Source of the DNA: a virus
Lineage: Duplodnaviria; Heunggongvirae; Uroviricota; Caudoviricetes
Strand: one strand, 5' to 3'
Virus record (IMG/VR): IMGVR_UViG_3300021399_000141
DNA length: 64,000 bases
In this document: one piece after another, positions 1 through 64,000 of the stretch
How the letters are laid out: every line of letters begins with the position of its first letter
Numbering within the stretch: the first letter of the stretch is position 1
Position numbers and translations under genes: made by a program
The notes under the pieces: generated by a model
Told to the model about the DNA's origin: nothing
The model's input: only the letters and a program-made list of their open reading frames with translations
The model's database searches: none

Positions 1-110
1 GTGCAGGATCAGGAACTGTTGTTCAGACAAAGATAAAAGAATGTTTGCGTCTTTTTTGGCTAGGATGTAATCGTAGCGTTTTAGTTCTTTATTAGTCATG
101 TTTGTTCAGT

Positions 111-641
111 TTACTTATTTTTTTTTTTCGCGAGTTTTTTGTGACTAATCATGTCTTTCAGTTCTTTGCGTAATATGTCGGAAGAGGAACCTTTGGGCAT
201 CAGTGGGCTGTACTCATCTGGGTTGAATGATGGGCAACAGGTCAGATTGACACATTTTATCTGGCTCAGGTTCATGATACCATCTTCGCCTTGCTGACCT
301 AATCCGCATATACCTCCCCAGAGAGGAATATCATGATCCATCAGTTGTTTGACCATATTACCTTCTTTGGTGTCCAGTACCTCGATGTCGACGGAAATGC
401 CTTCATCTGATAGTTTGGCATTTTTGACTTGATGGGATATGCATTCGATAGGTACGTTTCCGGTAGCTTCCACTGACGGGAAATGACGGGTCTCCAAGCA
501 CCCGTACATCTCACCTTTGGATACATTTTCTTTGAATTTATCAAATGCCTCTACGACACTTTCTTTAGTGTACACCCTATCATTGATAGAGGATTGATTG
601 TTAAAGGGTAAAATGACACCCTTGAGTGTATACTTTGCCAT
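111..641 (-). CDS. putative prohead (head maturation) protease, HK97-family-like
   Basis: N-terminus LKGVILPFNNQSSINDRVYTKESVVEAF resembles conserved S78 prohead protease N-terminal block; ORF track. Confidence 0.4.
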   Translation of the reverse strand: MAKYTLKGVILPFNNQSSINDRVYTKESVVEAFDKFKENVSKGEMYGCLETRHFPSVEATGNVPIECISHQVKNAKLSDEGISVDIEVLDTKEGNMVKQLMDHDIPLWGGICGLGQQGEDGIMNLSQIKCVNLTCCPSFNPDEYSPLMPKGSSSDILRKELKDMISHKKLAKKKNK

Positions 642-783
642 GATATAATATATATATTTATTCAGCTTATTTTAGGCCAGACATATGTCACATCCTTTTT
701 TGGGCAATGATAATGTTCGCCCCATATCCATATGACATGATGTTTCTCACAACAGTACGGACAATATTGAAGTCGTATTTGCG

Positions 784-1047
784 TTAGGACTGACATAGTT
801 CTTTGCTAATCTTCATCGTAACTGATAACAGTTCGTATGTTGGTTGGGACTTGCGCAGGACATCGTTGTCGTAGGTAAGAATATCGTAGGCGGTTGCCGA
901 TTTCAACCAAGTCATTGCTTCTTTTTTGCTATCGAAGAAGTGTGCTTTGTTAAACTTGTCAGAGAAGGTATCGGGGTCTTTTGCCAAGTAATCCCGACGT
1001 CCTTTGACAATTCGAGATATGGTGTACAGTGTGTAATCTTTTTTCAT
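784..1047 (-). CDS. hypothetical protein (start moved to internal MKKDYT)
   Basis: ORF track 784..1179; start trimmed to abut neighbour. Confidence 0.35.
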   Translation of the reverse strand: MKKDYTLYTISRIVKGRRDYLAKDPDTFSDKFNKAHFFDSKKEAMTWLKSATAYDILTYDNDVLRKSQPTYELLSVTMKISKELCQS

Positions 1048-1048
1048 A

Positions 1049-1336
1049 CTATTTGGAATTTTTAAGTTCACGCCTTCTACGTTCTGCACAGTATTTGCAA
1101 TTGCCTTTATGAGACAAATATCCATAACCTTGATATGACCCATATTGTCTACTACCAATAAGGTACTCGCAACTATCAATAATTACAACCCTAACATTAA
1201 GATCATCATATACTCTATATACATCATTTGTTTTTTCAACTTTATGATATACATTAGTATCAGGTCGTTGTTCACTGCAAGAAATCATTGTGAACAAAAC
1301 TGCGATTAAAAACAAAATCTTTTTCATATTATTCAT
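1049..1336 (-). CDS. putative lipoprotein
   Basis: MNNMKKILFLIAVLFTMISCSEQ signal peptide with lipobox Cys; ORF track 1049..1585 trimmed. Confidence 0.45.
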   Translation of the reverse strand: MNNMKKILFLIAVLFTMISCSEQRPDTNVYHKVEKTNDVYRVYDDLNVRVVIIDSCEYLIGSRQYGSYQGYGYLSHKGNCKYCAERRRRELKNSK

Positions 1337-1403
1337 CCATTTTATGTGATCGATATGAGCGTTCAGATGCTCTTTTGATATGTCTTTGTAGTCAAACATA
1401 GGA

Positions 1404-1976
1404 TTACTTGTTAAATTCGTTGTATGTCTTTTTGAGGATCTCTTCGTGAAGAACAAAATCCTCTTTAATACCTTTCGATTCACACTCCGCCAATTTTTCA
1501 AAAATGAAATCAATGAAGTATTTGGTGTCCAGATGCATCTTAGCTGTCCTGAGCTTATTGAATACATACTCATACTCACCGGCATATGTGAACTTGTCTC
1601 CTAGATATGCTTTTCCTGCTCCTATCCAGTCACAGATAAGCTCTACGACATACTTATACGGCATTCTGATGCAAGTAGTGCCTATGTCGTAGTTATCCGT
1701 CCAGTACTCGTAGTGGTGTGGATTGCGGCCTTTGTGATGCTGCCATGCGATTGAGTAACCTTTATCAGCCTTGGATGCATTGATGGGTGAACTGTCTCCT
1801 TGGTAGTACTTAACCGACTCCCAAAACTCCGTAGGAGAGAACTTGGACAAATCATGTGTGATGCCTTGCCAGTACAGCCCACATTTGAAACAGTACTTGG
1901 CTACCCAGTACTTGTGTGTGCAAATCTTATTGAAATGATGCACCGTATTTGCAATCGTTGTTTTTATATCACTCAT
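1404..1976 (-). CDS. hypothetical protein with N-terminal Cys/His cluster
   Basis: ORF track 1404..2042; start at MSDIKTT after A/T-rich promoter-like region. Confidence 0.4.
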   Translation of the reverse strand: MSDIKTTIANTVHHFNKICTHKYWVAKYCFKCGLYWQGITHDLSKFSPTEFWESVKYYQGDSSPINASKADKGYSIAWQHHKGRNPHHYEYWTDNYDIGTTCIRMPYKYVVELICDWIGAGKAYLGDKFTYAGEYEYVFNKLRTAKMHLDTKYFIDFIFEKLAECESKGIKEDFVLHEEILKKTYNEFNK

Positions 1977-2020
1977 AATTATATATATATGAAATGTCGA
2001 TCGCAATTTTAATGAAATCC

Positions 2021-2425
2021 TTATTTTATAAAGGCTTCCCACTCTTTATCAGCCTCAGATTTGAAGTCCGACCATTCAATATCCTTTTCAACAGAAGTTT
2101 TTTCAAAGGCTTTTTTTGCACTGTTGATGAATGAATGCTCCGCTTCTTTTGCGCCTTTGTGAAATAATTGGTCTGCTATAGCAAAACCTTCTTTAAGACG
2201 ATCCATACTGTATCTTTGTGATTGTTCGGATGTAGGGGTTTTCAATTCCAACCCAGTAAAGTCATCTATACCTCCGTCATTAAATTTGACAGTGTACACC
2301 GTTACTGGACTCGAACCGAAATGCGGTGGGGTCACCCTGATGATCTGCCCCATCTCACCCCCATAGAACTCGATACTGGGTTTGACTATCACCCAATCTC
2401 CTTTTTTGTACTTTGGTTTACTCAT
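2021..2425 (-). CDS. hypothetical protein
   Basis: ORF track, 134 aa, 4-bp overlap with next gene. Confidence 0.45.
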   Translation of the reverse strand: MSKPKYKKGDWVIVKPSIEFYGGEMGQIIRVTPPHFGSSPVTVYTVKFNDGGIDDFTGLELKTPTSEQSQRYSMDRLKEGFAIADQLFHKGAKEAEHSFINSAKKAFEKTSVEKDIEWSDFKSEADKEWEAFIK

Positions 2426-3189
2426 ATTCCTAATGGTTCTAATGCAAGTTTAACTGTTTCTTCTCCAAGGATTTCTATTGCTTGTGTAGCGTCTTTTTGT
2501 GTTTTGAATATTGTGAGATTTTCGCCTGTCCCAAAACAATATTCACCTATATGTGGTTTATTTTCAAAATCTCCGCAACACGTTAAGTAAAAAACATGGT
2601 CACCTTTATTTGGTTTCCATCCGTCATTTAAGTATATAGCAACCGTAGCTAGTTTGTTCTTTGCCAGAATGCACTCAAGTTGATGTTCCGTAGTAGCATT
2701 ATTTGCATCTAATAAAAATTGAGATGGGTCTGTACTGGTTACTTTTCCTATCTCTCCATTCACACATATATAGTAGAAATTATTTATGAGAAATAATTTC
2801 TTACAAACATCTTCATAAGTTAGTCGTTTGTCTTTCAAAACAATCTTATTTTGTTTCTTACTCTCATCCCAGTCGATCACTTTTCCATCCGGAATCTCAA
2901 TGGTTAATTCGTTTTCTTTCATATTTGTTTCTGGTATAAAATCCATAATATCATATTCATATTCTTCACTGTAACAATAGCCTTCTATCAGACAAATACA
3001 ACTTTTACCATTTGCCGCATAATCCGAAACATGGTTACCAGATAAAGTATAGGGATAATCATGCGACATTTTTCTTTTCGTATTTCTATGTAATTTAGAA
3101 AAATCGCATTTATTTCCGTTTCTCAATACGAATGTTCCTTTCAATTTACCCGCAAGGACATCTTCGAATAATTGTTTGTTGATTTTCAT
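2422..3189 (-). CDS. hypothetical protein
   Basis: ORF track 255 aa. Confidence 0.5.
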   Translation of the reverse strand: MKINKQLFEDVLAGKLKGTFVLRNGNKCDFSKLHRNTKRKMSHDYPYTLSGNHVSDYAANGKSCICLIEGYCYSEEYEYDIMDFIPETNMKENELTIEIPDGKVIDWDESKKQNKIVLKDKRLTYEDVCKKLFLINNFYYICVNGEIGKVTSTDPSQFLLDANNATTEHQLECILAKNKLATVAIYLNDGWKPNKGDHVFYLTCCGDFENKPHIGEYCFGTGENLTIFKTQKDATQAIEILGEETVKLALEPLGI

Positions 3190-3205
3190 GTTATGTCATA
3201 TTGGA

Positions 3206-3682
3206 TTATTTATCAAAGAAACGACTAGTTTCTTTGTTCATTTGTTTGTATGTTTTAGTCCGACTTTTACGAACATCTTCGTGTGTAGCAAAGATGCCAG
3301 GACCTTTTCGAAAATACATCTTCTTACCATACACAGGTTTCTTTATGCATAGAACACTAGCCTCTATTTCCGTCAGTATAGACAATACTGCGTGTATAGT
3401 AGCTTCATCACGATCTTCATCGTATATGCATATGTTATGGGTGATCTGATTGTCTAGTGAGACTAATGACGTCCACCAGTAACACTCGCCCGGCTCAAGA
3501 TGGTCGCGAAGTATATCGATCACTCGGAACATCATAATAGCTAATTCGTGTTTGGTGCTAGGTATGTATCCGTACACTGTTTTGAAGATATGTTTCATAT
3601 CCTCTACCAGATCCTTGTGTTCGTACCATCCTTTCGCGTAGAGTACTAGATCATTAAAACGCCAATCTTCTAATGGTTTCAT
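3206..3682 (-). CDS. hypothetical protein
   Basis: ORF track 158 aa. Confidence 0.5.
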   Translation of the reverse strand: MKPLEDWRFNDLVLYAKGWYEHKDLVEDMKHIFKTVYGYIPSTKHELAIMMFRVIDILRDHLEPGECYWWTSLVSLDNQITHNICIYDEDRDEATIHAVLSILTEIEASVLCIKKPVYGKKMYFRKGPGIFATHEDVRKSRTKTYKQMNKETSRFFDK

Positions 3683-3827
3683 ATGTTATTCTGTTATATA
3701 ACGTGAATCGATTCTTGGTCCTATCTTGATTGTCTTCACACAGACAGATTATGCTTTGCGCATACAACGGGAATACAAAATATTGCTGATATAAATATCA
3801 GCGCTATGATTGCAGACAGAACAGATA

Positions 3828-4043
3828 TCATATATTATTTGGATTTGAAGGCAAACTGAACCAGATGTCTTGCGGATTAAACTCGCGAGCGTAATCATCA
3901 CCGTCTTCAGTGTCCCAACAATCATACTCTTTATTGTAACATTGGGGACTCCATTGCTTGAGATGTTCGTCCCAGACCATCACGCGTTCGTCTTGTTCGG
4001 GCTCTTTGTCTTCGAGCCTATATAAATCAATGTTTACTTTCAT
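3828..4043 (-). CDS. hypothetical small protein
   Basis: ORF track 71 aa. Confidence 0.35.
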   Translation of the reverse strand: MKVNIDLYRLEDKEPEQDERVMVWDEHLKQWSPQCYNKEYDCWDTEDGDDYAREFNPQDIWFSLPSNPNNI

Positions 4044-4344
4044 GTCTTTGTTTTCTAAATTTAGGAAAGAATTCTTTAGCTACTGTGCTTATCCAGTGTT
4101 CGGGATCGAAGCATAATTGAGGGTCAATCAGTCCTTTTTCATTAAAAAACCAGAACAGATCGAGCATCATCTCGGTAGATGGGTGCGAGTCTGCGTACTC
4201 TGCACCAGCCATCCATATAACCCGAGGCGTTCCAGAATGATGAGTAATATACTCTTTGGATGCAATCTTTAACTCTTCTTTTCTTTCGTTAGTCATCATC
4301 CTCTGCAAATTCATCGTAATCGTTTTGATCAAAGGTCCAACCAA
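4027..4344 (-). CDS. hypothetical protein
   Basis: ORF track 105 aa. Confidence 0.4.
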   Translation of the reverse strand: MVGPLIKTITMNLQRMMTNERKEELKIASKEYITHHSGTPRVIWMAGAEYADSHPSTEMMLDLFWFFNEKGLIDPQLCFDPEHWISTVAKEFFPKFRKQRHESKH

Positions 4345-4780
4345 TCACACGCCCGTTCAGAATGCGGAATTGGAGATAATCACCGTATCCAGCATCATCA
4401 ATACTGAAACAATCCGGAACGTATCCTGTGTAACCTGCCAGGAGTTCGCCGTCCTGCTGGTATATTTCGTAACGACCTCTATCTGTCAACTTGTAGTTGT
4501 TGAAATCAAAGTTGATTCCTTCCGGCCAGTTGAGCACTTTGCCTGTACTCAAATCTATGCACAGTTTAAGAGTCTTGGTACCCTCTTTAGGATCCGAGCG
4601 GTAATATGCTGGTTGAATATCTACCAGCTGTGGATAGTCTTTTTCGAAATCGTCGATGTTGGTATACTCTTTACCATTGAACTTGAACGGTTCCTCTTCC
4701 CACCATTCGGCAACGTCACCTAGTAACGCCTTAAGGAACCATCCCGTGGCATCTACCTTCTTTCTTATGTTAAGTTCCAT
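4289..4780 (-). CDS. hypothetical protein
   Basis: ORF track 4289..4828, start at MELNIRKK. Confidence 0.45.
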   Translation of the reverse strand: MELNIRKKVDATGWFLKALLGDVAEWWEEEPFKFNGKEYTNIDDFEKDYPQLVDIQPAYYRSDPKEGTKTLKLCIDLSTGKVLNWPEGINFDFNNYKLTDRGRYEIYQQDGELLAGYTGYVPDCFSIDDAGYGDYLQFRILNGRVIGWTFDQNDYDEFAEDDD

Positions 4781-4957
4781 ATTGATTAGAATATAATTCT
4801 GTGATATACTGGATCCTTTACTCGACACTCCTCACCTTTGAGCATGAATCGCTCGATAGGCATAGGTTTGATTGGTTCTGGAAACTTGGGCTTCATGGGC
4901 GCCTGCATTAAGATTGCTAATAATAAACTTGCCATACTTGTTATTGTTTTTCAATTG

Positions 4958-5215
4958 TTATTTCTGTTTCACCTTTTTCATAAGATACATGTGGCAGTGA
5001 TTCCAGCCGAACTCCACACAGGTCTTGATGACGTCTTCAAACGTAACTCGACCTGGTTCGTCTCGGAACCATCCTTTTTGACCTTCGTGCCATTGATCCA
5101 GTGCGAATGCCTTGGCGCTGTTGAGGTCTTTCATATCCTCATCAAACTGTTTGCTGTTCTTTAAGAGGCGATCTATCTCTTCCTGAAGTTCTTTAGTGAT
5201 AATTGATTCTGCCAT
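4958..5215 (-). CDS. hypothetical protein
   Basis: ORF track 4958..5263; start moved to MAESIITKEL so that promoter motif 5228-5270 is upstream. Confidence 0.45.
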   Translation of the reverse strand: MAESIITKELQEEIDRLLKNSKQFDEDMKDLNSAKAFALDQWHEGQKGWFRDEPGRVTFEDVIKTCVEFGWNHCHMYLMKKVKQK

Positions 5216-5286
5216 ATCCGTTATGTTCTTATATGTATAAATATATAAAAAAAGAGGAAACATTTAGTGATTTCCTCCTGTAAAAT

Positions 5287-5724
5287 TTATTTTCCTAACA
5301 TATATTTTATGCTAGGATCGACTACTAATTTGAGTTCGGTCATCAGATTTCTATTCATGAGTGCTCCTGTTTTCTTGAATGATCGATCTGCAACAGCTAC
5401 GTAGGTGTTTTTTAGTACCCTGTTTCCTATTTTGATGTAGGCACACTTGACAACTGGGCGCGTCACTTTCTCTTTACCAACCTTAGGTTTGATTGTGCCT
5501 TCTACATTCAGGCATTCTTCGTAAAGACCATCTGAAGTGAAAATAGCCTGCACCATAAACTTGACACTATTATTATTTTCTTCTATTATAGAAGCGCCAA
5601 TAGTAGGATATATACCAGAGTTTCCTGTATCCATCGTCGCAGACAGCTGATACCATCGCTCACCATCAAAAGAAATGGTCACAATTTCTTCATAGCCTAC
5701 TCTTTTCTTGAATATTGGTCTCAT
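5287..5724 (-). CDS. hypothetical protein
   Basis: ORF track 145 aa. Confidence 0.5.
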   Translation of the reverse strand: MRPIFKKRVGYEEIVTISFDGERWYQLSATMDTGNSGIYPTIGASIIEENNNSVKFMVQAIFTSDGLYEECLNVEGTIKPKVGKEKVTRPVVKCAYIKIGNRVLKNTYVAVADRSFKKTGALMNRNLMTELKLVVDPSIKYMLGK

Positions 5725-6061
5725 CTTTGATAAATTTATTTAGATAATGTTTTTGAATATACGGTCCCCATAGTGGCCATAACGAAGTGAAGTTATCTGG
5801 GTCATCACCACAATCTTTCAACCACAGTTGGTCATTGGAATGGTTGAAAAACTTGGCGAACAATATCTCAAGATTTTTACTACCAATCAGTATCCATAAG
5901 ATAGGAGTTATGGTGATGATGCCGCAGGTCTCCAGTGCCAAGAAAGATATCAGGGTTGGTATATATATAACCCAGTTAAGAACGGTTGCTACTACATACA
6001 GTAGCCGTTTACATAATCCTTTGAAATAATTCATATCTGTTCGTCTGTTTGTTTTAGCCAA
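5690..6061 (-). CDS. membrane protein
   Basis: ORF track 123 aa with hydrophobic helices. Confidence 0.4.
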   Translation of the reverse strand: MAKTNRRTDMNYFKGLCKRLLYVVATVLNWVIYIPTLISFLALETCGIITITPILWILIGSKNLEILFAKFFNHSNDQLWLKDCGDDPDNFTSLWPLWGPYIQKHYLNKFIKDETNIQEKSRL

Positions 6062-6312
6062 TGTTTGATGATTTCCTGCTCTACTCTACGTTTGATGGAT
6101 TTTTCGTCTTCCATGTACATCAATCCGCAAGTAGAGTCGCGATAGACCATTTCAAATATCTTATCTCCTATACTACCGTATTTGTCGTACTCACGGACTG
6201 ATATAAGTCCCCAACGTAGTCTGAAGTAGGCAACAGGTTTACCAAACAAGTAAATGTCGTACTGTTCTGGGCATTCGCTGCATGTGCAACGCCAATCAAA
6301 TTCTAGTTTCAT
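6031..6312 (-). CDS. hypothetical Cys-containing protein
   Basis: ORF track 93 aa. Confidence 0.4.
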   Translation of the reverse strand: MKLEFDWRCTCSECPEQYDIYLFGKPVAYFRLRWGLISVREYDKYGSIGDKIFEMVYRDSTCGLMYMEDEKSIKRRVEQEIIKHWLKQTDEQI

Positions 6313-6354
6313 ACGTATCGAATTACCTTAAAATAAATGTCTTCGGGTGATGCA

Positions 6355-6951
6355 TCATTCCCACCATCCTCCTATACCAGTACCATCAAACACAGACGTC
6401 CACATGTCGTACGACTCGTGTGGATTAGGCTCTCGTCCGTGTGTCTTTTTGAAATCATCTTTTAACGGTTGGAGCAATGCATCAACGGTATCTCCGTCCT
6501 GTCCTCGCATCAACCGGAAGATCTTTTTGAAATGTTCGTTCACCAGGCCGTCATACAGCTTGTCGTACTCTTCATTGCTGAGTTTCTTTTGTTCTTTAAT
6601 CTTCCAAGCCTCATCCTCGACGTCTCGTTTGAGCTCACTGATAAGAGACTGAATAGCCAAGTACTTCAGATTAGCAGAACGATCTTCCTCATACCCGTTT
6701 TTGATCTGGTCAGCGAGTTGCCCTAACATCATGATATGAGCGTCATTGATATAGGAGTAGTCCCAAGAACGCCATTCCCAAAGGGTTTTCCAGAATACTT
6801 TAAGGTTGTGGAAGAACCACCAGACGTTGTAGTAGGTGTCTCTGATGCCAAACCTCCATGCATCATATTTGAGAAACTCCCATACTGTCCTGCAGATACG
6901 TCTACACCTCAGATATATTTTTCGTGTTCTTTTCATTTTTGTTCTGCTCAC
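6355..6951 (-). CDS. hypothetical protein
   Basis: ORF track 198 aa. Confidence 0.5.
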   Translation of the reverse strand: MSRTKMKRTRKIYLRCRRICRTVWEFLKYDAWRFGIRDTYYNVWWFFHNLKVFWKTLWEWRSWDYSYINDAHIMMLGQLADQIKNGYEEDRSANLKYLAIQSLISELKRDVEDEAWKIKEQKKLSNEEYDKLYDGLVNEHFKKIFRLMRGQDGDTVDALLQPLKDDFKKTHGREPNPHESYDMWTSVFDGTGIGGWWE

Positions 6952-7172
6952 AACTACCTCTTTGACTTTCTTCTAATTTCTTTTTGTCAACAGAGAAATA
7001 ATCGCACTTAAATTCAACAGTACCCAGGTATTCATGATACATACCATCAAGCTTTTTCATAAATGATTGATTTCTATCACAATATGTGGTATTAAGTGCC
7101 CTTAGACAGAATTTACACTGTTCAGGCCAATAGATTTCAGGATTTCCTATCATAGTTTCATTCTTATTTCTT

Positions 7173-7445
7173 TCATTGGTTTATCTGTTGAATCAAATCT
7201 ACGTCTTCGTTAGAAATTTTGATGAGGTGATTTGGTTGTACGCTGACTATGACGAAGTCCGTGCCACACCATATGTCCGTGGTTTCGACCGTAGTCTTTT
7301 GTTCAGTGAAACGAATGACTGTACCTATTCGGCGATCCAGTCCGTGTGAGCTGGTCGCACCGATGATGAGTACCAGGTCTCCTTCTTTAAGACTGCGTCC
7401 GAGCATGTCTAACCCAGGTACGTTTGGAAATTTTAATTCATTCAT
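7173..7445 (-). CDS. hypothetical protein
   Basis: ORF track 90 aa. Confidence 0.45.
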   Translation of the reverse strand: MNELKFPNVPGLDMLGRSLKEGDLVLIIGATSSHGLDRRIGTVIRFTEQKTTVETTDIWCGTDFVIVSVQPNHLIKISNEDVDLIQQINQ

Positions 7446-7451
7446 GTTGAT

Positions 7452-7652
7452 TTATACTTTATTGTAATCGTTGGCGTTTTCGTATACTGTTCTTGCAATA
7501 ATCTTACTCTGAACGAATCTTGAGTCGTACTCCTCCAAATATCTATCCAGTACCTTGAGTGCCTGACTCCTTTGCGTGAATAAGGGTTGTACCAATTCTA
7601 TGATGGTGCCTCTTTCATCCTTGACTAAAATTGTTAACTGATATATTTCCAT
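7452..7652 (-). CDS. hypothetical protein
   Basis: ORF track 66 aa. Confidence 0.4.
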   Translation of the reverse strand: MEIYQLTILVKDERGTIIELVQPLFTQRSQALKVLDRYLEEYDSRFVQSKIIARTVYENANDYNKV

Positions 7653-7657
7653 ATGGG

Positions 7658-8145
7658 TTACAATTTTTCTCCGATAGCCCCTAATATCTTGGTGCCTTCA
7701 TCAGTCTCGGAATAGAAATCCGGATAACGTGAAGCGGTAATACGTATGCCTTTCTCTCCAATAGGACGTTCTCGGCTTGCATCTCTCTTGATACATTCCT
7801 CAATAGGAGTCAGGATGTTTTTGTAGAAAATCTGAACTTCCTTTGAAGTGGCACTTGCTATCATATACAAGATAGTCTTGATCGTTTTGGGGTTCAGGTT
7901 CATGTTATCAATCACTACGCTAATGTCGTGTTCGAACGCCGTGATCAACATAGTGTTCATCACTCGATTCAAGAACGGAATCTTCTCCCGGTCCGGAACC
8001 CAGTAGCAACTCTCACCCCCCATCATTACTCGGAGATCATCCCAGTTGATGCGTATGCGGTGTTCTGGATCTTCTTTTACCCAGTTCTTTGCCCAAGTTG
8101 ATTTGCCGGATCCTTGCAAACCCCGTACTATAACTACTTGTATCA
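7658..8145 (-). CDS. P-loop polynucleotide-kinase-like protein
   Basis: Walker A GLQGSGKSTWA resembling T4 Pnk kinase domain; start moved to MIQVVIVRG (ORF track 7658..8260). Confidence 0.55.
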
Positions 8146-8210
8146 TATGCTTGTTTTGTTTATATAAATATATATGAAAAAAGGTCCTAAAATTTAGGAC
8201 CCTTTCGCAA

Positions 8211-8621
8211 CTAAATAAGGATTTTTTTTTGTGGTAACAAATCCGGATTCTCATACACATTACCTATCACCTCGAAAGTATGGTTGTGTTGATAGAACAT
8301 CTCAACCAGTGAGGCTTTGGAATCATGGACAATGTCATGACTGAAACATAGATAGAACTGACATAGATATTCATGCCATACTATTTGTGCTATAACATTA
8401 CCATCGACAGATACAATGTCCCCTTCGAACATTTGTCTGTCGTTCTTGTCATGGAGTCCGGTACCTATTCCTATTGTGCGAGGATCAACTAGTCGTCCAT
8501 TCACCCAGGTCATATTGCCGTGTATCAGGAGGTTGCCGTATTGCCACGTACCATCATCAGACATGACTTGATCATCACACCAAGCCCTACTGATGACCAT
8601 TCCTCTAAAAACGTATCTCAT
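8211..8621 (-). CDS. hypothetical protein
   Basis: ORF track 136 aa. Confidence 0.45.
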   Translation of the reverse strand: MRYVFRGMVISRAWCDDQVMSDDGTWQYGNLLIHGNMTWVNGRLVDPRTIGIGTGLHDKNDRQMFEGDIVSVDGNVIAQIVWHEYLCQFYLCFSHDIVHDSKASLVEMFYQHNHTFEVIGNVYENPDLLPQKKILI

Positions 8622-8622
8622 A

Positions 8623-8789
8623 TCACTTAATATTGATTACGAGTGCTACACCGAGTGTATTCCAAAAACGTTTCTGCAGTTCTTTTACTGTCGTACATTT
8701 GAATTCGGACATGTACTCTTGAAGTTCTTCATTGGTGGTGATCACTGCTTCACCCTTAGAATCTACGCGAACAGGTTTCATATTTTAAT
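8623..8789 (-). CDS. small hypothetical protein (55 aa, not in ORF track)
   Basis: hand translation MKPVRVDSKGEAVITTNEELQEYMSEFK...; promoter motif at 8838-8875 directly upstream. Confidence 0.3.
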
Positions 8790-8951
8790 ATATATATAGA
8801 TGTATATCTTTCTTCCATATTGTTTATTTCTTTTGTTGTATATATATCTGAAAAACCCATGAATATTTTAGTGATAAACCAATAAAAAATACCCTATTCA
8901 CACGAACCGGGTATTTGTATATAACAAAAATAAAATATAAGATTCAAATGA

Positions 8952-9248
8952 TTATATACTCAACAACTGTTGGAACTCTTTGGCATCCTGAGCCCATATC
9001 TCTATCAGGGTTTGCCCATTGACCTTGAGACACATTCCGCAAGTCTCTTCTTGGGTCCCGTCGGCTCCTTCTACGTATCCATTCCCAAGATACACAAATT
9101 CTATTTTGTTCTCCTGGATAACCTGATGCTGTTGTCCGTTGACTACTACCAACTGTTTGCGTTGTTGGGTCTTGATAAACGAATTACTTTTGCATTCGAA
9201 TCCCTGTTTCAACAGATAATTCTTGATGCTTTCGAAACTTTTGTTCAT
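8952..9248 (-). CDS. hypothetical protein
   Basis: ORF track 98 aa. Confidence 0.45.
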   Translation of the reverse strand: MNKSFESIKNYLLKQGFECKSNSFIKTQQRKQLVVVNGQQHQVIQENKIEFVYLGNGYVEGADGTQEETCGMCLKVNGQTLIEIWAQDAKEFQQLLSI

Positions 9249-9334
9249 TGTTTAATTGTGTTAGATAATAATATATAAGAAGTAGTTGACATATTTATAT
9301 TTCACCCCTTATTATTTTATTGAAATTTTGATAT

Positions 9335-12300
9335 ATGGCTAAAAGCAAAGAAGTACATGGCGGTGTAGTGAATCTGGGTGACATCATCAATCAGATCACA
9401 TCTACTACAGAGGATTTGGTAGGCATTATCGACGCGATCAATGCCAACTGCGACTATGCTTCTATAAGCAAAAAAGCAGACCAGGCTAGCAAAAACGTGC
9501 ATAATCTGATGCATGTTATGACTGACTTGTTCACATATATTCAAGAATCACTCACGAACTTAAAAGAGTTGAATGATGGAGACTCTGCGAAAAACCTACA
9601 ATCTATCCTAGTCGGATATGATCCTTCTGTTGATATTACAAAAACAGATTTTTCCAAAGTAGGCATACTTCAATTGTTGACAGGATTGTTTAAGATGATG
9701 GAAAACATCATCAATATGGAAATTCCTGGTCAAATTTCATTGATATGGAAGATGACTATGCTGAAGTTGGATGTGGACATTCTTGCTATAGGTATACGTG
9801 AATTGACATTGTCTGTTGGTGCATTGGCGATGATTCTAAATTCTGGTATAGGAAAAATGATTTTGACCAGCGTAAATAATATGATCAACCTGGCTATAGC
9901 ACTGGCAACCAAACTACAGGATTTTGAGGCTATAGATGCGCCGAATAACATCTCCATGCTTTACAAAACTCTTGTGCTATATCTAGACTTAAAGATACTT
10001 TCAGAATTTATAAACAAGCTCAATGTCTATGCACAAGAAAATATTCAGCTTGCCATTATAAAACAATTCATCATATCTACATCAACCGTTATTTCCGCCC
10101 TCAGATTGTTCACCGAATCAATCAATCAGTTCATGGACTTGGATGTGTCATCTGCCATGTCAGTTCGTAAAAGGATGAGAAATTTGACTCGGATAACACG
10201 AATACTGATATCAGGGTTGAATGAAATAGCAAAAACTATCAGTATAAATTTCAACCAGAAACGTCGCAACAAGCTGATGATGTCTATTTTTAATATGACG
10301 GTGATGTTCGCTCTTTTGAAAATAGCCATAGAGCAGATAGCCATAACTGTCGCAGTCATATCTGTAATCGGTGTGTTGGTATTGTTGCTGTTCATCCCAT
10401 TCATCTTAGGATTGGCATCTATAGTAGTAGCATTCGGAATCATGGTTAAAATGATTAAGTTGATGGCGAAACTAGCGAGAAGAGCAGCATTCCAAGCTAT
10501 AAAGGTAGTGGTGCCTATGATAGTAGTATGCGGTGTGCTCATGATTATAGCGGCCACACTAATGATGATAGTATTAGCGGGCAAGGTATTGCAAGATAAT
10601 CTATTAAGTACTCTCATCACTATAGGATTCATGGGATTGATAGTATTAGCTATTGCCGGATTTATGGCACTAGCATCTTTTGTTGCACCATTTGTGTTGG
10701 TAGGTGTTATAGCCATGGCTGCGATCACCATAGGTGTCTTGGCCTTGTTAGCACTTGCTACTATGTTGATAATGATTGTATGGATTGCAAAATATTTGGA
10801 TGCGGATGCTGTTATAATTTCAGTTGATAAGATCATAAGCACTGCCGAACAAGTGATTCAAACCGTTCTCAACGCTGATTTCAAACGTACCAAAGAAGAT
10901 ACTGATAGAAGTTGGATCAGAACCATACTCGGAAAAGTACTAGGTCAAGAAGCACTAGGTATATTCGATCTGATTATTAAGGTCACCATACTATTCTTGA
11001 CAGTGTTTGTAGTGATCACTTTGATAGTATTAGTGGGGGTCATCATAGGACTAACCAAGTTGTACGAGGCTAACAAATCGATCCTAGACAACGCCCCTGC
11101 GGTAGTAGTCTCTATCGTCGAAGGCGCATATCACATCATAGACACAGTCATAAACTATAAACCCAATGCCGAAATGGGTGAAGAGGATGATAAGTTCTCC
11201 AAGTTGATATCGTATGTCTCTGGTTCGGACTTTGTGACTATATTTAAACTACTCACCAAAGTAGTAGTTGTGGCACTAACGGTCGTTGTATTGGCTATGC
11301 TAGCACTACTGGTGAAGGAGATGAAATGGATGGTCGAGGCTACAGATGGTTTGGACTTCAATATGATAGAAACTCGTGTTGGCGACATCATGAAAGCTGT
11401 TGGTAACATCATAGGCATCTTATCAGAGCCTGCTGAAGAACCGAACGGTAAACCACGTAAGGGATTGTCCAAATTACTTCAGACCATAGGTCTAGGTAAT
11501 CTAGCGGATGTCGTGGATCTATTGTGTGCTTTCGTACGAATTGGTATATCTGTAGCAGCTCTGTCTGTTGTACTAGCCGCTGCAAACATCATGAAGTCTT
11601 GCTGGGAGACTTATAATGAGATGGGTGGTGAGAAGATCGGAACTAACGCTGCAGCTATGACCAATGGATTGCTCCGAGGGTTAGACTCCATCATAGTAAC
11701 CCTCAACGATTCCAAGGTTAAGTTGGGTGATGTGGATGACAGCCTAGAATCATTGCAAGCCACCATTCCATTGTTCACAACCATCATGAACATCACCAAG
11801 CTCATGAAAAAGGCTGTAAACGAGCTGCAGAGTATCGATGATGCTAACCTACAGAAGATAGATATTACCTGCAAGAAGATATCCGAATCGTTCAACCAAC
11901 TACTGGATGGTGAAGAAGGTCTCCTACCGTTTGTGGTAGAGCATTCACAATCCTATAGTGCCGTGGTCAAGGATACTGATAGGTTGATCAACCGAATCAA
12001 CGGTTTGAATATCAGCAAGTTGGATTCACTTGCTAAGATGTTCGGTCATGCTGCTGCATTCGCTCAGGCAATTGATGGTAACTTCGACAGACTTGCTGAT
12101 GTCATCAACGAGAAACTCGCACCCATCCTGGAAGGTCTCCAAAAGACGATTGATAATGCTGATCAACACATCAAAGAATATACCGAGAAGCAAAACCAAG
12201 CACCTGCTCAGGTTGCACAAACTACTGTAGTCGCACCAGTTGCCTCAGGTCCTGTTCCTCCTGGAGGTGCTAATCCTACACTACAAGGTGCCGGTCAAAA

Positions 12301-12409
12301 CAAGGATGTTCAAGCGGCTGCACAAGTGGATATAACATCACAGATCGAATCAGCATTGCGTAGCTTCTTCAGAACCAATGATGGCAAGATATTGGTTAGC
12401 ACAACGTAA
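9335..12409 (+). CDS. large membrane-spanning coiled-coil protein, tape-measure-like
   Basis: 1024 aa; central block of many hydrophobic helices flanked by long helical Ala/Leu-rich regions, Gly/Pro-rich C-terminus; composition typical of tail tape measure or ejection proteins. Confidence 0.45.
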   Translation: MAKSKEVHGGVVNLGDIINQITSTTEDLVGIIDAINANCDYASISKKADQASKNVHNLMHVMTDLFTYIQESLTNLKELNDGDSAKNLQSILVGYDPSVDITKTDFSKVGILQLLTGLFKMMENIINMEIPGQISLIWKMTMLKLDVDILAIGIRELTLSVGALAMILNSGIGKMILTSVNNMINLAIALATKLQDFEAIDAPNNISMLYKTLVLYLDLKILSEFINKLNVYAQENIQLAIIKQFIISTSTVISALRLFTESINQFMDLDVSSAMSVRKRMRNLTRITRILISGLNEIAKTISINFNQKRRNKLMMSIFNMTVMFALLKIAIEQIAITVAVISVIGVLVLLLFIPFILGLASIVVAFGIMVKMIKLMAKLARRAAFQAIKVVVPMIVVCGVLMIIAATLMMIVLAGKVLQDNLLSTLITIGFMGLIVLAIAGFMALASFVAPFVLVGVIAMAAITIGVLALLALATMLIMIVWIAKYLDADAVIISVDKIISTAEQVIQTVLNADFKRTKEDTDRSWIRTILGKVLGQEALGIFDLIIKVTILFLTVFVVITLIVLVGVIIGLTKLYEANKSILDNAPAVVVSIVEGAYHIIDTVINYKPNAEMGEEDDKFSKLISYVSGSDFVTIFKLLTKVVVVALTVVVLAMLALLVKEMKWMVEATDGLDFNMIETRVGDIMKAVGNIIGILSEPAEEPNGKPRKGLSKLLQTIGLGNLADVVDLLCAFVRIGISVAALSVVLAAANIMKSCWETYNEMGGEKIGTNAAAMTNGLLRGLDSIIVTLNDSKVKLGDVDDSLESLQATIPLFTTIMNITKLMKKAVNELQSIDDANLQKIDITCKKISESFNQLLDGEEGLLPFVVEHSQSYSAVVKDTDRLINRINGLNISKLDSLAKMFGHAAAFAQAIDGNFDRLADVINEKLAPILEGLQKTIDNADQHIKEYTEKQNQAPAQVAQTTVVAPVASGPVPPGGANPTLQGAGQNKDVQAAAQVDITSQIESALRSFFRTNDGKILVSTT

Positions 12410-12480
12410 TTTTATTGAGAAATATCGAAAATTGTCAAAATGCTTCATTTATTTTTTAGGAAATCAAACCTATCAAGTAA

Positions 12481-13071
12481 ATGAAGTATTTTATTGTTGG
12501 ACTTCATGGTAGTGGCAAGCAAGAAGTAGTGGATATTCTCGAACACCAAGGCGTCGCGTGCGGAAAGTTGTTCTCGAATATTGAAGCTCCATCGGATACG
12601 ATATATGGTAGTTACAACTACGAACTCGTCAGCACAGCCGACATCAATGAAGTATTCGAAAACAATGCCTACGTGTTCTTACGCGAACTAAAACACGGTA
12701 CAGAGAAGTACTATGAAGGGCTATCCACTTACGATGTGGAAAACAATGATGTGTTCGTATTATCACCGGATCAACTGGTGGCCATCTCTCCAAAACTCAT
12801 GCCTGAAGACGTGTGTTTCATCTGGTTGGACAATACCAAAGCCAATCGATACAATCGTTATCGTGATGAACGTTGCTCGTATAATTTCAATGAGCGAGAG
12901 GAACTCGAGCGCCAGGATCTTAACATCTTTATTAAGAATATGTACGCATACGACAAGAATCATGTGCTTTATTTCATGAATGACGACCCAGTTCGTATAG
13001 CAGCTATCGTGTTTGCGTTAGTTCAACATGAAGACTTGTTGCCTGCATTCAGTCAAGCATTTAGCAGTTAA
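12481..13071 (+). CDS. P-loop NTPase, nucleoside or nucleotide kinase-like
   Basis: Walker A GLHGSGKQEV near N-terminus. Confidence 0.45.
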   Translation: MKYFIVGLHGSGKQEVVDILEHQGVACGKLFSNIEAPSDTIYGSYNYELVSTADINEVFENNAYVFLRELKHGTEKYYEGLSTYDVENNDVFVLSPDQLVAISPKLMPEDVCFIWLDNTKANRYNRYRDERCSYNFNEREELERQDLNIFIKNMYAYDKNHVLYFMNDDPVRIAAIVFALVQHEDLLPAFSQAFSS

Positions 13072-13091
13072 ACAAAAATATCAGTAAGATT

Positions 13092-13772
13092 ATGATGCCA
13101 CAATTTGGAATAGACGGACCAGTGCTCGATGATACCGTATGGTACAACGCCAAGACTGGTGATTCATTCAAAGTTCGTAGTAACTATTTTGAGGACAACA
13201 ACATGATTGTTCAGACCTATGATGGTCGTCGACTCAATCTTAATCAATTAACGGAATACGTTCAGTGGACAGGCAAAGATCTTCCTCCTAAGAAGCCTAT
13301 CTCACAACCTTCTAAGACTACAAAAGAAGAACTCCCACCAGAGATCGCTGCAGAGATCGGAGATGCTCCTGAAGAAGGACTCATCGATCCAGAAGATCTT
13401 GCTATGATCAATGGAGCAAAACCGGTGGCTCCAAAGGAGTCTCGTCAGTTGAACTTACCTGTATCCAAAACACAAACATCCAATCGCGCATTCATCGAGA
13501 AGGCATTGAGCAAAGCCAAATTCCCGAACTGGAGTATAGTCATGAAATGGCCGAACTTCCCTCAGAACGAGATATCATTGTTGTTCCGCTCTATGGACAT
13601 ACCTATCGATGAGATTGCGGATTATTATTTGGATAACATCACTCAGGAGTTTGACTCATTCATGGGTAATATCAAAAAGCAACTCCATAATTATCTGATT
13701 GAGAAGATAATCCCAAAAGAAGAGACTGATGCGAAAGCCAAAACTACCAAAACTACTATAAAAAAGAAGTAA
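13092..13772 (+). CDS. hypothetical protein
   Basis: ORF track 226 aa. Confidence 0.5.
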   Translation: MMPQFGIDGPVLDDTVWYNAKTGDSFKVRSNYFEDNNMIVQTYDGRRLNLNQLTEYVQWTGKDLPPKKPISQPSKTTKEELPPEIAAEIGDAPEEGLIDPEDLAMINGAKPVAPKESRQLNLPVSKTQTSNRAFIEKALSKAKFPNWSIVMKWPNFPQNEISLLFRSMDIPIDEIADYYLDNITQEFDSFMGNIKKQLHNYLIEKIIPKEETDAKAKTTKTTIKKK

Positions 13773-13775
13773 GTT

Positions 13776-14324
13776 ATGAATCCAGATGATATGTTCGAAC
13801 AGGCGGAGAATCAGGTTACAGAGTTAATCGATCCGGATCAAATAGTGAATATAGATATTGATGCACTAGGTGAAGAGTCCAAGGATGAGGCCCTTCAACT
13901 TATTACAGACATATCACATTTCTACTACGATCCCGATTTTATGAAGGAACACCCTGCCTTCAAGAAACGCGTGGATGCAGATTTAGAGTCTATACGTATC
14001 AATCTCAAGATGCGTAAAGCCGATGAGGTGGCACATGATATCCTTCTGAAGAACATCGGAAACAATCCAGGTAATGCTAGTCTATATCGCGCACTGACTG
14101 AGACCCAACGCACTATCCTCAATATCACATCCAAGATAGAGGAGACTGTTCAGCGCCTCAATACCATGATGAAGGCTTATCAGATGGAAATAAATTTTGA
14201 GCCCCAACAAGAAGCTCAACCAGAAAATGGTCAGCCAGCTAATATACATCGTGGTTCTAAAGCCTTCATTGAGGAAATGGGCAAAGTTAATGATGATGAA
14301 GTTACCATTCCTGAGGAAGAATAA
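13776..14324 (+). CDS. hypothetical acidic protein
   Basis: ORF track 182 aa. Confidence 0.5.
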   Translation: MNPDDMFEQAENQVTELIDPDQIVNIDIDALGEESKDEALQLITDISHFYYDPDFMKEHPAFKKRVDADLESIRINLKMRKADEVAHDILLKNIGNNPGNASLYRALTETQRTILNITSKIEETVQRLNTMMKAYQMEINFEPQQEAQPENGQPANIHRGSKAFIEEMGKVNDDEVTIPEEE

Positions 14325-14387
14325 GCATAAACCTCATTTATTTCGCGTCTAATGCGATGAAATGCTCAAACTGATAACTTATATAGC

Positions 14388-14421
14388 TAAAAAAAGATCG
14401 CTCGTTAAAAGCGATCTTTTT
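14388..14421. terminator. bidirectional rho-independent terminator between convergent plus and minus modules
   Basis: aaaaaaagatcgctcgttaaaagcgatctttttt: 8-bp stem flanked by A-run and T-run. Confidence 0.6.
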
Positions 14422-14554
14422 TAGTTTATCAACATTTCTGCTTGTGACTTGTCTTTGGTCTTGAATATAGGACATCGTCCCCAGGTTTCACTGGTCCTGT
14501 ATACTACCCAGTAATCTCCTTCCTTTTCGATCTTGTCCATAGTACTGCGATTTA

Positions 14555-15073
14555 TTAGAATGGTTCTTCCCATCCCATTGCGAATGATCTGAACATGAGA
14601 TTCAACTGTTCATCGTCCTGACGACATGTTAGTCTGATAACATCCCCTATTGTCTTTTCGTGTTTGACACTGACTGACGTCTTCAAATCCTTGAATACAA
14701 CCAGATATAGTGAGGTGTTCTCGGTGACGGAGGTCTTGTGCTCTTTGTAAGCCTTTTTGAATATATCACGTATATACTCAAATCTGCTCGACTTATGTTT
14801 AGCGGTAAATGAATAAACTCGAGCACCTGATACACCATATGCATTACCGCTGGGTTGACCGTATCTGTCTTCTCGTCTACCCCAGTCCTGTATCTTGGCA
14901 TGATACTTCAACTCCTTGAATACATCGCTGACAGGTTTGAGGATATTCATTATATCTTCATATTTAGCCAAGCCTTTGATGGCTTTGTCCTCCATGCTAA
15001 TATCTATATCATTATCTAATATGCTTTCGTACAGAGTCTTCATATATGTATATATAATAACAAAGTCTTGCAA
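14555..15073 (-). CDS. hypothetical protein
   Basis: ORF track 172 aa. Confidence 0.5.
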   Translation of the reverse strand: MQDFVIIYTYMKTLYESILDNDIDISMEDKAIKGLAKYEDIMNILKPVSDVFKELKYHAKIQDWGRREDRYGQPSGNAYGVSGARVYSFTAKHKSSRFEYIRDIFKKAYKEHKTSVTENTSLYLVVFKDLKTSVSVKHEKTIGDVIRLTCRQDDEQLNLMFRSFAMGWEEPF

Positions 15074-15085
15074 GCTTTTGAGATT

Positions 15086-15112
15086 GCATTAAAAAAGGAG
15101 ACCTACTCGGTC
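15086..15112 (-). terminator. rho-independent terminator
   Basis: ggagacctactcggtctcc hairpin; T-run on minus strand after gene 15143..15904. Confidence 0.5.
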
Positions 15113-15142
15113 TCCTTTGTGCCTATTTTCATCATTCAGTAT

Positions 15143-15904
15143 TTACACTGCTTCACCTTTCAGTGCCTTTTTGACTTCTTCTGCAGTAATTTTGGATGAG
15201 CCTGTTATATCAATAGATATATTATCTACATTAGTATGTTTCTTAAAAGTCTCTGAATCGAACTCTTTGAAACAATCGATTTTCATATTAGCTAAGGTTA
15301 GTTCTTTCAATCCAGCAGGTAATGATTTTATGCTAGGACAACTTTTTAGATCCAGTAATTCAACATGTGATTTGGCGTTTATGCTAAATGATTCTGGACC
15401 ATTCCACCCGAATCCCCAATCTACCTCAATGCTATGTAGATTGATAGCAGGCTCGATATCTATATCATCAGAAGTATTCAGAGTTAGATGTCGAAGTTCT
15501 GAAGGTTTCACTTTTTTGAAGTAATCATTTACCACATTGGAATTTGCATGTGCAATTGTAACATATTCAAATTGATCGGGTAGAACTTCAATATCCCTGA
15601 TTTTTTTCACGTTTTCACAATTTATAGTTAAACTGTTTATGACCTTCGTTCTTTTACCTGCATAGAAATGTTTGTATTTACCTATATTTAACGCGTCACC
15701 AGCAGGTTTCAGATAGAGGCCAAAACGTTCTGCGGTTGTTCTTGAAGGAATAATATATACATCACCATCCTTTATGAACATATCTTTAACATCCTGTGGG
15801 TATTCGAGGATGTTAACTATGCTTTGTATTTCTGGATCATCTGACATGAACGGTTTGCTTTCTATAATCAGTTGTTCGTTAATGAAATCTACAATATCTT
15901 TCAT
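15143..15904 (-). CDS. hypothetical protein
   Basis: ORF track 253 aa. Confidence 0.5.
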   Translation of the reverse strand: MKDIVDFINEQLIIESKPFMSDDPEIQSIVNILEYPQDVKDMFIKDGDVYIIPSRTTAERFGLYLKPAGDALNIGKYKHFYAGKRTKVINSLTINCENVKKIRDIEVLPDQFEYVTIAHANSNVVNDYFKKVKPSELRHLTLNTSDDIDIEPAINLHSIEVDWGFGWNGPESFSINAKSHVELLDLKSCPSIKSLPAGLKELTLANMKIDCFKEFDSETFKKHTNVDNISIDITGSSKITAEEVKKALKGEAV

Positions 15905-15971
15905 GTATTAAATTTATTTGCCTATATAATAAAAAAAAAAGAGACTTTTTACAGCCTTCTTAAAAATGTAG

Positions 15972-16045
15972 TTGCGGGAGGTGGGTTCGAACCACCGACC
16001 TCCAGGTTATGGGCCTGGCGAGCTACCACTGCTACTCATCCCACA
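15972..16045 (-). tRNA. tRNA-Met (anticodon CAT)
   Basis: T-arm GGTGG-TTCGAAC-CCACC, anticodon loop CCCATAA, acceptor with one GU. Confidence 0.55.
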
Positions 16046-16047
16046 AG

Positions 16048-16122
16048 TGGCCCCTGCAGGACTCGAACCTGCGACATCTTGCTTGTAAGGCAAGCGCTCT
16101 GAACCAACTGAGCTAAAGGGCC
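16048..16122 (-). tRNA. tRNA-Val (TAC)
   Basis: cloverleaf by eye; anticodon loop CTTACAA; D-arm GCTCAGTTGGTTCAGAGC. Confidence 0.7.
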
Positions 16123-16232
16123 TTATAGTACGTCTCTCCGTACTGTCACCGATCTCTATAGACGCGCGGTTCTCGGTCCGTTCGGTAGCGCCTATCCAAA
16201 TCCCGAACTTACATGTAGTAAACGTTGGATTG

Positions 16233-16305
16233 TAGCCCCAACGGGATTCGAACCCGTGTTTCCTCCGTGAAAGAGAGATGTCCTAGTCCACTAGACGATA
16301 GGGCT
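16233..16305 (-). tRNA. tRNA-Glu (TTC)
   Basis: T-arm ACGGG-TTCGAAT-CCCGT; anticodon loop CTTTCAC. Confidence 0.6.
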
Positions 16306-16539
16306 GTATAACATGTGGTAATCATCCACTAACGGTAAGTTTCGTACCGATGAAACTTTTACCGGAGCTTCATAAAACCTTGCTCTGTCTCGTAGAACTA
16401 CGGTATTCCATTTTGATTATCGGTGGAACTTCTCTATGACCGATATTCGTATTAGGTTTTAAGGTGTCATCCGACTTATGGTACCTAATTTAAGGAAACT
16501 GCGCCCTTCGTCTTTTCAGACTTCGCGAGTTTGTATTGA

Positions 16540-16742
16540 AACCTCTCCAACCACTCCCTTCGTGACATAGGTCAATATCCAAGGGCTGTTACTATCCTAG
16601 AGACCAATTCAAGCAACCGATATGTGAATAGTTGGATTTGTATTGAAACTTCTCCAGCTATACCCTTCGTGACATGGGTCAATATCCAAGGGCTGTTACT
16701 ATCCTAGAGACCAATTCAAGTAACCGGTGAGTGAATAGTTGG
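16540..16742. repeat. two tandem copies of an approximately 100-bp repeat
   Basis: copies 16540-16644 and 16646-16742 about 90 percent identical; each ends in gtgaatagttgg, also found at the adjacent tRNA-like gene. Confidence 0.7.
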
Positions 16743-16797
16743 GCTCGAACCAACGACATACCTTCTTTGGTGCTCTACCATCTGAGCTATATTCACT
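16731..16797 (-). ncRNA. tRNA-like gene lacking a canonical anticodon arm
   Basis: perfect acceptor GTGAATA/TATTCAC, D-arm GCTC-AGATGGTA-GAGC, T-arm GTTGG-TTCGAGC-CCAAC, but only 17 nt between D and T arms. Confidence 0.4.
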
Positions 16798-16869
16798 AAC
16801 TTACTTTATCCATAGATTTCATGAGACTTTAAGCGCGCTCTATCTCCTACGTCTATCCAATTTCAGCTG

Positions 16870-16956
16870 CGGAGAGTGCAGGATTCGAACCTGCGAGTCC
16901 CTTACGGGACTACTGGTTTAGCAAACCAGCGCCTTCAGCCACTCGGCCAACTCTCC
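16870..16956 (-). tRNA. tRNA-Ser (GCT)
   Basis: type II with long variable arm; anticodon loop TTGCTAA. Confidence 0.7.
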
Positions 16957-17067
16957 AAACAATACTCCAATACCCAATGGTTTGAATACTCAGGGACGAA
17001 CATTTGACTGTTCCAGATAATGATACAGGTTGCGATCCTATATGTCACATCTGCACTGGGATTCTGG

Positions 17068-17157
17068 CGGAGAGTGAGGGATTCGAACCCCCGGGACGCT
17101 CATCACGCCCACGAATTTTCAAGATTCGCACGATAAACCGGACTCTGACAACTCCCC
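17068..17157 (-). tRNA. tRNA-Ser (TGA)
   Basis: type II; anticodon loop CTTGAAA; promoter motif immediately upstream. Confidence 0.65.
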
Positions 17158-17164
17158 ATTTATT

Positions 17165-17210
17165 GTTCTTCTATATAATATATAAGAAAGAATGTCAAAA
17201 TTTTAGTGGG
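17165..17210 (-). promoter_or_regulatory. phage promoter motif CACTAAAATTTTGACA-N-TTATATATTATATAG upstream of tRNA-Ser
   Basis: member of the roughly 20-copy bipartite motif family; 30 nt upstream of tRNA 5-prime end. Confidence 0.5.
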
Positions 17211-17312
17211 AAAATAAAAAAAAAATAAGGTATTATCCTTCTAGGTCATCCATCAGAGGACGTTCATCCACTTCAAATACCGGTTCTCTTTTCATAATAA
17301 TCCTTTTTTTTG

Positions 17313-17386
17313 TGGACCCTGTGGGACTTGAACCCACGACCCCCTGCTTGCAAAGCAGGTGCTCTAGCCAACTGAGCTAAGGGCCC
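17313..17386 (-). tRNA. tRNA-Ala (TGC)
   Basis: anticodon loop TTTGCAA; D-arm GCTCAGTTGGCTAGAGC. Confidence 0.7.
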
Positions 17387-17537
17387 TTAGAGGCGGTGCA
17401 ACGACTTTTCTATCCGCCGTTAAGTCACTACGTCCGTTGCTGACGTCTGTGTCGTTCCTACTCCATCTTGTACACAGAAGTTCGCTGAAACTATCTTTTT
17501 GTTGCCACATTGTTAAGAGGTGTGGAGCCGCGAAAGG

Positions 17538-17610
17538 AGCCTCCTGTCAGACTCGAACTGACGACCTGTTCATTACAAGTGAACCGCTCTACCAACTGAG
17601 CTAAAGAGGC
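17538..17610 (-). tRNA. tRNA-Thr (TGT)
   Basis: anticodon loop CTTGTAA; T-arm GTCAG-TTCGAGT-CTGAC. Confidence 0.7.
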
Positions 17611-17614
17611 AAAA

Positions 17615-17636
17615 AGCAACCGGCGAAGGTTGCTCT
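17615..17636 (-). terminator. hairpin plus T-run immediately upstream of tRNA-Thr
   Basis: gcaaccggcgaaggttgc stem followed by TTTTT on minus strand. Confidence 0.4.
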
Positions 17637-18487
17637 ATGTCATCTGCCTGAGAACTTAGGCTTTGGTGATATCATTGCGATAGGGTTGGACCTATCTGTT
17701 CACACTCTGTATTTCTACAGCGTAGATACCATGCACATCAGTTTTGAAAAACTGCCAAACTCTTACTCAACATCGTCGTAAATTTCCTTTCTGTACCACC
17801 TACTTGCGGATTCGAAGGGTGCCCCCTCCTCGGTCGATACTTACTTGTACTCTTTTGTGATTTTCCTTGCGAGAATCTCACATCCTCGTATTGCAGAGGA
17901 ACAAGTGCATTTTAGATGTCAAGTGTCGCACACTTTTGCTGACCTATATTAAACTTTACTGATTCATTATCGTTGTCAGTAGTAGGGATCGAACCTACAG
18001 TCTAGTAACCATTTTTAAGAGATGTGGTGCGACCCAACGCATTCGTACCTTTTGGATACGACCCACGTAAACACCTCTCTGTCCTTCGTGCTTCCTACAG
18101 CACTATTAACTGTCCGTTTCGTTCAAATCATTTCTGATGTTAAACTAGTCCTTCCGTGCAGCAGCAATTGATTAGGAGTTCTTTCACCGCTACCAACTTA
18201 AACCTTTATTGGGTTTTTATCCCTCAAGTCAGGAGTTTCACCCGACTCACTCGTACTTCAGTCTCACCATTTGGCATTGACGCTGATCCCTTTTGCGGAT
18301 TCTCCCATACGAGTGATGTTCTAGTTCTTTTCCGTGGACAGGTTCTTTTATCAACCTGCGCTCTAACTGTGTTACTGGGTTAGGGCTTTATAGTATTACT
18401 ACTTTATCCTTAACAGCTCCGAAAGCGAACTGGAGACCTTCCGCGGACACTTCCGCTAGTCTAACAAGGTGGTTTATTTCCTTGTTC

Positions 18488-18524
18488 AATTATAATATAT
18501 AGAAATGATCAAAAATTTTAGACC
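18488..18524 (-). promoter_or_regulatory. phage promoter motif variant (TCTAAAATTTTTGATCA ... TATATATTATAAT)
   Basis: heads an ORF-free roughly 850-nt minus-strand region. Confidence 0.4.
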
Positions 18525-18548
18525 TGGTGTATTTTTTTTTTGATTTTT

Positions 18549-19070
18549 TTACATCTCGCGTGTTTTTGCCTTGATCAGTTCCGTCAGATGTCCATCTCCG
18601 TACCCAGTTACAGGCTGGAAACCCAGCTCCACTTGGATATTGTCTTCGTCACCCTCATCTACCCAGGCTCGACATAAGAATCCACCTGTACCGATCATAG
18701 CAAACGCCTCATCGTGGTCTGTATAATTGCACACCAGCTGTTGTAATGTATTGCGGATATTGTCTTTGGCACAGTCCAGGATATCCTTGCGAGTTGCAGG
18801 ACTGTTTACATATATCCATTTCATATCTTCCATGATTTTGTATACACGTTCCATGTTCATGCCAGATATGACTTGATCTACAATATCTTCAATCAAGGTC
18901 TGATATGTCTTTTGAGACTTTTCCTGCGACAACGGTTGCTTAGTGATGCTTTCACTAGTCGATGTGTTCTCTTCATCTAATTGATTAAGCATCAAAATGG
19001 CATCGTTGACATTGATCTTGTGATCGCGCAGCATGTTAAGTATGCTTGCTCGCTGTTCTTCCTTTGTCAT
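18549..19070 (-). CDS. hypothetical acidic protein
   Basis: ORF track 173 aa. Confidence 0.5.
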   Translation of the reverse strand: MTKEEQRASILNMLRDHKINVNDAILMLNQLDEENTSTSESITKQPLSQEKSQKTYQTLIEDIVDQVISGMNMERVYKIMEDMKWIYVNSPATRKDILDCAKDNIRNTLQQLVCNYTDHDEAFAMIGTGGFLCRAWVDEGDEDNIQVELGFQPVTGYGDGHLTELIKAKTREM

Positions 19071-19190
19071 AATGTATAATCATTTTCGTTGGTTTCGTTA
19101 TCGTATTCATGGACAGACTCGTAGTCATATCTGGTGCGTCTTTTCTTTCGAGTACACTTACGATAGAGTGCGAGTTCTTGTTCTGTCATA

Positions 19191-19406
19191 TTAGAATTCT
19201 ATTTTTCCTGCAGCTAATAAAGCATCGTGTTCACGTGCGATTTTATTAGTCTCTGAGTCAGGATCGTTCAGTTCGCGTACTATGTCTTCTGCGCGTCTAC
19301 GGACTTCATCGCGATAGTTAGGAGTGTCGTACGGGACGCAGTCACAGATGATACACATAGTGTTCTGTACTTCTGCCTCGAACTCTTCTGGTGTCATGTT
19401 GAGCAT
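19191..19406 (-). CDS. hypothetical small protein
   Basis: ORF track 71 aa. Confidence 0.4.
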   Translation of the reverse strand: MLNMTPEEFEAEVQNTMCIICDCVPYDTPNYRDEVRRRAEDIVRELNDPDSETNKIAREHDALLAAGKIEF

Positions 19407-19407
19407 A

Positions 19408-20325
19408 TTAGTAATCTGAATTTGCTACCTGACAAGTCAAGAGACCTAGTTCTCTCCACATCGACACACATTTGTTGCTGTCTTCGAAGACACATAGCAC
19501 GTTGTACTTGTCTTGTATCTGTTGTTCGTACATTTTGCGTTTGTATACTTCTCCTGAAGAGAAATCTCTCTGACTGCGAGTAATCAGCTCCCATCTGTTG
19601 TTCAGACCCTGTTTTGGGTCTTGTAACCATTTCAAGGTATCCCGTTGTGCACATTTGTTGCGACCAGTCAAGAAGAATACCTTGGTACCATTCGCCATGT
19701 GGAAGTTCAACAGATCACGCAAACGGGGATCGATCTTGTCCGTCAATAGTCTACCCCATTCGAACGGCTCTCGCCCCTGATGTAATGCCAACGTAGCATC
19801 TAGATCACAGATGATACAGAGCGGAAGGGTGGGTTCTGGTTGTCTGATGACTCTCTTGTCTGTGAGCTCGTCCCGGTACCTCTCATGATAGAACGTATCG
19901 TAGAACTTGGCAATAACATCTCGAGGAATGTATTCTTTGGCGCGAACTCCAATCTCTTTGTTGCGTTTGTAACTTTCAGCGTACGGAACATATAATTGCT
20001 TGATCACCAATTCCGCGCCTGTTTCGTTTGCGAGCTTTTCGAACTCCTGAATACGCCGTGGATTGATGTTGTAGGCATCGACAATGATGTCCCAGCTCAG
20101 ATGTGGATATCTGTTGAATTTATCCAGGATAGTTTGACGCTCGGTCTCTAGAACAGAGCCCAGGGTATTTATAATATAACCCTTATCCGTGGATTCCCAA
20201 CTCAGGTCTCTGGTGCTGATCATATGTACACAGATATCCGTAGGTGCCTCGTTCCAGTGTTTCCTTGCCCAAGTCGTCTTACCACTTCTGGGCGGGCCTT
20301 GTAATAGAATGATTTGTCTTTTCAT
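19408..20325 (-). CDS. pnk: polynucleotide 5-prime-kinase/3-prime-phosphatase (Pnkp-like)
   Basis: N-terminal Walker A GPPRSGKTTWA; C-terminal HAD motif I ICDLDATL (DxDxT) as in T4 Pnk phosphatase domain. Confidence 0.65.
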   Translation of the reverse strand: MKRQIILLQGPPRSGKTTWARKHWNEAPTDICVHMISTRDLSWESTDKGYIINTLGSVLETERQTILDKFNRYPHLSWDIIVDAYNINPRRIQEFEKLANETGAELVIKQLYVPYAESYKRNKEIGVRAKEYIPRDVIAKFYDTFYHERYRDELTDKRVIRQPEPTLPLCIICDLDATLALHQGREPFEWGRLLTDKIDPRLRDLLNFHMANGTKVFFLTGRNKCAQRDTLKWLQDPKQGLNNRWELITRSQRDFSSGEVYKRKMYEQQIQDKYNVLCVFEDSNKCVSMWRELGLLTCQVANSDY

Positions 20326-20756
20326 TGTTTTAGTTGGTTTTGGTATATCAACGCCAATATTTTGTTTTGATATTCGACTTTGAAGATCTGTTCTACAAAG
20401 TCTGCGAGATCGTTTGCTGCATTGATGACCTCTTGCGTCCCATAGGAATGATGATATTCCCAGGCGCGATCTACAATTTGAACGCAGCTTCCGTAACTCA
20501 AATCCTCATGATTAGAACATATCGTTGCCGCCAAATTGTCTCTGAACTTGCCTTCCTCTTGATGACGTTTGTTACGTTCTTGCAGTATAATGCGCTCTTC
20601 GGCTTGTCTGATCGCTTCGGCTACTTTGGCTTCTTCTTTACGATGTGCTTCGCGAATAGCATGTAACTCATCCAGATCGTGGATGTCGTTCAATTTTGAA
20701 ATGTCGTTATTTTGCATTTTTCTTATAGTTTTCAAGTAAACGAATGATGTCTTCAC
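20322..20756 (-). CDS. hypothetical protein
   Basis: ORF track 144 aa. Confidence 0.45.
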   Translation of the reverse strand: MKTSFVYLKTIRKMQNNDISKLNDIHDLDELHAIREAHRKEEAKVAEAIRQAEERIILQERNKRHQEEGKFRDNLAATICSNHEDLSYGSCVQIVDRAWEYHHSYGTQEVINAANDLADFVEQIFKVEYQNKILALIYQNQLKQ

Positions 20757-21066
20757 GTCCCACTGGATTAGATGAATGAGATGTGAACTCAGGAAGAGGG
20801 TTACCTGTCTCTATGCACATATCCACCAGATACTTAGCACAGTCATATCCTGTAGGACCAAGTCCGAGATCGTGATCGAAACAAACGAGATCAGGCCATG
20901 TCTCAAGAATAAGATGTTGGATAAACTCGTTCTTGCTTTTGACCCAGCTTACTACGCACTCGTTCAAAGGGACATCTAGGAACTCTTCCGCTGCGTAAGC
21001 AAGATAATCTTTCCACTCGGGGACGTTAGGGTCCCTCATGTCATCTATCCAAAGAATATGCTTCAT
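20707..21066 (-). CDS. hypothetical protein
   Basis: ORF track 119 aa. Confidence 0.45.
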   Translation of the reverse strand: MKHILWIDDMRDPNVPEWKDYLAYAAEEFLDVPLNECVVSWVKSKNEFIQHLILETWPDLVCFDHDLGLGPTGYDCAKYLVDMCIETGNPLPEFTSHSSNPVGREDIIRLLENYKKNAK

Positions 21067-21079
21067 ATATCTATATTGT

Positions 21080-21118
21080 TTTGTATATATAAATATATGA
21101 AAATAAGAAAAATATTTA
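21080..21118 (-). promoter_or_regulatory. phage promoter motif variant (CATTAAATATT ... TATATTTATATATAC)
   Basis: between tRNA-Arg and gene 20707..21066. Confidence 0.4.
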
Positions 21119-21139
21119 ATGAAAAAATAATGAGAAATG

Positions 21140-21213
21140 TGGCTCCGCTGGGACTCTAACCCAGGACCAACAGTTTAGAAGACTGCCGCTCTATACAACT
21201 GAGCTACGGAGTC
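21140..21213 (-). tRNA. tRNA-Arg (TCT)
   Basis: anticodon loop CTTCTAA; one acceptor mismatch. Confidence 0.6.
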
Positions 21214-21216
21214 TTG

Positions 21217-21609
21217 TCAGACAACCAGCCTATAGATATCATTCCACTCCAGTTCATCGTCTTCTATTGCGCTGATAGGTGTCTCACATCTATTAAGGAC
21301 GAATCCCATTCGTTGGTACCATTCTGCACAGAACTTTTCTGAATAATCATTAACTGCTATCTCAACAATACATTGCTCGATGGCATTCAGTTGTGCGTGT
21401 GCACGACACTCCTTAATAGCGCTTTCAATCATCAAAGTACCTAGTCCATGCTTTCGTAATGCAGGATTGACGTACAAATCAGACAACAGATAGGCTTCAT
21501 CACTAACGTATTTGGTGATTCGAATCATGGCGCCACCTGTACTCTCCATGATATAGATGCTTTCAGCATCTTTCCATTTTTGACAATGTGTTATCGTTTT
21601 GAAATTCAT
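21217..21609 (-). CDS. GNAT-family N-acetyltransferase embedded in the tRNA array
   Basis: motif LYVNPALRKHGLGTLMIESAIKEC (GNAT motif A-like); ORF-track N-terminal extension overlaps tRNA-His so start set at MNFKTITH. Confidence 0.55.
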   Translation of the reverse strand: MNFKTITHCQKWKDAESIYIMESTGGAMIRITKYVSDEAYLLSDLYVNPALRKHGLGTLMIESAIKECRAHAQLNAIEQCIVEIAVNDYSEKFCAEWYQRMGFVLNRCETPISAIEDDELEWNDIYRLVV

Positions 21610-21631
21610 ATTGAGAATAGTTTTGATGTGG

Positions 21632-21706
21632 GTGACCTGTGGGATTCGAACCCACGAAATACCAGAACCACAATCTGGCGCAATAGGCCTCTCTGCCAAA
21701 GCCACC
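21632..21706 (-). tRNA. tRNA-His (GTG)
   Basis: anticodon loop TTGTGGT; extra 5-prime G(-1) opposite discriminator C. Confidence 0.7.
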
Positions 21707-21781
21707 ATAAAAAGGAACACTGATTAACTGGTTCAATGTCCGAAACCTCGATAGGACTCGTACCATAGGTAAAAGCCTCTG

Positions 21782-21855
21782 AGCGGGAAACGAGATTCGA
21801 ACTCGTGACCCTCTGCTTGGAAGGCAGATGCTCTAACCAACTGAGCTACACCCGC
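21782..21855 (-). tRNA. tRNA-Gly (TCC)
   Basis: anticodon loop CTTCCAA. Confidence 0.6.
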
Positions 21856-21863
21856 ATAAAGAG

Positions 21864-21935
21864 TACCCCGACCAGGATTCGAACCCGGATCCTATGGTCC
21901 GTAGCCACATATTCTATCCGTTGAACTATCGGGGC
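21864..21935 (-). tRNA. tRNA-Arg (ACG)
   Basis: anticodon loop CTACGGA. Confidence 0.55.
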
Positions 21936-22294
21936 AAAAAAGATACCGAGCAAAGGTATAAAAGTTCGCCGAAGTGCTCTGAGACGTATACCATTGAATA
22001 GACTAATATACGACAGCTATCTGGTTGCACTTGTCCAGTTTGCGTTGTTGAGAGGCTGTTAAGTTTGTGGGCTAGGCCACGCTTTTGAGCATCAAGTTCT
22101 CGTTTTGTTGACTTCGGGCTATGTTCCTTGCGTCTCCCAGTGAGTGCTGCTCTGGTAACAATTCGATATTCCATGTGCTCTCTTTCAAGCAGATTAGCGA
22201 AGTGTTTGAAGTTCTATTCTTCAATCCTTACAAACTACCTGGATATCTATGAACTTACCCTTTTCTTGCGGTATCAATATATGTCAAAGATCTG

Positions 22295-22379
22295 TGCCCG
22301 AAGAGGGATTCGAACCCTCACGTCCATTACAGACACCACTCCCTCAAAGTGGCGCGTCTACCGATTCCGCCATCCGGGC
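22295..22379 (-). tRNA. tRNA-Leu (GAG)
   Basis: type II; anticodon loop TTGAGGG. Confidence 0.7.
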
Positions 22380-22392
22380 TTAATTTACTGTG

Positions 22393-22465
22393 CAGGGGCA
22401 GCAGGATTCGAACCCGCGACCTTTGGTTTTGGAGACCAACATTCTACCAACTGAACTATACCCCA
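22393..22465 (-). tRNA. tRNA-Trp (CCA)
   Basis: anticodon loop CTCCAAA; 1-72 mismatch. Confidence 0.55.
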
Positions 22466-22469
22466 GTAT

Positions 22470-22600
22470 AAATAATACATTTGACATGAGAATAGGAATC
22501 GAACCTATATCTGTCGTGTAACACCCATTTGCATACCGTACACTTTACTTCAGGAATTGTACATCTGAAGCGGCTCCCTTGCCGCGGTACTACCATTATA
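22470..22600 (-). ncRNA. atypical tRNA-like element with roughly 80-nt internal insertion
   Basis: perfect acceptor CATGAGA/TCTCATG, D-arm and T-arm ATAGG-TTCGATT-CCTAT, but about 80 nt of hairpin-rich sequence between D and T arms. Confidence 0.3.
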
Positions 22601-22625
22601 CGATCTCATGATTGATATTGAATGT

Positions 22626-22670
22626 TCTTCTATAATAATATATAAAAAACATTCTCTGATTTTTAGTGGA
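22626..22670 (-). promoter_or_regulatory. phage promoter motif (CCACTAAAAATCAGAG ... TTATATATTATTATAG)
   Basis: CACTAAA to TTATATAT spacing 23 nt, as in other copies. Confidence 0.5.
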
Positions 22671-22686
22671 TCATTTAATTTTTGTG

Positions 22687-22761
22687 TTGGCCCTGTGGGA
22701 TTTGAACCCACGTCCCTCGGTTTATGAGACCGCCGCTACGCACCAGCCGAGCTCAGAGCCA
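22687..22761 (-). tRNA. tRNA with CAT anticodon (Met or Ile-lysidine)
   Basis: anticodon loop CTCATAA. Confidence 0.55.
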
Positions 22762-22768
22762 ATTATTG

Positions 22769-22842
22769 TCCCGAGAACTGGGTTCGAACCAGTGACCTCG
22801 GCATTATGAGTGCCGCGCTCTGACCAGCTGAGCTATCTCGGG
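22769..22842 (-). tRNA. tRNA-Met (CAT)
   Basis: perfect cloverleaf; loop CTCATAA. Confidence 0.7.
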
Positions 22843-22871
22843 ATTTGAGAGTCTGAATCTTCTATGCCTGT

Positions 22872-23156
22872 CTACGCCATTTTGTTATGTGTTTGTATAA
22901 GTTCTCTATCATTAGGAAAATGTTTTAAGTATCTTGTCACCATGTCCTCGTTCTCAATGACATATGTTTTGAAGAACTCTTTTTTAGATTCTTCCCACAT
23001 TTCTACGCGTAGTCTTAAAGCAGGCTTGAAAGTTTCTTCTTTGTGATTCTCACAAGTCTCCGTAGGAAGGAGTATCTTCCATTCATCTTTATGAAGACAA
23101 CATGGATCACCGTCCCATATCTTGAAATATTTGCAATATAGACAAATGTTTTCCAT
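22872..23156 (-). CDS. small Cys-rich (zinc-finger-like) protein
   Basis: ORF track 94 aa, CxxC...CC...C..H pattern. Confidence 0.4.
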   Translation of the reverse strand: MENICLYCKYFKIWDGDPCCLHKDEWKILLPTETCENHKEETFKPALRLRVEMWEESKKEFFKTYVIENEDMVTRYLKHFPNDRELIQTHNKMA

Positions 23157-23158
23157 AG

Positions 23159-23232
23159 CAGCCCCACCGAGGATCGAACTCGGATTTCCACCTTGAGAGA
23201 GTGACGTCCTGTACCGGTTAGACGACAGGGCC
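23159..23232 (-). tRNA. tRNA-Glu (CTC), tentative
   Basis: T-arm CCGAG-TTCGATC-CTCGG; loop CTCTCAA; acceptor with several GU pairs. Confidence 0.4.
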
Positions 23233-23570
23233 AGATGCGACTGCTGTCAGCTCCTGTCCGTCGCGAGACCGTATGCTCTATACTTGTTGGGCATACTACA
23301 ACTCTACCTGTCTTTCCAGGTGTCTAGCCTATTGACGAGATAGGACTTTGGTCGAGATATCAGGAGTCGAACCTGTACCATTGCTGATAAAGAGGCTATT
23401 AGACTAGTATTATTCACCTCTCACCTCCCAGACCCATATGGGCGTGCGCCGTACACTATATCCCGTAATTTAGTCGCACTATCGCAGGACTATAAGCTCC
23501 CGTGCGCCTGACCTAAGCAGTACTGAAGAATTGTCAGGAGGTCCTATGTACAGCTTGAACCTATTCTTTG

Positions 23571-23643
23571 TGACCAATCAGGGAGTCGAACCCTGCTACC
23601 CAGTTTTGCAGACTGGTGCCTAAACCGCCCGGACCCATTGGTC
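23571..23643 (-). tRNA. tRNA-Cys (GCA)
   Basis: perfect acceptor GACCAAT/ATTGGTC; loop CTGCAAA. Confidence 0.65.
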
Positions 23644-23648
23644 ATTGG

Positions 23649-23721
<73 letters not shown>

Positions 23722-23936
23722 ATGGTCAGGACAGAAGTTTTTACGGGTTATTCTTCGACCTCTCCTACTCTCTAGAAGCGCTCTATTTACATACATCAGT
23801 ATTTTCACTTCAACGTTTGCAACCATTTCAGCTTCTATAACTTTCATGTTTCAGAATCCAACAAACCGTTTCATATTGGCGTCCCGCAACTACTAATGAA
23901 TGTCTTCTTCTTCCCCGTGCCTGCGCTATATCCTGG

Positions 23937-24009
23937 AGCGGAAAACGGGACTCGAACCCGCGACCTGTGCCTTGGCAAGGCACCGCTCTACCAGCTGAGC
24001 TATTTCCGC
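23937..24009 (-). tRNA. tRNA-Gly (GCC), CCA encoded
   Basis: loop TTGCCAA. Confidence 0.7.
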
Positions 24010-24013
24010 GTGG

Positions 24014-24090
24014 CGCACATCAGAGGACTCGAACCTCAATCTCCCAAAACTCCTTTCGGGCGTAATTTCCAGTTATACTATCCGTGCAAA
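24014..24090 (-). ncRNA. tRNA-like gene with anticodon arm replaced by a 7-bp tetraloop hairpin; CCA encoded
   Basis: T-arm and acceptor present, but the central region is CCCGAAA-GGAG-TTTTGGG, so no 7-nt anticodon loop. Confidence 0.4.
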
Positions 24091-24093
24091 TGG

Positions 24094-24166
24094 AGCCCAG
24101 AGTCAGACTCGAACTGACGACCTCTTCCTTACCATGGAAGTGCTCTACCAACTGAGCTATCTGGGC
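24094..24166 (-). tRNA. tRNA-Thr (GGT), CCA encoded
   Basis: perfect acceptor GCCCAGA/TCTGGGC; loop ATGGTAA. Confidence 0.7.
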
Positions 24167-24171
24167 TTATC

Positions 24172-24244
24172 GTCTCCGAACCGGACTTGAACCGGCGCCC
24201 TCTCCCCTCGTCCGGGAGCGTTCTACCAACTGAACTATCGGGAC
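24172..24244 (-). tRNA. tRNA-like with non-canonical anticodon loop GGACGAG (possible ACG)
   Basis: good D-arm GTTC-AGTTGGTA-GAAC and T-arm GCCGG-TTCAAGT-CCGGT; loop lacks U33; two acceptor mismatches. Confidence 0.35.
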
Positions 24245-24419
24245 TAGTTGCCTCTCATCAACACGAGGATTTACAAGTTTTGAAACCCCTAAACCTTTTC
24301 TGTTCACTTACCACAACAGCGTGTAGCTCATCTATAGCTCCTCAAGATGACTTGGCAGTCCTTTTTCTATCGCGCAGGACACAAGGCTTTGCGCTAGACA
24401 CGAGTCTTTTTACCGGTTG

Positions 24420-24493
24420 CGGGGCTAGGGGGATTCGAACCCACCGTCAGAAGATCGACAGTCTACCATACTAACCAACTGTACTATAGCCTC
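24420..24493 (-). tRNA. tRNA-Asp (GTC)
   Basis: loop CTGTCGA. Confidence 0.5.
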
Positions 24494-24509
24494 ATCTCAG
24501 GTACTGAGG

Positions 24510-24833
24510 TCATTCAATAACGACCTCGTACTGTGTTCTGGTGATTTTGCGATTCGACTGAATAAGATAGTCGCCTCGTCTTACATTTACTTCAAATGAA
24601 CTCCGCGCGGTCTTGACAGGTCTACCGTGTTTCAAATCATAGACATAGGTGATTTGCATAGGATTGTTTGAGATAATATCAATCCTGACTACATCCCTGA
24701 ATATGACCGTCTGTTCATTTACTACTTCTACTCGTGGATCTTGAGTCCATCCTGAATTGGTTTTCTGCACAGAACATGCATTCAATCCAAGCACTATGAA
24801 CAAGACTGCGAGTGCGTTGATAATTTTTTTCAT
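24510..24833 (-). CDS. putative lipoprotein
   Basis: MKKIINALAVLFIVLGLNACS lipobox; ORF-track N-terminal extension overlaps tRNA-Leu and is discarded. Confidence 0.5.
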   Translation of the reverse strand: MKKIINALAVLFIVLGLNACSVQKTNSGWTQDPRVEVVNEQTVIFRDVVRIDIISNNPMQITYVYDLKHGRPVKTARSSFEVNVRRGDYLIQSNRKITRTQYEVVIE

Positions 24834-24858
24834 ATTTTTATATTCTTGATAATTTGTG

Positions 24859-24938
24859 TACCCAGAGCGGGACTCGAACCCGCACCCTTTCGGACCTGAT
24901 TTTGAGTCAGGCGCGTCTACCGATTCCGCCATCTGGGC
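24859..24938 (-). tRNA. tRNA-Leu (CAA)
   Basis: type II; loop CTCAAAA. Confidence 0.7.
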
Positions 24939-25120
24939 ATGAAATAAGAGCTAGTACATGTGAATGCTCTACCTTGAACTATCCGGCCAGGTCGGCCATA
25001 CCAGGACTTGAACCCAGATCTTTCACTATGCATTTCACTCTCTTTTGTGTGAAGCTTAACACGACTTGACGACACACTCAACTACTAACTATCATCGTGC
25101 ATTCAAGTTTTCGTGTGGAC

Positions 25121-25187
25121 ACATGTGGGATTCGAACCCCTCCGTCACATTGCAAATGTGAAGTGCTAGCCGTTACACTACATGGCC
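25121..25187 (-). pseudogene. degenerate tRNA-Ala(TGC)-like gene
   Basis: perfect anticodon arm TCACA-TTTGCAA-TGTGA but weak acceptor and 3-bp T stem. Confidence 0.3.
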
Positions 25188-25279
25188 CGTATCCTATTCT
25201 TGATTATACTGGTGAATAGTGTAATATCCAGTTCCTTTTCGGAAGCAGGGTAGTTTTATTTCGTACCCTAGGAATTTGT

Positions 25280-25348
25280 TGCGGTCGTAGGAATCGAACC
25301 TCGTCTCAGGGTTATGAGCCCCACATGCTACCATTACACCACCACCGC
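25280..25348 (-). tRNA. initiator-like tRNA-fMet (CAT)
   Basis: anticodon stem with three consecutive G-C pairs, TGGGG-CTCATAA-CCCTG, as in bacterial initiator tRNA; short (69 nt). Confidence 0.5.
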
Positions 25349-25359
25349 GATATTCATTG

Positions 25360-25432
25360 TGGACCGGGACGGGATCGAACCGCCGACGCCAGGCTCTTCA
25401 GGCCTGCGCTCTACCAACTGAGCTACCGGTCC
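25360..25432 (-). tRNA. tRNA-Phe (GAA)
   Basis: perfect cloverleaf; loop CTGAAGA. Confidence 0.75.
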
Positions 25433-25597
25433 ATTGTAAAGGATTTTGAATGCTGATGCGCTTCTATCCAATGTCACATCATTTAAGATTTGTTGAGTGG
25501 GTTTTACCCTAAGAGTATTGACCTTACTCTCACTCCGGACTCCGTCTTTAGTTACCGTACACACTCTGCCACAGGTCAAATGACAAATATCCTTTGG

Positions 25598-25670
25598 TGA
25601 CCCCGCCGGGGCTCGAACCCGGGACCCCCTCATTAAAAGTGAGGTGCTCTACCAACTGAGCTACGAGGTC
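25598..25670 (-). tRNA. tRNA-Lys (TTT), CCA encoded
   Basis: loop CTTTTAA. Confidence 0.7.
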
Positions 25671-25818
25671 ATATAAAAGTGAGCCCTTACGTGTCTCACT
25701 GGATACACAGATCTGCTAAATCCATTTGGTGTATCAACGTTGAGGCTTCACCCACCGAGCATCCGCTCGCCTCGCAGTGATCTCGCATAACGACCCTGCT
25801 CAACCCCCTCAACTGTTG

Positions 25819-25900
25819 TGGGCCTGGTGGGACTCGAACCCACACCTCTTATGAGACCAGATCCTAAGTCTGGCGCGTCTGCCAATTCCGCCACAAGCCC
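25819..25900 (-). tRNA. tRNA-Leu (TAG)
   Basis: type II; loop CTTAGGA. Confidence 0.7.
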
Positions 25901-25920
25901 TTAAAAAAATCTAACCTGAG

Positions 25921-26006
25921 TGGGAGTGGAGGGATTCGAACCCCCTGCGTTTCTAATGTACTAGGTTTACAGTCTAGCGCCCATCCACCATCTGAGCAGC
26001 ACTCCC
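25921..26006 (-). tRNA. tRNA-Tyr (GTA)
   Basis: type II; loop CTGTAAA with A-C closing mismatch. Confidence 0.6.
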
Positions 26007-26084
26007 ATGAGCAATACGTTTTGTACCAATTATATTCAAAGACCAATTTCAGGCCAACTATCACTTGGAAGTCTGACTAAATGC

Positions 26085-26111
26085 TTCCGCGCGAGGTGGA
26101 CTTGAACCACT
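26085..26111 (-). pseudogene. tRNA 3-prime fragment (T-arm plus acceptor only)
   Basis: GTGG-TTCAAGT-CCAC then CTCGCGC; only 16 nt to the next tRNA, so no room for a 5-prime half. Confidence 0.35.
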
Positions 26112-26126
26112 ATCTTATTGCTTTTG

Positions 26127-26197
26127 TTGCCCTTCCAAGACTCGAACTCAGATTCCAGGGACCAGAACCCTGTGTGCTACCATTACACCAAAAGGCA
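26127..26197 (-). tRNA. tRNA-Gln (CTG)
   Basis: perfect anticodon arm CAGGG-TTCTGGT-CCCTG. Confidence 0.55.
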
Positions 26198-26552
26198 ATA
26201 TTAGGTTTTTTAAGTTGTTTTCTCAACTAATGGAGACGCCGTGAGTTTTTTAGATGAGATATAGAATCTCACACGGGGTCTGAACGTCACTGTCACCCCT
26301 CCTACCCGGAATAAGACTATAAATTTGGTTTTTGTAAGTTGTTTTCTCAACTATTGGTGGCGAACTACGACTTTCACGTAACCTCCACCGTATGGACAGT
26401 GGCGCACTGTGTACGTACACTCTACCAACTCCTCATAATAAAACACACGCGTTATTGTTTATCACTTTGGAGAACCAAGAACTAAAACTTCACGAATGAA
26501 TAATAGTTCGTTTTCACAGTAGGTTCCTATGTTCATTATGCTAATTCGCGAG

Positions 26553-26623
26553 TTGCCCTACCACGATTCGAACGTGGATTCTCTGAACCAAAATCAGATG
26601 TTCTGCCATTGAACTATAGGGCA
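26553..26623 (-). tRNA. tRNA-Gln (TTG)
   Basis: perfect cloverleaf; loop TTTTGGT. Confidence 0.75.
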
Positions 26624-26687
26624 GTATTGTGAGGTTTCGTTTTTTGATCGCCTGGAATTTTATCCCCACTAAAGAAAACAGGAGCTG

Positions 26688-26761
26688 TCGGCTGGGCTGG
26701 ACTTGAACCAGCGACCCCCGCCTTATCAGAGCGGTGCTCTAACCAACTGAGCTACCAGCCG
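26688..26761 (-). tRNA. tRNA-Ile (GAT)
   Basis: perfect acceptor; loop CTGATAA. Confidence 0.7.
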
Positions 26762-26768
26762 TTCATTG

Positions 26769-26841
26769 CCGTCTTTCGAGGGCTCGAACCTCGCATCTAC
26801 TGGTAGAATCCAGCGCTTCGTCCATGCAAAGCTTAAAGACG
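26769..26841 (-). tRNA. tRNA, anticodon unresolved (6-nt loop ATTCTA)
   Basis: perfect acceptor CGTCTTT/AAAGACG and T-arm CGAGG-TTCGAGC-CCTCG; anticodon stem CTGG/CCAG closes a 6-nt loop. Confidence 0.4.
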
Positions 26842-26895
26842 TACCTCTCATATAAAAACCTTGATAGGAACTTCCACGAGATAAAGTTTTTGGTG

Positions 26896-26925
26896 TGACC
26901 GCAACAGGAGTCGAACCTGCATTTT
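26896..26925 (-). pseudogene. tRNA 3-prime fragment
   Basis: GCAGG-TTCGACT-CCTGT then TGCGGTC with no complementary 5-prime acceptor nearby. Confidence 0.3.
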
Positions 26926-27052
26926 GTACTCGCTTCTTTTACCTCGCCAAAGGTGATATCGTGTTTCAGATACCGGAAACTTTCCATATACCTCATCAGC
27001 AGTACATCATAGTTGGCGCTACAATGCCTTATCTTATGCGATCATTTTATTG

Positions 27053-27125
27053 CGGAGTTGACGGGAGTCGAACCCGTTCCGAACTGCGTGACAGGCAGAC
27101 ATCTTAGCCGTTTGACCTCAACTCC
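27053..27125 (-). tRNA. tRNA-Asp (GTC), second copy
   Basis: perfect acceptor GGAGTTG/CAACTCC; loop CTGTCAC. Confidence 0.55.
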
Positions 27126-27292
27126 AAAAAACTGATGCTTACACGAAGATCGATCAGACTCACATCACTTCTCTTCTCCTTTTGTTATGCGTCCATAACA
27201 CTCCTCCATTATAGGAACTCCGAAAGTGGAATTTCAACCACTCGCAGCGGATTCACCATGTTCCTAAAGGTCTTGTTCCCTCAGCATCATTG

Positions 27293-27364
27293 CGGGGAGT
27301 GCGGGATTCGAACCCACAACCCACTGGTTAACAGCCAGTTGCTCTACCATTGAGCCAACTCCCC
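27293..27364 (-). tRNA. tRNA-Asn (GTT)
   Basis: perfect anticodon arm ACTGG-CTGTTAA-CCAGT. Confidence 0.7.
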
Positions 27365-27520
27365 AAAGATTGACATTCTCATTACCATACGTTAGAGTTA
27401 TTTCAAGCGCTACGACCACCATCCTCCTTTACTCCGTTCGTTGTTATATAGTTAACATCAAACTTCAAACGTTTCGAGTAACTTTACGTGATTTGCTCTT
27501 CATCGCAATGTCAATTGTTG

Positions 27521-27595
27521 TAGGGTAGACAGGATTCGAACCTGCGACCCCTTGATCCCAAATCAAGTGCTCTAACCGGACTGAGCCACTACCCT
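27521..27595 (-). tRNA. tRNA-Pro (TGG)
   Basis: loop TTTGGGA; D-arm GCTC-AGTCCGGTTA-GAGC. Confidence 0.7.
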
Positions 27596-27871
27596 GTTGA
27601 TAACCCAACTCCTAAAGACTATTGCTAGTCTAACGCTCGTTGCGTCAAAGCGTTTGTGTCTTATCTGACTATCCTTCACAGGTCATCAGATGTTATATAA
27701 ATAGTAATCTCCTTCGGGCATCATTTACAACGTGATATAGTATAGGGTCTTAAAACCTTGTTGACATAGATGCTATCGTTCGTCTCGTTATAATGGAGAT
27801 TCTATAAATGTTTCTTTTTTGCTATTCCCAATATGTCAAAGATCGTTTCGTATTAGAACTCTGTTTTGTTC

Positions 27872-27913
27872 TTCTACAATAATATATAAGAAACTTTTTA
27901 TAAATTTTAGTGA
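27872..27913 (-). promoter_or_regulatory. phage promoter motif (GTCACTAAAATTTATAAAAAG ... TTATATATTATTGTAG)
   Basis: spacing 23; heads an approximately 290-nt leader preceding tRNA-Pro. Confidence 0.5.
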
Positions 27914-27949
27914 CTTATATATTTTTTTTTTTTAATTTTTTTTGCGCAG

Positions 27950-28035
27950 TACCGCAAGTGGGACTCGAACCCACACGAACCCTTCGGTTCATCAGATTTT
28001 AAGTCTGACGCGTCTACCAATTCCGCCATTACGGC
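27950..28035 (-). tRNA. tRNA-Leu (TAA)
   Basis: type II; loop CTTAAAA; first tRNA of the array on the minus strand. Confidence 0.7.
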
Positions 28036-28266
28036 AAATAAAAAAGCCCCAATCATTAGATTGCGGCTTGTATCTTGGTAGTTAGTTAAGGTTACGTGTA
28101 TATATCGATGTGACTTACAAGCCGCAGTATATTAGAGAGCACATAGATACCAGCCCAAGAAATTTGGACGTGCATCATGTTGTTTCTTAATATTGCAGGG
28201 TTGTAATCGTGTCATATCAATTCTATAATAAATAGGTCGTTCTAAATTTTAACTAATATATAAGAA

Positions 28267-28545
28267 TCAGACCAGAAATTTAAGGAGCAGTTTACCTTTT
28301 TTAGTAGAAAACATGTTTATTATCTTTAACATCTTGATGTGTTCGTTCTCTTCAGCATCTTCTCCGTATATTATAAGATACAGGTTATCTATATCTTGAG
28401 CCCACATCTGAGCCAAAGATTTCCAAGCACCCAATTTTATCCGGTCTTGACGCAAATTCTGATTTTCTTCTCGCAGTTTGTCCAGTTCTTTTTGAAGGGC
28501 AACTACGTCCATCTCGTTCTCGTCTATTATGCTCATATCTACCAT
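28267..28545 (-). CDS. small coiled-coil protein
   Basis: ORF track 92 aa. Confidence 0.4.
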   Translation of the reverse strand: MVDMSIIDENEMDVVALQKELDKLREENQNLRQDRIKLGAWKSLAQMWAQDIDNLYLIIYGEDAEENEHIKMLKIINMFSTKKGKLLLKFLV

Positions 28546-28551
28546 AATATA

Positions 28552-28770
28552 TCATTTCTGTTGTGGACAGGGTACGTACAGTGCGCAGCAGCAATGATTG
28601 TCTTCTCTGTAGCTACGACAAGGACATATATCGTTGTCAGTACCCTTATCGGGGTTGTTACATGGACAGTGTCCGTTATTCTTACCCAGTAGTCTAAAGA
28701 TAGAGTTAACTGTTCTATCATCAGGATTCAATATAAATCCAGGCTTTCTTAATATCGTTATGCTTGTCAT
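28552..28770 (-). CDS. small Cys-cluster protein, ferredoxin-thioredoxin-reductase catalytic-subunit-like
   Basis: HCPC-x13-CPC-x8-HCCC pattern reminiscent of FtrC CPC...CPC...CHC; start set at MTSITIL. Confidence 0.35.
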   Translation of the reverse strand: MTSITILRKPGFILNPDDRTVNSIFRLLGKNNGHCPCNNPDKGTDNDICPCRSYREDNHCCCALYVPCPQQK

Positions 28771-28958
28771 GTGTATATAATATATAAAGACACTTGAATA
28801 ATCTCGCATAAACCGCGATTTTTTCGAGTTTAACAAATGATCGATATCAAGTCAACCAAATATATTACTCAGTTAATTTGATCCCATTATATCAAAATTT
28901 ATTGATACTTTCAATATAAAGTGAAATGAGACAAGAGTCATTTGTTTCGATTACTACC

Positions 28959-29330
28959 TTATTCTTTTTCATTGTCTCGCTCATTTATAAATTGATAAAT
29001 TAACTCTACTAACCAACCTATCACATACGCGTAGGTCTCATTACTCTCTCCTCGATGAAAAAGAACTCCGACGAACTCCAACATTGCCTGTGCAATATGA
29101 AAACTCTCATGCGCCCAAGTTCCTACGGTTGCTTCACTACCAAGAAGTATGCAATCCCACCTGTAACCGTTGTGGTTAGCCGTAAAAGCCAACCCTCTAC
29201 GACTAACGTCTTCATCAAAAGGTGCAAGTGTCCCACCTTCGAGAGTCGTAAATTTTTCCATAAACTCATCGGGTGTATCACCGATGGCTACGTTGAAGGG
29301 AAAAATATCACATTGATAAAACTTAATCAT
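28959..29330 (-). CDS. small HExxH zinc-metallopeptidase-like protein
   Basis: WAHESFHIAQAM contains an HExxH motif in a 123-aa protein. Confidence 0.4.
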   Translation of the reverse strand: MIKFYQCDIFPFNVAIGDTPDEFMEKFTTLEGGTLAPFDEDVSRRGLAFTANHNGYRWDCILLGSEATVGTWAHESFHIAQAMLEFVGVLFHRGESNETYAYVIGWLVELIYQFINERDNEKE

Positions 29331-29334
29331 GCTA

Positions 29335-29649
29335 CTATGCAGGTTGATTCACCATTTCTGGCTTTATGTTTTTTAGAACCACACCCACAAGACGGTCTGA
29401 ATGGTCGTCAGACTTACGTCCGCAGCATAGGGTATGATCTTTTTGGATGATCATGAAATCCAGACCAGGATTTTTCACAGGCTCGTCTTTCTTATTAACC
29501 ACCCGACCACTGGATAGTTTTTCCATAAAGTGGTTTAAGATAGAACGAGCATCGTTTTCTGATATTTCGGGTTCACGAAACACCTTGACTGTCAGACCTC
29601 CGATTTGTAATTCTGTGAAAGATTTGATATTACTCATATTCTTCAACAA
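29335..29649 (-). CDS. hypothetical protein
   Basis: ORF track 104 aa. Confidence 0.4.
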   Translation of the reverse strand: MLKNMSNIKSFTELQIGGLTVKVFREPEISENDARSILNHFMEKLSSGRVVNKKDEPVKNPGLDFMIIQKDHTLCCGRKSDDHSDRLVGVVLKNIKPEMVNQPA

Positions 29650-29878
29650 TAGTTTTGTATGTCTTTGACATGGCTTGATTTATGGCGTTTTGCGCATCTC
29701 GCAAGGTATCAAAATCCCCAGTAGTCGTGCCATCGATGTTCAAGAAGTTATACCACCAAAGGAAACCAAGGAATCGTTTCTGGACTTCGTATACTGTAGG
29801 ATTATGTTTAATAGTTACTCCAAATTGACCAGACTCTGTCCATTCGGTTGTATGTTTTACTATTCTGTACTTTTTCAT
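29630..29878 (-). CDS. small protein, paralog pair member A
   Basis: shares KRFLGFLWWY core with next gene. Confidence 0.45.
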   Translation of the reverse strand: MKKYRIVKHTTEWTESGQFGVTIKHNPTVYEVQKRFLGFLWWYNFLNIDGTTTGDFDTLRDAQNAINQAMSKTYKTIVEEYE

Positions 29879-29886
29879 AAGCTGTT

Positions 29887-30138
29887 TTAATATTCACATA
29901 TTACTACTTGTTCGTTCTCTTCAAACATATCTTTCATGATTACAGACCGAGCTTCTTCTTTGGTCTCATACCCGATGATATCGGAAATATTGTCAATCAT
30001 ACTGTACCACCAAAGAAAACCTAAGAATCGTTTTTGGGGTATGAATCCAATGTAACAATGCTGTATGAATGAATAAGGCTCGTTGGGGTTAGGTTCTTGC
30101 CAAACCGTTTTCTTCATGATTATTCTGTATCGTTTCAT
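29887..30138 (-). CDS. small protein, paralog pair member B
   Basis: shares KRFLGFLWWY core with previous gene. Confidence 0.45.
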   Translation of the reverse strand: MKRYRIIMKKTVWQEPNPNEPYSFIQHCYIGFIPQKRFLGFLWWYSMIDNISDIIGYETKEEARSVIMKDMFEENEQVVICEY

Positions 30139-30140
30139 AA

Positions 30141-30440
30141 TTAAACCTCCTCAATATAGATTATTGTATATGACCGGGACATATCCATTGGATCTGCTGC
30201 ATCATGATAATCCGCCCACACTTTATACTGTTTGTCATCTTCGATTTTCTTTTCAATACTTTCATTAGGATAATTCCAGGTTTCTATATCATGATATACA
30301 TTTCCGACATCATGTGTGTGCATGCTCCATCCATAGAAAATGCCTACATAATAAGCTCCCCTTCTCAAATCTTCCATTGTTACCTCAGTCCAGCCGTATG
30401 TATGTAACTGGTGCGGGCTTTTCATAATTACAGTTTTCAT
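30141..30440 (-). CDS. hypothetical protein
   Basis: ORF track 99 aa. Confidence 0.45.
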   Translation of the reverse strand: MKTVIMKSPHQLHTYGWTEVTMEDLRRGAYYVGIFYGWSMHTHDVGNVYHDIETWNYPNESIEKKIEDDKQYKVWADYHDAADPMDMSRSYTIIYIEEV

Positions 30441-30504
30441 AGTTAAATATATAAAAAGGATCTAGGTTATTTACCTAGACCCTTTCTTTTTGTGAATCGA
30501 CATA

Positions 30505-32007
30505 TTACTTACTTTCTACCTTGGCTCCGGCAGAGATCACTTTGGAGTTCTCCTCCATAATCTTTCCGAGGTTTACACCGGTGGCCTGTTCCATTACGTC
30601 CATCGACTGTTTTACCAGTACCGGAACGTTGCCTGAGATACCTGATACCTCGTTACCGTTCGTACCATAGACGTGAACATCCTTGATAGACTTGAGTGGT
30701 TCAGCAACTGATGCAGCGACCTCAGGAAGTTTATCAACAACCATCTGTGCGAGAGCGGCGTGTCCGTACTCTTTGTACGCTTCGGCTTTCTTGTACATCG
30801 CTTTGGCTTCAGCCTCTCCTTTGGCTAGGATAGCAGCGGCTTCTGCCTCACCGACCGCCTTGATACCTGCTGCCTCTTGTTGACGTGCATAGAGATCTGC
30901 TTCTGCCTTGGCTTTAACAGCGAGTGCTTTCTGCTCTGCTTCGTAACGCTCGGCTTCTGCCTGACGTTTGCGTTGCTCCAATTCAGCAGCGGCATTGACC
31001 TCTTTCTGGTACTTCTCCGCATCGGCTTGTTTGTTGACTTGTGCAGCCAATGTCTTCTCCTGGATAGCAATCTCCTGCTCCTTCAAAAGCTGTTCTTGTT
31101 TGGCCTTCTCAACCTTTGCCTCGACTTCAAGTTTGTTGATTTCCTTCTGGCGCTCGTTAATACGAATCGTCTTGGCGGCCTGAGCCTCAACAGTCTTGAT
31201 ATTGATCTCACGAGCCTGTTCTTGCTCCTGGATCTTGTAAGCGGCGTCTGCCATAGCCTTTTGAGTATCTGCTTGGCGCTTCAGTTCCGCTTGCTTGACA
31301 GCTAGCTCCGTGTTGCGTTGTGCAATCTCCGTCTCGGATGCTACTCGAGCATCGTTAGCCTCTTTCTTTGCCTTTGCCTCAGCGATAGCGACATCACGCT
31401 CTGCGTTAGCTTTGTTGATAGAGGCGTTCTTCTTGATCATATAGGTGTTGTCTGCACCTAGGTCTTGAATAAGCCCTTTCTCGTCGGTGATGTTCTGGAT
31501 GTTGCAGGTAAGAATGTGGAGGCCCAACTGTTGCATATCCTTCTCAGCCTTGTTGCGGATCTGATCGGAGAATCCATCTCGGTCTAGGTTCAACTGTTTG
31601 AGCTCCTGTGTACCAACAATCTCACGCATGTTACCTTCTAGGGACTCTTGAATGTTTCGTGCAATGTCTGATGGATTGAAATTCAAGAAGTTCTTTGCTG
31701 CTGTTGCAATGAGTTCTTGATCGACACAAATCTTTGCCACTGCATCGACATTCACGTTGATGAAGTCCTTCGTAGGAATAGAAGAGGCCTTGATATCCAC
31801 AGAGAACTGTCCTAGATACAAACCATCCACCTTTTGCAAGCCTGGAATACGAAGACCACCAGTACCTTTAAGGAACTTGGGTGTTTTCAGCGGCCAACCG
31901 GAAATTACCAATGCCATGTTAGGACTCGCCTTTACATACGAAAGACACAGAATCAGAATGAGGAGTGCCAAAACCGCGCCTCCGATAATAAGTGAAATGT
32001 TTACCAT
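30505..32007 (-). CDS. SPFH/band-7 (flotillin or YqiK-like) membrane protein
   Basis: N-terminal TM helix, SPFH-like region, then a roughly 250-aa Ala/Glu/Lys/Gln-rich coiled coil; antisense plus-strand ORFs here are low-complexity artefacts. Confidence 0.55.
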   Translation of the reverse strand: MVNISLIIGGAVLALLILILCLSYVKASPNMALVISGWPLKTPKFLKGTGGLRIPGLQKVDGLYLGQFSVDIKASSIPTKDFINVNVDAVAKICVDQELIATAAKNFLNFNPSDIARNIQESLEGNMREIVGTQELKQLNLDRDGFSDQIRNKAEKDMQQLGLHILTCNIQNITDEKGLIQDLGADNTYMIKKNASINKANAERDVAIAEAKAKKEANDARVASETEIAQRNTELAVKQAELKRQADTQKAMADAAYKIQEQEQAREINIKTVEAQAAKTIRINERQKEINKLEVEAKVEKAKQEQLLKEQEIAIQEKTLAAQVNKQADAEKYQKEVNAAAELEQRKRQAEAERYEAEQKALAVKAKAEADLYARQQEAAGIKAVGEAEAAAILAKGEAEAKAMYKKAEAYKEYGHAALAQMVVDKLPEVAASVAEPLKSIKDVHVYGTNGNEVSGISGNVPVLVKQSMDVMEQATGVNLGKIMEENSKVISAGAKVESK

Positions 32008-32020
32008 TCGTTATTTGAAT

Positions 32021-32497
32021 TTAATTGTTAAAGAATTTCTTAATATGATTGAGTGTAGTCTCAAATCTGCATACAATGTACAGTTTCTTCCACTGGAACC
32101 AACGTTTGAATTTACGGAAGTTCTTGTCGTCGTAGTCGATACACCAGTTTACACTCTTGTCAGGCTTGCTCGAACCTGTGAAGTAGATGTGCATTGGCTG
32201 GCCGTTCGACTTGTTGATAACCTTGATACGGAGGTTCTCTATGTCTAGATCACTTGTGTTGCACCACTTGCCAATGCACTCAGACATCATTTTGAATGCG
32301 TGCACTGAGTTAGATACGTGCTGACCAGCTGTTTCAAGCACCACAGACGGTTCTGGTCCTGATTCGATCCCTATGTATCTTAACGTCAGATAGTTCTGAT
32401 CGGTAAAGTTCCAAAATTTCATTTGCCAATCCTCGCAATCCCAGTAAATCATTAGGATATCCCGTAGATCGTGTACAGTTGTGTATGGATGTCTCAT
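32021..32497 (-). CDS. hypothetical protein
   Basis: ORF track 158 aa. Confidence 0.5.
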   Translation of the reverse strand: MRHPYTTVHDLRDILMIYWDCEDWQMKFWNFTDQNYLTLRYIGIESGPEPSVVLETAGQHVSNSVHAFKMMSECIGKWCNTSDLDIENLRIKVINKSNGQPMHIYFTGSSKPDKSVNWCIDYDDKNFRKFKRWFQWKKLYIVCRFETTLNHIKKFFNN

Positions 32498-32564
32498 AAC
32501 GGTGTGTTTTTATAATTTTAATATATATAACAGTAGAGTCTTCTTTAGACGTTACTGTGATAAA

Positions 32565-33083
32565 TCAGTGCTTATTGTTATGATACTCGGGCTCCCGTTC
32601 TGTAGGAGCAAATCCCATCTCCTTTCGATACTCATCAGGATAGTAACGTGCATAGTACCCTTCTAAAATATCGTACCCTACAGAGAGATGACCTTCCTTG
32701 GCTCGTTCACTACCATCCACTTCCCGATTCTTGTCCTGCTCGAGAGTCTCCAGGAAAGACTTATGAAGGTCAATGAGTTCCAGCTCTGCGCCGTAGCAGT
32801 AAGCCATAACGTTCATACGCGCTATCGTGTTCTCATTCAGGTTGGTAGCGTCACTGATGACCGTGTATCCTTTCTTAAGCGCCTCCGCAATCATGTGGGT
32901 TTCTACTTCGGTGATGTAACCTTCTCGCTCTGGCACCCAATAGGTGCCTGTCATCTCACGAATGGCGTCCCGGCTGACCACCACTGTCGTCTTGCGCTCT
33001 TCCATATCGAGATTCGCGATATAGTTCTTACACCATGTGGATTTACCACATCCAGGAGGGCCTTGTAATACAATCAACTTCAT
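32565..33083 (-). CDS. P-loop kinase (Pnk-like or AAA-kinase)
   Basis: Walker A LQGPPGCGKSTW. Confidence 0.55.
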   Translation of the reverse strand: MKLIVLQGPPGCGKSTWCKNYIANLDMEERKTTVVVSRDAIREMTGTYWVPEREGYITEVETHMIAEALKKGYTVISDATNLNENTIARMNVMAYCYGAELELIDLHKSFLETLEQDKNREVDGSERAKEGHLSVGYDILEGYYARYYPDEYRKEMGFAPTEREPEYHNNKH

Positions 33084-33156
33084 ATGATCAAAAATCTAAT
33101 ACCTCACAATCAATACACTCTCATGTGTTTAGTTGTTATATCATGTAGGTTATGGA

Positions 33157-34464
33157 CTAGACGTTACGTCCGTTTTCATAAATGAATTTGAGCACCGGGA
33201 AACGGAGCGAGTACTCGCCTGTTTTGGAGTCTTTCGTCTCCTCAAAGTACTGCACAGTAATGGTTTTGCCTATGATCTCTTCTGGGTGATCGTACCAGCG
33301 GAGTCGTTGTTCTTTGGACAGTCCGCTACCTACTTGTACCTGATTACCTTTATGCTCGATCAACAGAGCCCGGCACGCATCGAACTCCTTATGACCATCT
33401 TCGTTATAGGTGACTTTAGAGTTCAAGGTACCCACTACCACGTATTCTGCATCCTTGAACTTCTTGACCTTCAAGAGATCTTTGGTACGTCCACGTTGAT
33501 AAGGAACGTCTTTGCGCAACATGAATCCCTCCCAGTGCCCCTCTGCTACGTATCCGGACCAGCGATCGAAGTCCTCTTGACACATCAGGCGTTCTTGTTC
33601 GAGCACCCTGATGCGGTCACTAGGATGTTGTGCATATAGACTTTGGAGCGCAGTCAATCTTATCACAAACCGCGGCGACTCTTGTTTCATGTCGAACTCG
33701 TCTTGAGTCAACAGGTCAAAGACATTGTAGCAAGGATGCTCGATCGTATGATTCTTACGGGTGATCTCTTTCATTACCCAATCGAAGTGCTCGTCTCCGT
33801 TCTCATCGAGGATGCATACCTCCCCATCCAGGACCCACTTGCCTAAGTAAGGAGACATCATTTCCCGTACAGGTTCCTTAAGATTGTCCAGAGTAGTGAA
33901 CACCTTGTTCTGGCGGCTGCGAAACTCTACTTCTTGATGGAGGAGACCTGTCTTGTCATACCAGTTATTGATGAATGCCACACAGCGCACCCCATCTAAC
34001 TTACGAGACGCGAAATAGGTACCATCTACAGGATCAACACCCTTCGTGTCTGCGAGCTGTTCTGCAAGAGACACCTCATAGACATCAAAGATCGGCGCGA
34101 TCTTTTGGAAGTTGTCACGTGATACACCGATCTTCAGGTTGTGTGCTAGTACGTTGAGCAAGATCTTCTGATCATCTTCCTGGAAGCGCTCGAGCTCCAT
34201 CTGCAATGCGAGACGGGCTTCGTTACCGGTGAGGTGATGACACTCACACTGCCAAAGGACTTGTTTGTAGTCAGCCCATCCTTCTTCGATCGTGAGATCA
34301 CCGACCGTCTCGACATCTACCTTGGTCACGTAGAACTTGTGTCCTCCGTAAGCCTGTTCGAAGATATCCTTCATTAGGTCTGACATGTTGTACGTTAGAA
34401 TGAGAAGTTTCTCATTGGTCTTTGCTGTGTCTTTTACTGTTTTAAAAAGTTGCGCTATTGTCAT
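33157..34464 (-). CDS. ATP-dependent DNA (or RNA) ligase
   Basis: nucleotidyltransferase motif I KLDGVR (KxDG); DGEVCIL motif downstream. Confidence 0.6.
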   Translation of the reverse strand: MTIAQLFKTVKDTAKTNEKLLILTYNMSDLMKDIFEQAYGGHKFYVTKVDVETVGDLTIEEGWADYKQVLWQCECHHLTGNEARLALQMELERFQEDDQKILLNVLAHNLKIGVSRDNFQKIAPIFDVYEVSLAEQLADTKGVDPVDGTYFASRKLDGVRCVAFINNWYDKTGLLHQEVEFRSRQNKVFTTLDNLKEPVREMMSPYLGKWVLDGEVCILDENGDEHFDWVMKEITRKNHTIEHPCYNVFDLLTQDEFDMKQESPRFVIRLTALQSLYAQHPSDRIRVLEQERLMCQEDFDRWSGYVAEGHWEGFMLRKDVPYQRGRTKDLLKVKKFKDAEYVVVGTLNSKVTYNEDGHKEFDACRALLIEHKGNQVQVGSGLSKEQRLRWYDHPEEIIGKTITVQYFEETKDSKTGEYSLRFPVLKFIYENGRNV

Positions 34465-34480
34465 ATTATATTATCCTTTA

Positions 34481-34528
34481 TGTATATATATCTGAAACTA
34501 CTGTCGAATATTTAGTGATTTAGTGAAA
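34481..34528 (-). promoter_or_regulatory. phage promoter motif with duplicated CACTAAAT box
   Basis: TTTCACTAAATCACTAAATATTCGACAG ... AGATATATATAC upstream of the ligase start. Confidence 0.45.
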
Positions 34529-34536
34529 TCATAAAT

Positions 34537-34674
34537 TTATTTTTCCAGCAGTTCGATAGTGGATATGGTGGCAACTGCCCAGCCACATGCACCAGTCCAA
34601 TTTTCAGACAAAGCACATAAACCTGCGTTCACCATACTTAATACGATTGTTGCGATAGTAAGAAAATCTTTCAT
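34537..34674 (-). CDS. small membrane protein (45 aa)
   Basis: MKDFLTIATIVLSMVNAGLCALSENW TM helix; start trimmed from ORF track. Confidence 0.3.
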   Translation of the reverse strand: MKDFLTIATIVLSMVNAGLCALSENWTGACGWAVATISTIELLEK

Positions 34675-34773
34675 ATGTAATTTTGTTAAAGGGTTAATGC
34701 TGCGGTTAATACTACTGCGGTCCAGAGGACCCATCCTACGATCTGTGAGGGTTTTAATTTATCGTTCATAATT

Positions 34774-35052
34774 TCAAAATTGTATTTCGAGTTGTCGTTT
34801 ATCCTGTTCGTTCTGAATCTGTGCCCGTTTATGTTCTTTCTCATCCCGAACACAAGCGATAACCTTATCATAGTCTGTAATACGCAGATCTTCCGCCTCG
34901 CAGAATAGACCAGAGCAGAAGCTTTGGCTTACATGCACCAGAGATTGAACAAGGTCATCTGCACTCGGTGTGTTATCATAATGCTGTTCTTCGGTGATAA
35001 CGAATGACATCTTCTTCACACCGTTATGCCAAATAGTAATCTTCTTGCTCAT
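34774..35052 (-). CDS. hypothetical protein
   Basis: ORF track 92 aa. Confidence 0.45.
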   Translation of the reverse strand: MSKKITIWHNGVKKMSFVITEEQHYDNTPSADDLVQSLVHVSQSFCSGLFCEAEDLRITDYDKVIACVRDEKEHKRAQIQNEQDKRQLEIQF

Positions 35053-35181
35053 ATATTATTTCTATTATGAATATATATAAGAAAAAACGCCGAAATCTTT
35101 AATGAAAACCCTTGGAAATTTTCCAAGGGTCTTCAAGACTTCGTGATAAAATCCCGACGTAAAAAATAGTGAATCCTGCGA

Positions 35182-35430
35182 TTATTGTTCTTTAGTAGAA
35201 TTCGAGTTCTCCACTGCTATCTGCTCCTCTGCATAGTCGTGCATGGCGTGGATTACGGTGGTGTTCAAGTACGTCATACCAATCATCGCAGCATGGACTG
35301 CTGCCAGAATGTTTTCTGCTGATGCATCCCAAGGTAATTCCTGGGTGATGGTACAGTCACCATTTTGAAAGGTAATTCTGGTAGGAGGACAATCTTGGTT
35401 GCCTAAGTAATAAGGGTCATTCTCATTCAT
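35182..35430 (-). CDS. hypothetical protein
   Basis: ORF track 82 aa. Confidence 0.4.
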   Translation of the reverse strand: MNENDPYYLGNQDCPPTRITFQNGDCTITQELPWDASAENILAAVHAAMIGMTYLNTTVIHAMHDYAEEQIAVENSNSTKEQ

Positions 35431-35434
35431 ATTG

Positions 35435-36226
35435 TCATTGATTAAAATAGTTATATCTTATTTGTGCGCCTTGGGATGCCTGTTGATACTGTTGATATAT
35501 CATAAATCCATCAATGTCCCGAGGTTTACCCAATCGACTTTTTTCAGGTGACAAGTCTAGGACAAACAAGTCATGTTCCCAATAATTTCCATACGGACCT
35601 ATAAAAGGATTGTTCTTCGGATCATTTATATCGCAAATATCCCAAGAAGTAGACTTGGCGCACGCATACAATAGTCCGAAACCTATTCCGTTACTAGTCA
35701 TCATAATTTTGATGTATGCAGGAGATTCGAACCAGTTAGCATGTAATAATATGCCTGGCTCGTAGCAGAACCAATCATCATCTTTGCATGTAGGTGGCCA
35801 CATGTGCATCATATCGAACTCATTCAATGACATGATATGCATGCCATTTTCTGCGAACAGTTTTATCAACTCATTCGCAATTTTCTGGACGAGTTCTCCA
35901 TTGATCAATTCATTATATCTCTCCATATCTTTCTGTTCTGTTTGCCCGGCTACTTTGTTCCAATTGTTTACCCAATCCGGAGACACTTCAATCCTACCTA
36001 TCAATTCCCAGAGTTCACATAGTGTCAGCTTGCCGTCAAACATCGTATTGCATAGTCTTTTTGCGTACTCTTCATCTACTTCGACAGGATTACCAAATGT
36101 CGAGCCGTTTCTAGGCTCGTAATGAAGAGTCCAGAGTTTTGATATCTGAGGAGTCAATGGAAGCCATCGACCTAACAAGAACAACTTGTCCGTGCGTTTT
36201 ATGTAGTTGTCATCCAGTATACTCAT
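35435..36226 (-). CDS. hypothetical protein
   Basis: ORF track 263 aa. Confidence 0.5.
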   Translation of the reverse strand: MSILDDNYIKRTDKLFLLGRWLPLTPQISKLWTLHYEPRNGSTFGNPVEVDEEYAKRLCNTMFDGKLTLCELWELIGRIEVSPDWVNNWNKVAGQTEQKDMERYNELINGELVQKIANELIKLFAENGMHIMSLNEFDMMHMWPPTCKDDDWFCYEPGILLHANWFESPAYIKIMMTSNGIGFGLLYACAKSTSWDICDINDPKNNPFIGPYGNYWEHDLFVLDLSPEKSRLGKPRDIDGFMIYQQYQQASQGAQIRYNYFNQ

Positions 36227-36675
36227 GATAGTTCTTTTATACGCGCTACTAAGGCTTCTTTTTGTTTGAGGAGCTCCGTGACGTCCTTACCGTCCTTACG
36301 CCAGTTATAGATGCGCATTGTTAGACGGTCGCGCTCATCTCGGAGTTCTGTCAGTTTGTCCGTAGGTGTTGCCACCTTGCGAGGTTTGCGAATCAGTTTG
36401 TATTTGATACAGTAGTCGAATACCTCTTTGAACAAGACGTCCCAGTTGAACGTGGTGTCATCGTTCACAAACTTTTCATAAGGAGGTTCGAAAGTGGTAA
36501 CTTTCTGTCCGTGATTGAACAGATCGAACTGCACTTTCTTTGTGTCATCGAAAACACACGCGGATCCCTCGATCTCGGTACTCTCCGTCATCACATCCCA
36601 GGCTTCCTCCCAAGAAGAGCTCTTTTTGAGTTGTGGAAAATACTCCAGTATTCGTACCTCTACTTTACGTGCCAT
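36223..36675 (-). CDS. hypothetical protein
   Basis: ORF track 150 aa. Confidence 0.5.
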   Translation of the reverse strand: MARKVEVRILEYFPQLKKSSSWEEAWDVMTESTEIEGSACVFDDTKKVQFDLFNHGQKVTTFEPPYEKFVNDDTTFNWDVLFKEVFDYCIKYKLIRKPRKVATPTDKLTELRDERDRLTMRIYNWRKDGKDVTELLKQKEALVARIKELS

Positions 36676-36682
36676 ATTCTCA

Positions 36683-36922
36683 TTATTTAGAGTTTAGTAT
36701 TTCCATGGACACCACCAGGAACAGTACGCCGAATCCGTAGCATTCAAAGATGAACTCTTCAAACGCATCAGCAAACCCGTACCCAGACCAATCCAACACG
36801 CGGAGGACAATGTCGATCGGCCATAGTGTCACAGTCACAATGACCAAGTCAACGATGCAGAATGGGATACCAATGCACATCAGCATCACGATGGCAAGTA
36901 GTTTTTTCAATAGCTTCTTCAT
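36683..36922 (-). CDS. small membrane protein
   Basis: ORF track 79 aa, two hydrophobic helices. Confidence 0.4.
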   Translation of the reverse strand: MKKLLKKLLAIVMLMCIGIPFCIVDLVIVTVTLWPIDIVLRVLDWSGYGFADAFEEFIFECYGFGVLFLVVSMEILNSK

Positions 36923-37122
36923 AATATGCTTTTGTTGAATTTTCTATTCTTTTTGATATACGTATACCATTCATTCAAGAATCGTTTGGTATCCTTTTTC
37001 GTATATACTGAGGGTGCTGTTCTGAGTGTCATTATGTAGTCCACTTGAGACCATGTCAGGCCAAACTCCGTACGATATCTCCAATGTCGTCTTCTTGAAT
37101 GACTTTTCTTTACTTGTGTCAT
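36919..37122 (-). CDS. small basic protein
   Basis: ORF track 67 aa, Arg/Lys-rich. Confidence 0.35.
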   Translation of the reverse strand: MTQVKKSHSRRRHWRYRTEFGLTWSQVDYIMTLRTAPSVYTKKDTKRFLNEWYTYIKKNRKFNKSIL

Positions 37123-37155
37123 TTGCGTCTGTATCTCATGATAAAATCATATGAC

Positions 37156-37797
37156 TTATTCGTGCAAATAAGCGTACAACAGAGTAAGCGCCTCTTTCTT
37201 GACTTCAGGCGTTTCGTACCGACCATCTCGTTGATACTCGTCTTTGAAAGTCTTGGTGTTGAATGGTCTGGTGATGATATGTATTCCGTGCGCAGTCGGA
37301 ATAGCAGTGATGATAGGGTTGTTATATACACTACTGCATTGAAACATGATACAATTCAAAGCTGCTTCTAAATCATCCCTATCCCGGCTATCTACATCTA
37401 CTACCCAAAGACGCTCATCTCGAGAATCAACTGCAGCTTTCATCGCAGCGGAGTCTACCATCCCATTCAGACCAGTAGGGTTACCAGAGATCATCTGATT
37501 TAGACGTTCATTGATATTGGTGTTCAGGCCCAACAGGATACGCATCACCGACTTCCTGTTCAAACTGATGTAGGCACGGCAGTTGAATGCCTTACACATA
37601 GTGATGATCTCATCGTGTGCGTCAGTCCATTGTTCCTCGGACTGGATTAGATAGGACTTGATGGTTCTATTCTTGTTGTTGCCTTTTGCTTTGGTATTCC
37701 CGTCTTTCTTACGAAGGACTAACTCCACCACGTAAGCGTGCTCCATGTCAAATTTGAGCAATTTGCGTATTTCCTCAAAGTTGTCTACCTCTATCAT
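37156..37797 (-). CDS. hypothetical protein
   Basis: ORF track 213 aa. Confidence 0.5.
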   Translation of the reverse strand: MIEVDNFEEIRKLLKFDMEHAYVVELVLRKKDGNTKAKGNNKNRTIKSYLIQSEEQWTDAHDEIITMCKAFNCRAYISLNRKSVMRILLGLNTNINERLNQMISGNPTGLNGMVDSAAMKAAVDSRDERLWVVDVDSRDRDDLEAALNCIMFQCSSVYNNPIITAIPTAHGIHIITRPFNTKTFKDEYQRDGRYETPEVKKEALTLLYAYLHE

Positions 37798-37946
37798 GCG
37801 TTGCCCTTATTCATTTCGTCAAACATAAACTTAGCTGCTGCATTCCAACCTATCCTGATGTAGGTAAGAGCATTGTTCCCATACCTGTCTCCAAACAATT
37901 CTTTGAAAACTCTGTCTAACTTGTGCTTTGGAAATTGTGCCGCCAT
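37794..37946 (-). CDS. small hypothetical protein (50 aa, not in ORF track)
   Basis: hand translation MAAQFPKHKLDRVFKELFGDRYGNN...; ATGA overlap with downstream gene; promoter motif upstream. Confidence 0.3.
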   Translation of the reverse strand: MAAQFPKHKLDRVFKELFGDRYGNNALTYIRIGWNAAAKFMFDEMNKGNA

Positions 37947-37957
37947 ATGCTATATTG

Positions 37958-38003
37958 TTTTATATGTATAAATATATGAAAATAGAATCAAAATTTTAGT
38001 GAT
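37958..38003 (-). promoter_or_regulatory. phage promoter motif (AATCACTAAAATTTTGATTC ... TATATTTATACAT)
   Basis: motif family member. Confidence 0.45.
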
Positions 38004-38674
38004 TAGAACCTGAGAAAATAGTCTGATGGTCTGAAAAAATTATACCCAGTCGGGTCACCTGACGATATGCCCGGTTGATATATAAGATTGTTAATAGGTG
38101 TTGTGTTACAGCTATTATCTACCCAGAACGTGACTTGATCCCAAGGTTGCCTACATCTATATTTTCTGCTATCAATCAGCCAATCTGGCCATTCGGTCAC
38201 GTTTTTTAAGGCTATTATCGGTGGAAGTCTTAGGACAAAGTTTACTGATGTTCCGTCTGGTGATGATATTGTTACATTGGCTCGTTCCAATTGAATCATC
38301 CGGGAATAAGCCGTTATCTTACCAAGTGTGTATGCTTTGCACATATCGGGTGGAGCACCAGGATTTACTATATCTACCAGGTTTTCTGCAGGACAAAAAA
38401 ACTGAATCATAAAAACAGGATTACCCGGTCCAAACTTCAAGTGAGGCTTGCCGTACTCTTGCTCCAACGTCGTGATTTCAGACTTCTCTATTTCCAGATA
38501 CGTGCCTACAGCCGGTTCAGGCTTCCACGTTTTGGAATGCTCGGCAAACCATGAATATATATGACTGTCAGGATATTTCTTTTGGAACTCATCGTCTTCA
38601 ACCTTCCAACGCAAATACAAGTCGGCTTGTTTGTCGGCTTGTTCTATTCGTTCATCAATATCTAATACACTCAC
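38003..38674 (-). CDS. hypothetical protein
   Basis: ORF track 223 aa. Confidence 0.5.
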   Translation of the reverse strand: MSVLDIDERIEQADKQADLYLRWKVEDDEFQKKYPDSHIYSWFAEHSKTWKPEPAVGTYLEIEKSEITTLEQEYGKPHLKFGPGNPVFMIQFFCPAENLVDIVNPGAPPDMCKAYTLGKITAYSRMIQLERANVTISSPDGTSVNFVLRLPPIIALKNVTEWPDWLIDSRKYRCRQPWDQVTFWVDNSCNTTPINNLIYQPGISSGDPTGYNFFRPSDYFLRF

Positions 38675-38691
38675 AACATATATAGTAATTT

Positions 38692-39030
38692 TTAGAATAG
38701 AGATAATTGCTCACCTCTATACTTGCGCAAGGTTCCGCGCAAATCTTGTGTTCGACAGATCTCCATGTACAAGTCTTCTTCAGGATCCCCCTTCTGCCAT
38801 TCATAAGGCTCCACATCCTGAATGACGACCGGATTCAGTCTTTGGCCTGTTTTCTTGTAGTAGTACTCAGCTTGACTCGGCGTCACATTCTGAAAGGTGG
38901 CTACCGCCCAAAGAAAGAAGTCCAGATGTTTGTCTATCAGTTCTTCAATGGTACAACCTTTATATCTGGTGTACCAGAAACGAACAATAGGCCATTCCGC
39001 CTGTCTATCTTTCTTGAGTTGATTGAGCAT
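38692..39030 (-). CDS. hypothetical protein
   Basis: ORF track 112 aa. Confidence 0.45.
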   Translation of the reverse strand: MLNQLKKDRQAEWPIVRFWYTRYKGCTIEELIDKHLDFFLWAVATFQNVTPSQAEYYYKKTGQRLNPVVIQDVEPYEWQKGDPEEDLYMEICRTQDLRGTLRKYRGEQLSLF

Positions 39031-39406
39031 GCTTTTCTGCGATGAGTTTTATACAACGCTTGACTCCGAACGCTAGTGCCGTCATCGGGTCATGATAATC
39101 ATACTGCGAATCGAGACATATCAGATTATCACTATCTTCCCATCGTACGACGTACTTAAACGTATACGAGATGTGCTTCCGGTCCAGATCATGTATCCAG
39201 GGTTCAATGGTCACCACAGCATTGTATTTGTTGAACAACCAGGCTAGGACAAGACTTACACGGGGCGCCCAGACACCATCAGGACATTCCTCGAATCCGT
39301 TTTCAGGATAGAAGATACTGTTACGACTGTTACCCCAATCGAACCCTAATTCAGCTAACCGTTCCGCGTCTTCGCGTACGAGATATGTTTCGTGTTCTTC
39401 AATCAT
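39005..39406 (-). CDS. hypothetical protein
   Basis: ORF track 133 aa. Confidence 0.45.
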   Translation of the reverse strand: MIEEHETYLVREDAERLAELGFDWGNSRNSIFYPENGFEECPDGVWAPRVSLVLAWLFNKYNAVVTIEPWIHDLDRKHISYTFKYVVRWEDSDNLICLDSQYDYHDPMTALAFGVKRCIKLIAEKHAQSTQER

Positions 39407-39588
39407 AATTGATTATTCATTGCTAAAAAGAAAATACCTATATATAGGATACTGATAATCACCCATATGATCTTGGCAGACCATCCTTGTATCTGTTTAA
39501 TAGGTGTACCCATGATCATAGTGGACAGTCCTAACATGAAGCCAATGATACAACATACGAATGCTTCTGTTAAACCTAGTGTGTACAT
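39403..39588 (-). CDS. small membrane protein
   Basis: ORF track 61 aa, hydrophobic. Confidence 0.4.
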   Translation of the reverse strand: MYTLGLTEAFVCCIIGFMLGLSTMIMGTPIKQIQGWSAKIIWVIISILYIGIFFLAMNNQL

Positions 39589-39589
39589 C

Positions 39590-40054
39590 TTACTTCTGCT
39601 CTAATGATTCGATAATCTCATTACGACTTGCTATCCGTCCGTCCTCCTGTAGGAACCCAAGGAAGCTGTTGATGACCATGAGAGACATAGGCTCTTTCTT
39701 GGCGTACTCAGGAATGTACCCTATGATTGGAATGTTCCTTCCATAAGCGTATCCGAGTTCCCATGCCGTACCTGTAGTGCCTTTACGTCCGTCGTACAGC
39801 GCGATAACCAAATCTGCCTCTTCGATATGTTTGAGGTCGGACCAGAACACATTCCGCGCCCATTTGTGATTAGGAAGATGCCAAGATCCGTCCGGGTTCT
39901 GATAGTCGCCTTCCACCTTGTACTCCATCGGGATGTACAGATCCAATTCGCCCGTGTTGGTATTATATGCTTTCTTGACGAGGTTGATCATATGGAGAAG
40001 TGCCTCCCTATGATGTGGCTCCGCGAACGGACCCGCTATATAAATCTTGTCCAT
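39590..40054 (-). CDS. nucleoside 2-deoxyribosyltransferase-like protein
   Basis: MDKIYIAGPF ... LYDGRKGTTGTAWELGYAYG pattern typical of the NDT fold. Confidence 0.45.
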   Translation of the reverse strand: MDKIYIAGPFAEPHHREALLHMINLVKKAYNTNTGELDLYIPMEYKVEGDYQNPDGSWHLPNHKWARNVFWSDLKHIEEADLVIALYDGRKGTTGTAWELGYAYGRNIPIIGYIPEYAKKEPMSLMVINSFLGFLQEDGRIASRNEIIESLEQK

Positions 40055-40084
40055 GTTTTAATATATTGCTTTTTCGGTATTGTT

Positions 40085-40459
40085 TTATTGTTTTCTGATG
40101 TTTTTTAAGAACTGCACCATGTCATCACTTAATGTTGTGCGCAAGCGACCATCATGATGTATATCCAGTTTAGTCTGAACACCTAATTTGAACTCTTCTT
40201 CGGTCTGGTAACGCTTACGGCAGTTCAGCCAACTGATGTGTGGGTCCGAACTACACATCTTTTCTGAGCAGAATATATATGTGTTTGCACCATACTCCCT
40301 TCCAAAATGGACTGCAACGGCACGAGCGTTTCGTTTCTTACAGCTGTACTCGCTTCGAGTGATCATGTGATCCTCCAACCAACGTACGAGCCCGTCTATG
40401 TCTTTTATGTCTTCTTTGAGTATGTACATATTAGAACCCCCCGTTGATAAAGTTGTCAA
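40085..40459 (-). CDS. hypothetical protein
   Basis: ORF track 124 aa. Confidence 0.45.
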   Translation of the reverse strand: MTTLSTGGSNMYILKEDIKDIDGLVRWLEDHMITRSEYSCKKRNARAVAVHFGREYGANTYIFCSEKMCSSDPHISWLNCRKRYQTEEEFKLGVQTKLDIHHDGRLRTTLSDDMVQFLKNIRKQ

Positions 40460-41006
40460 TCATATCGTAGAACTCACCTGCTCTGTACTCGTCCATCCAC
40501 TTAGGCAACTCGATCTTGCTCTTGTCGATAGTCACACCCGGAATATTGTTCGTCAGCATCTCCAGTGCTTCTACGAAAGGCTTTACGATCATACGTCTCT
40601 TGATCTCCTCTACCTCTTCCGGGGCGCATCTAGAAAGCACTATCTTGTTCTTACATCGAGTGCGCTCTACACCGTTAGCGTGAAACTCTATCGTTTCATT
40701 GCATCCGTCCATCCGACGTACGATAAAGGTGTCCTTTACCCATCCGGTTCTTTCGAACTTCACCAGGAACTCTTCGTTACCTCTTTTGGCCTTGAGATAC
40801 TCACCAGCTTCACAATCCATAAAACTCTTGAGGATATGGACATGTGCTACGAGCTTCGTGCTAATGATGGGGAAGAGGTGATCCTCAATGTATTCGTCTG
40901 TGATATCTTCCCGATTGTGAACGTCAGACACGTAAAACACCTTCTTATCCGTTCCGCAAACCTTCTTTCCTAATTCGCTAAGCGTTAATTCTACTACGTA
41001 ACTCAT
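40431..41006 (-). CDS. hypothetical protein
   Basis: ORF track 191 aa. Confidence 0.5.
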   Translation of the reverse strand: MSYVVELTLSELGKKVCGTDKKVFYVSDVHNREDITDEYIEDHLFPIISTKLVAHVHILKSFMDCEAGEYLKAKRGNEEFLVKFERTGWVKDTFIVRRMDGCNETIEFHANGVERTRCKNKIVLSRCAPEEVEEIKRRMIVKPFVEALEMLTNNIPGVTIDKSKIELPKWMDEYRAGEFYDMIDNFINGGF

Positions 41007-41039
41007 ATCTTCTAATGTTATATTGTTCTTTTATGTATA

Positions 41040-41195
41040 TATAAGAAAAAAAAGAGGAGATCTTTAATGAAATCCCAAAGACTTTCAGGACTTTGTTAAT
41101 GAAATTCCGTGGGAATTTATGACTGCGTTAATGAAATCCCAAAGACTTTCAGGACTTTGTTAGTGATTTCCTCTGATTTTCTTTATTTTTTTTTG
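41040..41195. repeat. intergenic array of approximately 32-bp hairpin-containing units (TTAATGAAAT-hairpin-CAGGACTTTG)
   Basis: unit ttaatgaaatcccaaagactttcaggactttg occurs twice with a variant between; related units at 45858-45925 and 35069-35150. Confidence 0.6.
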
Positions 41196-41196
41196 G

Positions 41197-41841
41197 TCAC
41201 AGTCCATTACAGAACTTACGCGCGACTTCTTTGGCATATGCTTTGATAGACCAAGCAGTCTTTCCGTACTTACTTCGAACCTGAACACCATCTACTCGCG
41301 CCTCCCATTTACCATCCGCGTTCTTATAGTACTCTACTTTGTCGTAGTCGTACTGATTGGTGTCCAGCGGGTATACTAATTCCTCTTTCCAGACCTCATC
41401 AATGACTCGCATAGGATTCTTTTCAGAAAGAGGCATGTACGTGAGCCCATTGGCTAACATCAGCGTGCGACCGGTTTTCAATAATCGTAATCGATCGCGG
41501 AGCGTCTGTTCTTCCAATCCACAGGCGGCTTCCAACCAGGATTGATTCTTGATGTGCTCTTCCATCTCTACTGCTATGCGCCAGGGAGAGGAAGGATGGT
41601 TCATTATGATCTCAGGCTTGTTCGGATCATGGATACCTTTTATGACATACGTGCCTTCTTTGCGATCTTCGAAACCATCTGTAAACTCTCGCCTCATGAC
41701 TTTATTGAAATGATCAAGAACATCTTGTTCTTTATGAGGTTGCAGGTACCAAGTACCGTTGTCTAGCTTTACGAAATGATACATAAGATTAGATATTAAA
41801 TGTGTTACGTAATGCGATCTCGTCCATTTGACGCAATGCAC
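41197..41841 (-). CDS. hypothetical protein
   Basis: ORF track 214 aa. Confidence 0.5.
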   Translation of the reverse strand: MHCVKWTRSHYVTHLISNLMYHFVKLDNGTWYLQPHKEQDVLDHFNKVMRREFTDGFEDRKEGTYVIKGIHDPNKPEIIMNHPSSPWRIAVEMEEHIKNQSWLEAACGLEEQTLRDRLRLLKTGRTLMLANGLTYMPLSEKNPMRVIDEVWKEELVYPLDTNQYDYDKVEYYKNADGKWEARVDGVQVRSKYGKTAWSIKAYAKEVARKFCNGL

Positions 41842-43042
41842 TCACCGATACCATTTTGTATCCGAAAGTGGAATCCGTGTTGATCTGTCCACCGTAGAAC
41901 TTGTTGGCGTAATCGTAAATAGCTTGGAGCTGCGCCTCAGTAGGACACCATAGCTTACGATCTTTGCCTACCTCCTCACGCTTGAAAGCGAATATTCCAA
42001 ACACCCTGTCGTGGTGTATCTTCATGTAACCTTCTTGCATGAGCGCGTATTCGATATCGAATGAGTTACTCTGTTTGAACTCTTTGAACTTCTTTTCTGC
42101 GAGCATGTCGCCGAGTTGTACGTGGAGGAGTTCGTTGGTCTCGCCCTTCAAGCCATAGAATGTTCCGTCCGGGGCAAGATATCCTGCATCGTATCCGTCA
42201 AGGATGTCTTTTGATAAGATGCCGTCTCTAAAGAACTCCTTACCGAACATCGTCTTGTTCATCTCTTCGTACATCTGCTCCTTCATCTTGATCACTTCCT
42301 CATCGCAAGCAACGTGATGATAACCTTTTTCTGTGTCGTAGAAGTCGGACAAATAATTGTGCAGGCAATTTTCAAACAAGTCAGCGATGAAAGGAACGTG
42401 TTTAATCAGATCCCACTTCAGCAACCATTCCCACATCTTACTCAATTTAACTAACTCGTTGTGTAAGTTCTTTATAGCGCGTACATAGCGTACAATGCAG
42501 TAGTACCCCAATTCTTCACTATTGAGTTCTTCGATGTTCTCGTCACCCAGAGCCATCATTCGTTGAAAATTAGGCAGTTTGTAATTGCCTTCAATCTGAT
42601 GACCGGCCAGATAACGTGCTGTCAGAGTACATAGTGGGGACAACTCATCTTTGTTGTTAGACGGATTGGTCATGTATCGCGTCAAGCAATAGTCGTTGAG
42701 ATCGATTGAGACCTTGGACTTCAGCCAGTCGATGTATTCACAGTACTCTTTCGCTCTCTTGATAGAGGAACTGATAACTACGTTCCAATCCTCCAAGTGA
42801 ACCCGACTCTCTTCTACTACTTTGACATCATCCGTGACATCGATGTTTCGTCCGCCATCGATAGGTCTGATAGCGTACTTCCCTTGGAGTATGCCTACAG
42901 CTAACGTTGCAGGAAATCCTTCGAACGACTGGGTGTACGTTCGCAGTGCTCCTTCGAAGTCTCCTACATTCATCTTGTTCTGCGCTATGTCCAAGAGAAC
43001 CTCATTGATGTTCACCCCTAATGTGAATTGAAGTCTTGCCAT
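41789..43042 (-). CDS. hypothetical protein
   Basis: ORF track 417 aa. Confidence 0.55.
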   Translation of the reverse strand: MARLQFTLGVNINEVLLDIAQNKMNVGDFEGALRTYTQSFEGFPATLAVGILQGKYAIRPIDGGRNIDVTDDVKVVEESRVHLEDWNVVISSSIKRAKEYCEYIDWLKSKVSIDLNDYCLTRYMTNPSNNKDELSPLCTLTARYLAGHQIEGNYKLPNFQRMMALGDENIEELNSEELGYYCIVRYVRAIKNLHNELVKLSKMWEWLLKWDLIKHVPFIADLFENCLHNYLSDFYDTEKGYHHVACDEEVIKMKEQMYEEMNKTMFGKEFFRDGILSKDILDGYDAGYLAPDGTFYGLKGETNELLHVQLGDMLAEKKFKEFKQSNSFDIEYALMQEGYMKIHHDRVFGIFAFKREEVGKDRKLWCPTEAQLQAIYDYANKFYGGQINTDSTFGYKMVSVSALRQMDEIALRNTFNI

Positions 43043-43051
43043 ATATTATTC

Positions 43052-43120
43052 TTTTATGTATATATATAAGAAAAAAGAGGAAATCTTTAATGCATTGCAT
43101 TAAAGATTTCCTCCATATTT
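43052..43120 (-). promoter_or_regulatory. terminator hairpin plus phage promoter motif (CATTAAAG ... TTATATATATACAT)
   Basis: 18-bp perfect inverted repeat gaggaaatctttaatgca/tgcattaaagatttcctc; on the minus strand followed by T-run and TATA element abutting the ATG. Confidence 0.55.
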
Positions 43121-43133
43121 TTAGATAGTATTT

Positions 43134-43946
43134 CTACAAAATTCTTTTACCAATCGTTATTTTCTTGGCAACAACTTTAGAATCCCAGCGTCTTTCATTA
43201 CATACTCCTTCAAGCTCAACTTCGCGAATCACCATGTCTCCTCCAAATGTCCCGTCATAATAACTAAATACGTCTGCAAGATTTAAACAAGCATGAAAGC
43301 CACAATGACATAATATAGGTTCACCATCGAACTCGTATGTTTTACCTTCTTCATATTGAAAGCCTCGGCATGTCATATCAGGATAAAACCCTTTATACGC
43401 TTTACATTTACCGTCTCTAATAACCTGGTTTGCGTAGGTTTTGCCCCTAAAGATTATAGAAGCCAAATTGCCACAGCCTTCGAATGCACACCATCCTATG
43501 CGGATGACACTGTCAGGAATCTCAATAGACGTCAAACCTATGCAATCTTTAAAAGCATCACTTTCAATGCTTGTAACCCTATTTGGAATAGTTAAAGATT
43601 TCAAACCGATGCATCCTCGAAAAGCACTACCACTAATGCAAGTGATACTATTCGGAATTTTTATCGTGGTCAAACCGGTGCAATGACCGAAAACTCCGGT
43701 CCCAATGCTTGTGACACTGTCTGGGATCGTTATAGAGGTCAAACCTGTACAATAGCTGAAAACCCAGCATCCAATGCTTGTGATACTGTCTGGGATCGTT
43801 ATAGAGGTCAAACCACTACAGCCACAGAAAGCGCGGTTTCCAAAAGCTGTATATCCTTTGAGCATATCAGCAGTGATAACAGATACTTCATCAAAACCAA
43901 GTATTTCAACTTGTTCTCTTGTTAAAACTTTTTCTTCCATATTCAT
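43134..43946 (-). CDS. BspA-type leucine-rich-repeat protein
   Basis: tandem about 23-aa repeats ITIPDSVTSIG..F..C.GLTS. Confidence 0.55.
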   Translation of the reverse strand: MNMEEKVLTREQVEILGFDEVSVITADMLKGYTAFGNRAFCGCSGLTSITIPDSITSIGCWVFSYCTGLTSITIPDSVTSIGTGVFGHCTGLTTIKIPNSITCISGSAFRGCIGLKSLTIPNRVTSIESDAFKDCIGLTSIEIPDSVIRIGWCAFEGCGNLASIIFRGKTYANQVIRDGKCKAYKGFYPDMTCRGFQYEEGKTYEFDGEPILCHCGFHACLNLADVFSYYDGTFGGDMVIREVELEGVCNERRWDSKVVAKKITIGKRIL

Positions 43947-43958
43947 AGTATAAAATCG

Positions 43959-44477
43959 TTAATGGTTCCTTCCTAAAATAGTCAGACACTTCTCTACGTC
44001 GGAATCCCGTAGACCTACAGTCCAATCAACCTGTATGAAATGTTCTTTCTGTTCGTCTAACATATCGTTGTCATCGTCCAGAATGACATAATTGTCGATT
44101 TTTTCGCCTTTAAACCTTTCGCTAACCAGGCCCTGCTTGATCCAACTTTCCCATTCGTCCATCAGACGTTTGATCTCATCTCCCCGACAACCATGATACC
44201 ATCGATGAGGAGTGATACCAACCAGATAAGGCAGTATCCTTTCCAAACCAGGGTATTCAGCTAGTTTCAATATAGTATCATGTAGGTTGTATCGTCTCCA
44301 GGAAGAAGATAATATTATATAACACCCTGTCTTCTGGATCAGACCCATCAGTCTATTCACAGCCTCTTTGTCCACCCAGATATGATAGCCTTTTTGTCCT
44401 AGGTTCTCCTTATGCCAACGATGCGAATACTCTTCAGAGTTGAGCACACCATCTATGTCTAGGAAAATGGCTTTCAT
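43959..44477 (-). CDS. HAD-superfamily phosphatase
   Basis: motif I FLDIDGVL (DxDG). Confidence 0.55.
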   Translation of the reverse strand: MKAIFLDIDGVLNSEEYSHRWHKENLGQKGYHIWVDKEAVNRLMGLIQKTGCYIILSSSWRRYNLHDTILKLAEYPGLERILPYLVGITPHRWYHGCRGDEIKRLMDEWESWIKQGLVSERFKGEKIDNYVILDDDNDMLDEQKEHFIQVDWTVGLRDSDVEKCLTILGRNH

Positions 44478-45016
44478 TTGATATTCAATTGATTTTTAAC
44501 GCGTTCCAGCAGGTCTTCGTAAGGCATCAAGTCCTTTGAGATAGAGAACATCTGATCCCAGCAAGCTCGTGTAACCCGTTCAACAAGGACTCTGGTCACA
44601 TCATCTATGATCTCTTTGTTGTCTTGCACCACAGATGGTTCTGATGTCTTAGGATTCAAGGTTGCGTATTCTTTCTCGAAATCCGACACCTTAGCTGACA
44701 TATGCCAAAATAGGTGAGTCTTACCTGTAGGGACCATTTTGCATTTCTCACCGTCCCATTTTGCCGTAGGAATCTCTTCGAGCACACCTACTCGCTCGAA
44801 TATGTCGCGGTGTTGTTGAATGAATTTATCATCCGAGATACGCAGAGAAATAGATGCGCTCGGACCTAACCCGCTGAATGAATTAGTAGCTGTTGAGAAC
44901 ACGGTCCCTGTGTCAGAAAGGCGCCCGTAACTTTTTTTCACCCAATAGAGCCCTGTAGGTTTGTGTTTTAAACGATATACTTTTCTCATATTATATGTGT
45001 TATTCTCCTTGTTCAA
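44474..45016 (-). CDS. hypothetical protein
   Basis: ORF track 180 aa. Confidence 0.5.
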   Translation of the reverse strand: MNKENNTYNMRKVYRLKHKPTGLYWVKKSYGRLSDTGTVFSTATNSFSGLGPSASISLRISDDKFIQQHRDIFERVGVLEEIPTAKWDGEKCKMVPTGKTHLFWHMSAKVSDFEKEYATLNPKTSEPSVVQDNKEIIDDVTRVLVERVTRACWDQMFSISKDLMPYEDLLERVKNQLNIK

Positions 45017-45440
45017 TAACGTACATCATCAACCATTTGGAGTTCTTCAGCATTCTAACCAAACGATTGTTGTTCAACGAATCGGGACGCATCTTATTCA
45101 GTTTATGATACAGTTGTTTTGCGAACAAGTGTCTATTCATACGTTGTCCGTTATAGATGACGCTGCCGTTTATATTTGATAAAGCCCAGTACATCTCATC
45201 TTCAGCGATATTATCGACGTCTCGACTGAGTATATCATCGGCCTTTTTGATAGCTGCATCATAGGATCCTAACTGCTTCTGACCATGCCTGATCGACATG
45301 TAACGACTATTCTGCCAATTATATCCGCAGGACGCAACCAACTCGGATATCATTTGTCGTATGCTCTGATTGTATCTTTCTTCCTTATTCTTCATCTTCT
45401 GGATCCTCCTCTTGATCAAATAAACCATCTGCTGCAGCAC
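45000..45440 (-). CDS. hypothetical protein
   Basis: ORF track 146 aa. Confidence 0.45.
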   Translation of the reverse strand: MLQQMVYLIKRRIQKMKNKEERYNQSIRQMISELVASCGYNWQNSRYMSIRHGQKQLGSYDAAIKKADDILSRDVDNIAEDEMYWALSNINGSVIYNGQRMNRHLFAKQLYHKLNKMRPDSLNNNRLVRMLKNSKWLMMYVIEQGE

Positions 45441-45614
45441 TCAACCGACTTGCGAGTTCTTTCAGATAAGCACCCAACTCTTGATAGGTGGAGCACTCTG
45501 TGTACGCTCCTCTGGCACAGTACTCTAATTCATATCGAGCATCGAATGCGTCCCTCAGTACTGGAAGTACACAACTTATTTTTTCTTCATTCCATTCTGT
45601 CATATATCCTGTTT

Positions 45615-45821
45615 TTAGAGTTTCACATAATGAATCATTCCGTTGTCAAGCGTCACCCGAAGGACTTCATCCTTACTTCCAATAAGCTTACCGTCGTCAT
45701 AATAGGCGTTTGTAGGAGTCTGGATTCCTAAGACTCTGCGTGTGGTTTTTACAGTAGACCACAGATATTTGTCACCTGGTTTCAGTGGTGCCGCCTTATA
45801 ATTACTTATTCTTTTTCTCAT
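45615..45821 (-). CDS. hypothetical small protein
   Basis: ORF track 68 aa; promoter motif abuts start. Confidence 0.4.
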   Translation of the reverse strand: MRKRISNYKAAPLKPGDKYLWSTVKTTRRVLGIQTPTNAYYDDGKLIGSKDEVLRVTLDNGMIHYVKL

Positions 45822-46041
45822 ATGTATATATATAAGAAAAAAGAGAAAATATTTAATGAAATCTCAAAGGATTTCAAGACTTTGTTAATGAAAATCAAAG
45901 ATTTTCAAGACTTCGTAAGTGAATCAACAAAAATAGAATAGGTCATCTTCCCGATCAAGTGCGTCTTCAAAATCCACGTTGCGTGGTCTGATCTCATCGT
46001 CGAAGTACTCCTCTGGAAATACGTTCGGGATGTCGACCATG

Positions 46042-46446
46042 TCAGAAGAGGCTTTTTTGTTTGTACGAATCGATTTCGTCCTGCAGTTCGCGTTTGGCTT
46101 CCTCAACTCGTTTGTTAGCCTCGCGCAAGCGCTGCATACGTTCCTCAGTCCACTCATCAGGAGCCCCTTTACAGTAGCTAGGATAGTTCATCCAGTGCTC
46201 CACACCCAACTGGCTCAACTCGAGACTCTTCCAGTACCACTTATGGAACAGCTCCGGATCGATATTGTTGTCGACATCATATCGGATGTTCTCCATGGAT
46301 ACGAACATGTCACACACCTCGATAATAGTACCCGGATCACTCCCGACCCACATGTACGGGTCGTACTCGTACTCATGACGTTCACAGAATACCCGAAGGT
46401 ATTCATCACAGATCTCACTCCAACGTGTCTTTAATGGTCTTTGCAT
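46042..46446 (-). CDS. hypothetical protein
   Basis: ORF track 134 aa. Confidence 0.45.
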   Translation of the reverse strand: MQRPLKTRWSEICDEYLRVFCERHEYEYDPYMWVGSDPGTIIEVCDMFVSMENIRYDVDNNIDPELFHKWYWKSLELSQLGVEHWMNYPSYCKGAPDEWTEERMQRLREANKRVEEAKRELQDEIDSYKQKSLF

Positions 46447-46680
46447 ATATATAAATGTATTTATGATATTTTCGAATCATTTCCCCAAACATCCCAGCCC
46501 TCGTAATTATCGCGTGCAAAGAGTTCTATGCGTTTTCTGTTGCCGCACAGTTCAACGATAGAATCTCTTATTATATCCGGTTTTTTGGAGTGTTCTTGTC
46601 TTGGGTATTCTATAAAAGAATTGATATTGTGTTTCTGTACTAACTTATGTGCATCTTTTCCTTTTGTGGCTATCAGACAT
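46447..46680 (-). pseudogene. MT-A70-like adenine methyltransferase C-terminal fragment, no start codon
   Basis: frame-2 translation ...EYPRQEHSKKPDIIRDSIVELCGNRKRIELFARDNYEGWDVWGNDSKIS* matches the C-terminal block of MT-A70/Dam-family methyltransferases; no in-frame ATG and no upstream catalytic half. Confidence 0.4.
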
Positions 46681-46748
46681 ATAAATATATAAAAAACGGA
46701 GGTAATCTTTAATGAAATACCTCCTGAAATATATTGGAAATAGCTTTG

Positions 46749-47486
46749 TTAGAATTCGATTAGTTTATAGGAAGCACCCAGACCGAAGTACATACCACCA
46801 CCCATGATGATTCCCGAACTGACCGCACCACCTGGTGGGATACACAAACCATATCCGACAAGACCTCCCACGCCCAGATGCAGAGCCAAAGACCAACGTT
46901 TGGGTTTGGTATATATAGAACTGCCCCGAATAGCCGCACCTTCGATGTCTGTGATGACCAGATACGGATTCTTGGATTCGACCCAGATGTTGTAGTTGTC
47001 TGTGAGTCCCACCCGAAGAGGAGCTGGTACTGTTATGCTATTGTATTGCGTAGTAGACCAGCCGTTATGAAGTGTGGTGAAGCCATCGATGTCGATCCAA
47101 TCATTCTTGTATCCAATATTTATATATACAGTGTCGCCAGAAACAGTAGATGTGTCCTCTGAAATCAGTGTATCATAACGGATCTGTGATTCGAGATTGG
47201 AGATATACGCCAGCTTAGAATTGAGTTTCTTTTCCAGCTCCTTCACTTCTGCTTTGGAAATATCCAAGTAGTGTTCTAGTTCTTTCTTTTCTAATATATA
47301 AGAACTCATTTCGTATACCAAATCGCCATTTTTGAGTTCCAGCACTTCAATTGAGTCCCGCGATACGTCTAGGTTATGACGTGCAACCTTCAGATCATGA
47401 CTTACCTTTCCTAATCCTAATAACAGTAGTAGGATTAAGAGTGCTATTATACCGTATCCGATTATTTTAGTCCACTTGTTGTTCAT
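46749..47486 (-). CDS. membrane-anchored protein with C-terminal glycine-zipper region
   Basis: N-terminal TM helix; C-terminus GVGGLVGYGLCIPPGGAVSSGIIMGGGMYFGLGAS. Confidence 0.5.
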   Translation of the reverse strand: MNNKWTKIIGYGIIALLILLLLLGLGKVSHDLKVARHNLDVSRDSIEVLELKNGDLVYEMSSYILEKKELEHYLDISKAEVKELEKKLNSKLAYISNLESQIRYDTLISEDTSTVSGDTVYINIGYKNDWIDIDGFTTLHNGWSTTQYNSITVPAPLRVGLTDNYNIWVESKNPYLVITDIEGAAIRGSSIYTKPKRWSLALHLGVGGLVGYGLCIPPGGAVSSGIIMGGGMYFGLGASYKLIEF

Positions 47487-47685
47487 ATATCACATCTTTT
47501 TTGCTTTGATGTTCAATCAAACGCTTAATCAGTGCATCCGCATACTGTATGGCTGCAACCGCATACACATCTTTGACCGCTTCTGTCTCCAGAACAGGAT
47601 GTTTTGTTGTTTCAATAATAGAACTCATGAAACTGATGGCTGCATTGTTGCGAACTTCGTCCCAATTGATATTCGAATTATTCAT
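47467..47685 (-). CDS. hypothetical protein
   Basis: ORF track 72 aa. Confidence 0.4.
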   Translation of the reverse strand: MNNSNINWDEVRNNAAISFMSSIIETTKHPVLETEAVKDVYAVAAIQYADALIKRLIEHQSKKDVIYEQQVD

Positions 47686-48145
47686 GTTTCTTTCTTGTTT
47701 TCTTTTTTGGTTCCGGATCCGCGAACCCTCTCACCACCACGGGCTTTGGATATTTGGGTGAGCAAGCTTTATCCATACGGACTTGATGTGCTATCTCTGC
47801 GTCTTTTCGAGCCTGTTCTGCTTCTTCCTGGTGTTTCTGCTCTATAAAATCATAGAATTGTTGTACGACGCCATCTATGTTCTGGAGAAGTGCGTCCATC
47901 TCATCGGACCAATCGAAGTAATCGAAAAGTTCCCATGGGCACCCTATCAGAGTCTGTTTCCATTTGTCTTTCCAGAATTCAATCCATCTTCGGAAGTTGT
48001 CACACATATGAGTGGCTGTGACAAACTGAGCCTCATCATCACACGAATTGAGCACATCGATAATTTTTCGGTGTGCCTGTCTAAACTCGTGCTTACTGTA
48101 TTTGGTTAACTTTGAATACGTCTTTATCATCTTCGTGCTCGACAA
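47678..48145 (-). CDS. hypothetical protein
   Basis: ORF track 155 aa. Confidence 0.5.
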   Translation of the reverse strand: MSSTKMIKTYSKLTKYSKHEFRQAHRKIIDVLNSCDDEAQFVTATHMCDNFRRWIEFWKDKWKQTLIGCPWELFDYFDWSDEMDALLQNIDGVVQQFYDFIEQKHQEEAEQARKDAEIAHQVRMDKACSPKYPKPVVVRGFADPEPKKKTRKKHE

Positions 48146-48887
48146 TCAAGGATGCAATGAAGTCTTGTCCTAATGTGTCGACTATAATAATATGCGGGTG
48201 TGCATCAGGAATTATCGCTTTCGCCTGAGTATGTCCTACAATCTGTTTACCATTCGGTAGTCCGTTATGACGTGGTTTAACCAATGTCGTAGGGCGGATC
48301 CATGCCGGTGACTGTTCTGGTGAGGTGCCATATACGTCTCCCCAACTGGTAGCGCCGTATCCGAACTGGAACTTGCCTAGACCGGTTTCCCAGGGGCGCT
48401 CTCCCCAATCAGCAGTACCATCGGAACGCTCTGTATATCCGTCCCAGAAGATACTATTGACGTGTGCTGCAATCTCATAGGCGTTGCCCGGTGTTCCTGC
48501 GTATTCGGTCTTTTCCAACCATTCTTTGGTTACACCTGCGTGTGATACCAAGATGTCCTTACTGATTGCGAATGCCATGCCACCGAACATATACATGCTA
48601 TCGAGGAACAGTTTCTCGATCTCTTTTTCGTGAGACCAGTCCTTACGAGACCCACCCGGTTCGTGATGCAGATAGTGGAGATCGTGATTACCTAGCAGCA
48701 ATATCGTGTCGGTATGTGTGCGAGCGAACCAAAGGATGTTTTCAAAGTTTTCCTTGAGTTTTTCGAACGGTATGCACTCGTATGGATCGAAGTAGTCACC
48801 TACAAAGATATTTACACAATCTTCCCGCACCAGGCGCTCCCAATGAGTACGTCCGTGGGTGTCTCCTATGATGTTATACTTTTTCAT
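48093..48887 (-). CDS. calcineurin-like metallophosphoesterase
   Basis: GDTHG, GDYFD and GNHD motifs. Confidence 0.6.
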   Translation of the reverse strand: MKKYNIIGDTHGRTHWERLVREDCVNIFVGDYFDPYECIPFEKLKENFENILWFARTHTDTILLLGNHDLHYLHHEPGGSRKDWSHEKEIEKLFLDSMYMFGGMAFAISKDILVSHAGVTKEWLEKTEYAGTPGNAYEIAAHVNSIFWDGYTERSDGTADWGERPWETGLGKFQFGYGATSWGDVYGTSPEQSPAWIRPTTLVKPRHNGLPNGKQIVGHTQAKAIIPDAHPHIIIVDTLGQDFIASLIVEHEDDKDVFKVNQIQ

Positions 48888-48948
48888 ATGTATGTAATAT
48901 ATAAAAAAAGAAGGAGGTTTTTAACCCTCCTTCTAATTATAGATTTTC

Positions 48949-49404
48949 TCAAATGAGCGACTTTATGTCTGCTGTGAACACATTTGGGTCAGCTGGAGGC
49001 GTGTCACTTATCATAGACATTTCTGTACACAACGCTGTTTCGAATGTTTCTTTAAATGATTCTTTGTTCAGTTCCGACATTGTGTTTTTGCGTTTATCGT
49101 AAGGCTTGTACACCGTTACACCTTGTTCTGATATTTTCAGTGCAATCTCACCCATTATGAATTGATGTTGTAAAACATCGAAGGACTCACTGTATGAGAC
49201 ACTTGCCTCTTTGATCATATCAGAAATTGCTATTGGAAATTCGGATGTCTTTTTGTATTCATTGTAAGTGTACCCCGAACTATACCAATCATAGTTACAT
49301 TCCCGTTTTGTACCTGTGCGACTAGGTTGCTCAAAGTGTGTCTTCAATAGATAATGCCAATCGCAGCCCCGGTGTATACTAATGGTAATCCAAAGGGGGC
49401 TCAT
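48949..49404 (-). CDS. hypothetical protein
   Basis: ORF track 151 aa. Confidence 0.45.
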   Translation of the reverse strand: MSPLWITISIHRGCDWHYLLKTHFEQPSRTGTKRECNYDWYSSGYTYNEYKKTSEFPIAISDMIKEASVSYSESFDVLQHQFIMGEIALKISEQGVTVYKPYDKRKNTMSELNKESFKETFETALCTEMSMISDTPPADPNVFTADIKSLI

Positions 49405-49405
49405 A

Positions 49406-49750
49406 TCAACCCTCCTTTGTTACCGGTTTCTCATCCTTGAAGAACTCGTTGAACGTGCCTTCTGCGATCTTCAACTGGTCCTCAGCGAGCTTCAGTTCCC
49501 AACGAGTGCGCTGCAGATCCTGTGCCCATTTGTTGGGGTCCCAGTTCTTCGTGCCAACCTGGAGTGAGTCGGTGGAGTCCGGGGCGAAGTCTGTCAGGTT
49601 ATCTACCTTGAGCTTCAGTTCGCTGACCTTGTTGCGAAGAGTGTTGACTACCGTCTGCTGTGCGATCTCTGCCTGGGTTGCAAGCGCACCGGCGCGTTTC
49701 TTGAGAGTGTTAGAGGTGTTGTCTGAAATGAGCTGTTGAAACTTGTTCAT
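49406..49750 (-). CDS. hypothetical coiled-coil protein
   Basis: ORF track 114 aa. Confidence 0.45.
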   Translation of the reverse strand: MNKFQQLISDNTSNTLKKRAGALATQAEIAQQTVVNTLRNKVSELKLKVDNLTDFAPDSTDSLQVGTKNWDPNKWAQDLQRTRWELKLAEDQLKIAEGTFNEFFKDEKPVTKEG

Positions 49751-49796
49751 AATCTTAATGTGTTATGTGGTTAATACTTTTGTTGATTCTTGTTGA

Positions 49797-50066
49797 TTAC
49801 TTACTCATCTTGCGGCCTAATGAGATACCGCGGTTCTTCATCGTCTGAGCCTGTTTACGATTCTCTATCAGGCGCTTCTCATAAGCAGTGGCAAGATTCT
49901 TTGCAGAAACGTAACCCTTCTGAGCGAGCTTGTCGTAAAGGGACTCCAACTCAGAGCGCGTGTGATCTGTATAGGTGCTGAATGCGCGTCCGTTAATCAC
50001 TTCTGTGAGACTTCCATTATCCATCAGGTGATCAATTGCGTAATTCACGGTCTCATTCTTTGTCAT
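49797..50066 (-). CDS. hypothetical protein
   Basis: ORF track 89 aa; promoter motif 50110-50148 upstream. Confidence 0.4.
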   Translation of the reverse strand: MTKNETVNYAIDHLMDNGSLTEVINGRAFSTYTDHTRSELESLYDKLAQKGYVSAKNLATAYEKRLIENRKQAQTMKNRGISLGRKMSK

Positions 50067-50273
50067 ATTCTTGTTCCTTTCTTAAATGTTGTTCTTAATT
50101 ATTGTTCTTATGTATATATATAAGAAAGAAATCAAAATATTTAGTGATTACGCGCAAAAAAATTAAAAATAATATAATTTATCATCTCACAATAGTTATC
50201 GCGTTAAATCAAAGAAAATCGCGCAATAAAGCAAAATAAATGGAGTTACCATTCAGCAACTCCATTCGTTTCA

Positions 50274-50996
50274 TCAGATTCCTAAAATTTCCCTAATCAA
50301 TTTTTGTGCGATTTCCTTCTGATCGTGATTCAGAATGAATCCCGGATTGCCCTTTTCCGTTGTGCGACCGGTAACTTTGATATTTGGATCATTTAATCGT
50401 CGACCTCGACTCAATCTTTTACAGAGTGTGTCGTAGAATTCGAGTGAGGATCTCAGTACCCGATCTGCACCCTCAGTGATATTGATCTGGGTCTGGATCG
50501 TTTTTTTGGCTTTTTTCAGATTGTCCAGTTTGGCTCGGATCTCATTGATCTCCTGACTTATCTGATTCATCTCTTGCTCGTTGCGCTTCATGTCTTTGAG
50601 CAAGTTTGTATGTGCGCGATTGTTGCCTTCGATATCTACCTGGATACTTTTAATCATATCCTTCACATCGTCATCTAGTTCAGCGCGATCAGTAGCATTC
50701 ATCTTATATGCTTGATCGAGAATATCTTTAATCCTGTCTGCTGACAAAACTTGTTTGACGAAATCATCAATGATGGGTGCATCTGTCTCAGCTACGCCAG
50801 TCAGTTCGTCCAAGTCGAAATCCGGAAGACAATGATCGTATGTTTGTTCTGGCTCGATATTCGCTGGTTTGAATTCAATTGACGCGGTAACCAATTCTTT
50901 TTTACCTAGAGCGTCCGTAAACGCCTTGTTGTAGTCTTGGATATTATCGTAAGTCTTGCCGTTGACTGTCCCTACGAATTTGCTGTTTTTATCCAT
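50274..50996 (-). CDS. hypothetical coiled-coil protein
   Basis: ORF track 240 aa. Confidence 0.5.
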   Translation of the reverse strand: MDKNSKFVGTVNGKTYDNIQDYNKAFTDALGKKELVTASIEFKPANIEPEQTYDHCLPDFDLDELTGVAETDAPIIDDFVKQVLSADRIKDILDQAYKMNATDRAELDDDVKDMIKSIQVDIEGNNRAHTNLLKDMKRNEQEMNQISQEINEIRAKLDNLKKAKKTIQTQINITEGADRVLRSSLEFYDTLCKRLSRGRRLNDPNIKVTGRTTEKGNPGFILNHDQKEIAQKLIREILGI

Positions 50997-51008
50997 ATAT
51001 AAATCGAT

Positions 51009-51926
51009 TTATTTGTATTTTTCTTTTTCTTGTTTTAGCAAAGTATGTACTTGACGCGCCAGAAAACGCATGTCTGGGTGTGCTGCCTTATCATCTCTCA
51101 AATAGATGAAGTGATTCCAGTCTTTTTCAAACGCGGTATAAACCACCTCTGTATGTGTGTCCAACGGAAGAACACGGCGTGCTTGTTGGGGTTTCCATCC
51201 TAGACGAATCAAATTCATATACGATGCCTCGCAGGCGATGTTGGCAAACATCCACCAGTCTATATCTGAAAATCTGGGTCCATATCCATCAGCAATAGCT
51301 GCACAATATCCGTCCAATTTGAGCGGAGCCAGTTCCTCATCCGGTGCGTCAAACAGATTAGTAGGAAGCACAATCTGTAACGAGTTGTCAAACCGGTCGT
51401 TGCTGTAGTTGCAGTATCGCGTACTCTGCTCGCTCGGTGAGAGGGTACGATGACGATTGGCTTCGCGGCTGACACCTATGTCACAAGAGAATCGGAAGGT
51501 ATATCGTTTCTCGTGTTTCTTGAATGGTTTGGTAAGATAGAGCAGATCACCCCAACGATGATTCTCTTCGATCACACGATAATTGGTGGTGATATAAGCG
51601 GTATAACCCACATGACTCTCATAAATATTGACATGTGAGTACTTGTTGTTTTTATAAAAGAGAACGATATTGTTGAGTCTGTTCATCTCATCTGATGAGA
51701 TGTTGTCTACAGGTACCTGAATGGTCAGATAAGCAGTACCGTGCTCCAAAGGACTCAGGTGGCGAGGTGTGTTAGACAACAGATGTGTCTTGATCCATTC
51801 ACGCGGATCGTCCACTTCCTTATCCACCTTATAACAGGTCTGAGCACATTTGACAATGTGTTTGAACATGGATGTCTGATCCGTCTCCGGAACCAACATC
51901 TCTACACTAGGAATTACTATTTGCAT
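51009..51926 (-). CDS. thyX: flavin-dependent thymidylate synthase
   Basis: ThyX signature REANRHRTLSPSEQSTRY (RHR...S...S.R). Confidence 0.65.
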   Translation of the reverse strand: MQIVIPSVEMLVPETDQTSMFKHIVKCAQTCYKVDKEVDDPREWIKTHLLSNTPRHLSPLEHGTAYLTIQVPVDNISSDEMNRLNNIVLFYKNNKYSHVNIYESHVGYTAYITTNYRVIEENHRWGDLLYLTKPFKKHEKRYTFRFSCDIGVSREANRHRTLSPSEQSTRYCNYSNDRFDNSLQIVLPTNLFDAPDEELAPLKLDGYCAAIADGYGPRFSDIDWWMFANIACEASYMNLIRLGWKPQQARRVLPLDTHTEVVYTAFEKDWNHFIYLRDDKAAHPDMRFLARQVHTLLKQEKEKYK

Positions 51927-51939
51927 ATATCAATATATT

Positions 51940-51975
51940 AAAAAGAACCTAAGTCTTTAGGACCTAGGTTCTTTT
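51940..51975. terminator. bidirectional hairpin terminator between nrdD and thyX
   Basis: aaaaagaacctaagtctttaggacctaggttctttt. Confidence 0.5.
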
Positions 51976-51976
51976 A

Positions 51977-54184
51977 TTAACAATCCGATGGAATGTGCTC
52001 GTATACACGTTTCTCTTTTTGACGGGGTTCCGCCCATTTGTCTTTGCGGGTCAAGTAACCGATCACACGATCATAGGTCCAGATATGCTCAGATCCACAC
52101 TTTGGACATTTGGCGATAGGTACTTTTGTAATATATCCACAGTCTGCACACTCACTGTTCGGTATATTGAATGTCAGGTACTGACATCCTTGTTCGGCTG
52201 CGTACTGCAGTACCTTTTCGTACTGGGCTTTGCTCAAGTGACTATCCAGGTTAAGGTGTGCTGCGGATCCCCCATCCAGGTAGTCCCCGATGTAGTTCTT
52301 ACCGTGCATACGAATTTTCTCGAACAGATGAACCTTCTCGTCAGAGGGCAGGTATATATATGATGCATACAGATTACGATCTTCAGGAACCCAGTATCCA
52401 TCAGCCTTGTCCCAGTTATAGTTTTTTGCTGCCAACGACTCTGCCGGAACACACTCGGTGTTGAATGTCAGTTTGTGTCCGTTGAACTTACCATTATGGG
52501 AGGTGTTCATGTCCTTGATACAACTGAATATCATTTGACAGAACTTCGAGTACTCTGGATTGTCACTAATGGATATACCAAGGAACTCTGCTGCTTCGTT
52601 CAGACCATTGATACCGATAGTCAGATACTGTTTGTCCAAGGATATGAATCCTGCTCTATATACAGGCAACATATGTGCGTCGTACATACGCCAGAGGCTC
52701 TCGTTGTAGGCAGTGTGATACTTATATACTCGTTCAAGGATCGAGATGAGATATTTTTGAAACTCATAATGGACAATGTCAAAATCAGATGAATCATCCT
52801 GCTGTTTCCAAAGTTTTTGAATCTCATCACGGGTCAATCCAGAAGATCCGGCAAAATAATCTTGCACAATACGGTTCAGGTTCAGAGTGATGACGGACTT
52901 GCTACCTGTCATGACACCCATATTACCATTGGTGAAGTTGAACTCTTTTGTCTGCACCTTGTTCTTGAGACGGCAGCAACTGGATAAAGAATCTACCGAA
53001 TCAGATATGTACGTAAAGAAGGAATGTCCTCGCGCGTACTCTGCGGCTACGAAATCCGCACTGTCCTGGTCTACGAAATGTCCGTCTTTGTACACCAGAG
53101 CAAAAGACTCCACTGGGAACGTCAACATACAACGCAGGCGCTCTTCGTTGAACCACTGCATGAAATCGCGTTGCAGCCAGTTAACACTCTCCCAACAGGC
53201 CTTGGTTCCGTCCGGGAACATGAAGTTACCGAACATGCCATCAAAGAAGGGCTTGTCGAAGTACGAGAAGTTCACGAACGCGCTCTGCATACCACGGGCA
53301 GCTGCTGGTTGATTGATACTGTACACCACTTGTTGGAAATACTGGTGAATAAGCTTGCGTAACGTGCGTTTTCCAATGAGTTCGTCTGTGTGCTTATAAT
53401 AGTTGTCACCCCATTCTTTTCGAGCGAAATAATCGAAGTATACAAAGAACTCTGACGTAGCAACAGCTCCTGCAAACTGACCACTGATAGCGAATATCAG
53501 ATTGATATATATACCACAGAAGGACATCAAGCTATGTGGACAAGCAGATAGTCCACCGATATGTTTAATACCGCCAGTGATGAACGGATACATCGAAATA
53601 CTACAACAGTATGGTGCGATAGGTCCAGCATAAGTAGACTCATCATGTTTATATATTATATGATGGGTCAGATCCCTGATGTACTGTTTGTGATCGAAGT
53701 CTGGATACAGTATCTTGAGCATGTCCATGACCATACCTCGAGAGATCTTGATGTTCCACGGTTTATGAATCTCACTATTGAGTGTACCTATGTTTTTACT
53801 AGCTACATTAGAGTTGTCATCTATAGTAGCGTTGGCATTGTTATCTGATTGGATGTACCGATCGATGAAATCACGCTGGGACTTGACGTATTCGCGTGTT
53901 ACCTTATGCTCGTATCGATATATAAGGTACTCGTTATATACATCTTGATATCCCCATTTAAACAGTAGGTTCTGGACTCGATCCTGGATAGACTCTACTG
54001 TCAGTGGAAGGAGTTTACCATTTAGGTCGCGTGGATTCTCATCTTTGAATGTGTGCTCCAATGTCGTTTTGAAATCTTCAGGCATTGTTCGATTGCAGTG
54101 TACGAATGCAGCATCCACGGCATTGTATATCTTACTGAAATCGAAGATTTCCTTAGATCCGTCTCGTTTTATTACTTTCCTCAT
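51977..54184 (-). CDS. nrdD: anaerobic ribonucleoside-triphosphate reductase (class III)
   Basis: N-terminal ATP-cone VIKRDGSKEIFDFSKI; C-terminal zinc ribbon CADCG...CPKCG and glycyl-radical motif RVIGYL. Confidence 0.7.
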   Translation of the reverse strand: MRKVIKRDGSKEIFDFSKIYNAVDAAFVHCNRTMPEDFKTTLEHTFKDENPRDLNGKLLPLTVESIQDRVQNLLFKWGYQDVYNEYLIYRYEHKVTREYVKSQRDFIDRYIQSDNNANATIDDNSNVASKNIGTLNSEIHKPWNIKISRGMVMDMLKILYPDFDHKQYIRDLTHHIIYKHDESTYAGPIAPYCCSISMYPFITGGIKHIGGLSACPHSLMSFCGIYINLIFAISGQFAGAVATSEFFVYFDYFARKEWGDNYYKHTDELIGKRTLRKLIHQYFQQVVYSINQPAAARGMQSAFVNFSYFDKPFFDGMFGNFMFPDGTKACWESVNWLQRDFMQWFNEERLRCMLTFPVESFALVYKDGHFVDQDSADFVAAEYARGHSFFTYISDSVDSLSSCCRLKNKVQTKEFNFTNGNMGVMTGSKSVITLNLNRIVQDYFAGSSGLTRDEIQKLWKQQDDSSDFDIVHYEFQKYLISILERVYKYHTAYNESLWRMYDAHMLPVYRAGFISLDKQYLTIGINGLNEAAEFLGISISDNPEYSKFCQMIFSCIKDMNTSHNGKFNGHKLTFNTECVPAESLAAKNYNWDKADGYWVPEDRNLYASYIYLPSDEKVHLFEKIRMHGKNYIGDYLDGGSAAHLNLDSHLSKAQYEKVLQYAAEQGCQYLTFNIPNSECADCGYITKVPIAKCPKCGSEHIWTYDRVIGYLTRKDKWAEPRQKEKRVYEHIPSDC

Positions 54185-54260
54185 ATGCTATAAAATATCA
54201 GTTTTGGCTTCTTTATTCAATGAATTTAGATAAAAAACACCACTGTTTTTTGAGTGGTGC

Positions 54261-55133
54261 TTACTGTATGGTTTCTTTGTCAACTTTCTTGTTGGATAAG
54301 TTGTTCAGAGCCGATCCCATCTTATCCGGAAACGATGTGCTTTTATCACTGGTATCCGAACCTCCTTTGGATGTCTGAGGCATGTATCCTCGTTCAGGTG
54401 CGTTGTGTGGTGGCTTCTTGTTTTTCTTCAGCGCCATAATATTGTCGATGATGAACTGACGTGCTTCGTCATCTGTTTTGATCTTCGGATTGGCATCCTT
54501 CAAACGTCTCCAGGTTTCTGAGTTTTCGTTGTCAAGGATATATCTTTCGATCTCTTTTTTGCTCATGTCGTATATGTTATGACCTGGTGGAACATGCTGC
54601 ACTGGTAGGTTTTCACCCTTTCGTGCTTGGACCGCGGCTATGGTGCCTTGTACTGCCTTGAGCATCTGAGTAATGGTTATGTTTGCTGAATAGTCGAAAC
54701 ACAACATCTTACCTTTTGGATTGAACACAGCTATCTCGGACCATCTGTGGTGTCCGTCAATGATGTACTTACCATTGAAGGTTACCAGTGGCATGCGTGC
54801 AATGATAATCAAATCACTATATTCAACAACCACATTATCAGGATTATGGAACGGGGCTCCGATGGTCTTATCTATATCGATCTCGTTTTGTGAAGGATAC
54901 AGGCGGGATGCTTCTATCAGTTTTGGAGTGTACTTGAATTTGAGATCACCAAATTCTGTGCCGAATCCTTCGTCTAATAATGTCTTGGCTTTAGGATCTT
55001 CAAGAATCTTGTTCAGTGTGTCTACGTAGTCCACATAATTCTTACCCTTCAACCAGTCCCGGAGCTGCTCCAGACGCTCCTTGTTAGAAGAGGTTTCTTG
55101 AGATTCGACTATGTAGTTGTACAGACTTTTCAT
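54261..55133 (-). CDS. ParB-like nuclease-domain protein with MKSL-type N-terminus
   Basis: DGHHRWSE motif; start set at MKSLYNYIVES (ORF track 54261..55169). Confidence 0.4.
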   Translation of the reverse strand: MKSLYNYIVESQETSSNKERLEQLRDWLKGKNYVDYVDTLNKILEDPKAKTLLDEGFGTEFGDLKFKYTPKLIEASRLYPSQNEIDIDKTIGAPFHNPDNVVVEYSDLIIIARMPLVTFNGKYIIDGHHRWSEIAVFNPKGKMLCFDYSANITITQMLKAVQGTIAAVQARKGENLPVQHVPPGHNIYDMSKKEIERYILDNENSETWRRLKDANPKIKTDDEARQFIIDNIMALKKNKKPPHNAPERGYMPQTSKGGSDTSDKSTSFPDKMGSALNNLSNKKVDKETIQ

Positions 55134-55171
55134 GATATAAATAATAAAACAAAAAGCCGTGCAGTGCACGA

Positions 55172-55696
55172 CTATTTCTTGTCATTTTTGATCATAGGTT
55201 TGATGAAGATATCGTATGTCATCCAGAAGAATAACAGACTTAATATAACGAAAAAGGTTGGATCTCCTATTGGGGCAGGCAGGTCTTTGTAGTATCGAGT
55301 AGGATTATTAGTTCCTGGACTGCCAGATCTCCAATCCCATAATGCCCACCCCCAATCTAATAATGATCTCCATTCACCCCACGAGTTTTCTTTTTTCCTA
55401 TACCAATTTCCGTTCCAGTAATAGTATTCGTAGTCAGCCTGCCACATGGGACTAGGACTTCCTGCAATACCTGATGGATTTATAGAATCCCCATCAGCAG
55501 TATACCCTTTCACCCTCCTTGACTGTCTCGGCCTCCCCGAATTAGTATTAAAACCATTTCCATATGGTGTGGTGTATCCTAATCGGTATTCTGAAGTAGG
55601 TATATTACTGCCCCTATCATAAACGCTGCTAGTACTGTTGAAAGTAGTTCCATAGATCAATTGTAAATTTAGTAATATCAGTAGTATTGTTCTCAT
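55172..55696 (-). CDS. secreted Gly/Tyr/Trp-rich protein
   Basis: signal peptide MRTILLILLNLQLIYG. Confidence 0.45.
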   Translation of the reverse strand: MRTILLILLNLQLIYGTTFNSTSSVYDRGSNIPTSEYRLGYTTPYGNGFNTNSGRPRQSRRVKGYTADGDSINPSGIAGSPSPMWQADYEYYYWNGNWYRKKENSWGEWRSLLDWGWALWDWRSGSPGTNNPTRYYKDLPAPIGDPTFFVILSLLFFWMTYDIFIKPMIKNDKK

Positions 55697-55758
55697 ATCT
55701 TAAATCATAAAAAGTCCCGAGCTGATAACCCAGGACTCTACATTTGTCGGATTGATCG

Positions 55759-57465
55759 TTACATCATACCTCCACCATCATCCGGGTTCTCCCCTCCAGC
55801 AAGGTTGAGTTCTTCAATCTCTTCTTGTTTCAACTTGGTGTTGAGTTTCAAATCAGCATCAGATAGTTTCAAGTACTTCTGTACCAAGAACTTAGATGAC
55901 CAGAACTTGATTTCATTACCATTTTGATCCATATCCACCATACCATCTTTCATGGTCTGGATGAAGTCAACACGTTTCTGCATCAGCTCCATCTCCATCA
56001 TCTCTTCGAAGAGGTTGTAAGAGTGGTACTGCAACGAGATAGCTTCGAGCACCTCTCTGTTGTCTTGCAGTTCAGGAATAGACAGCGCCAACTGCATCTG
56101 TAGTGGTTTGATCATGATTTGACTGAAGCGATTACGCAAACGAGTAACGAATCGTCCGAAATCAATCTCGGTACGCGCTACTGATGTGGCGTCGGATCCA
56201 AACCAAGTCTCTCCGTTGTCCTGTTCAAAACGACTCAAAGGAATTTTTGATATCTTGTATAACTGGTTCTTGAAGTAACGTAACTGGTCGTCATCGTTAA
56301 GGTTAGGTCCGTCCCCACCCAGTGTCTCGATATTTGGTGTACCTGAGTCGTTCTCTGGAAACCAGTACTCTTTGTTGAACGGGAGGTTCACTTGACCATT
56401 GATCTCCAATTCACCTGTATCAGGCATGAATTTGATGTCTTCCTTGTACTTGTTCATCGCGGACGATACTGTCTGCATACCGAGTGTGCGGTTCATACCC
56501 TTAACAGGTATGGTAAACTTCATCTTATAGGATGAGTTGGTAATGGTCCAGATCAACTGGGCTTGCTCGACGATACGATAGATATTGAACGGTCGGATCA
56601 GACGCTCCAGATACGACAAACGAGTCAGGCAATTGGTCTCTTGGTACGCTATATAGACGACTTGTGAATCGAGAAGAGTACGCTCTTTGCCATTCATACC
56701 CTTATATTGGATCCAGTACCATTTGTTGTTGTCGAACTTCTTGGTTAGTGTGGCTGGGTCCAAAGGAACGAGTCCGATGATGTTGGTTGGTTTCTCTAGA
56801 TTGTCGTAAACGATCTCCCAAGCCAGGATACCTTCCACGAGGAATCGTTTGAAATCATCCCAAGCATTGTATTTCCAGTTCAACATCTTATAGAAGCGGC
56901 GGAAGTTGGTATTGATAGTATTGGTGATTTTCTCCTGGACTTCTTTGGTGAACATATTGATCTCCTGAGCCTCGACAAAAGGTTCTGCAAAGTATACCAG
57001 TTCATTATCGTACACGATAGCTTCGTTAGTCATGGTATCCAGGATATCTTCCAGTTCCGGCTGCATAGCGAGCTTGCGGAGCGCGTCACGTTTCTGTGGA
57101 AAATCCTTACTGAAGAAATCCTTATCAGCGTTCTGTTTGACCTTCCAGTTGTTAGCCATCGATGTGAACAAGTCCTGGTTGATCAACTGTTGCTCTTTTG
57201 GAATGAAGTTCTTATCCGCTGGTATAGCGCGCATGTTGGCAATGACCTGTTCATCGTACGTCATACCCAGACGAGACATGTTTGAGAAAAACCGAGCGAT
57301 GACGCCTTTCTTCTTCTCTTGCTGGGTCTGCGCATATCGAGGCCTGAAGTTGGTCGTCTCCTTGAATCCGGGTATATTAGAAGGGTTCTGTAATTGACCC
57401 TCTCCGATTAGGATACTACCTCCTTCGTCTATTAGTTTTGAGGATATTGATGATTCTTGTTCCAT
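55759..57465 (-). CDS. putative portal protein
   Basis: 568 aa, no Walker motif; size and position next to lysis and structural genes; weak evidence. Confidence 0.35.
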   Translation of the reverse strand: MEQESSISSKLIDEGGSILIGEGQLQNPSNIPGFKETTNFRPRYAQTQQEKKKGVIARFFSNMSRLGMTYDEQVIANMRAIPADKNFIPKEQQLINQDLFTSMANNWKVKQNADKDFFSKDFPQKRDALRKLAMQPELEDILDTMTNEAIVYDNELVYFAEPFVEAQEINMFTKEVQEKITNTINTNFRRFYKMLNWKYNAWDDFKRFLVEGILAWEIVYDNLEKPTNIIGLVPLDPATLTKKFDNNKWYWIQYKGMNGKERTLLDSQVVYIAYQETNCLTRLSYLERLIRPFNIYRIVEQAQLIWTITNSSYKMKFTIPVKGMNRTLGMQTVSSAMNKYKEDIKFMPDTGELEINGQVNLPFNKEYWFPENDSGTPNIETLGGDGPNLNDDDQLRYFKNQLYKISKIPLSRFEQDNGETWFGSDATSVARTEIDFGRFVTRLRNRFSQIMIKPLQMQLALSIPELQDNREVLEAISLQYHSYNLFEEMMEMELMQKRVDFIQTMKDGMVDMDQNGNEIKFWSSKFLVQKYLKLSDADLKLNTKLKQEEIEELNLAGGENPDDGGGMM

Positions 57466-57540
57466 ATATACAGTTTATGTAAGTATATAATAATAGCCCA
57501 TCCTTGTGTTTGTTGAGATGGGCTATTAAAATTATTAAAA

Positions 57541-58323
57541 TTATGCGTCTTTCAGGCGATCTTTGAACACCAGCCAGGCTTTTTCATCACTATGTACGTT
57601 GGTTTTGATACCTGTTTTCGAATCGTATATAGGTCCGGGATTCCATCCGATTATACCAGGACACAACTTGCGGGTAGCATCGTAATGTCGTATGACTTTG
57701 TCCCAAGGAATACCGTACTTCTTCATGATGATCTTGGATAGTAGTACGGCATTGTCTATCGATGCTCGTGTGAAGTACCATCCTTCATGGTTAGGAACTT
57801 TCGGTGTGGTACCTTTCTTTAGATTAGAACAGATCTCAATGCTGATCGCGTTCTGGTTGGTTACACCGTACTTACCCTTACCATCTCCTACAGCCCAACA
57901 ATAGTAGTTCTTAGGATCAGGATTGACTTGTAGCATCGAGTCATCATCTACCACGAAATCTGCGCTCGCGTTTCTATTAAGGAATACATTACGATTGCGT
58001 TCATCAGCATCACCTGCTGAAGAGGATCCTGCTGTGAAGTGTATGACAAGGTACTCAATAGGTCGACCGTCCTTATGGGTGATGTGCTTGTCAATAGGAT
58101 TATATATAACCCTCGGATCTATCTGACCAGATGGAAGGGTGGTGCACGTCATCATCGACCATGTCTTATCACCTACTATTCCATCAGACACCAGACCATG
58201 TGTTGCTTGCCAGTTCTTGACAAGGCGTTCTGTAGTGGACCCGAAATCACCATCTGGACGACACCCTAGGATGACCTGTAGTCTCTTGACATCCTCACCT
58301 TTGGATCCTTTTTTGAGAAGCAT
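57541..58323 (-). CDS. endolysin: peptidoglycan-binding domain plus N-acetylmuramoyl-L-alanine amidase (PGRP type)
   Basis: N-terminal PG_binding_1-like GSKGEDVKRLQ...DGDFG...DGIVG; amidase_2 residues HFTAG, ISIE, HYDATRKLCPG. Confidence 0.65.
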   Translation of the reverse strand: MLLKKGSKGEDVKRLQVILGCRPDGDFGSTTERLVKNWQATHGLVSDGIVGDKTWSMMTCTTLPSGQIDPRVIYNPIDKHITHKDGRPIEYLVIHFTAGSSSAGDADERNRNVFLNRNASADFVVDDDSMLQVNPDPKNYYCWAVGDGKGKYGVTNQNAISIEICSNLKKGTTPKVPNHEGWYFTRASIDNAVLLSKIIMKKYGIPWDKVIRHYDATRKLCPGIIGWNPGPIYDSKTGIKTNVHSDEKAWLVFKDRLKDA

Positions 58324-58326
58324 AAG

Positions 58327-58734
58327 TTACTTTCTTTTGACTCCGTCTTTGTCCATGTAATTACCCTTCTTGATCCAGTCAAGATTGAGCTTGATGAGCT
58401 CATGCATACGATCAGCGATCTTCTCCGCATAACGACGTTCGAAGCTGCTCACCTTCAACTCTTCACAAGCAATTTCATCGAGCACTTGGAGACAATACAC
58501 TGGTTCGAATGTGTCGCCTGCATGGTTATATACATCGAAGCGTCTGTTTATCTCTTCTCCGCCACGTTCCGCAATCTTATTTTGCGATGTACCTGAACTG
58601 ACGCCACCACTTACATATCCCGACCAGTTGTCCCAATACTGTGTGAATAGGTCCAAGTCAGATAGTTTGCTCCACATGATACGTTGGGCTTCGGTCAGTA
58701 GGGATTCTTGAATAGATTCAATTAGGCTTTTCAT
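58327..58734 (-). CDS. MKSL-N-terminus family protein
   Basis: starts MKSLIESIQESLLTEA. Confidence 0.45.
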   Translation of the reverse strand: MKSLIESIQESLLTEAQRIMWSKLSDLDLFTQYWDNWSGYVSGGVSSGTSQNKIAERGGEEINRRFDVYNHAGDTFEPVYCLQVLDEIACEELKVSSFERRYAEKIADRMHELIKLNLDWIKKGNYMDKDGVKRK

Positions 58735-58735
58735 A

Positions 58736-58993
58736 TTACTTCAGTTGCCCAACAAACGTTTTCAGTGCGTCTGTTGCTTTTTTGTATTTGTCATCCATAT
58801 CGTCTAGATATTCAGGGTCCTCGCGATAAACTAGTCCTGCTTTGAGACCCTCTACTATAGCACCCAGTACATTGTACATCTCGCGTTGGTCTGGTACTCC
58901 TTTAACCCAGGACTCCAAATAAGCGGCGATCTGCTTGGTATCGGTGCGACTTTCGTTGAGACTCTGATTCAACATCTCTTTTATGTCTTGCAT
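58736..58993 (-). CDS. hypothetical protein
   Basis: ORF track 85 aa. Confidence 0.45.
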   Translation of the reverse strand: MQDIKEMLNQSLNESRTDTKQIAAYLESWVKGVPDQREMYNVLGAIVEGLKAGLVYREDPEYLDDMDDKYKKATDALKTFVGQLK

Positions 58994-59023
58994 ATCAAAA
59001 ATGGTTTTTTTTAATCCTGAGAG

Positions 59024-60259
59024 TTATTCGGCTGGGGCTTCAGGTTCAGCTGTATCATTACAGTAATCATAGATAGTTTCACCTTCTGATGGATAATCAT
59101 TATCGACTAAATAATCCTCTGCAGATTCTCCTGCGAACGAATCATAAGCATTTGAACTATAGTATCCATTATAACCTTGTTCATTATATGTTTCATTTGG
59201 ATTTAGACTTACATATGTAGGATCTTCTGCTTCGTGTTCGATTGTGACTGTTACTTCTGGGTTATAACTATCATTGCAGTAATCATAGATAGTTGCACCA
59301 GCCTCTGGATATTTGTCATCAACTAAGTAATCATCAGCAGTTTCACCAGCCTCGGAATTATACATATCACTTTCATAGTATCCATTATAACCTTGTTCAC
59401 TATATGTTTCATTTGGATTTAATGATACTGTTTCAGAAGGTCCATCTTCATGTTCAATCGTAACATCCGCACCGGGTTCTTTCAACCACATATTTAAAGT
59501 CACATCAGTACCATCTGCTAATGTAATTGTAAACACTTCTTCTTTGTTATAATCATATGTTTGACCACCAACAACAGTTATTGTTTGCAAACTGCCAGGA
59601 TAAGCTGGTTCACCTGTCACATCATTGCCAACGAAGAAAGCACTATTTGCAATGCCTGTAACCCCACTACCAATAATCACAGATGTCAAACTGACGCAAT
59701 CAAAGAAAGCACCATATCCAATGCTTGTAACACTATTCGGGATCGTTATAGATGTCAAACCGACACAATTAAAGAAAGCGACTGCTCCGATTCGTGTAAC
59801 TGTTTTTGGTAAAACAATATTTTTTACATTGCATGTTAACCCTATTTTTGGATATATTATAAAAAATGGACCATCAGCGATCATTGTTTCTGCGTCATTA
59901 TCACCCAATATAGTCACGTCACCATCAAATGTCATGCACCACATCTGTTTTTCTTCATCAAACTTGTTAGAAACCACAGCCGGACCATTATATGTACCTC
60001 CCATGCTAATTATCCCTTCTATAATTCCACCAAAATCATAGATTTCACCATCAGTTGTGGTGTACCAAATCTCATTGGATGCCGGCCCCACAGGTTCAGG
60101 ACCTGGATTATATATTTCTTGATAAGCACCGAGTTGATGGATATGATCTTTAATGATCTGATCATCTAAGGATAATGTGCCTGCAACGAGTTGCTGTGCC
60201 AAACTCGAGTCTGTTAGGTACTTGTTATTTAGTACGTCATCAATAGACATGTTAGCCAT
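59024..60259 (-). CDS. BspA-type LRR protein with C-terminal repeated about 60-aa modules (tail-fiber or adhesin candidate)
   Basis: LRR units TSITIPNSVTSIG; two C-terminal modules ending DYLVD..YP..G.TIYDYCND; N-terminal 45 aa identical to next gene. Confidence 0.55.
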   Translation of the reverse strand: MANMSIDDVLNNKYLTDSSLAQQLVAGTLSLDDQIIKDHIHQLGAYQEIYNPGPEPVGPASNEIWYTTTDGEIYDFGGIIEGIISMGGTYNGPAVVSNKFDEEKQMWCMTFDGDVTILGDNDAETMIADGPFFIIYPKIGLTCNVKNIVLPKTVTRIGAVAFFNCVGLTSITIPNSVTSIGYGAFFDCVSLTSVIIGSGVTGIANSAFFVGNDVTGEPAYPGSLQTITVVGGQTYDYNKEEVFTITLADGTDVTLNMWLKEPGADVTIEHEDGPSETVSLNPNETYSEQGYNGYYESDMYNSEAGETADDYLVDDKYPEAGATIYDYCNDSYNPEVTVTIEHEAEDPTYVSLNPNETYNEQGYNGYYSSNAYDSFAGESAEDYLVDNDYPSEGETIYDYCNDTAEPEAPAE

Positions 60260-60296
60260 ATTCGTGTATTATGTATTTTTCTTAATTTGATTGAAA

Positions 60297-62381
60297 TTAT
60301 TCTGCTGGTTCTTCTGGCTCGGGCTCTTCAGGATCTGGTTCAGCTATATCATTACAGTAGTCATAAATGGTATCGCCTTCTGATGGATGTGTATCATTAA
60401 CTAAGTAATCATCAGCAGATTCATCGGTCTCGGAATTATAAGTATTTTGACTGTAGTATCCTGTATAACCATTGTCAGCATATGTTATCTCTGAATTTAG
60501 ACTTACATATGTAGGATCTTCTGCTTCGTGTTCGATTGTGACTGTTACTTCTGGGTTATAACTATTATTACAGTAATCATAGATAGTGTCGCCTGATTGA
60601 GGAGAATTATTATCAACTAAGAAATCATCAGCAGATTCGCCTGCATCCGAATTATAAGTATCTTGACTATAGTATCTTTCATATCCTTGTTCACCATATG
60701 TTTGGTTAGCATCTAATGATACTGTTTCCGGGTCTGCATCTTTATGTTCAATCGTAATCTTTACGTAAGTTGGATCTGGATCTAAAGCCGTATCATCAGC
60801 TAACACATACATATAATCAGGATCTAATGATTCATCCACATCAACAAGTGCAATATGATCAGGATCTACAAATTCATAATCTGTTGCTTTTACGATTGAT
60901 ATAGAGTGCCCAGATTCAGCATGATGGGCAACAGGCATTGTTACCCCCTGGAACTCTTGAGTTATAACAGTAAATCCGTAGGTAGATAATCCAGGAACGT
61001 CTTTTGTACCATTGACTAAAGTTGAAATAAATTCTCCAGCCGTCATAGGATGTTCATCTATTTTAACAGATCCGACGACATATAGAAAATGTGGTAAATG
61101 TTCTTTTCCGATTAGATCCACAAACCAGGATGCTTCTGCTAAAAGCGACGGAAATATCATGTTTGAATTATAAATCTCAACAACTGTACCATCAAAACAT
61201 TGATACTCACCTATACCAGTTCCGTCGAGCCAACCTTTGTCGATTCTAGCGCATTCTTTTTGTGTGCCCTCGTAATATACTTCATTAACACCGGATAGGG
61301 CACCCATTCCTATAGACGAAACACCGTTTGGTAAAGTTAATGTTAATGATGGTTTACGCTCTATAACTGCTTCAAATGTGTTATCAAACCAGCTTTGTTC
61401 AAGTGTTGTCAAATCATCGCTAAATGTAACTATTCCTTCGCCCTGTTTGTCATTAAATGTATGTTCGACATAATTTACTCCCTCTTTTATGGTTAACTGT
61501 TCAGGGGCAGTATATCGTATCTGGTTGTTATTTAACAGCGCTTCGATCCTATCTGCATATTCAGACCAAAATTCCTTATACGCATCAACCGAATCAGCAG
61601 GTACCATTATTAGACAGTCACTACCACTGAAGACGTCATTTCCTATGACTGGGGGATTTGGTGCTTTGCAGATAATAGGGTCTAAACCTTCACAGCCACC
61701 GAAAACATTGTCTCCGATGAATGTAACCCTGTCACCAATTATTGCGGATTTCAAACCGGTACAACCACCGAAAGCACGATCTCCAATACTTGTGACGCTA
61801 TCAGGAATCGTTATTGAGGTCAAACCGGTGCAACTCCAGAAAGCATGATTTCCAATACTGGTGACGCTGTTAGGAATCGTGATAGAGTTTAGACTACTGC
61901 AACCTCCGAAAGTCAAATCGCCAATTCGTGTAACCGTTTTTGGCAAAACAATAGTTTCTACATTGCAAGTTATGCTCATGTCTTTGTTTGTTCCAAAAAA
62001 TGGACCGTCAGCAGTAAATGCAACTAGATCAATATCACCCAATACTGTCACATCTTCATCGAATGTCAGGCACCACATTTGTTTTTCCTCATCAAACTCA
62101 TTAGAAACTACAGCAGGACCATTGTATGCGCCTCCCATACCAGTCAGCATTTCTATAATTCCAGCCAAATCATACATTTCACCATCTGATGTGGTGTACC
62201 AGATTTCTTTGCCAGAATCATCACCCGATCCATAAATTTCGATATATGCGCCGAGTTGATGGATGTGATCTTTAATGATCTGATCATCTAGGGATAGTGT
62301 GCCTGCAACGAGTTGCTGTGCTAAACTCGAGTCTGTTAGGTACTTGTTATTTAGTACGTCATCAATAGACATTTTTGCCAT
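60297..62381 (-). CDS. BspA-type LRR protein, larger paralog
   Basis: same N-terminus MAKMSIDDVLNNKYLTDSSLAQQLVAGTLSLDDQIIKDHIHQLGAY; LRR units; same C-terminal modules. Confidence 0.55.
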   Translation of the reverse strand: MAKMSIDDVLNNKYLTDSSLAQQLVAGTLSLDDQIIKDHIHQLGAYIEIYGSGDDSGKEIWYTTSDGEMYDLAGIIEMLTGMGGAYNGPAVVSNEFDEEKQMWCLTFDEDVTVLGDIDLVAFTADGPFFGTNKDMSITCNVETIVLPKTVTRIGDLTFGGCSSLNSITIPNSVTSIGNHAFWSCTGLTSITIPDSVTSIGDRAFGGCTGLKSAIIGDRVTFIGDNVFGGCEGLDPIICKAPNPPVIGNDVFSGSDCLIMVPADSVDAYKEFWSEYADRIEALLNNNQIRYTAPEQLTIKEGVNYVEHTFNDKQGEGIVTFSDDLTTLEQSWFDNTFEAVIERKPSLTLTLPNGVSSIGMGALSGVNEVYYEGTQKECARIDKGWLDGTGIGEYQCFDGTVVEIYNSNMIFPSLLAEASWFVDLIGKEHLPHFLYVVGSVKIDEHPMTAGEFISTLVNGTKDVPGLSTYGFTVITQEFQGVTMPVAHHAESGHSISIVKATDYEFVDPDHIALVDVDESLDPDYMYVLADDTALDPDPTYVKITIEHKDADPETVSLDANQTYGEQGYERYYSQDTYNSDAGESADDFLVDNNSPQSGDTIYDYCNNSYNPEVTVTIEHEAEDPTYVSLNSEITYADNGYTGYYSQNTYNSETDESADDYLVNDTHPSEGDTIYDYCNDIAEPDPEEPEPEEPAE

Positions 62382-62400
62382 ATTCGTATTGTATATTTTT

Positions 62401-62853
62401 TTAATTTTTCAAATCTTTTGCAAAATCACCCTTGGTATAATCCAAGTCGGTGATAACCCCTTCCCCATTGCGCACTTCTATATATCCTTGAGGAAAAGCA
62501 TTGAGCACTGCTCGTAGGTATCGATATGGAGTTAGTCCGTCCATCACATGTCCCGTCACAGGGTTCAGTACGAACAACTTATCATCGTTTGCAGGGATAA
62601 CACGATTTAGATAGTTTTTGCGGACTTTACCAGTGATTGGGATAGTGAACAACCATTTATTACGATACTCAATATGACCATCCTGGTATATGATGAAAGT
62701 GTCGTCGTCGTGTCTAAAGTCTAAGCCGATATCGCTAATCTTTGTTTTTAGACTTTGGGATAATTTTAGAGGCTTGCCGAACAGCTCCTTCATCTTTTTG
62801 TCGGCTGCTTCGTTAATGGTGCTTTCATATAAGGTTTCGATTAGACTTTTCAT
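62401..62853 (-). CDS. MKSL-N-terminus family protein
   Basis: starts MKSLIETLYESTINEA. Confidence 0.45.
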   Translation of the reverse strand: MKSLIETLYESTINEAADKKMKELFGKPLKLSQSLKTKISDIGLDFRHDDDTFIIYQDGHIEYRNKWLFTIPITGKVRKNYLNRVIPANDDKLFVLNPVTGHVMDGLTPYRYLRAVLNAFPQGYIEVRNGEGVITDLDYTKGDFAKDLKN

Positions 62854-62865
62854 ATTTATAGTTTT

Positions 62866-63258
62866 TTATTTATGCAAACCAAGATATAGCGTCCAGACAT
62901 CATCAGGGACATCCACTTCTACGTCTACTACATAACAGCCATCAAGCTCTTTTACTACAGCCTGCATGTCTTTTAGGTATGTCTCCCATTTACCAGAGCC
63001 GTTGAGACCACCATACAGTTTGATTATGTAGTGATCCGAATCCACCAAGAACACATCTACGACAGCCAGGTTAGAGGTCTCCTTGGCGTTTTTGATACTG
63101 GACAACGAATCCAATTTTTTATTGAGTTCGTCTGTCTTCGTCCACTTCTCACCGTACTTTTCGTACTTGTCTTGGAGTGTGTCCTTATCCTCGTTCACTA
63201 TCGAACGAAGGCACGACAGTATCCGATCCTCGATGATCATTTGTGTCAGACTTTTCAT
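62866..63258 (-). CDS. MKSL-N-terminus family protein
   Basis: starts MKSLTQMIIEDRIL. Confidence 0.45.
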   Translation of the reverse strand: MKSLTQMIIEDRILSCLRSIVNEDKDTLQDKYEKYGEKWTKTDELNKKLDSLSSIKNAKETSNLAVVDVFLVDSDHYIIKLYGGLNGSGKWETYLKDMQAVVKELDGCYVVDVEVDVPDDVWTLYLGLHK

Positions 63259-63272
63259 GCTTGTGCTATTTT

Positions 63273-63731
63273 TTATCTGTATTTACCCCTCATTACGCGC
63301 CATTCTCCTTCAAGGGTCCTCCAATAGTGTTTCAATTGGCTGACAGAAACAGAAACCATGCAATCCTTAGGTAGGTTTTCGAACACTCCGTTGAGATAAT
63401 CCGTCATGTCATCAGCGCGATTTTTCTCTATCTCTTTAGCGGCCTTGGTATTTTGCAGTTCGATGTCGAGTATATAAGCATCAGCTTGTTTTCCTGTATA
63501 ACCACTTTCACCCCACTTAGGTTTTACATCAGGTAGCTCAACAGTTAGTTTTTTGAGATCTTTGACAGTTATATTTGGGTCAAGACCGAAAATGTTCAGT
63601 CTCTTGCTGTAACTCTGGGTCTCAGGATCTCTTTCGTATGTAAATTGCAAACCTCCTTTGTCCACGAGATTTTGACTAGCAAATCTCTCACATATAATGG
63701 ATTCCTTTAAAAATTCAGATAAACTTTTCAT
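63273..63731 (-). CDS. MKSL-N-terminus family protein
   Basis: starts MKSLSEFLKESIICE. Confidence 0.45.
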   Translation of the reverse strand: MKSLSEFLKESIICERFASQNLVDKGGLQFTYERDPETQSYSKRLNIFGLDPNITVKDLKKLTVELPDVKPKWGESGYTGKQADAYILDIELQNTKAAKEIEKNRADDMTDYLNGVFENLPKDCMVSVSVSQLKHYWRTLEGEWRVMRGKYR

Positions 63732-63761
63732 ATATAGATCATTTTTTGATGTCTTTTGAGC

Positions 63762-63977
63762 TCAGGTACACGACTGATGTGCGTGTTTCTGGGTACTGCA
63801 ATTTGAATGATGGGTTATCAATAATAGCCCAGCACAAATTCGACATCGTCTTCGGATCGCGTTTGTGTTGATCCAACCAACCGTCTGTAAACATAATAAC
63901 CAATTCTGACTGAGTTCGTGAGAAACGTTTGTCGTTTCGGAGGAAATCCCAACATGCCTGTTGGTAGTTACCACCAC
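63762..63977 (-). CDS. hypothetical protein, possibly truncated by window edge
   Basis: ORF track 71 aa. Confidence 0.3.
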   Translation of the reverse strand: MVVTTNRHVGISSETTNVSHELSQNWLLCLQTVGWINTNAIRRRCRICAGLLLITHHSNCSTQKHAHQSCT

Positions 63978-64000
63978 GTCCTTTGACGGTGGCTACTTTG

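Follow-up and report, generated by a model that had tools for sequence, protein, structure and literature searches.

Acetyltransferases of the GNAT superfamily bind the pyrophosphate of acetyl-CoA through a loop between beta4 and alpha3 (motif A, Q/R-x-x-G-x-G/A), and their N-terminal arm, beta1-alpha1-alpha2, forms part of the acceptor site. The helices alpha1-alpha2 normally close the acceptor pocket for small molecules. For the TacT/AtaT/ItaT family of GNAT toxins, an adjacent antitoxin gene of the DUF1778 (RHH) or DUF4065 type is defining (PMC9177977). Some phage-encoded GNATs have host proteins as their targets: in phiKMV-like phages, Rac acetylates the alpha subunit of RNA polymerase, and the anti-CRISPR protein AcrVA5 acetylates Cas12a (PMC7824862). 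Enzymes of GNAT fold that use aminoacyl-tRNA as donor comprise the phage-encoded Mom, FemX, L/F-transferase and MprF (PMC13219725).

The stretch of DNA analysed here (64,000 nucleotides, hereafter the window) comes from an uncultured phage of the rumen and carries a short GNAT gene among its tRNA genes. We propose that its product is probably a functional acetyl-CoA-dependent N-acetyltransferase from a phage-only clade of such short proteins ('mini-GNATs'), co-expressed with tRNAs and distinct from the TacT/AtaT/ItaT-type toxins. The coding sequence lies on the minus strand at 21217-21609 and consists of 130 codons (MNFKT...RLVV) and a TGA stop (21217-21219). It is flanked, as an earlier note on this DNA had described, by a tRNA-His(gtg) gene directly upstream (21630-21705, minus strand; ARAGORN; 49.2 bits with the Rfam tRNA model) and a tRNA-Arg(tct) gene downstream (21139-21213, minus strand; ARAGORN; 61.5 bits). 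Direct reading of the sequence showed 20 nt between tRNA-His (3' end) and the ATG (21609), and 3 nt between the stop codon and the 5' end of tRNA-Arg. The longest mechanical ORF at the locus opens with a GTG at 21720, encodes 167 aa and runs through tRNA-His. Since the ten best matches in the database (71-98% identity) are all proteins of 127-132 aa that start with MNF or MDF, the internal ATG is the true start, in agreement with the same note. Comparison with an 84%-identical orthologue (L001) gave a dN of 0.095, a dS of 0.62 and a dN/dS ratio of 0.15, which together with the conserved motifs indicates that the gene is more than a chance ORF.

ARAGORN predicted 36 tRNA genes in the window, arranged in two blocks and all on the minus strand, the same strand as the mini-GNAT. 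The 20 nt from the 3' end of tRNA-His to the ATG (21610-21629, minus strand) form an A/U-rich leader without a Shine-Dalgarno sequence, which would fit a Bacteroidota host. This spacer is too short for a promoter, and no intrinsic terminator was found on the minus strand between 15000 and 30000, so the mini-GNAT must be transcribed together with tRNA-His; the promoter scan covered promoters other than those of the Bacteroidota type. We propose that the gene is transcribed within a long minus-strand tRNA precursor, from which 3' processing of tRNA-His and an RNase P cut at tRNA-Arg would release a message of about 420 nt that begins with the 20-nt leader. The mini-GNAT had been described as the only protein gene within tRNA cluster 2. 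We found at least two other conserved ORFs there, both on the minus strand: a lipoprotein-like ORF of 107 aa (MKKIINALAVLFIVLGLNAC...; 24510-24833), whose translation is 81-90% identical to its L001 and L005 matches when compared over the longer mechanical ORF 24510-24932, and a Cys-rich ORF of 94 aa (22872-23156), which has no Pfam family and is 83% identical to its L005 match.

Downstream of tRNA-Arg follow, again on the minus strand, genes for a cyclic-phosphate-processing receiver (cREC; 119 aa, 20707-21066; Pfam PF20274, E 8.4e-19), a 131-aa protein of unknown function without a Pfam match (20322-20717) and a T4-type polynucleotide kinase-phosphatase (PNKP; 19408-20325; HAD_PNKP E 2e-32, AAA_33 E 1.6e-8). 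These three genes (19408-21066) lie between the blocks of tRNA genes as a compact module, putatively for RNA end healing, and comparative work on jumbo phages connects the combination of cREC and PNKP with RNA end repair (PMC7824862). No RNA ligase was found among the window ORFs scanned; a DNA-ligase-type protein is encoded at 33157-34464.

Three Pfam models of the superfamily scored above their gathering cut-offs, in support of the GNAT identity first read from the sequence: Acetyltransf_7 with 34.7 bits (cut-off 27), Acetyltransf_1 with 32.1 bits (20.7) and Acetyltransf_10 with 24.1 bits (23.6). Motif A is represented by R52-K53-H54-G55-L56-G57 (codons at 21439-21456, minus strand). In a set of 22 family sequences that reaches down to 26% identity, R52 never varies, and conservation of G55 and G57 is at least 90%. 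The sole residue invariant in 60 of 60 aligned family members is Tyr98 (codon at 21316-21318, minus strand), which lies in helix alpha4 within the motif W-Y-x-x-x-G-F and corresponds to the invariant Tyr140 of TacT1 in a profile-profile alignment. By analogy with GNAT chemistry, R52-x-x-G55-x-G57 would bind acetyl-CoA, and Tyr98 would probably serve as general acid when the acetyl group is passed to an amine. With its conserved cofactor loop and this tyrosine, the mini-GNAT looks catalytically competent.

An AlphaFold model built from the 60-sequence family alignment reached a pLDDT of 94.5 and a pTM of 0.86; it superseded an earlier run with 11 close sequences, which gave a pLDDT of 70 and meaningless Foldseek E-values. 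In the model, strands 5-11, 15-22, 27-34 and 39-47 are followed by helix 56-74, at the start of which motif A sits, and then by strand 81-86, helix 94-100 and strands 104-109 and 123-129. The GNAT core fold of beta2-4, alpha3, beta5, alpha4 and beta6-7 is thus present. The arm helices alpha1-alpha2 are absent: strand 5-11 leads straight to strand 15-22, and the first helix starts at residue 56. As modelled, the protein is a core of beta1-4, alpha3, beta5, alpha4 and beta6-7 without alpha1-alpha2 that still belongs to the GNAT superfamily. It is acidic (pI 4.9, net charge -7), as are its closest relatives (P0011-P0018; pI 4.6-5.6, net charge -4 to -13).

The missing helices could also mean that the protein is no enzyme at all, but a degenerate GNAT used for binding or as a decoy, or one to which a partner supplies alpha1-alpha2 in trans. 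In the close subfamily the N-terminal beta-sheet residues H8, Q10, W12, Y19, E22, R30 and T32 are conserved like the cofactor motif, which would fit such a role. However, no positions are better conserved family-wide than motif A and the catalytic-type Tyr, which argues for retained acetyl-CoA chemistry, and a conserved partner gene was not found beside the orthologues. We consider a non-catalytic protein very improbable.

When 1.84 billion representatives were searched exhaustively with a profile, only 109 matched at E<=1e-3, and 14 reached E<=1e-10. With few exceptions the real family matches were 100-140 aa long, and the short form is therefore a family trait and not a truncation. Long repetitive proteins (P0020, P0021 and others) were rejected as spurious, since they matched repeatedly over the beta-hairpin residues ~13-40 only. 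Among 50,697 records of cultured phages, neither megablast with the locus nor tblastn with the locus and three family members gave a match, and cellular genomes contained no family member, their only matches being distant generic GNATs. Scans of IMG/VR, JGI metagenome and GTDB data contributed L016 as the sole new informative locus. Within the window itself, the family HMM detected no second member in any of the six frames. Judged from these searches, the mini-GNATs are a clade of about 120-138 aa that is so far confined to uncultured phages. With members that amount to a compact, naturally occurring GNAT core (about 120-130 aa), the family should be useful for probing the role of the arm in acceptor choice.

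Could the mini-GNAT nevertheless be a TacT/AtaT-type toxin, as the earlier note had suggested? We took the sequences of TacT1, TacT2, TacT3, ItaT and AtaT from Supplementary Table 4 of PMC9177977 and scored them under the conditions of the PDB search (identical family profile, identical database size). They obtained 22.6, 16.1, 18.7, 11.3 and 9.4 bits respectively, whereas ordinary GNATs obtained 39.7 (2i79), 34.6 (PaiA), 32.9 (Naa50) and 26.4 bits (a RimI-type protein). Hence the profile comparison of TacT/AtaT with other GNATs that the note had proposed, run here with the family HMM, placed the toxins lower (9.4-22.6 versus 26-40 bits). In hhalign, residues 38-115 of the mini-GNAT aligned with toxin columns 85-152 (probability 96.7, 67 columns). 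This alignable stretch, which reaches from beta4 to beta6 and includes motif A and the Tyr, is the generic acetyl-CoA core. The toxins' N-terminal half with its F-D-C-G motif (F19, G22) had no counterpart in the profile-profile alignment; for this comparison the full-length toxin architecture was taken as 150-245 aa with an N-terminal F-D-C-G region. The five toxins measure 161-180 aa and have pI values of 6.5-9.4, four of them being basic, against 130 aa and a pI of 4.9 for the mini-GNAT. No toxin structure appeared among the top fold matches of the model. A DUF1778 or DUF4065 gene was found neither beside the mini-GNAT of the window, where the flanks are tRNAs followed by cREC, the 131-aa protein and PNKP, nor among the neighbours scanned at five other loci (drawn from L012, L016, L032-L034, L036 and L037). 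With no antitoxin neighbour, no N-terminal half, an acidic protein and profile scores under those of ordinary GNATs, membership in the TacT/AtaT/ItaT family was rejected. Of the original interpretation, a GNAT co-expressed with tRNAs stands and the toxin assignment falls. The mini-GNAT and the TacT/AtaT/ItaT/KacT toxins share the superfamily, but the link to tRNA is biochemical in the toxins and only genomic in the mini-GNAT.

The same data bear on the wider possibility that the mini-GNAT acts on tRNA from outside the toxin family, be it on the alpha-amine of particular aminoacyl-tRNAs in the manner of TacT/AtaT, or on another amine, of tRNA or of a tRNA repair intermediate. Such an activity would serve either to shut down translation in the host or to shield the tRNAs of the phage. 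There are precedents for tRNA-directed GNATs (PMC13219725; PMC9177977), yet the mini-GNAT has no specific similarity to the toxins, with only the core columns aligning, and the clear acidity that it shares with its close relatives sets it apart from mostly basic toxins. It also carries no TmcA-type helicase or RNA-binding module. Mom, FemX, L/F-transferase and MprF have a GNAT-related fold and a tie to tRNA, but they are larger or domain-duplicated. Unlike them, the mini-GNAT has a canonical acetyl-CoA loop, is acidic and displays no positive nucleic-acid cleft, and none of their families gave a Pfam match to it at E<=1. On balance we regard tRNA as a rather unlikely acceptor, for which only the genomic surroundings of the gene speak.

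The arrangement of tRNA-His, mini-GNAT and tRNA-Arg(tct) is retained in all close relatives (L001-L008). In three of these (L001, L005 and L008) the spacing between tRNA-His and the mini-GNAT is 20-23 nt and cREC is kept downstream of the GNAT and tRNA-Arg; a homologue of the 131-aa protein is present in L005 and L008, and L001 has no called gene between cREC and PNKP. Orthologues of 36-44% identity were found in five other uncultured phage lineages, in each case with a co-oriented tRNA array and with differing flanking tRNAs. The gene lies between tRNA-Arg(acg) upstream and tRNA-Gln downstream in L016 (43% identity), and between tRNA-Glu(ctc) and tRNA-His in L032. In L033 (38% identity) it follows tRNA-Glu(ctc) and precedes an ORF and then tRNA-His, in L034 it follows tRNA-Thr(tgt) and precedes an ORF and then tRNA-Gln, and in L036 an array starting with Ile lies ~600 nt downstream. 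No other protein gene was found to be common to the arrays of the orthologues and that of the window. This recurrence in six lineages, counting that of the window, favours a tRNA-directed role, as do the cREC and PNKP genes just downstream in the window. Against such a role, Pfam searches on 10 neighbours and an all-against-all BLAST revealed no conserved partner or antitoxin beside the orthologues, no neighbour conserved between lineages and no cREC homologue among these neighbours.

A distant lineage (P0028/P0120) is similar mainly over the N-terminal 67 residues, and its recovered contigs contain no tRNA genes. There the mini-GNAT is clustered with genes for the peptidyl-tRNA hydrolase PTH2, a PF09414 RNA ligase, FolD and a 245-aa protein of unknown function (L010:2090-5918, L012:1302-5053), which is a further point in favour of tRNA. 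The PTH2 of this lineage is fused to a Phage_T4_Y00F domain, and a DUF488-N3a protein is encoded farther downstream of the cluster. Homologues of the L010 PTH2, PF09414 RNA ligase and FolD were not found in the window, and other distant family members occupy unrelated phage contexts.

Taken together, the array placement in divergent phages and the PTH2 and RNA-ligase neighbours could instead indicate a tRNA-related substrate, and we regard the tRNA-array context as a genuine lead toward translation or tRNA biology. The residence in arrays can also be explained by descent, with the mini-GNAT as an old resident of a plastic region and the tRNAs shuffling around a fixed gene. Unrelated genes also occur in phage tRNA clusters, such as segB of T4 (PMC2330249), and the window cluster itself holds two more ORFs. 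Like the mini-GNAT, segB is a protein gene among phage tRNA genes and co-oriented with them (PMC2330249); it encodes a homing endonuclease without an enzymatic link to tRNA, whereas the mini-GNAT is an acetyltransferase kept in arrays across lineages of 36-44% identity. In the simplest view, the fixed address in a tRNA array would mean shared timing of expression with the tRNAs, within a region for tRNA- and RNA-repair-based counter-defence.

A more far-reaching version, which we hold to be less probable still than tRNA as the acceptor, is that the clade is kept in tRNA arrays in order to act on the tRNA pool, either by N-acetylation of particular aminoacyl-tRNAs or at tRNA ends in cREC/PNKP-type repair, from a message excised by RNase P and 3' tRNA processing. 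If true, GNAT activity toward tRNA would have arisen a second time, independently, in a virus rather than in a toxin-antitoxin system, and the excised message would be a bacterial-virus version of tRNA punctuation.

What, then, would an active mini-GNAT acetylate? Because no subfamily model reached its curated cut-off, any assignment of the acceptor class is a guess: the RimI equivalog of NCBIfam (TIGR01575) scored 21.7 bits against a cut-off of 86.4, and the AAC(3)-XI model (NF000482) 20.7 bits against 300. None of the PADLOC-DB models matched at E<=1, and PHROGs returned weak generic 'acetyltransferase' families (E about 0.006). The structural matches were GNATs ranked in a flat list, from which none stood out as clearly the nearest. 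The closest generic GNATs are PDB 2i79, 8osp, PaiA (1tiq), RimI (5isv/2cnm), Naa50/Naa60 and streptothricin acetyltransferase (3pp9). Compared with these, the mini-GNAT is 30-50 residues shorter, as it has no alpha1-alpha2, is found in phages only and lies in tRNA arrays.

The acceptor might be a small molecule, such as a polyamine, an aminoglycoside, a streptothricin-like antibiotic, an amino acid or a nucleotide-derived signal; the phage would then carry an auxiliary gene for metabolism or resistance, placed by chance in a plastic tRNA region. In line with this, the best PDB sequence match was AAC(3)-XI (9mgt, E 0.0023), which covers residues 29-73 and thus motif A only. The profile and fold matches included PaiA (a spermidine acetyltransferase), streptothricin/nourseothricin acetyltransferases, OrfE and the tabtoxin resistance protein, besides a putative D-alanine N-acetyltransferase. 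However, all of these matches fall far under the subfamily cut-offs and are mixed with protein acetyltransferases. Judging from the model topology, the acceptor site is likely wide open where alpha1-alpha2 are absent, and a phage-only distribution would be unusual for a metabolic or resistance enzyme. We therefore consider a small-molecule acceptor unlikely.

Our preferred guess, offered tentatively, is a basic protein of the host or the phage. We favour a protein because the enzyme is acidic, because its best matches, weak as they are, are to protein N-acetyltransferases and because Rac and AcrVA5 provide precedents. As with these two, acetylation of the acceptor would serve host takeover or counter-defence. 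Like the mini-GNAT, Rac and AcrVA5 are GNATs encoded by phages, and AcrVA5 shares its small size; the two are directed against the machinery or the defence of the host. Unlike the mini-GNAT gene, their genes have no reported tRNA-array location. Neither was present in the top PDB sequence and fold match lists of the mini-GNAT. In order of probability we rank a protein acceptor first, a small molecule second, tRNA or aminoacyl-tRNA third and a non-catalytic function last. If the acceptor is tRNA or a protein of translation or defence, the mini-GNAT would add a new enzymatic tool of phages against tRNA-targeting host defences, joining phage tRNA arrays and cREC/PNKP repair genes. For the present we see it as a well-supported accessory enzyme of phages, a structural and contextual variant of a well-known kind of enzyme, and as a lead rather than a discovery.

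The window also encodes a T4-type portal, the anaerobic ribonucleotide reductase NrdD, ThyX, an amidase and BspA-type leucine-rich-repeat proteins. The contigs most closely related to it come from rumen and gut metagenomes, two of them measuring 197,476 bp and 197,528 bp. With the portals of uncultured huge phages, Sphingomonas phage PAU, Tenacibaculum phages and Prevotella Lak phages, that of the window shares 31-41% identity. We infer that the source is a large phage of the T4-portal type that infects an anaerobe, possibly a member of the Bacteroidota.

Several further observations were made in and around the tRNA arrays. The 171-kb phage contig L016 carries, in the same array as its mini-GNAT, a second ORF of 143 aa (7694-8125) just upstream of tRNA-Val, in which a GNAT-like motif, R-Q-K-G-I-A, was recognized by eye. 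Between tRNA-Leu(gag) and tRNA-Arg(acg), the window contains a non-coding element of 175 nt (21955-22129, minus strand) with 92.6% DNA identity to L033:233-407, against only 38% identity between the mini-GNATs of the two phages. It was rejected as a structured RNA (no Rfam match, MFE z-score 0.37); a recent transfer or an element with a mobile or regulatory nature might account for it. In the interval that separates tRNA cluster 1 from the PNKP module, and immediately following tRNA-Thr(tgt), the full GOLLD RNA model (Rfam RF02032, positions 1-416 of 416) matched 17645-18079 on the minus strand with 104.5 bits (E 4.9e-27), which does not reach the gathering score of 150; the region is probably a divergent, GOLLD-like large RNA of phages. 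Rfam added two tRNA-like genes missed by ARAGORN (27053-27125, 52.5 bits; 16730-16796, 45.9 bits; both minus strand), and ARAGORN reported an odd tRNA with a two-base 'anticodon' (26768-26841, minus strand). Four tRNA-Met(cat), two tRNA-Arg(acg) and two tRNA-Ala(tgc) genes are included in the array. In transcription order, the tRNA region is closely preceded by the gene for a 500-aa SPFH/flotillin-like protein (30505-32007, minus strand), and one of the several BspA-type leucine-rich-repeat proteins (43134-43946 and 59024-62381, both minus strand) carries a DUF7666 domain.

Follow-up and report, generated by a model that had tools for sequence, protein, structure and literature searches.

Modular receptor-binding proteins and tail fibres of phages offer precedents: in the gp37/38-type mosaics of the T-even phages, and in the multi-tailspike phages (Ackermannviridae, K1-5/SP6), a conserved N-terminal anchor is followed by exchangeable distal domains. 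The hyperplastic internal-protein loci of T4, for their part, encode diverse proteins whose common element is the capsid targeting sequence (CTS) MKTYQEFIAE (PMC8442874, PMC3012670). Among the jumbo phages, decorations are found such as the head fibres of the Tenacibaculum phage PTm1, the mop-like tail fibres of the Sphingomonas phage PAU, and those of the hairy Myoviridae, which accessory appendages have been proposed to help attachment (PMC7824862, PMC13282480). As to proteins with LRRs, these are common in gut phages and have no assigned function, our searches of the literature on phage BspA/LRR function having yielded only a speculative host-recognition role, and that for a single vibriophage LRR protein. 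Here we compare with those systems a locus formed by two adjacent genes, A and B, located in a stretch of 64,000 nucleotides of phage DNA, referred to below as the window.

Organization of the paralogous genes and of their surroundings

The window is a portion of a huge phage genome, with a T4-type portal, 36 tRNAs, and relatives of ~388 kb. By portal similarity, the closest cultured phages are PAU and PTm1 (33-35%), the uncultured LR756500 being nearer (41%). Stop-codon recoding was rejected as the cause of the ORF-poor stretch at 15.9-28 kb, which stretch is a tRNA array. Both open reading frames listed in the initial annotation were present, on the minus strand and at the same coordinates, and constitute tandem same-strand paralogues with BspA-type LRRs and a modular build, as follows:

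60297..62381, minus strand: gene B, 694 aa; head, linker, W domain, LRR_5, mid domain, two C modules, and acidic Pro/Glu tail
61977..62210, minus strand: W domain of B, aa 58-135, with the motif WYTT..YNGP..VSN
61533..61967, minus strand: BspA-type LRR (LRR_5) solenoid of B, aa 139-283, by Pfam
60771..61532, minus strand: mid domain of B, aa 284-537, of no known family
60548..60764, minus strand: C module 1 of B, 72 aa, ...TY.EQGY.GYYSQ.TY.S...LVDN..P..G.TIYDYCN
60332..60548, minus strand: C module 2 of B
59024..60259, minus strand: gene A, 411 aa; head, linker, W domain, short LRR_5, an A-specific 55-aa linker, two C modules, and tail
59254..59470, minus strand: C module 1 of A, whose 5' half recurs in the chimeric third module of contig L008
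59038..59254, minus strand: C module 2 of A, whose 3' half recurs in that same chimeric module of L008

The LRR_5 scores (PF13306) of A (64.6 bits, 1e-17) and B (109.7 bits, 1.2e-31) both lie above the Pfam gathering cut-off of 27.7 bits, and in BLASTP the two proteins agreed at 69% along aa 1-208 and at 65% in the C modules, the mid domain of B being missing in A. Both proteins are strongly acidic (pI 4.05). The domain order is visible in the AF2 model of B (pLDDT 80.7), and the B-to-A junction is identical in the independent contig L018 (15.7x coverage) and in L002. The W domain, for which AF2 predicts an alpha/beta structure in B (pLDDT 70-84) and which is kept in A, P0002, P0003, and L003, might cap the LRR solenoid at its N-terminal side. 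Residues 138-293 of B match solved LRR_5 'cell surface' proteins, TpLRR, and the pneumococcal PcpA (PDB 4fs7, 4gt6, 6mlx). The mid domain, which we found also in P0002-P0006, P0013, P0021, P0129, and P0131, had no match in either Pfam or INPHARED.

Two C-terminal modules of about 60 aa had been attributed to each gene; there are indeed two in each, at a length of 72 aa (period 216 nt). The accompanying suggestion that they might be lectin-like found no support, structure prediction pointing to a tandem beta-grasp (ubiquitin-like) fold, as in the InlB B-repeat. When 25 C modules and a mid+C construct were compared with Pfam, no match was obtained at E<=1, PF09479 included; a C-module profile yielded nothing significant among the PDB sequences, PHROGs contained no match, and only ~21 of 1.84 billion cluster representatives were matched. 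By these comparisons the modules form a sequence family of their own, new to the databases. Furthermore, no relatives appeared when a collection of bacterial and archaeal genomes was scanned with the C modules, so that in that collection the module is neither prophage-borne nor bacterial.

The wider searches gave a similar picture. In PHROGs, the LRR part alone of A and B gave matches, and these were limited to two families without an assigned function, phrog_35892 and phrog_18805; no annotated tail-fibre, spike, receptor-binding, or decoration family was homologous to either protein; and the matches in BFVD were LRR proteins, all unannotated. Among the INPHARED phages, no match was found to the locus by megablast, nor to the head and mid+C by tblastn. 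Neither the head nor the mid domain nor the C modules belong to a described family. With respect to export, the N-terminus MAKMSIDDVLNNKYLTDSSL was judged from its sequence to have no hydrophobic stretch (the GRAVY of the head being 0.00), and by Pfam neither protein contains a T9SS CTD, a Big_2, or a cell-wall anchor domain.

A, B, and the endolysin form a single, tightly packed same-strand string that adjoins the portal, and the neighbours of A and B are small ORFs, the amidase, the portal, and NrdD, without a tail or baseplate module among them. Since structural genes are often scattered in huge phages, such a neighbourhood is only weak evidence against a receptor-binding protein. Two genes bound the slot that A and B occupy:

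62401..62853, minus strand: upstream boundary gene, 150 aa, starting MKSLIETLYE, kept in all syntenic relatives
58736..58993, minus strand: downstream boundary gene, 85 aa, kept in relatives; after it come an MKSL gene of 135 aa, the amidase, and the portal

The flanking small ORFs, which had no match in Pfam or PHROGs, conform to M-K-S-L-x-E-x-[IL]-x-E, a T4 CTS-like start; the CTS-like N-termini of the small genes around the LRR genes are MKSLIESIQE, MKSLIETLYE, MKSLSEFLKE, and MKSLTQMIIE. A location beside such small genes would fit a locus of internal or ejected proteins equally well. Elsewhere in the window, the third LRR_5 gene of the initial annotation, at 43134-43946, was borne out; that gene has a DUF7666, and neither the head nor the C modules.

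Shared DNA tracts and mosaic alleles

The two genes begin with a common module and a common stretch of DNA:

62232..62381, minus strand: head of B, aa 1-50, a conserved N-terminal putative docking segment
60110..60259, minus strand: head of A, aa 1-50, with 45/46 residues as in B
62244..62387, minus strand: 5' DNA repeat, B copy, with 6 nt before the ATG and the first 138 coding nt
60122..60265, minus strand: 5' DNA repeat, A copy

The near-identity reported for about 130 bp at the 5' ends was recovered as 130 equal nucleotides out of 138 (94%), with exact blocks of 50, 25, and 24 nt (60201-60250 equalling 62323-62372, and neighbouring blocks). That the first 45 aa were identical is, in turn, a slight overstatement because the third residue differs (N in A, K in B), the remainder of the 46 being equal. 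This 5' identity reflects mainly purifying selection on a conserved 50-aa N-terminal module, which occurs on unrelated cargo too, rather than fresh DNA identity: between the heads of A and B dN is 0.009 versus a dS of 0.28. Among 10 proteins with different cargo, 22 of the 53 head positions are invariant, the counts of head-bearing proteins being lower bounds from an incomplete census (searches of proteins with the head profile gave few matches). The AF2 monomer of the head is of low confidence, and a flexible Gly/Ser/Pro linker comes next; no match to the head was found in the PDB (by sequence profile), INPHARED, Pfam, or PHROGs.

A second tract shared by the two genes lies farther downstream:

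59201..59271, minus strand: 71-nt tract in A, at the junction of modules 1 and 2, identical to the tract in B
60495..60565, minus strand: 71-nt tract in B

The identical internal stretch of about 70 bp described earlier thus stands as an exact match of 71 nt, with the gene A coordinates corrected by ~5 nt. Over its 15.3 synonymous sites dS equals 0, so that protein-level selection alone is insufficient as an explanation; a run of that length arose in 0 of 100,000 shuffles of the mismatch positions (p<1e-5), and the third codon positions alone gave a run of 26 (p = 0.0012). In these respects the tract looks like a gene-conversion footprint. The same 71 nt are found in L007 and, with one change, in L002; the tract is older than the split of these strains, and for that reason ongoing conversion at this site is not demonstrable. 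For the genes as a whole, dS between A and B is ~0.5-0.6 (0.5-0.95 outside the head), which values contradict a very recent duplication, the other explanation that had been offered for the shared segments, and by which the duplication of A and B is to be dated as old.

The proposal that the shared segments are substrates, or footprints, of recombination fared better, for near-identical strains, with flanks at 99-100%, carry mosaic A/B alleles. The locus is not uniform among related genomes, which differ from one another in these mosaics, in an allele consisting of the head and three C modules, and in other cargo behind the head. In L007 the flanks are 100% and 99.5% identical to those of the window and the gene is just 96.4% identical to A, its B-type sites being clustered (a run of 6, p=1e-4; 13 of 17 within the first 45 informative sites, p=2.5e-5). 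In L008 a head of B type precedes a linker of A type, and the modules are chimeric between A and B, from which chimeras its head-plus-three-module allele is in part composed. The pattern of SNPs in the 5' repeat is, moreover, mosaic in L002, L007, and L008. Between B and its copy in L002 we counted 2 differences in the first 1600 nt versus 31 substitutions and an indel of 15 nt in the final 460 nt, which differences are concentrated in the C modules—C module 2 included—and in the acidic tail, with A-type alleles clustered once, at nt 2007-2022. The mosaics in near-identical strains, together with this divergence focused in the C modules, make recombinational cassette shuffling a well-supported reading of the sequence comparisons.

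That reading has to be weighed against one without ongoing shuffling, in which old duplicates would be held similar at their ends by purifying selection and the strain variants would be artefacts of low-coverage assembly. Such a proposal draws on the overall dS of ~0.55, on the protein-level constraint that would explain the identity of the heads, and on the presence of the 71-nt tract in all the close strains, where, for its part, the absence of synonymous change opposes it. The assemblies likewise point in both directions. L007 and L008 are SPAdes contigs of 3.5-4x, and the contigs L002, L013, and L018 have ends that fall precisely at the head or within the C modules, which indicates that assemblers struggle at the locus; yet L008 has module sequence missing from the window and must accordingly be a real allele, while the A-type and B-type stretches alternating in L007 are too short for k-mer chimeras. 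In addition, the C modules of B and L002 differ more than 50-fold as much as the rest of the gene within one continuous contig, and independently assembled distant relatives have different cargo in the same slot. We consequently hold the absence of shuffling to be quite improbable. The single-gene arrangements of L007 and L008 are another matter: they point to a possible lack of B in some near-identical strains, but at that coverage an assembler could have passed over a gene through the head repeat.

Programmed diversification, either by a diversity-generating retroelement (DGR) acting on the C modules or by an invertase switching cassettes as in the Mu G and P1 C segments, would be in keeping with the repeated modules and with the C-terminal concentration of the variation. 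We nonetheless deem it extremely improbable, there being neither a reverse transcriptase nor an invertase among the ORFs scanned, which scan was not exhaustive. For the window itself both models were rejected: the mismatches between repeats are spread over all bases instead of being confined to adenines, as a DGR would leave them; A and B are co-directional; and the inverted repeats are only <=22 nt long at 77-87% complementarity.

The cassette slot in relatives and its putative function

Upstream of the amidase and portal genes, the slot always contains at least one gene starting with the common 50-aa head. The order of MKSL genes, slot, 81-85-aa gene, and amidase is syntenic in L004, L007, L008, L014, and L015-L017; the portal follows the amidase in L004, L014, L015, and L016, the contigs L007, L008, and L017 ending at the amidase. 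Behind the head we observed a different LRR body (L004, L009), two or three C modules (P0122, P0125), the mid domain with one C module (P0129, P0131, L014), or only an acidic or GS tail (P0121, P0123, P0124, P0145, L011), some slot genes consisting of the head and a 40-aa acidic tail alone. This diversity of cargo extends to distant relatives that were assembled independently, as contigs of 197 kb and 43 kb, and includes a 93-aa version present in three samples. The N-terminus is thus conserved and the distal part variable, among paralogues and strains alike, as in an anchor.

A and B, tandem paralogues of an old duplication, thus sit in a hypervariable slot of fixed position, and we propose that their head docks on the virion and displays a recombining, adhesin-like cargo, which proposal we hold to be just about as probable as improbable. 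The slot belongs to a clade of huge gut-metagenome phages, and its proteins consist of the ~50-aa head and the Gly/Ser/Pro linker, followed by interchangeable cargo: the BspA-type LRR solenoid, the clade-specific mid domain, from 0 to 3 C modules of predicted beta-grasp fold, or the acidic Pro/Glu tail alone. The head would attach each protein to an invariable partner, most probably a component of the virion, so as to present the cargo as an adhesin-like appendage, and both this docking and a role of the cargo in adhesion or host range we infer from the sequence features described above. An adhesin-like composition is suggested by the kinship of the LRR_5 part with bacterial cell-surface LRRs and by the beta-grasp fold predicted for the C modules. 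The head DNA and the repeated C modules are direct repeats, between which homologous recombination and gene conversion would swap patches, join modules or remove them, and add or discard entire genes, and the binding specificity would thereby shift between strains.

Alternatively, the head could be a targeting or packaging tag, and the proteins could be packaged and ejected, or act inside the infected cell, in which circumstance the slot would be a hypervariable effector locus akin to the T4 internal-protein loci, and host proteins such as defence factors would be the targets of its LRR and putative beta-grasp modules. The lack of a signal peptide, the adjoining portal, and the resemblance of the small genes around the LRR genes to the T4 CTS (PMC8442874) are compatible with such a function, as is the precedent of T4 internal proteins that are diverse and have only the targeting sequence in common (PMC3012670); presence/absence and mosaic variation would suit an arms race equally well. 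The head itself (MAKMSIDDVLNNKYL...), however, is unlike the CTS, A and B starting with MA[NK]MSIDDVL, and a conserved L/I-x-E cleavage motif is missing from its end, the E varying from head to head. Furthermore, the cargo resembles bacterial extracellular adhesins in build, the pI of 4.05 is opposed to the highly basic character of the T4 proteins IPI-III (PMC8442874), and the slot genes with just a 40-aa acidic tail are hard to conceive as effectors. On these grounds we consider a packaged or intracellular effector rather unlikely.

Returning to docking on the virion, we put forward one extension, tentative and less probable than not: the head would be a universal plug for one virion docking site, and thus the basis of a natural display system in the clade of huge gut phages, with a cargo of any size between an acidic bristle of 40 aa and an LRR/beta-grasp adhesin of 640 aa, where recombination at the head and at the C-module repeats would change, among strains that are otherwise identical, what the particle adheres to, be it the surface of bacteria, mucus, or some other ligand. 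With its constant N-terminal tag, fixed slot, strain-level switching of cargo, and divergence on a new repeat of predicted beta-grasp fold, the locus offers a testable system; if the head does dock on the virion, it would explain variation in adhesion or host range in uncultured huge phages and would, in addition, provide a natural display scaffold.

Comparison with known systems

PAU and PTm1, the nearest cultured phages by portal, invite a comparison through their fibres; the head, mid, and C modules of A and B have no match in the deposited phage genomes. A parallel in domain composition is found in the BspA/internalin-type adhesins (InlB B-repeat, PcpA, TpLRR), in which an LRR domain is followed by beta-grasp repeats; A and B have an LRR_5 solenoid and, after it, small tandem modules with a predicted beta-grasp fold. 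Unlike in those adhesins, neither a signal peptide or lipobox nor a T9SS or cell-wall sorting domain was seen in A and B; a phage-specific head stands in place of the N-terminus, and the C modules match no Pfam family, PF09479 included.

The T4 internal-protein loci share with the present slot a short conserved N-terminal module, a highly diverse cargo, and variability of the locus as a whole; in both, the 5' DNA, being conserved, can offer recombination a handle, and the flanking ORFs have here a CTS-like start. The head of A and B, in contrast, is of 50 aa, is unrelated to the ~10-aa CTS, and has no conserved protease site, and the proteins themselves are large and very acidic.

From the modular receptor-binding proteins and tail fibres A and B differ in that their cargo is an LRR_5 solenoid plus predicted beta-grasp repeats instead of a beta-helix or fibre fold, and in that the cargo of the slot shrinks in some relatives to a 40-aa acidic tail. 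The two genes lie moreover outside any recognizable tail module and have no similarity to annotated fibre or spike families. It is nonetheless with those modular proteins that A and B have in common a constant N-terminus, variable distal modules, paralogues sharing the anchor, mosaicism by recombination, and strain-level alleles.

Genes A and B in the huge-phage window

The window is part of a huge phage, and the two paralogues lie on its minus strand as adjacent ORFs, both of which exceed the Pfam gathering score for LRR_5 (BspA-type) repeats.

Principal features of the window
15971-28035, minus strand: array of 36 tRNA genes
30505-32007, minus strand: SPFH/Band 7 and flotillin-like protein, 500 aa
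43134-43946, minus strand: third LRR_5 gene, with a C-terminal DUF7666 (8e-26)
55759-57465: T4-type portal
57541-58323: amidase_2/PG_binding endolysin
59024-60259, minus strand: gene A, ORF of 411 aa
60297-62381, minus strand: gene B, ORF of 694 aa, adjacent to A

The window also encodes NrdD, ThyX, an ATP-dependent DNA ligase, PNKP and the SPFH/flotillin protein. A 388-kb contig of a relative carries a homologue of B, and a Band_7 gene adjoins this LRR homologue there. The nearest portal belongs to an uncultured 462-kb phage (41%), followed at 33-35% by those of Sphingomonas phage PAU, Tenacibaculum phage PTm1 and the Prevotella Lak phages; among deposited phages, no nucleotide match to the A/B locus was found. 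The tRNA array spans most amino acids; tRNA-Met(cat) occurs in it four times, and at 26768-26841 there is an odd call whose anticodon has only 2 nt. The array accounts for the ORF-poor stretches, so that stop-codon recoding was ruled out as their cause. A GC-rich hairpin with a T-run recurs upstream of 57465, 48887, 51926, 43042 and 55133, and within about 30 nt after it an A/T-rich TATATA..ACATA-like motif immediately precedes the ATG; comparable motifs, ATACATAATA and ATATACAATA, lie upstream of A and B, and the pattern may represent a class of phage promoters whose leaders are very short.

Pairwise DNA and protein comparison bore out, apart from small details, the shared segments described for A and B in the initial annotation. 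The 5' ends are indeed near-identical, 130 of the first 138 coding nucleotides matching (8 differing positions; exact blocks of 50, 25 and 24 nt), although residue 3 differs and the first 45 aa are thus not identical as had been read. The internal match of about 70 bp is exact over 71 nt, joining 59201-59271 in A, some 5 nt from where it had been placed, to 60495-60565 in B; no such run arose in 100,000 shuffles of the A/B mismatch positions, and at third codon positions only, the tract holds a run of 26 (p = 0.0012). Each gene ends, as proposed, in two modules, which measure 216 nt (72 aa) rather than about 60 aa. By BLASTP, residues 1-208 of A match residues 1-204 of B at 69% and the C-terminal 150 aa match at 65%, while a segment of about 330 aa in B is missing from A. 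The independent metagenome contig L018 (15.7x coverage) matches the window exactly over the 3' end of B, the spacer and gene A, and L002 is collinear with the window from the upstream genes through B to the first 46 nt of A (98.6% identity); the tandem B-to-A junction is therefore no assembly artefact of the window.

A portable head in a fixed slot

From an alignment of a few full-length homologues and an AF2 model (pLDDT 80.7) we defined the module order as head, Gly/Ser/Pro linker, W domain, LRR_5 solenoid, mid domain, zero to three C modules and an acidic Pro/Glu tail. The head (aa 1-50) comprises four short helices at low AF2 confidence, and the W domain may, in the model, be an LRR cap. 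Of these modules only the LRR part, in itself an unremarkable LRR_5 domain, has a known resemblance, namely to the bacterial cell-surface LRR structures TpLRR and PcpA. The mid domain and C modules had no match in Pfam, PDB sequences or deposited phages; when 1.84 billion cluster representatives were searched exhaustively with phmmer, C modules turned up in only 21 proteins, and none were found in the scanned collection of bacterial and archaeal genomes. The families of the head, the mid domain and the C modules are undescribed and confined to this phage clade. The gene at 43134-43946 lacks both head and C modules, and for that reason we place it in a separate LRR lineage, outside the cassette family.

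Searches with the head and C modules recovered proteins (P0xxx) and contigs (L0xx) in which the head is 64-100% identical and the remainder, the cargo, differs.

Cargo found behind the head
Different LRR body, no C modules, 428 aa: L004/L009
Two or three C modules, joined straight to the head: P0122, P0125
Mid domain and one C module: P0129, P0131/L014
Acidic Pro/Glu or Gly-Ser repeats only: P0121, P0123, P0124, P0145, L011

In P0002 and P0004 the W-LRR-mid-C body, for its part, has other N-termini in front of it. All syntenic contigs carry their head-bearing gene or genes in one and the same slot. Its borders are two conserved genes, one of about 150 aa and one of 81-85 aa, and it lies upstream of the amidase and portal.

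Content of the slot
Window: B and A
L004: head-LRR', LplA-like gene, head-W-LRR-mid-1C
L014 (197-kb contig): head-mid-1C
L015-L017 (three independent samples): 93-aa head with acidic tail

In the slot the head is what stays constant, and the cargo is optional. The L004 gene at 9369-9992, between its two head-bearing genes, is lipoate-protein-ligase-like (LplA-B_cat), so that the slot accepts unrelated insertions too. In L012, a 49-aa ORF (4432-4581) consists of the head alone, a form also met as P0144, and adjoins P0133 (3048-4229; 393 aa), which has one C module, another N-terminus and another C-terminal domain; the pair possibly derives from a cassette that has split or decayed.

Age of the duplication and recombination among strains

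The overall dS between A and B, in a codon-based comparison, is about 0.5-0.6, so that the duplication is old and the very recent event entertained initially does not hold. Within the head (aa 1-46) dN is 0.009 and dS 0.28—seven synonymous changes and one replacement—a pattern which points to strong protein-level constraint rather than fresh identity. The 71-nt tract, with dS 0 over 15.3 synonymous sites between flanks at 0.4-0.95, shows the pattern expected of a short gene conversion; it is present in the close strain L007 and, with one change, in L002, and is therefore older than their split.

Recombination between the shared segments, for which the initial annotation had seen the substrates, is borne out by mosaic alleles in strains. 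Strains almost identical to the window are represented by four contigs whose ENA analysis accessions run consecutively. In L007, whose flanks are 1046/1046 identical upstream and 99.5% downstream, the slot holds a single A-like gene, 96.4% identical to A, whose differences are mostly clustered B-type alleles (a run of 6, p=1e-4; 13/17 within the first 45 informative sites, p=2.5e-5). L008 (flanks 99.5% and 98.9%) holds a single gene of head and three C modules: the head is B-type at 7/8 diagnostic sites, the linker A-type, the first module partly novel, the second contains a segment of B module 1, and the third takes its 5' half from A module 1 and its 3' half from A module 2. L007 and L008 are both SPAdes contigs at 3.5-4x, and the absence of B from them is provisional. 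In L002, the copy of A begins with B-type alleles, and between its B and that of the window there are 2 differences over the first 1600 nt, against 31 substitutions and a 15-nt indel in the last 460 nt, with one A-type cluster at nt 2007-2022. Taken together, the results from these three contigs show that the head and C-module repeats undergo gene conversion and unequal exchange, with divergence centred on the C modules. The independent metagenome contigs L002 and L013 at one end, and L018 at both, break exactly inside head or C-module repeats, a pattern consistent with an ambiguous assembly graph or with heterogeneity among strains. Chimeric assembly cannot account for the fine-scale mosaics or for the novel L008 module. 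Inter-module mismatches affect all bases and the inverted repeats at the locus are only short and imperfect, on which grounds a diversity-generating retroelement (DGR) and an invertase, respectively, were rejected as mechanisms.

Proposed display on the virion, or packaging within it

We propose that the head would dock on an invariant partner, which most likely sits on the virion, and that the cargo would form an exposed adhesin-like appendage; the direct repeats (heads 2122 nt apart, C modules 216 and 1294 nt) would drive gene conversion, cause modules to fuse or disappear and genes to be lost or acquired, by which events binding specificity would be altered between strains. We hold the genetic part of this chain with considerable confidence, and regard the chain as a whole as evenly poised. 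Virion display has indirect support from the extracellular-adhesin-like cargo without export signal, from the packed same-strand gene string with the endolysin, beside the portal, from a head that has little order in the AF2 monomer and a flexible linker behind it, and from the head or tail fibre decorations borne by portal-level relatives (PMC7824862, PMC13282480). The receptor-binding role initially suggested is a putative one.

The main rival, to which we assign a distinctly smaller chance, takes the head for a packaging or targeting tag on proteins that are ejected or act as intracellular effectors. It draws on small ORFs flanking the slot, which start MKSLIESIQE and similar, resembling the capsid targeting sequence (CTS) of T4 internal proteins, MKTYQEFIAE (PMC8442874, PMC3012670), the likeness being close (PMC8442874); the head, however, is unrelated to the CTS, no conserved cleavage motif is present, and the proteins are very acidic (pI 4.05).

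ORFs with a CTS-like start, all on the minus strand
14555-15043
54261-55133
58327-58734
62401-62853
62866-63258
63273-63731

These ORFs (130-290 aa; M-K-[ST]-L-x-[ENQ]-x-[IL]-x-[ED], as in MKSLIESIQE and MKSLIETLYE) had no Pfam or PHROG match; the four beside the slot are conserved in syntenic relatives, the other two being found in the window only, and their products are candidate packaged internal head proteins.

The locus cannot be shown to belong to any family of fibres, spikes or decorations, nor to one of DGRs or shufflons. By analogy, the locus would be functionally alike to modular phage receptor-binding proteins, with their conserved anchor, and likewise to the T4 internal-protein loci, with their conserved tag.
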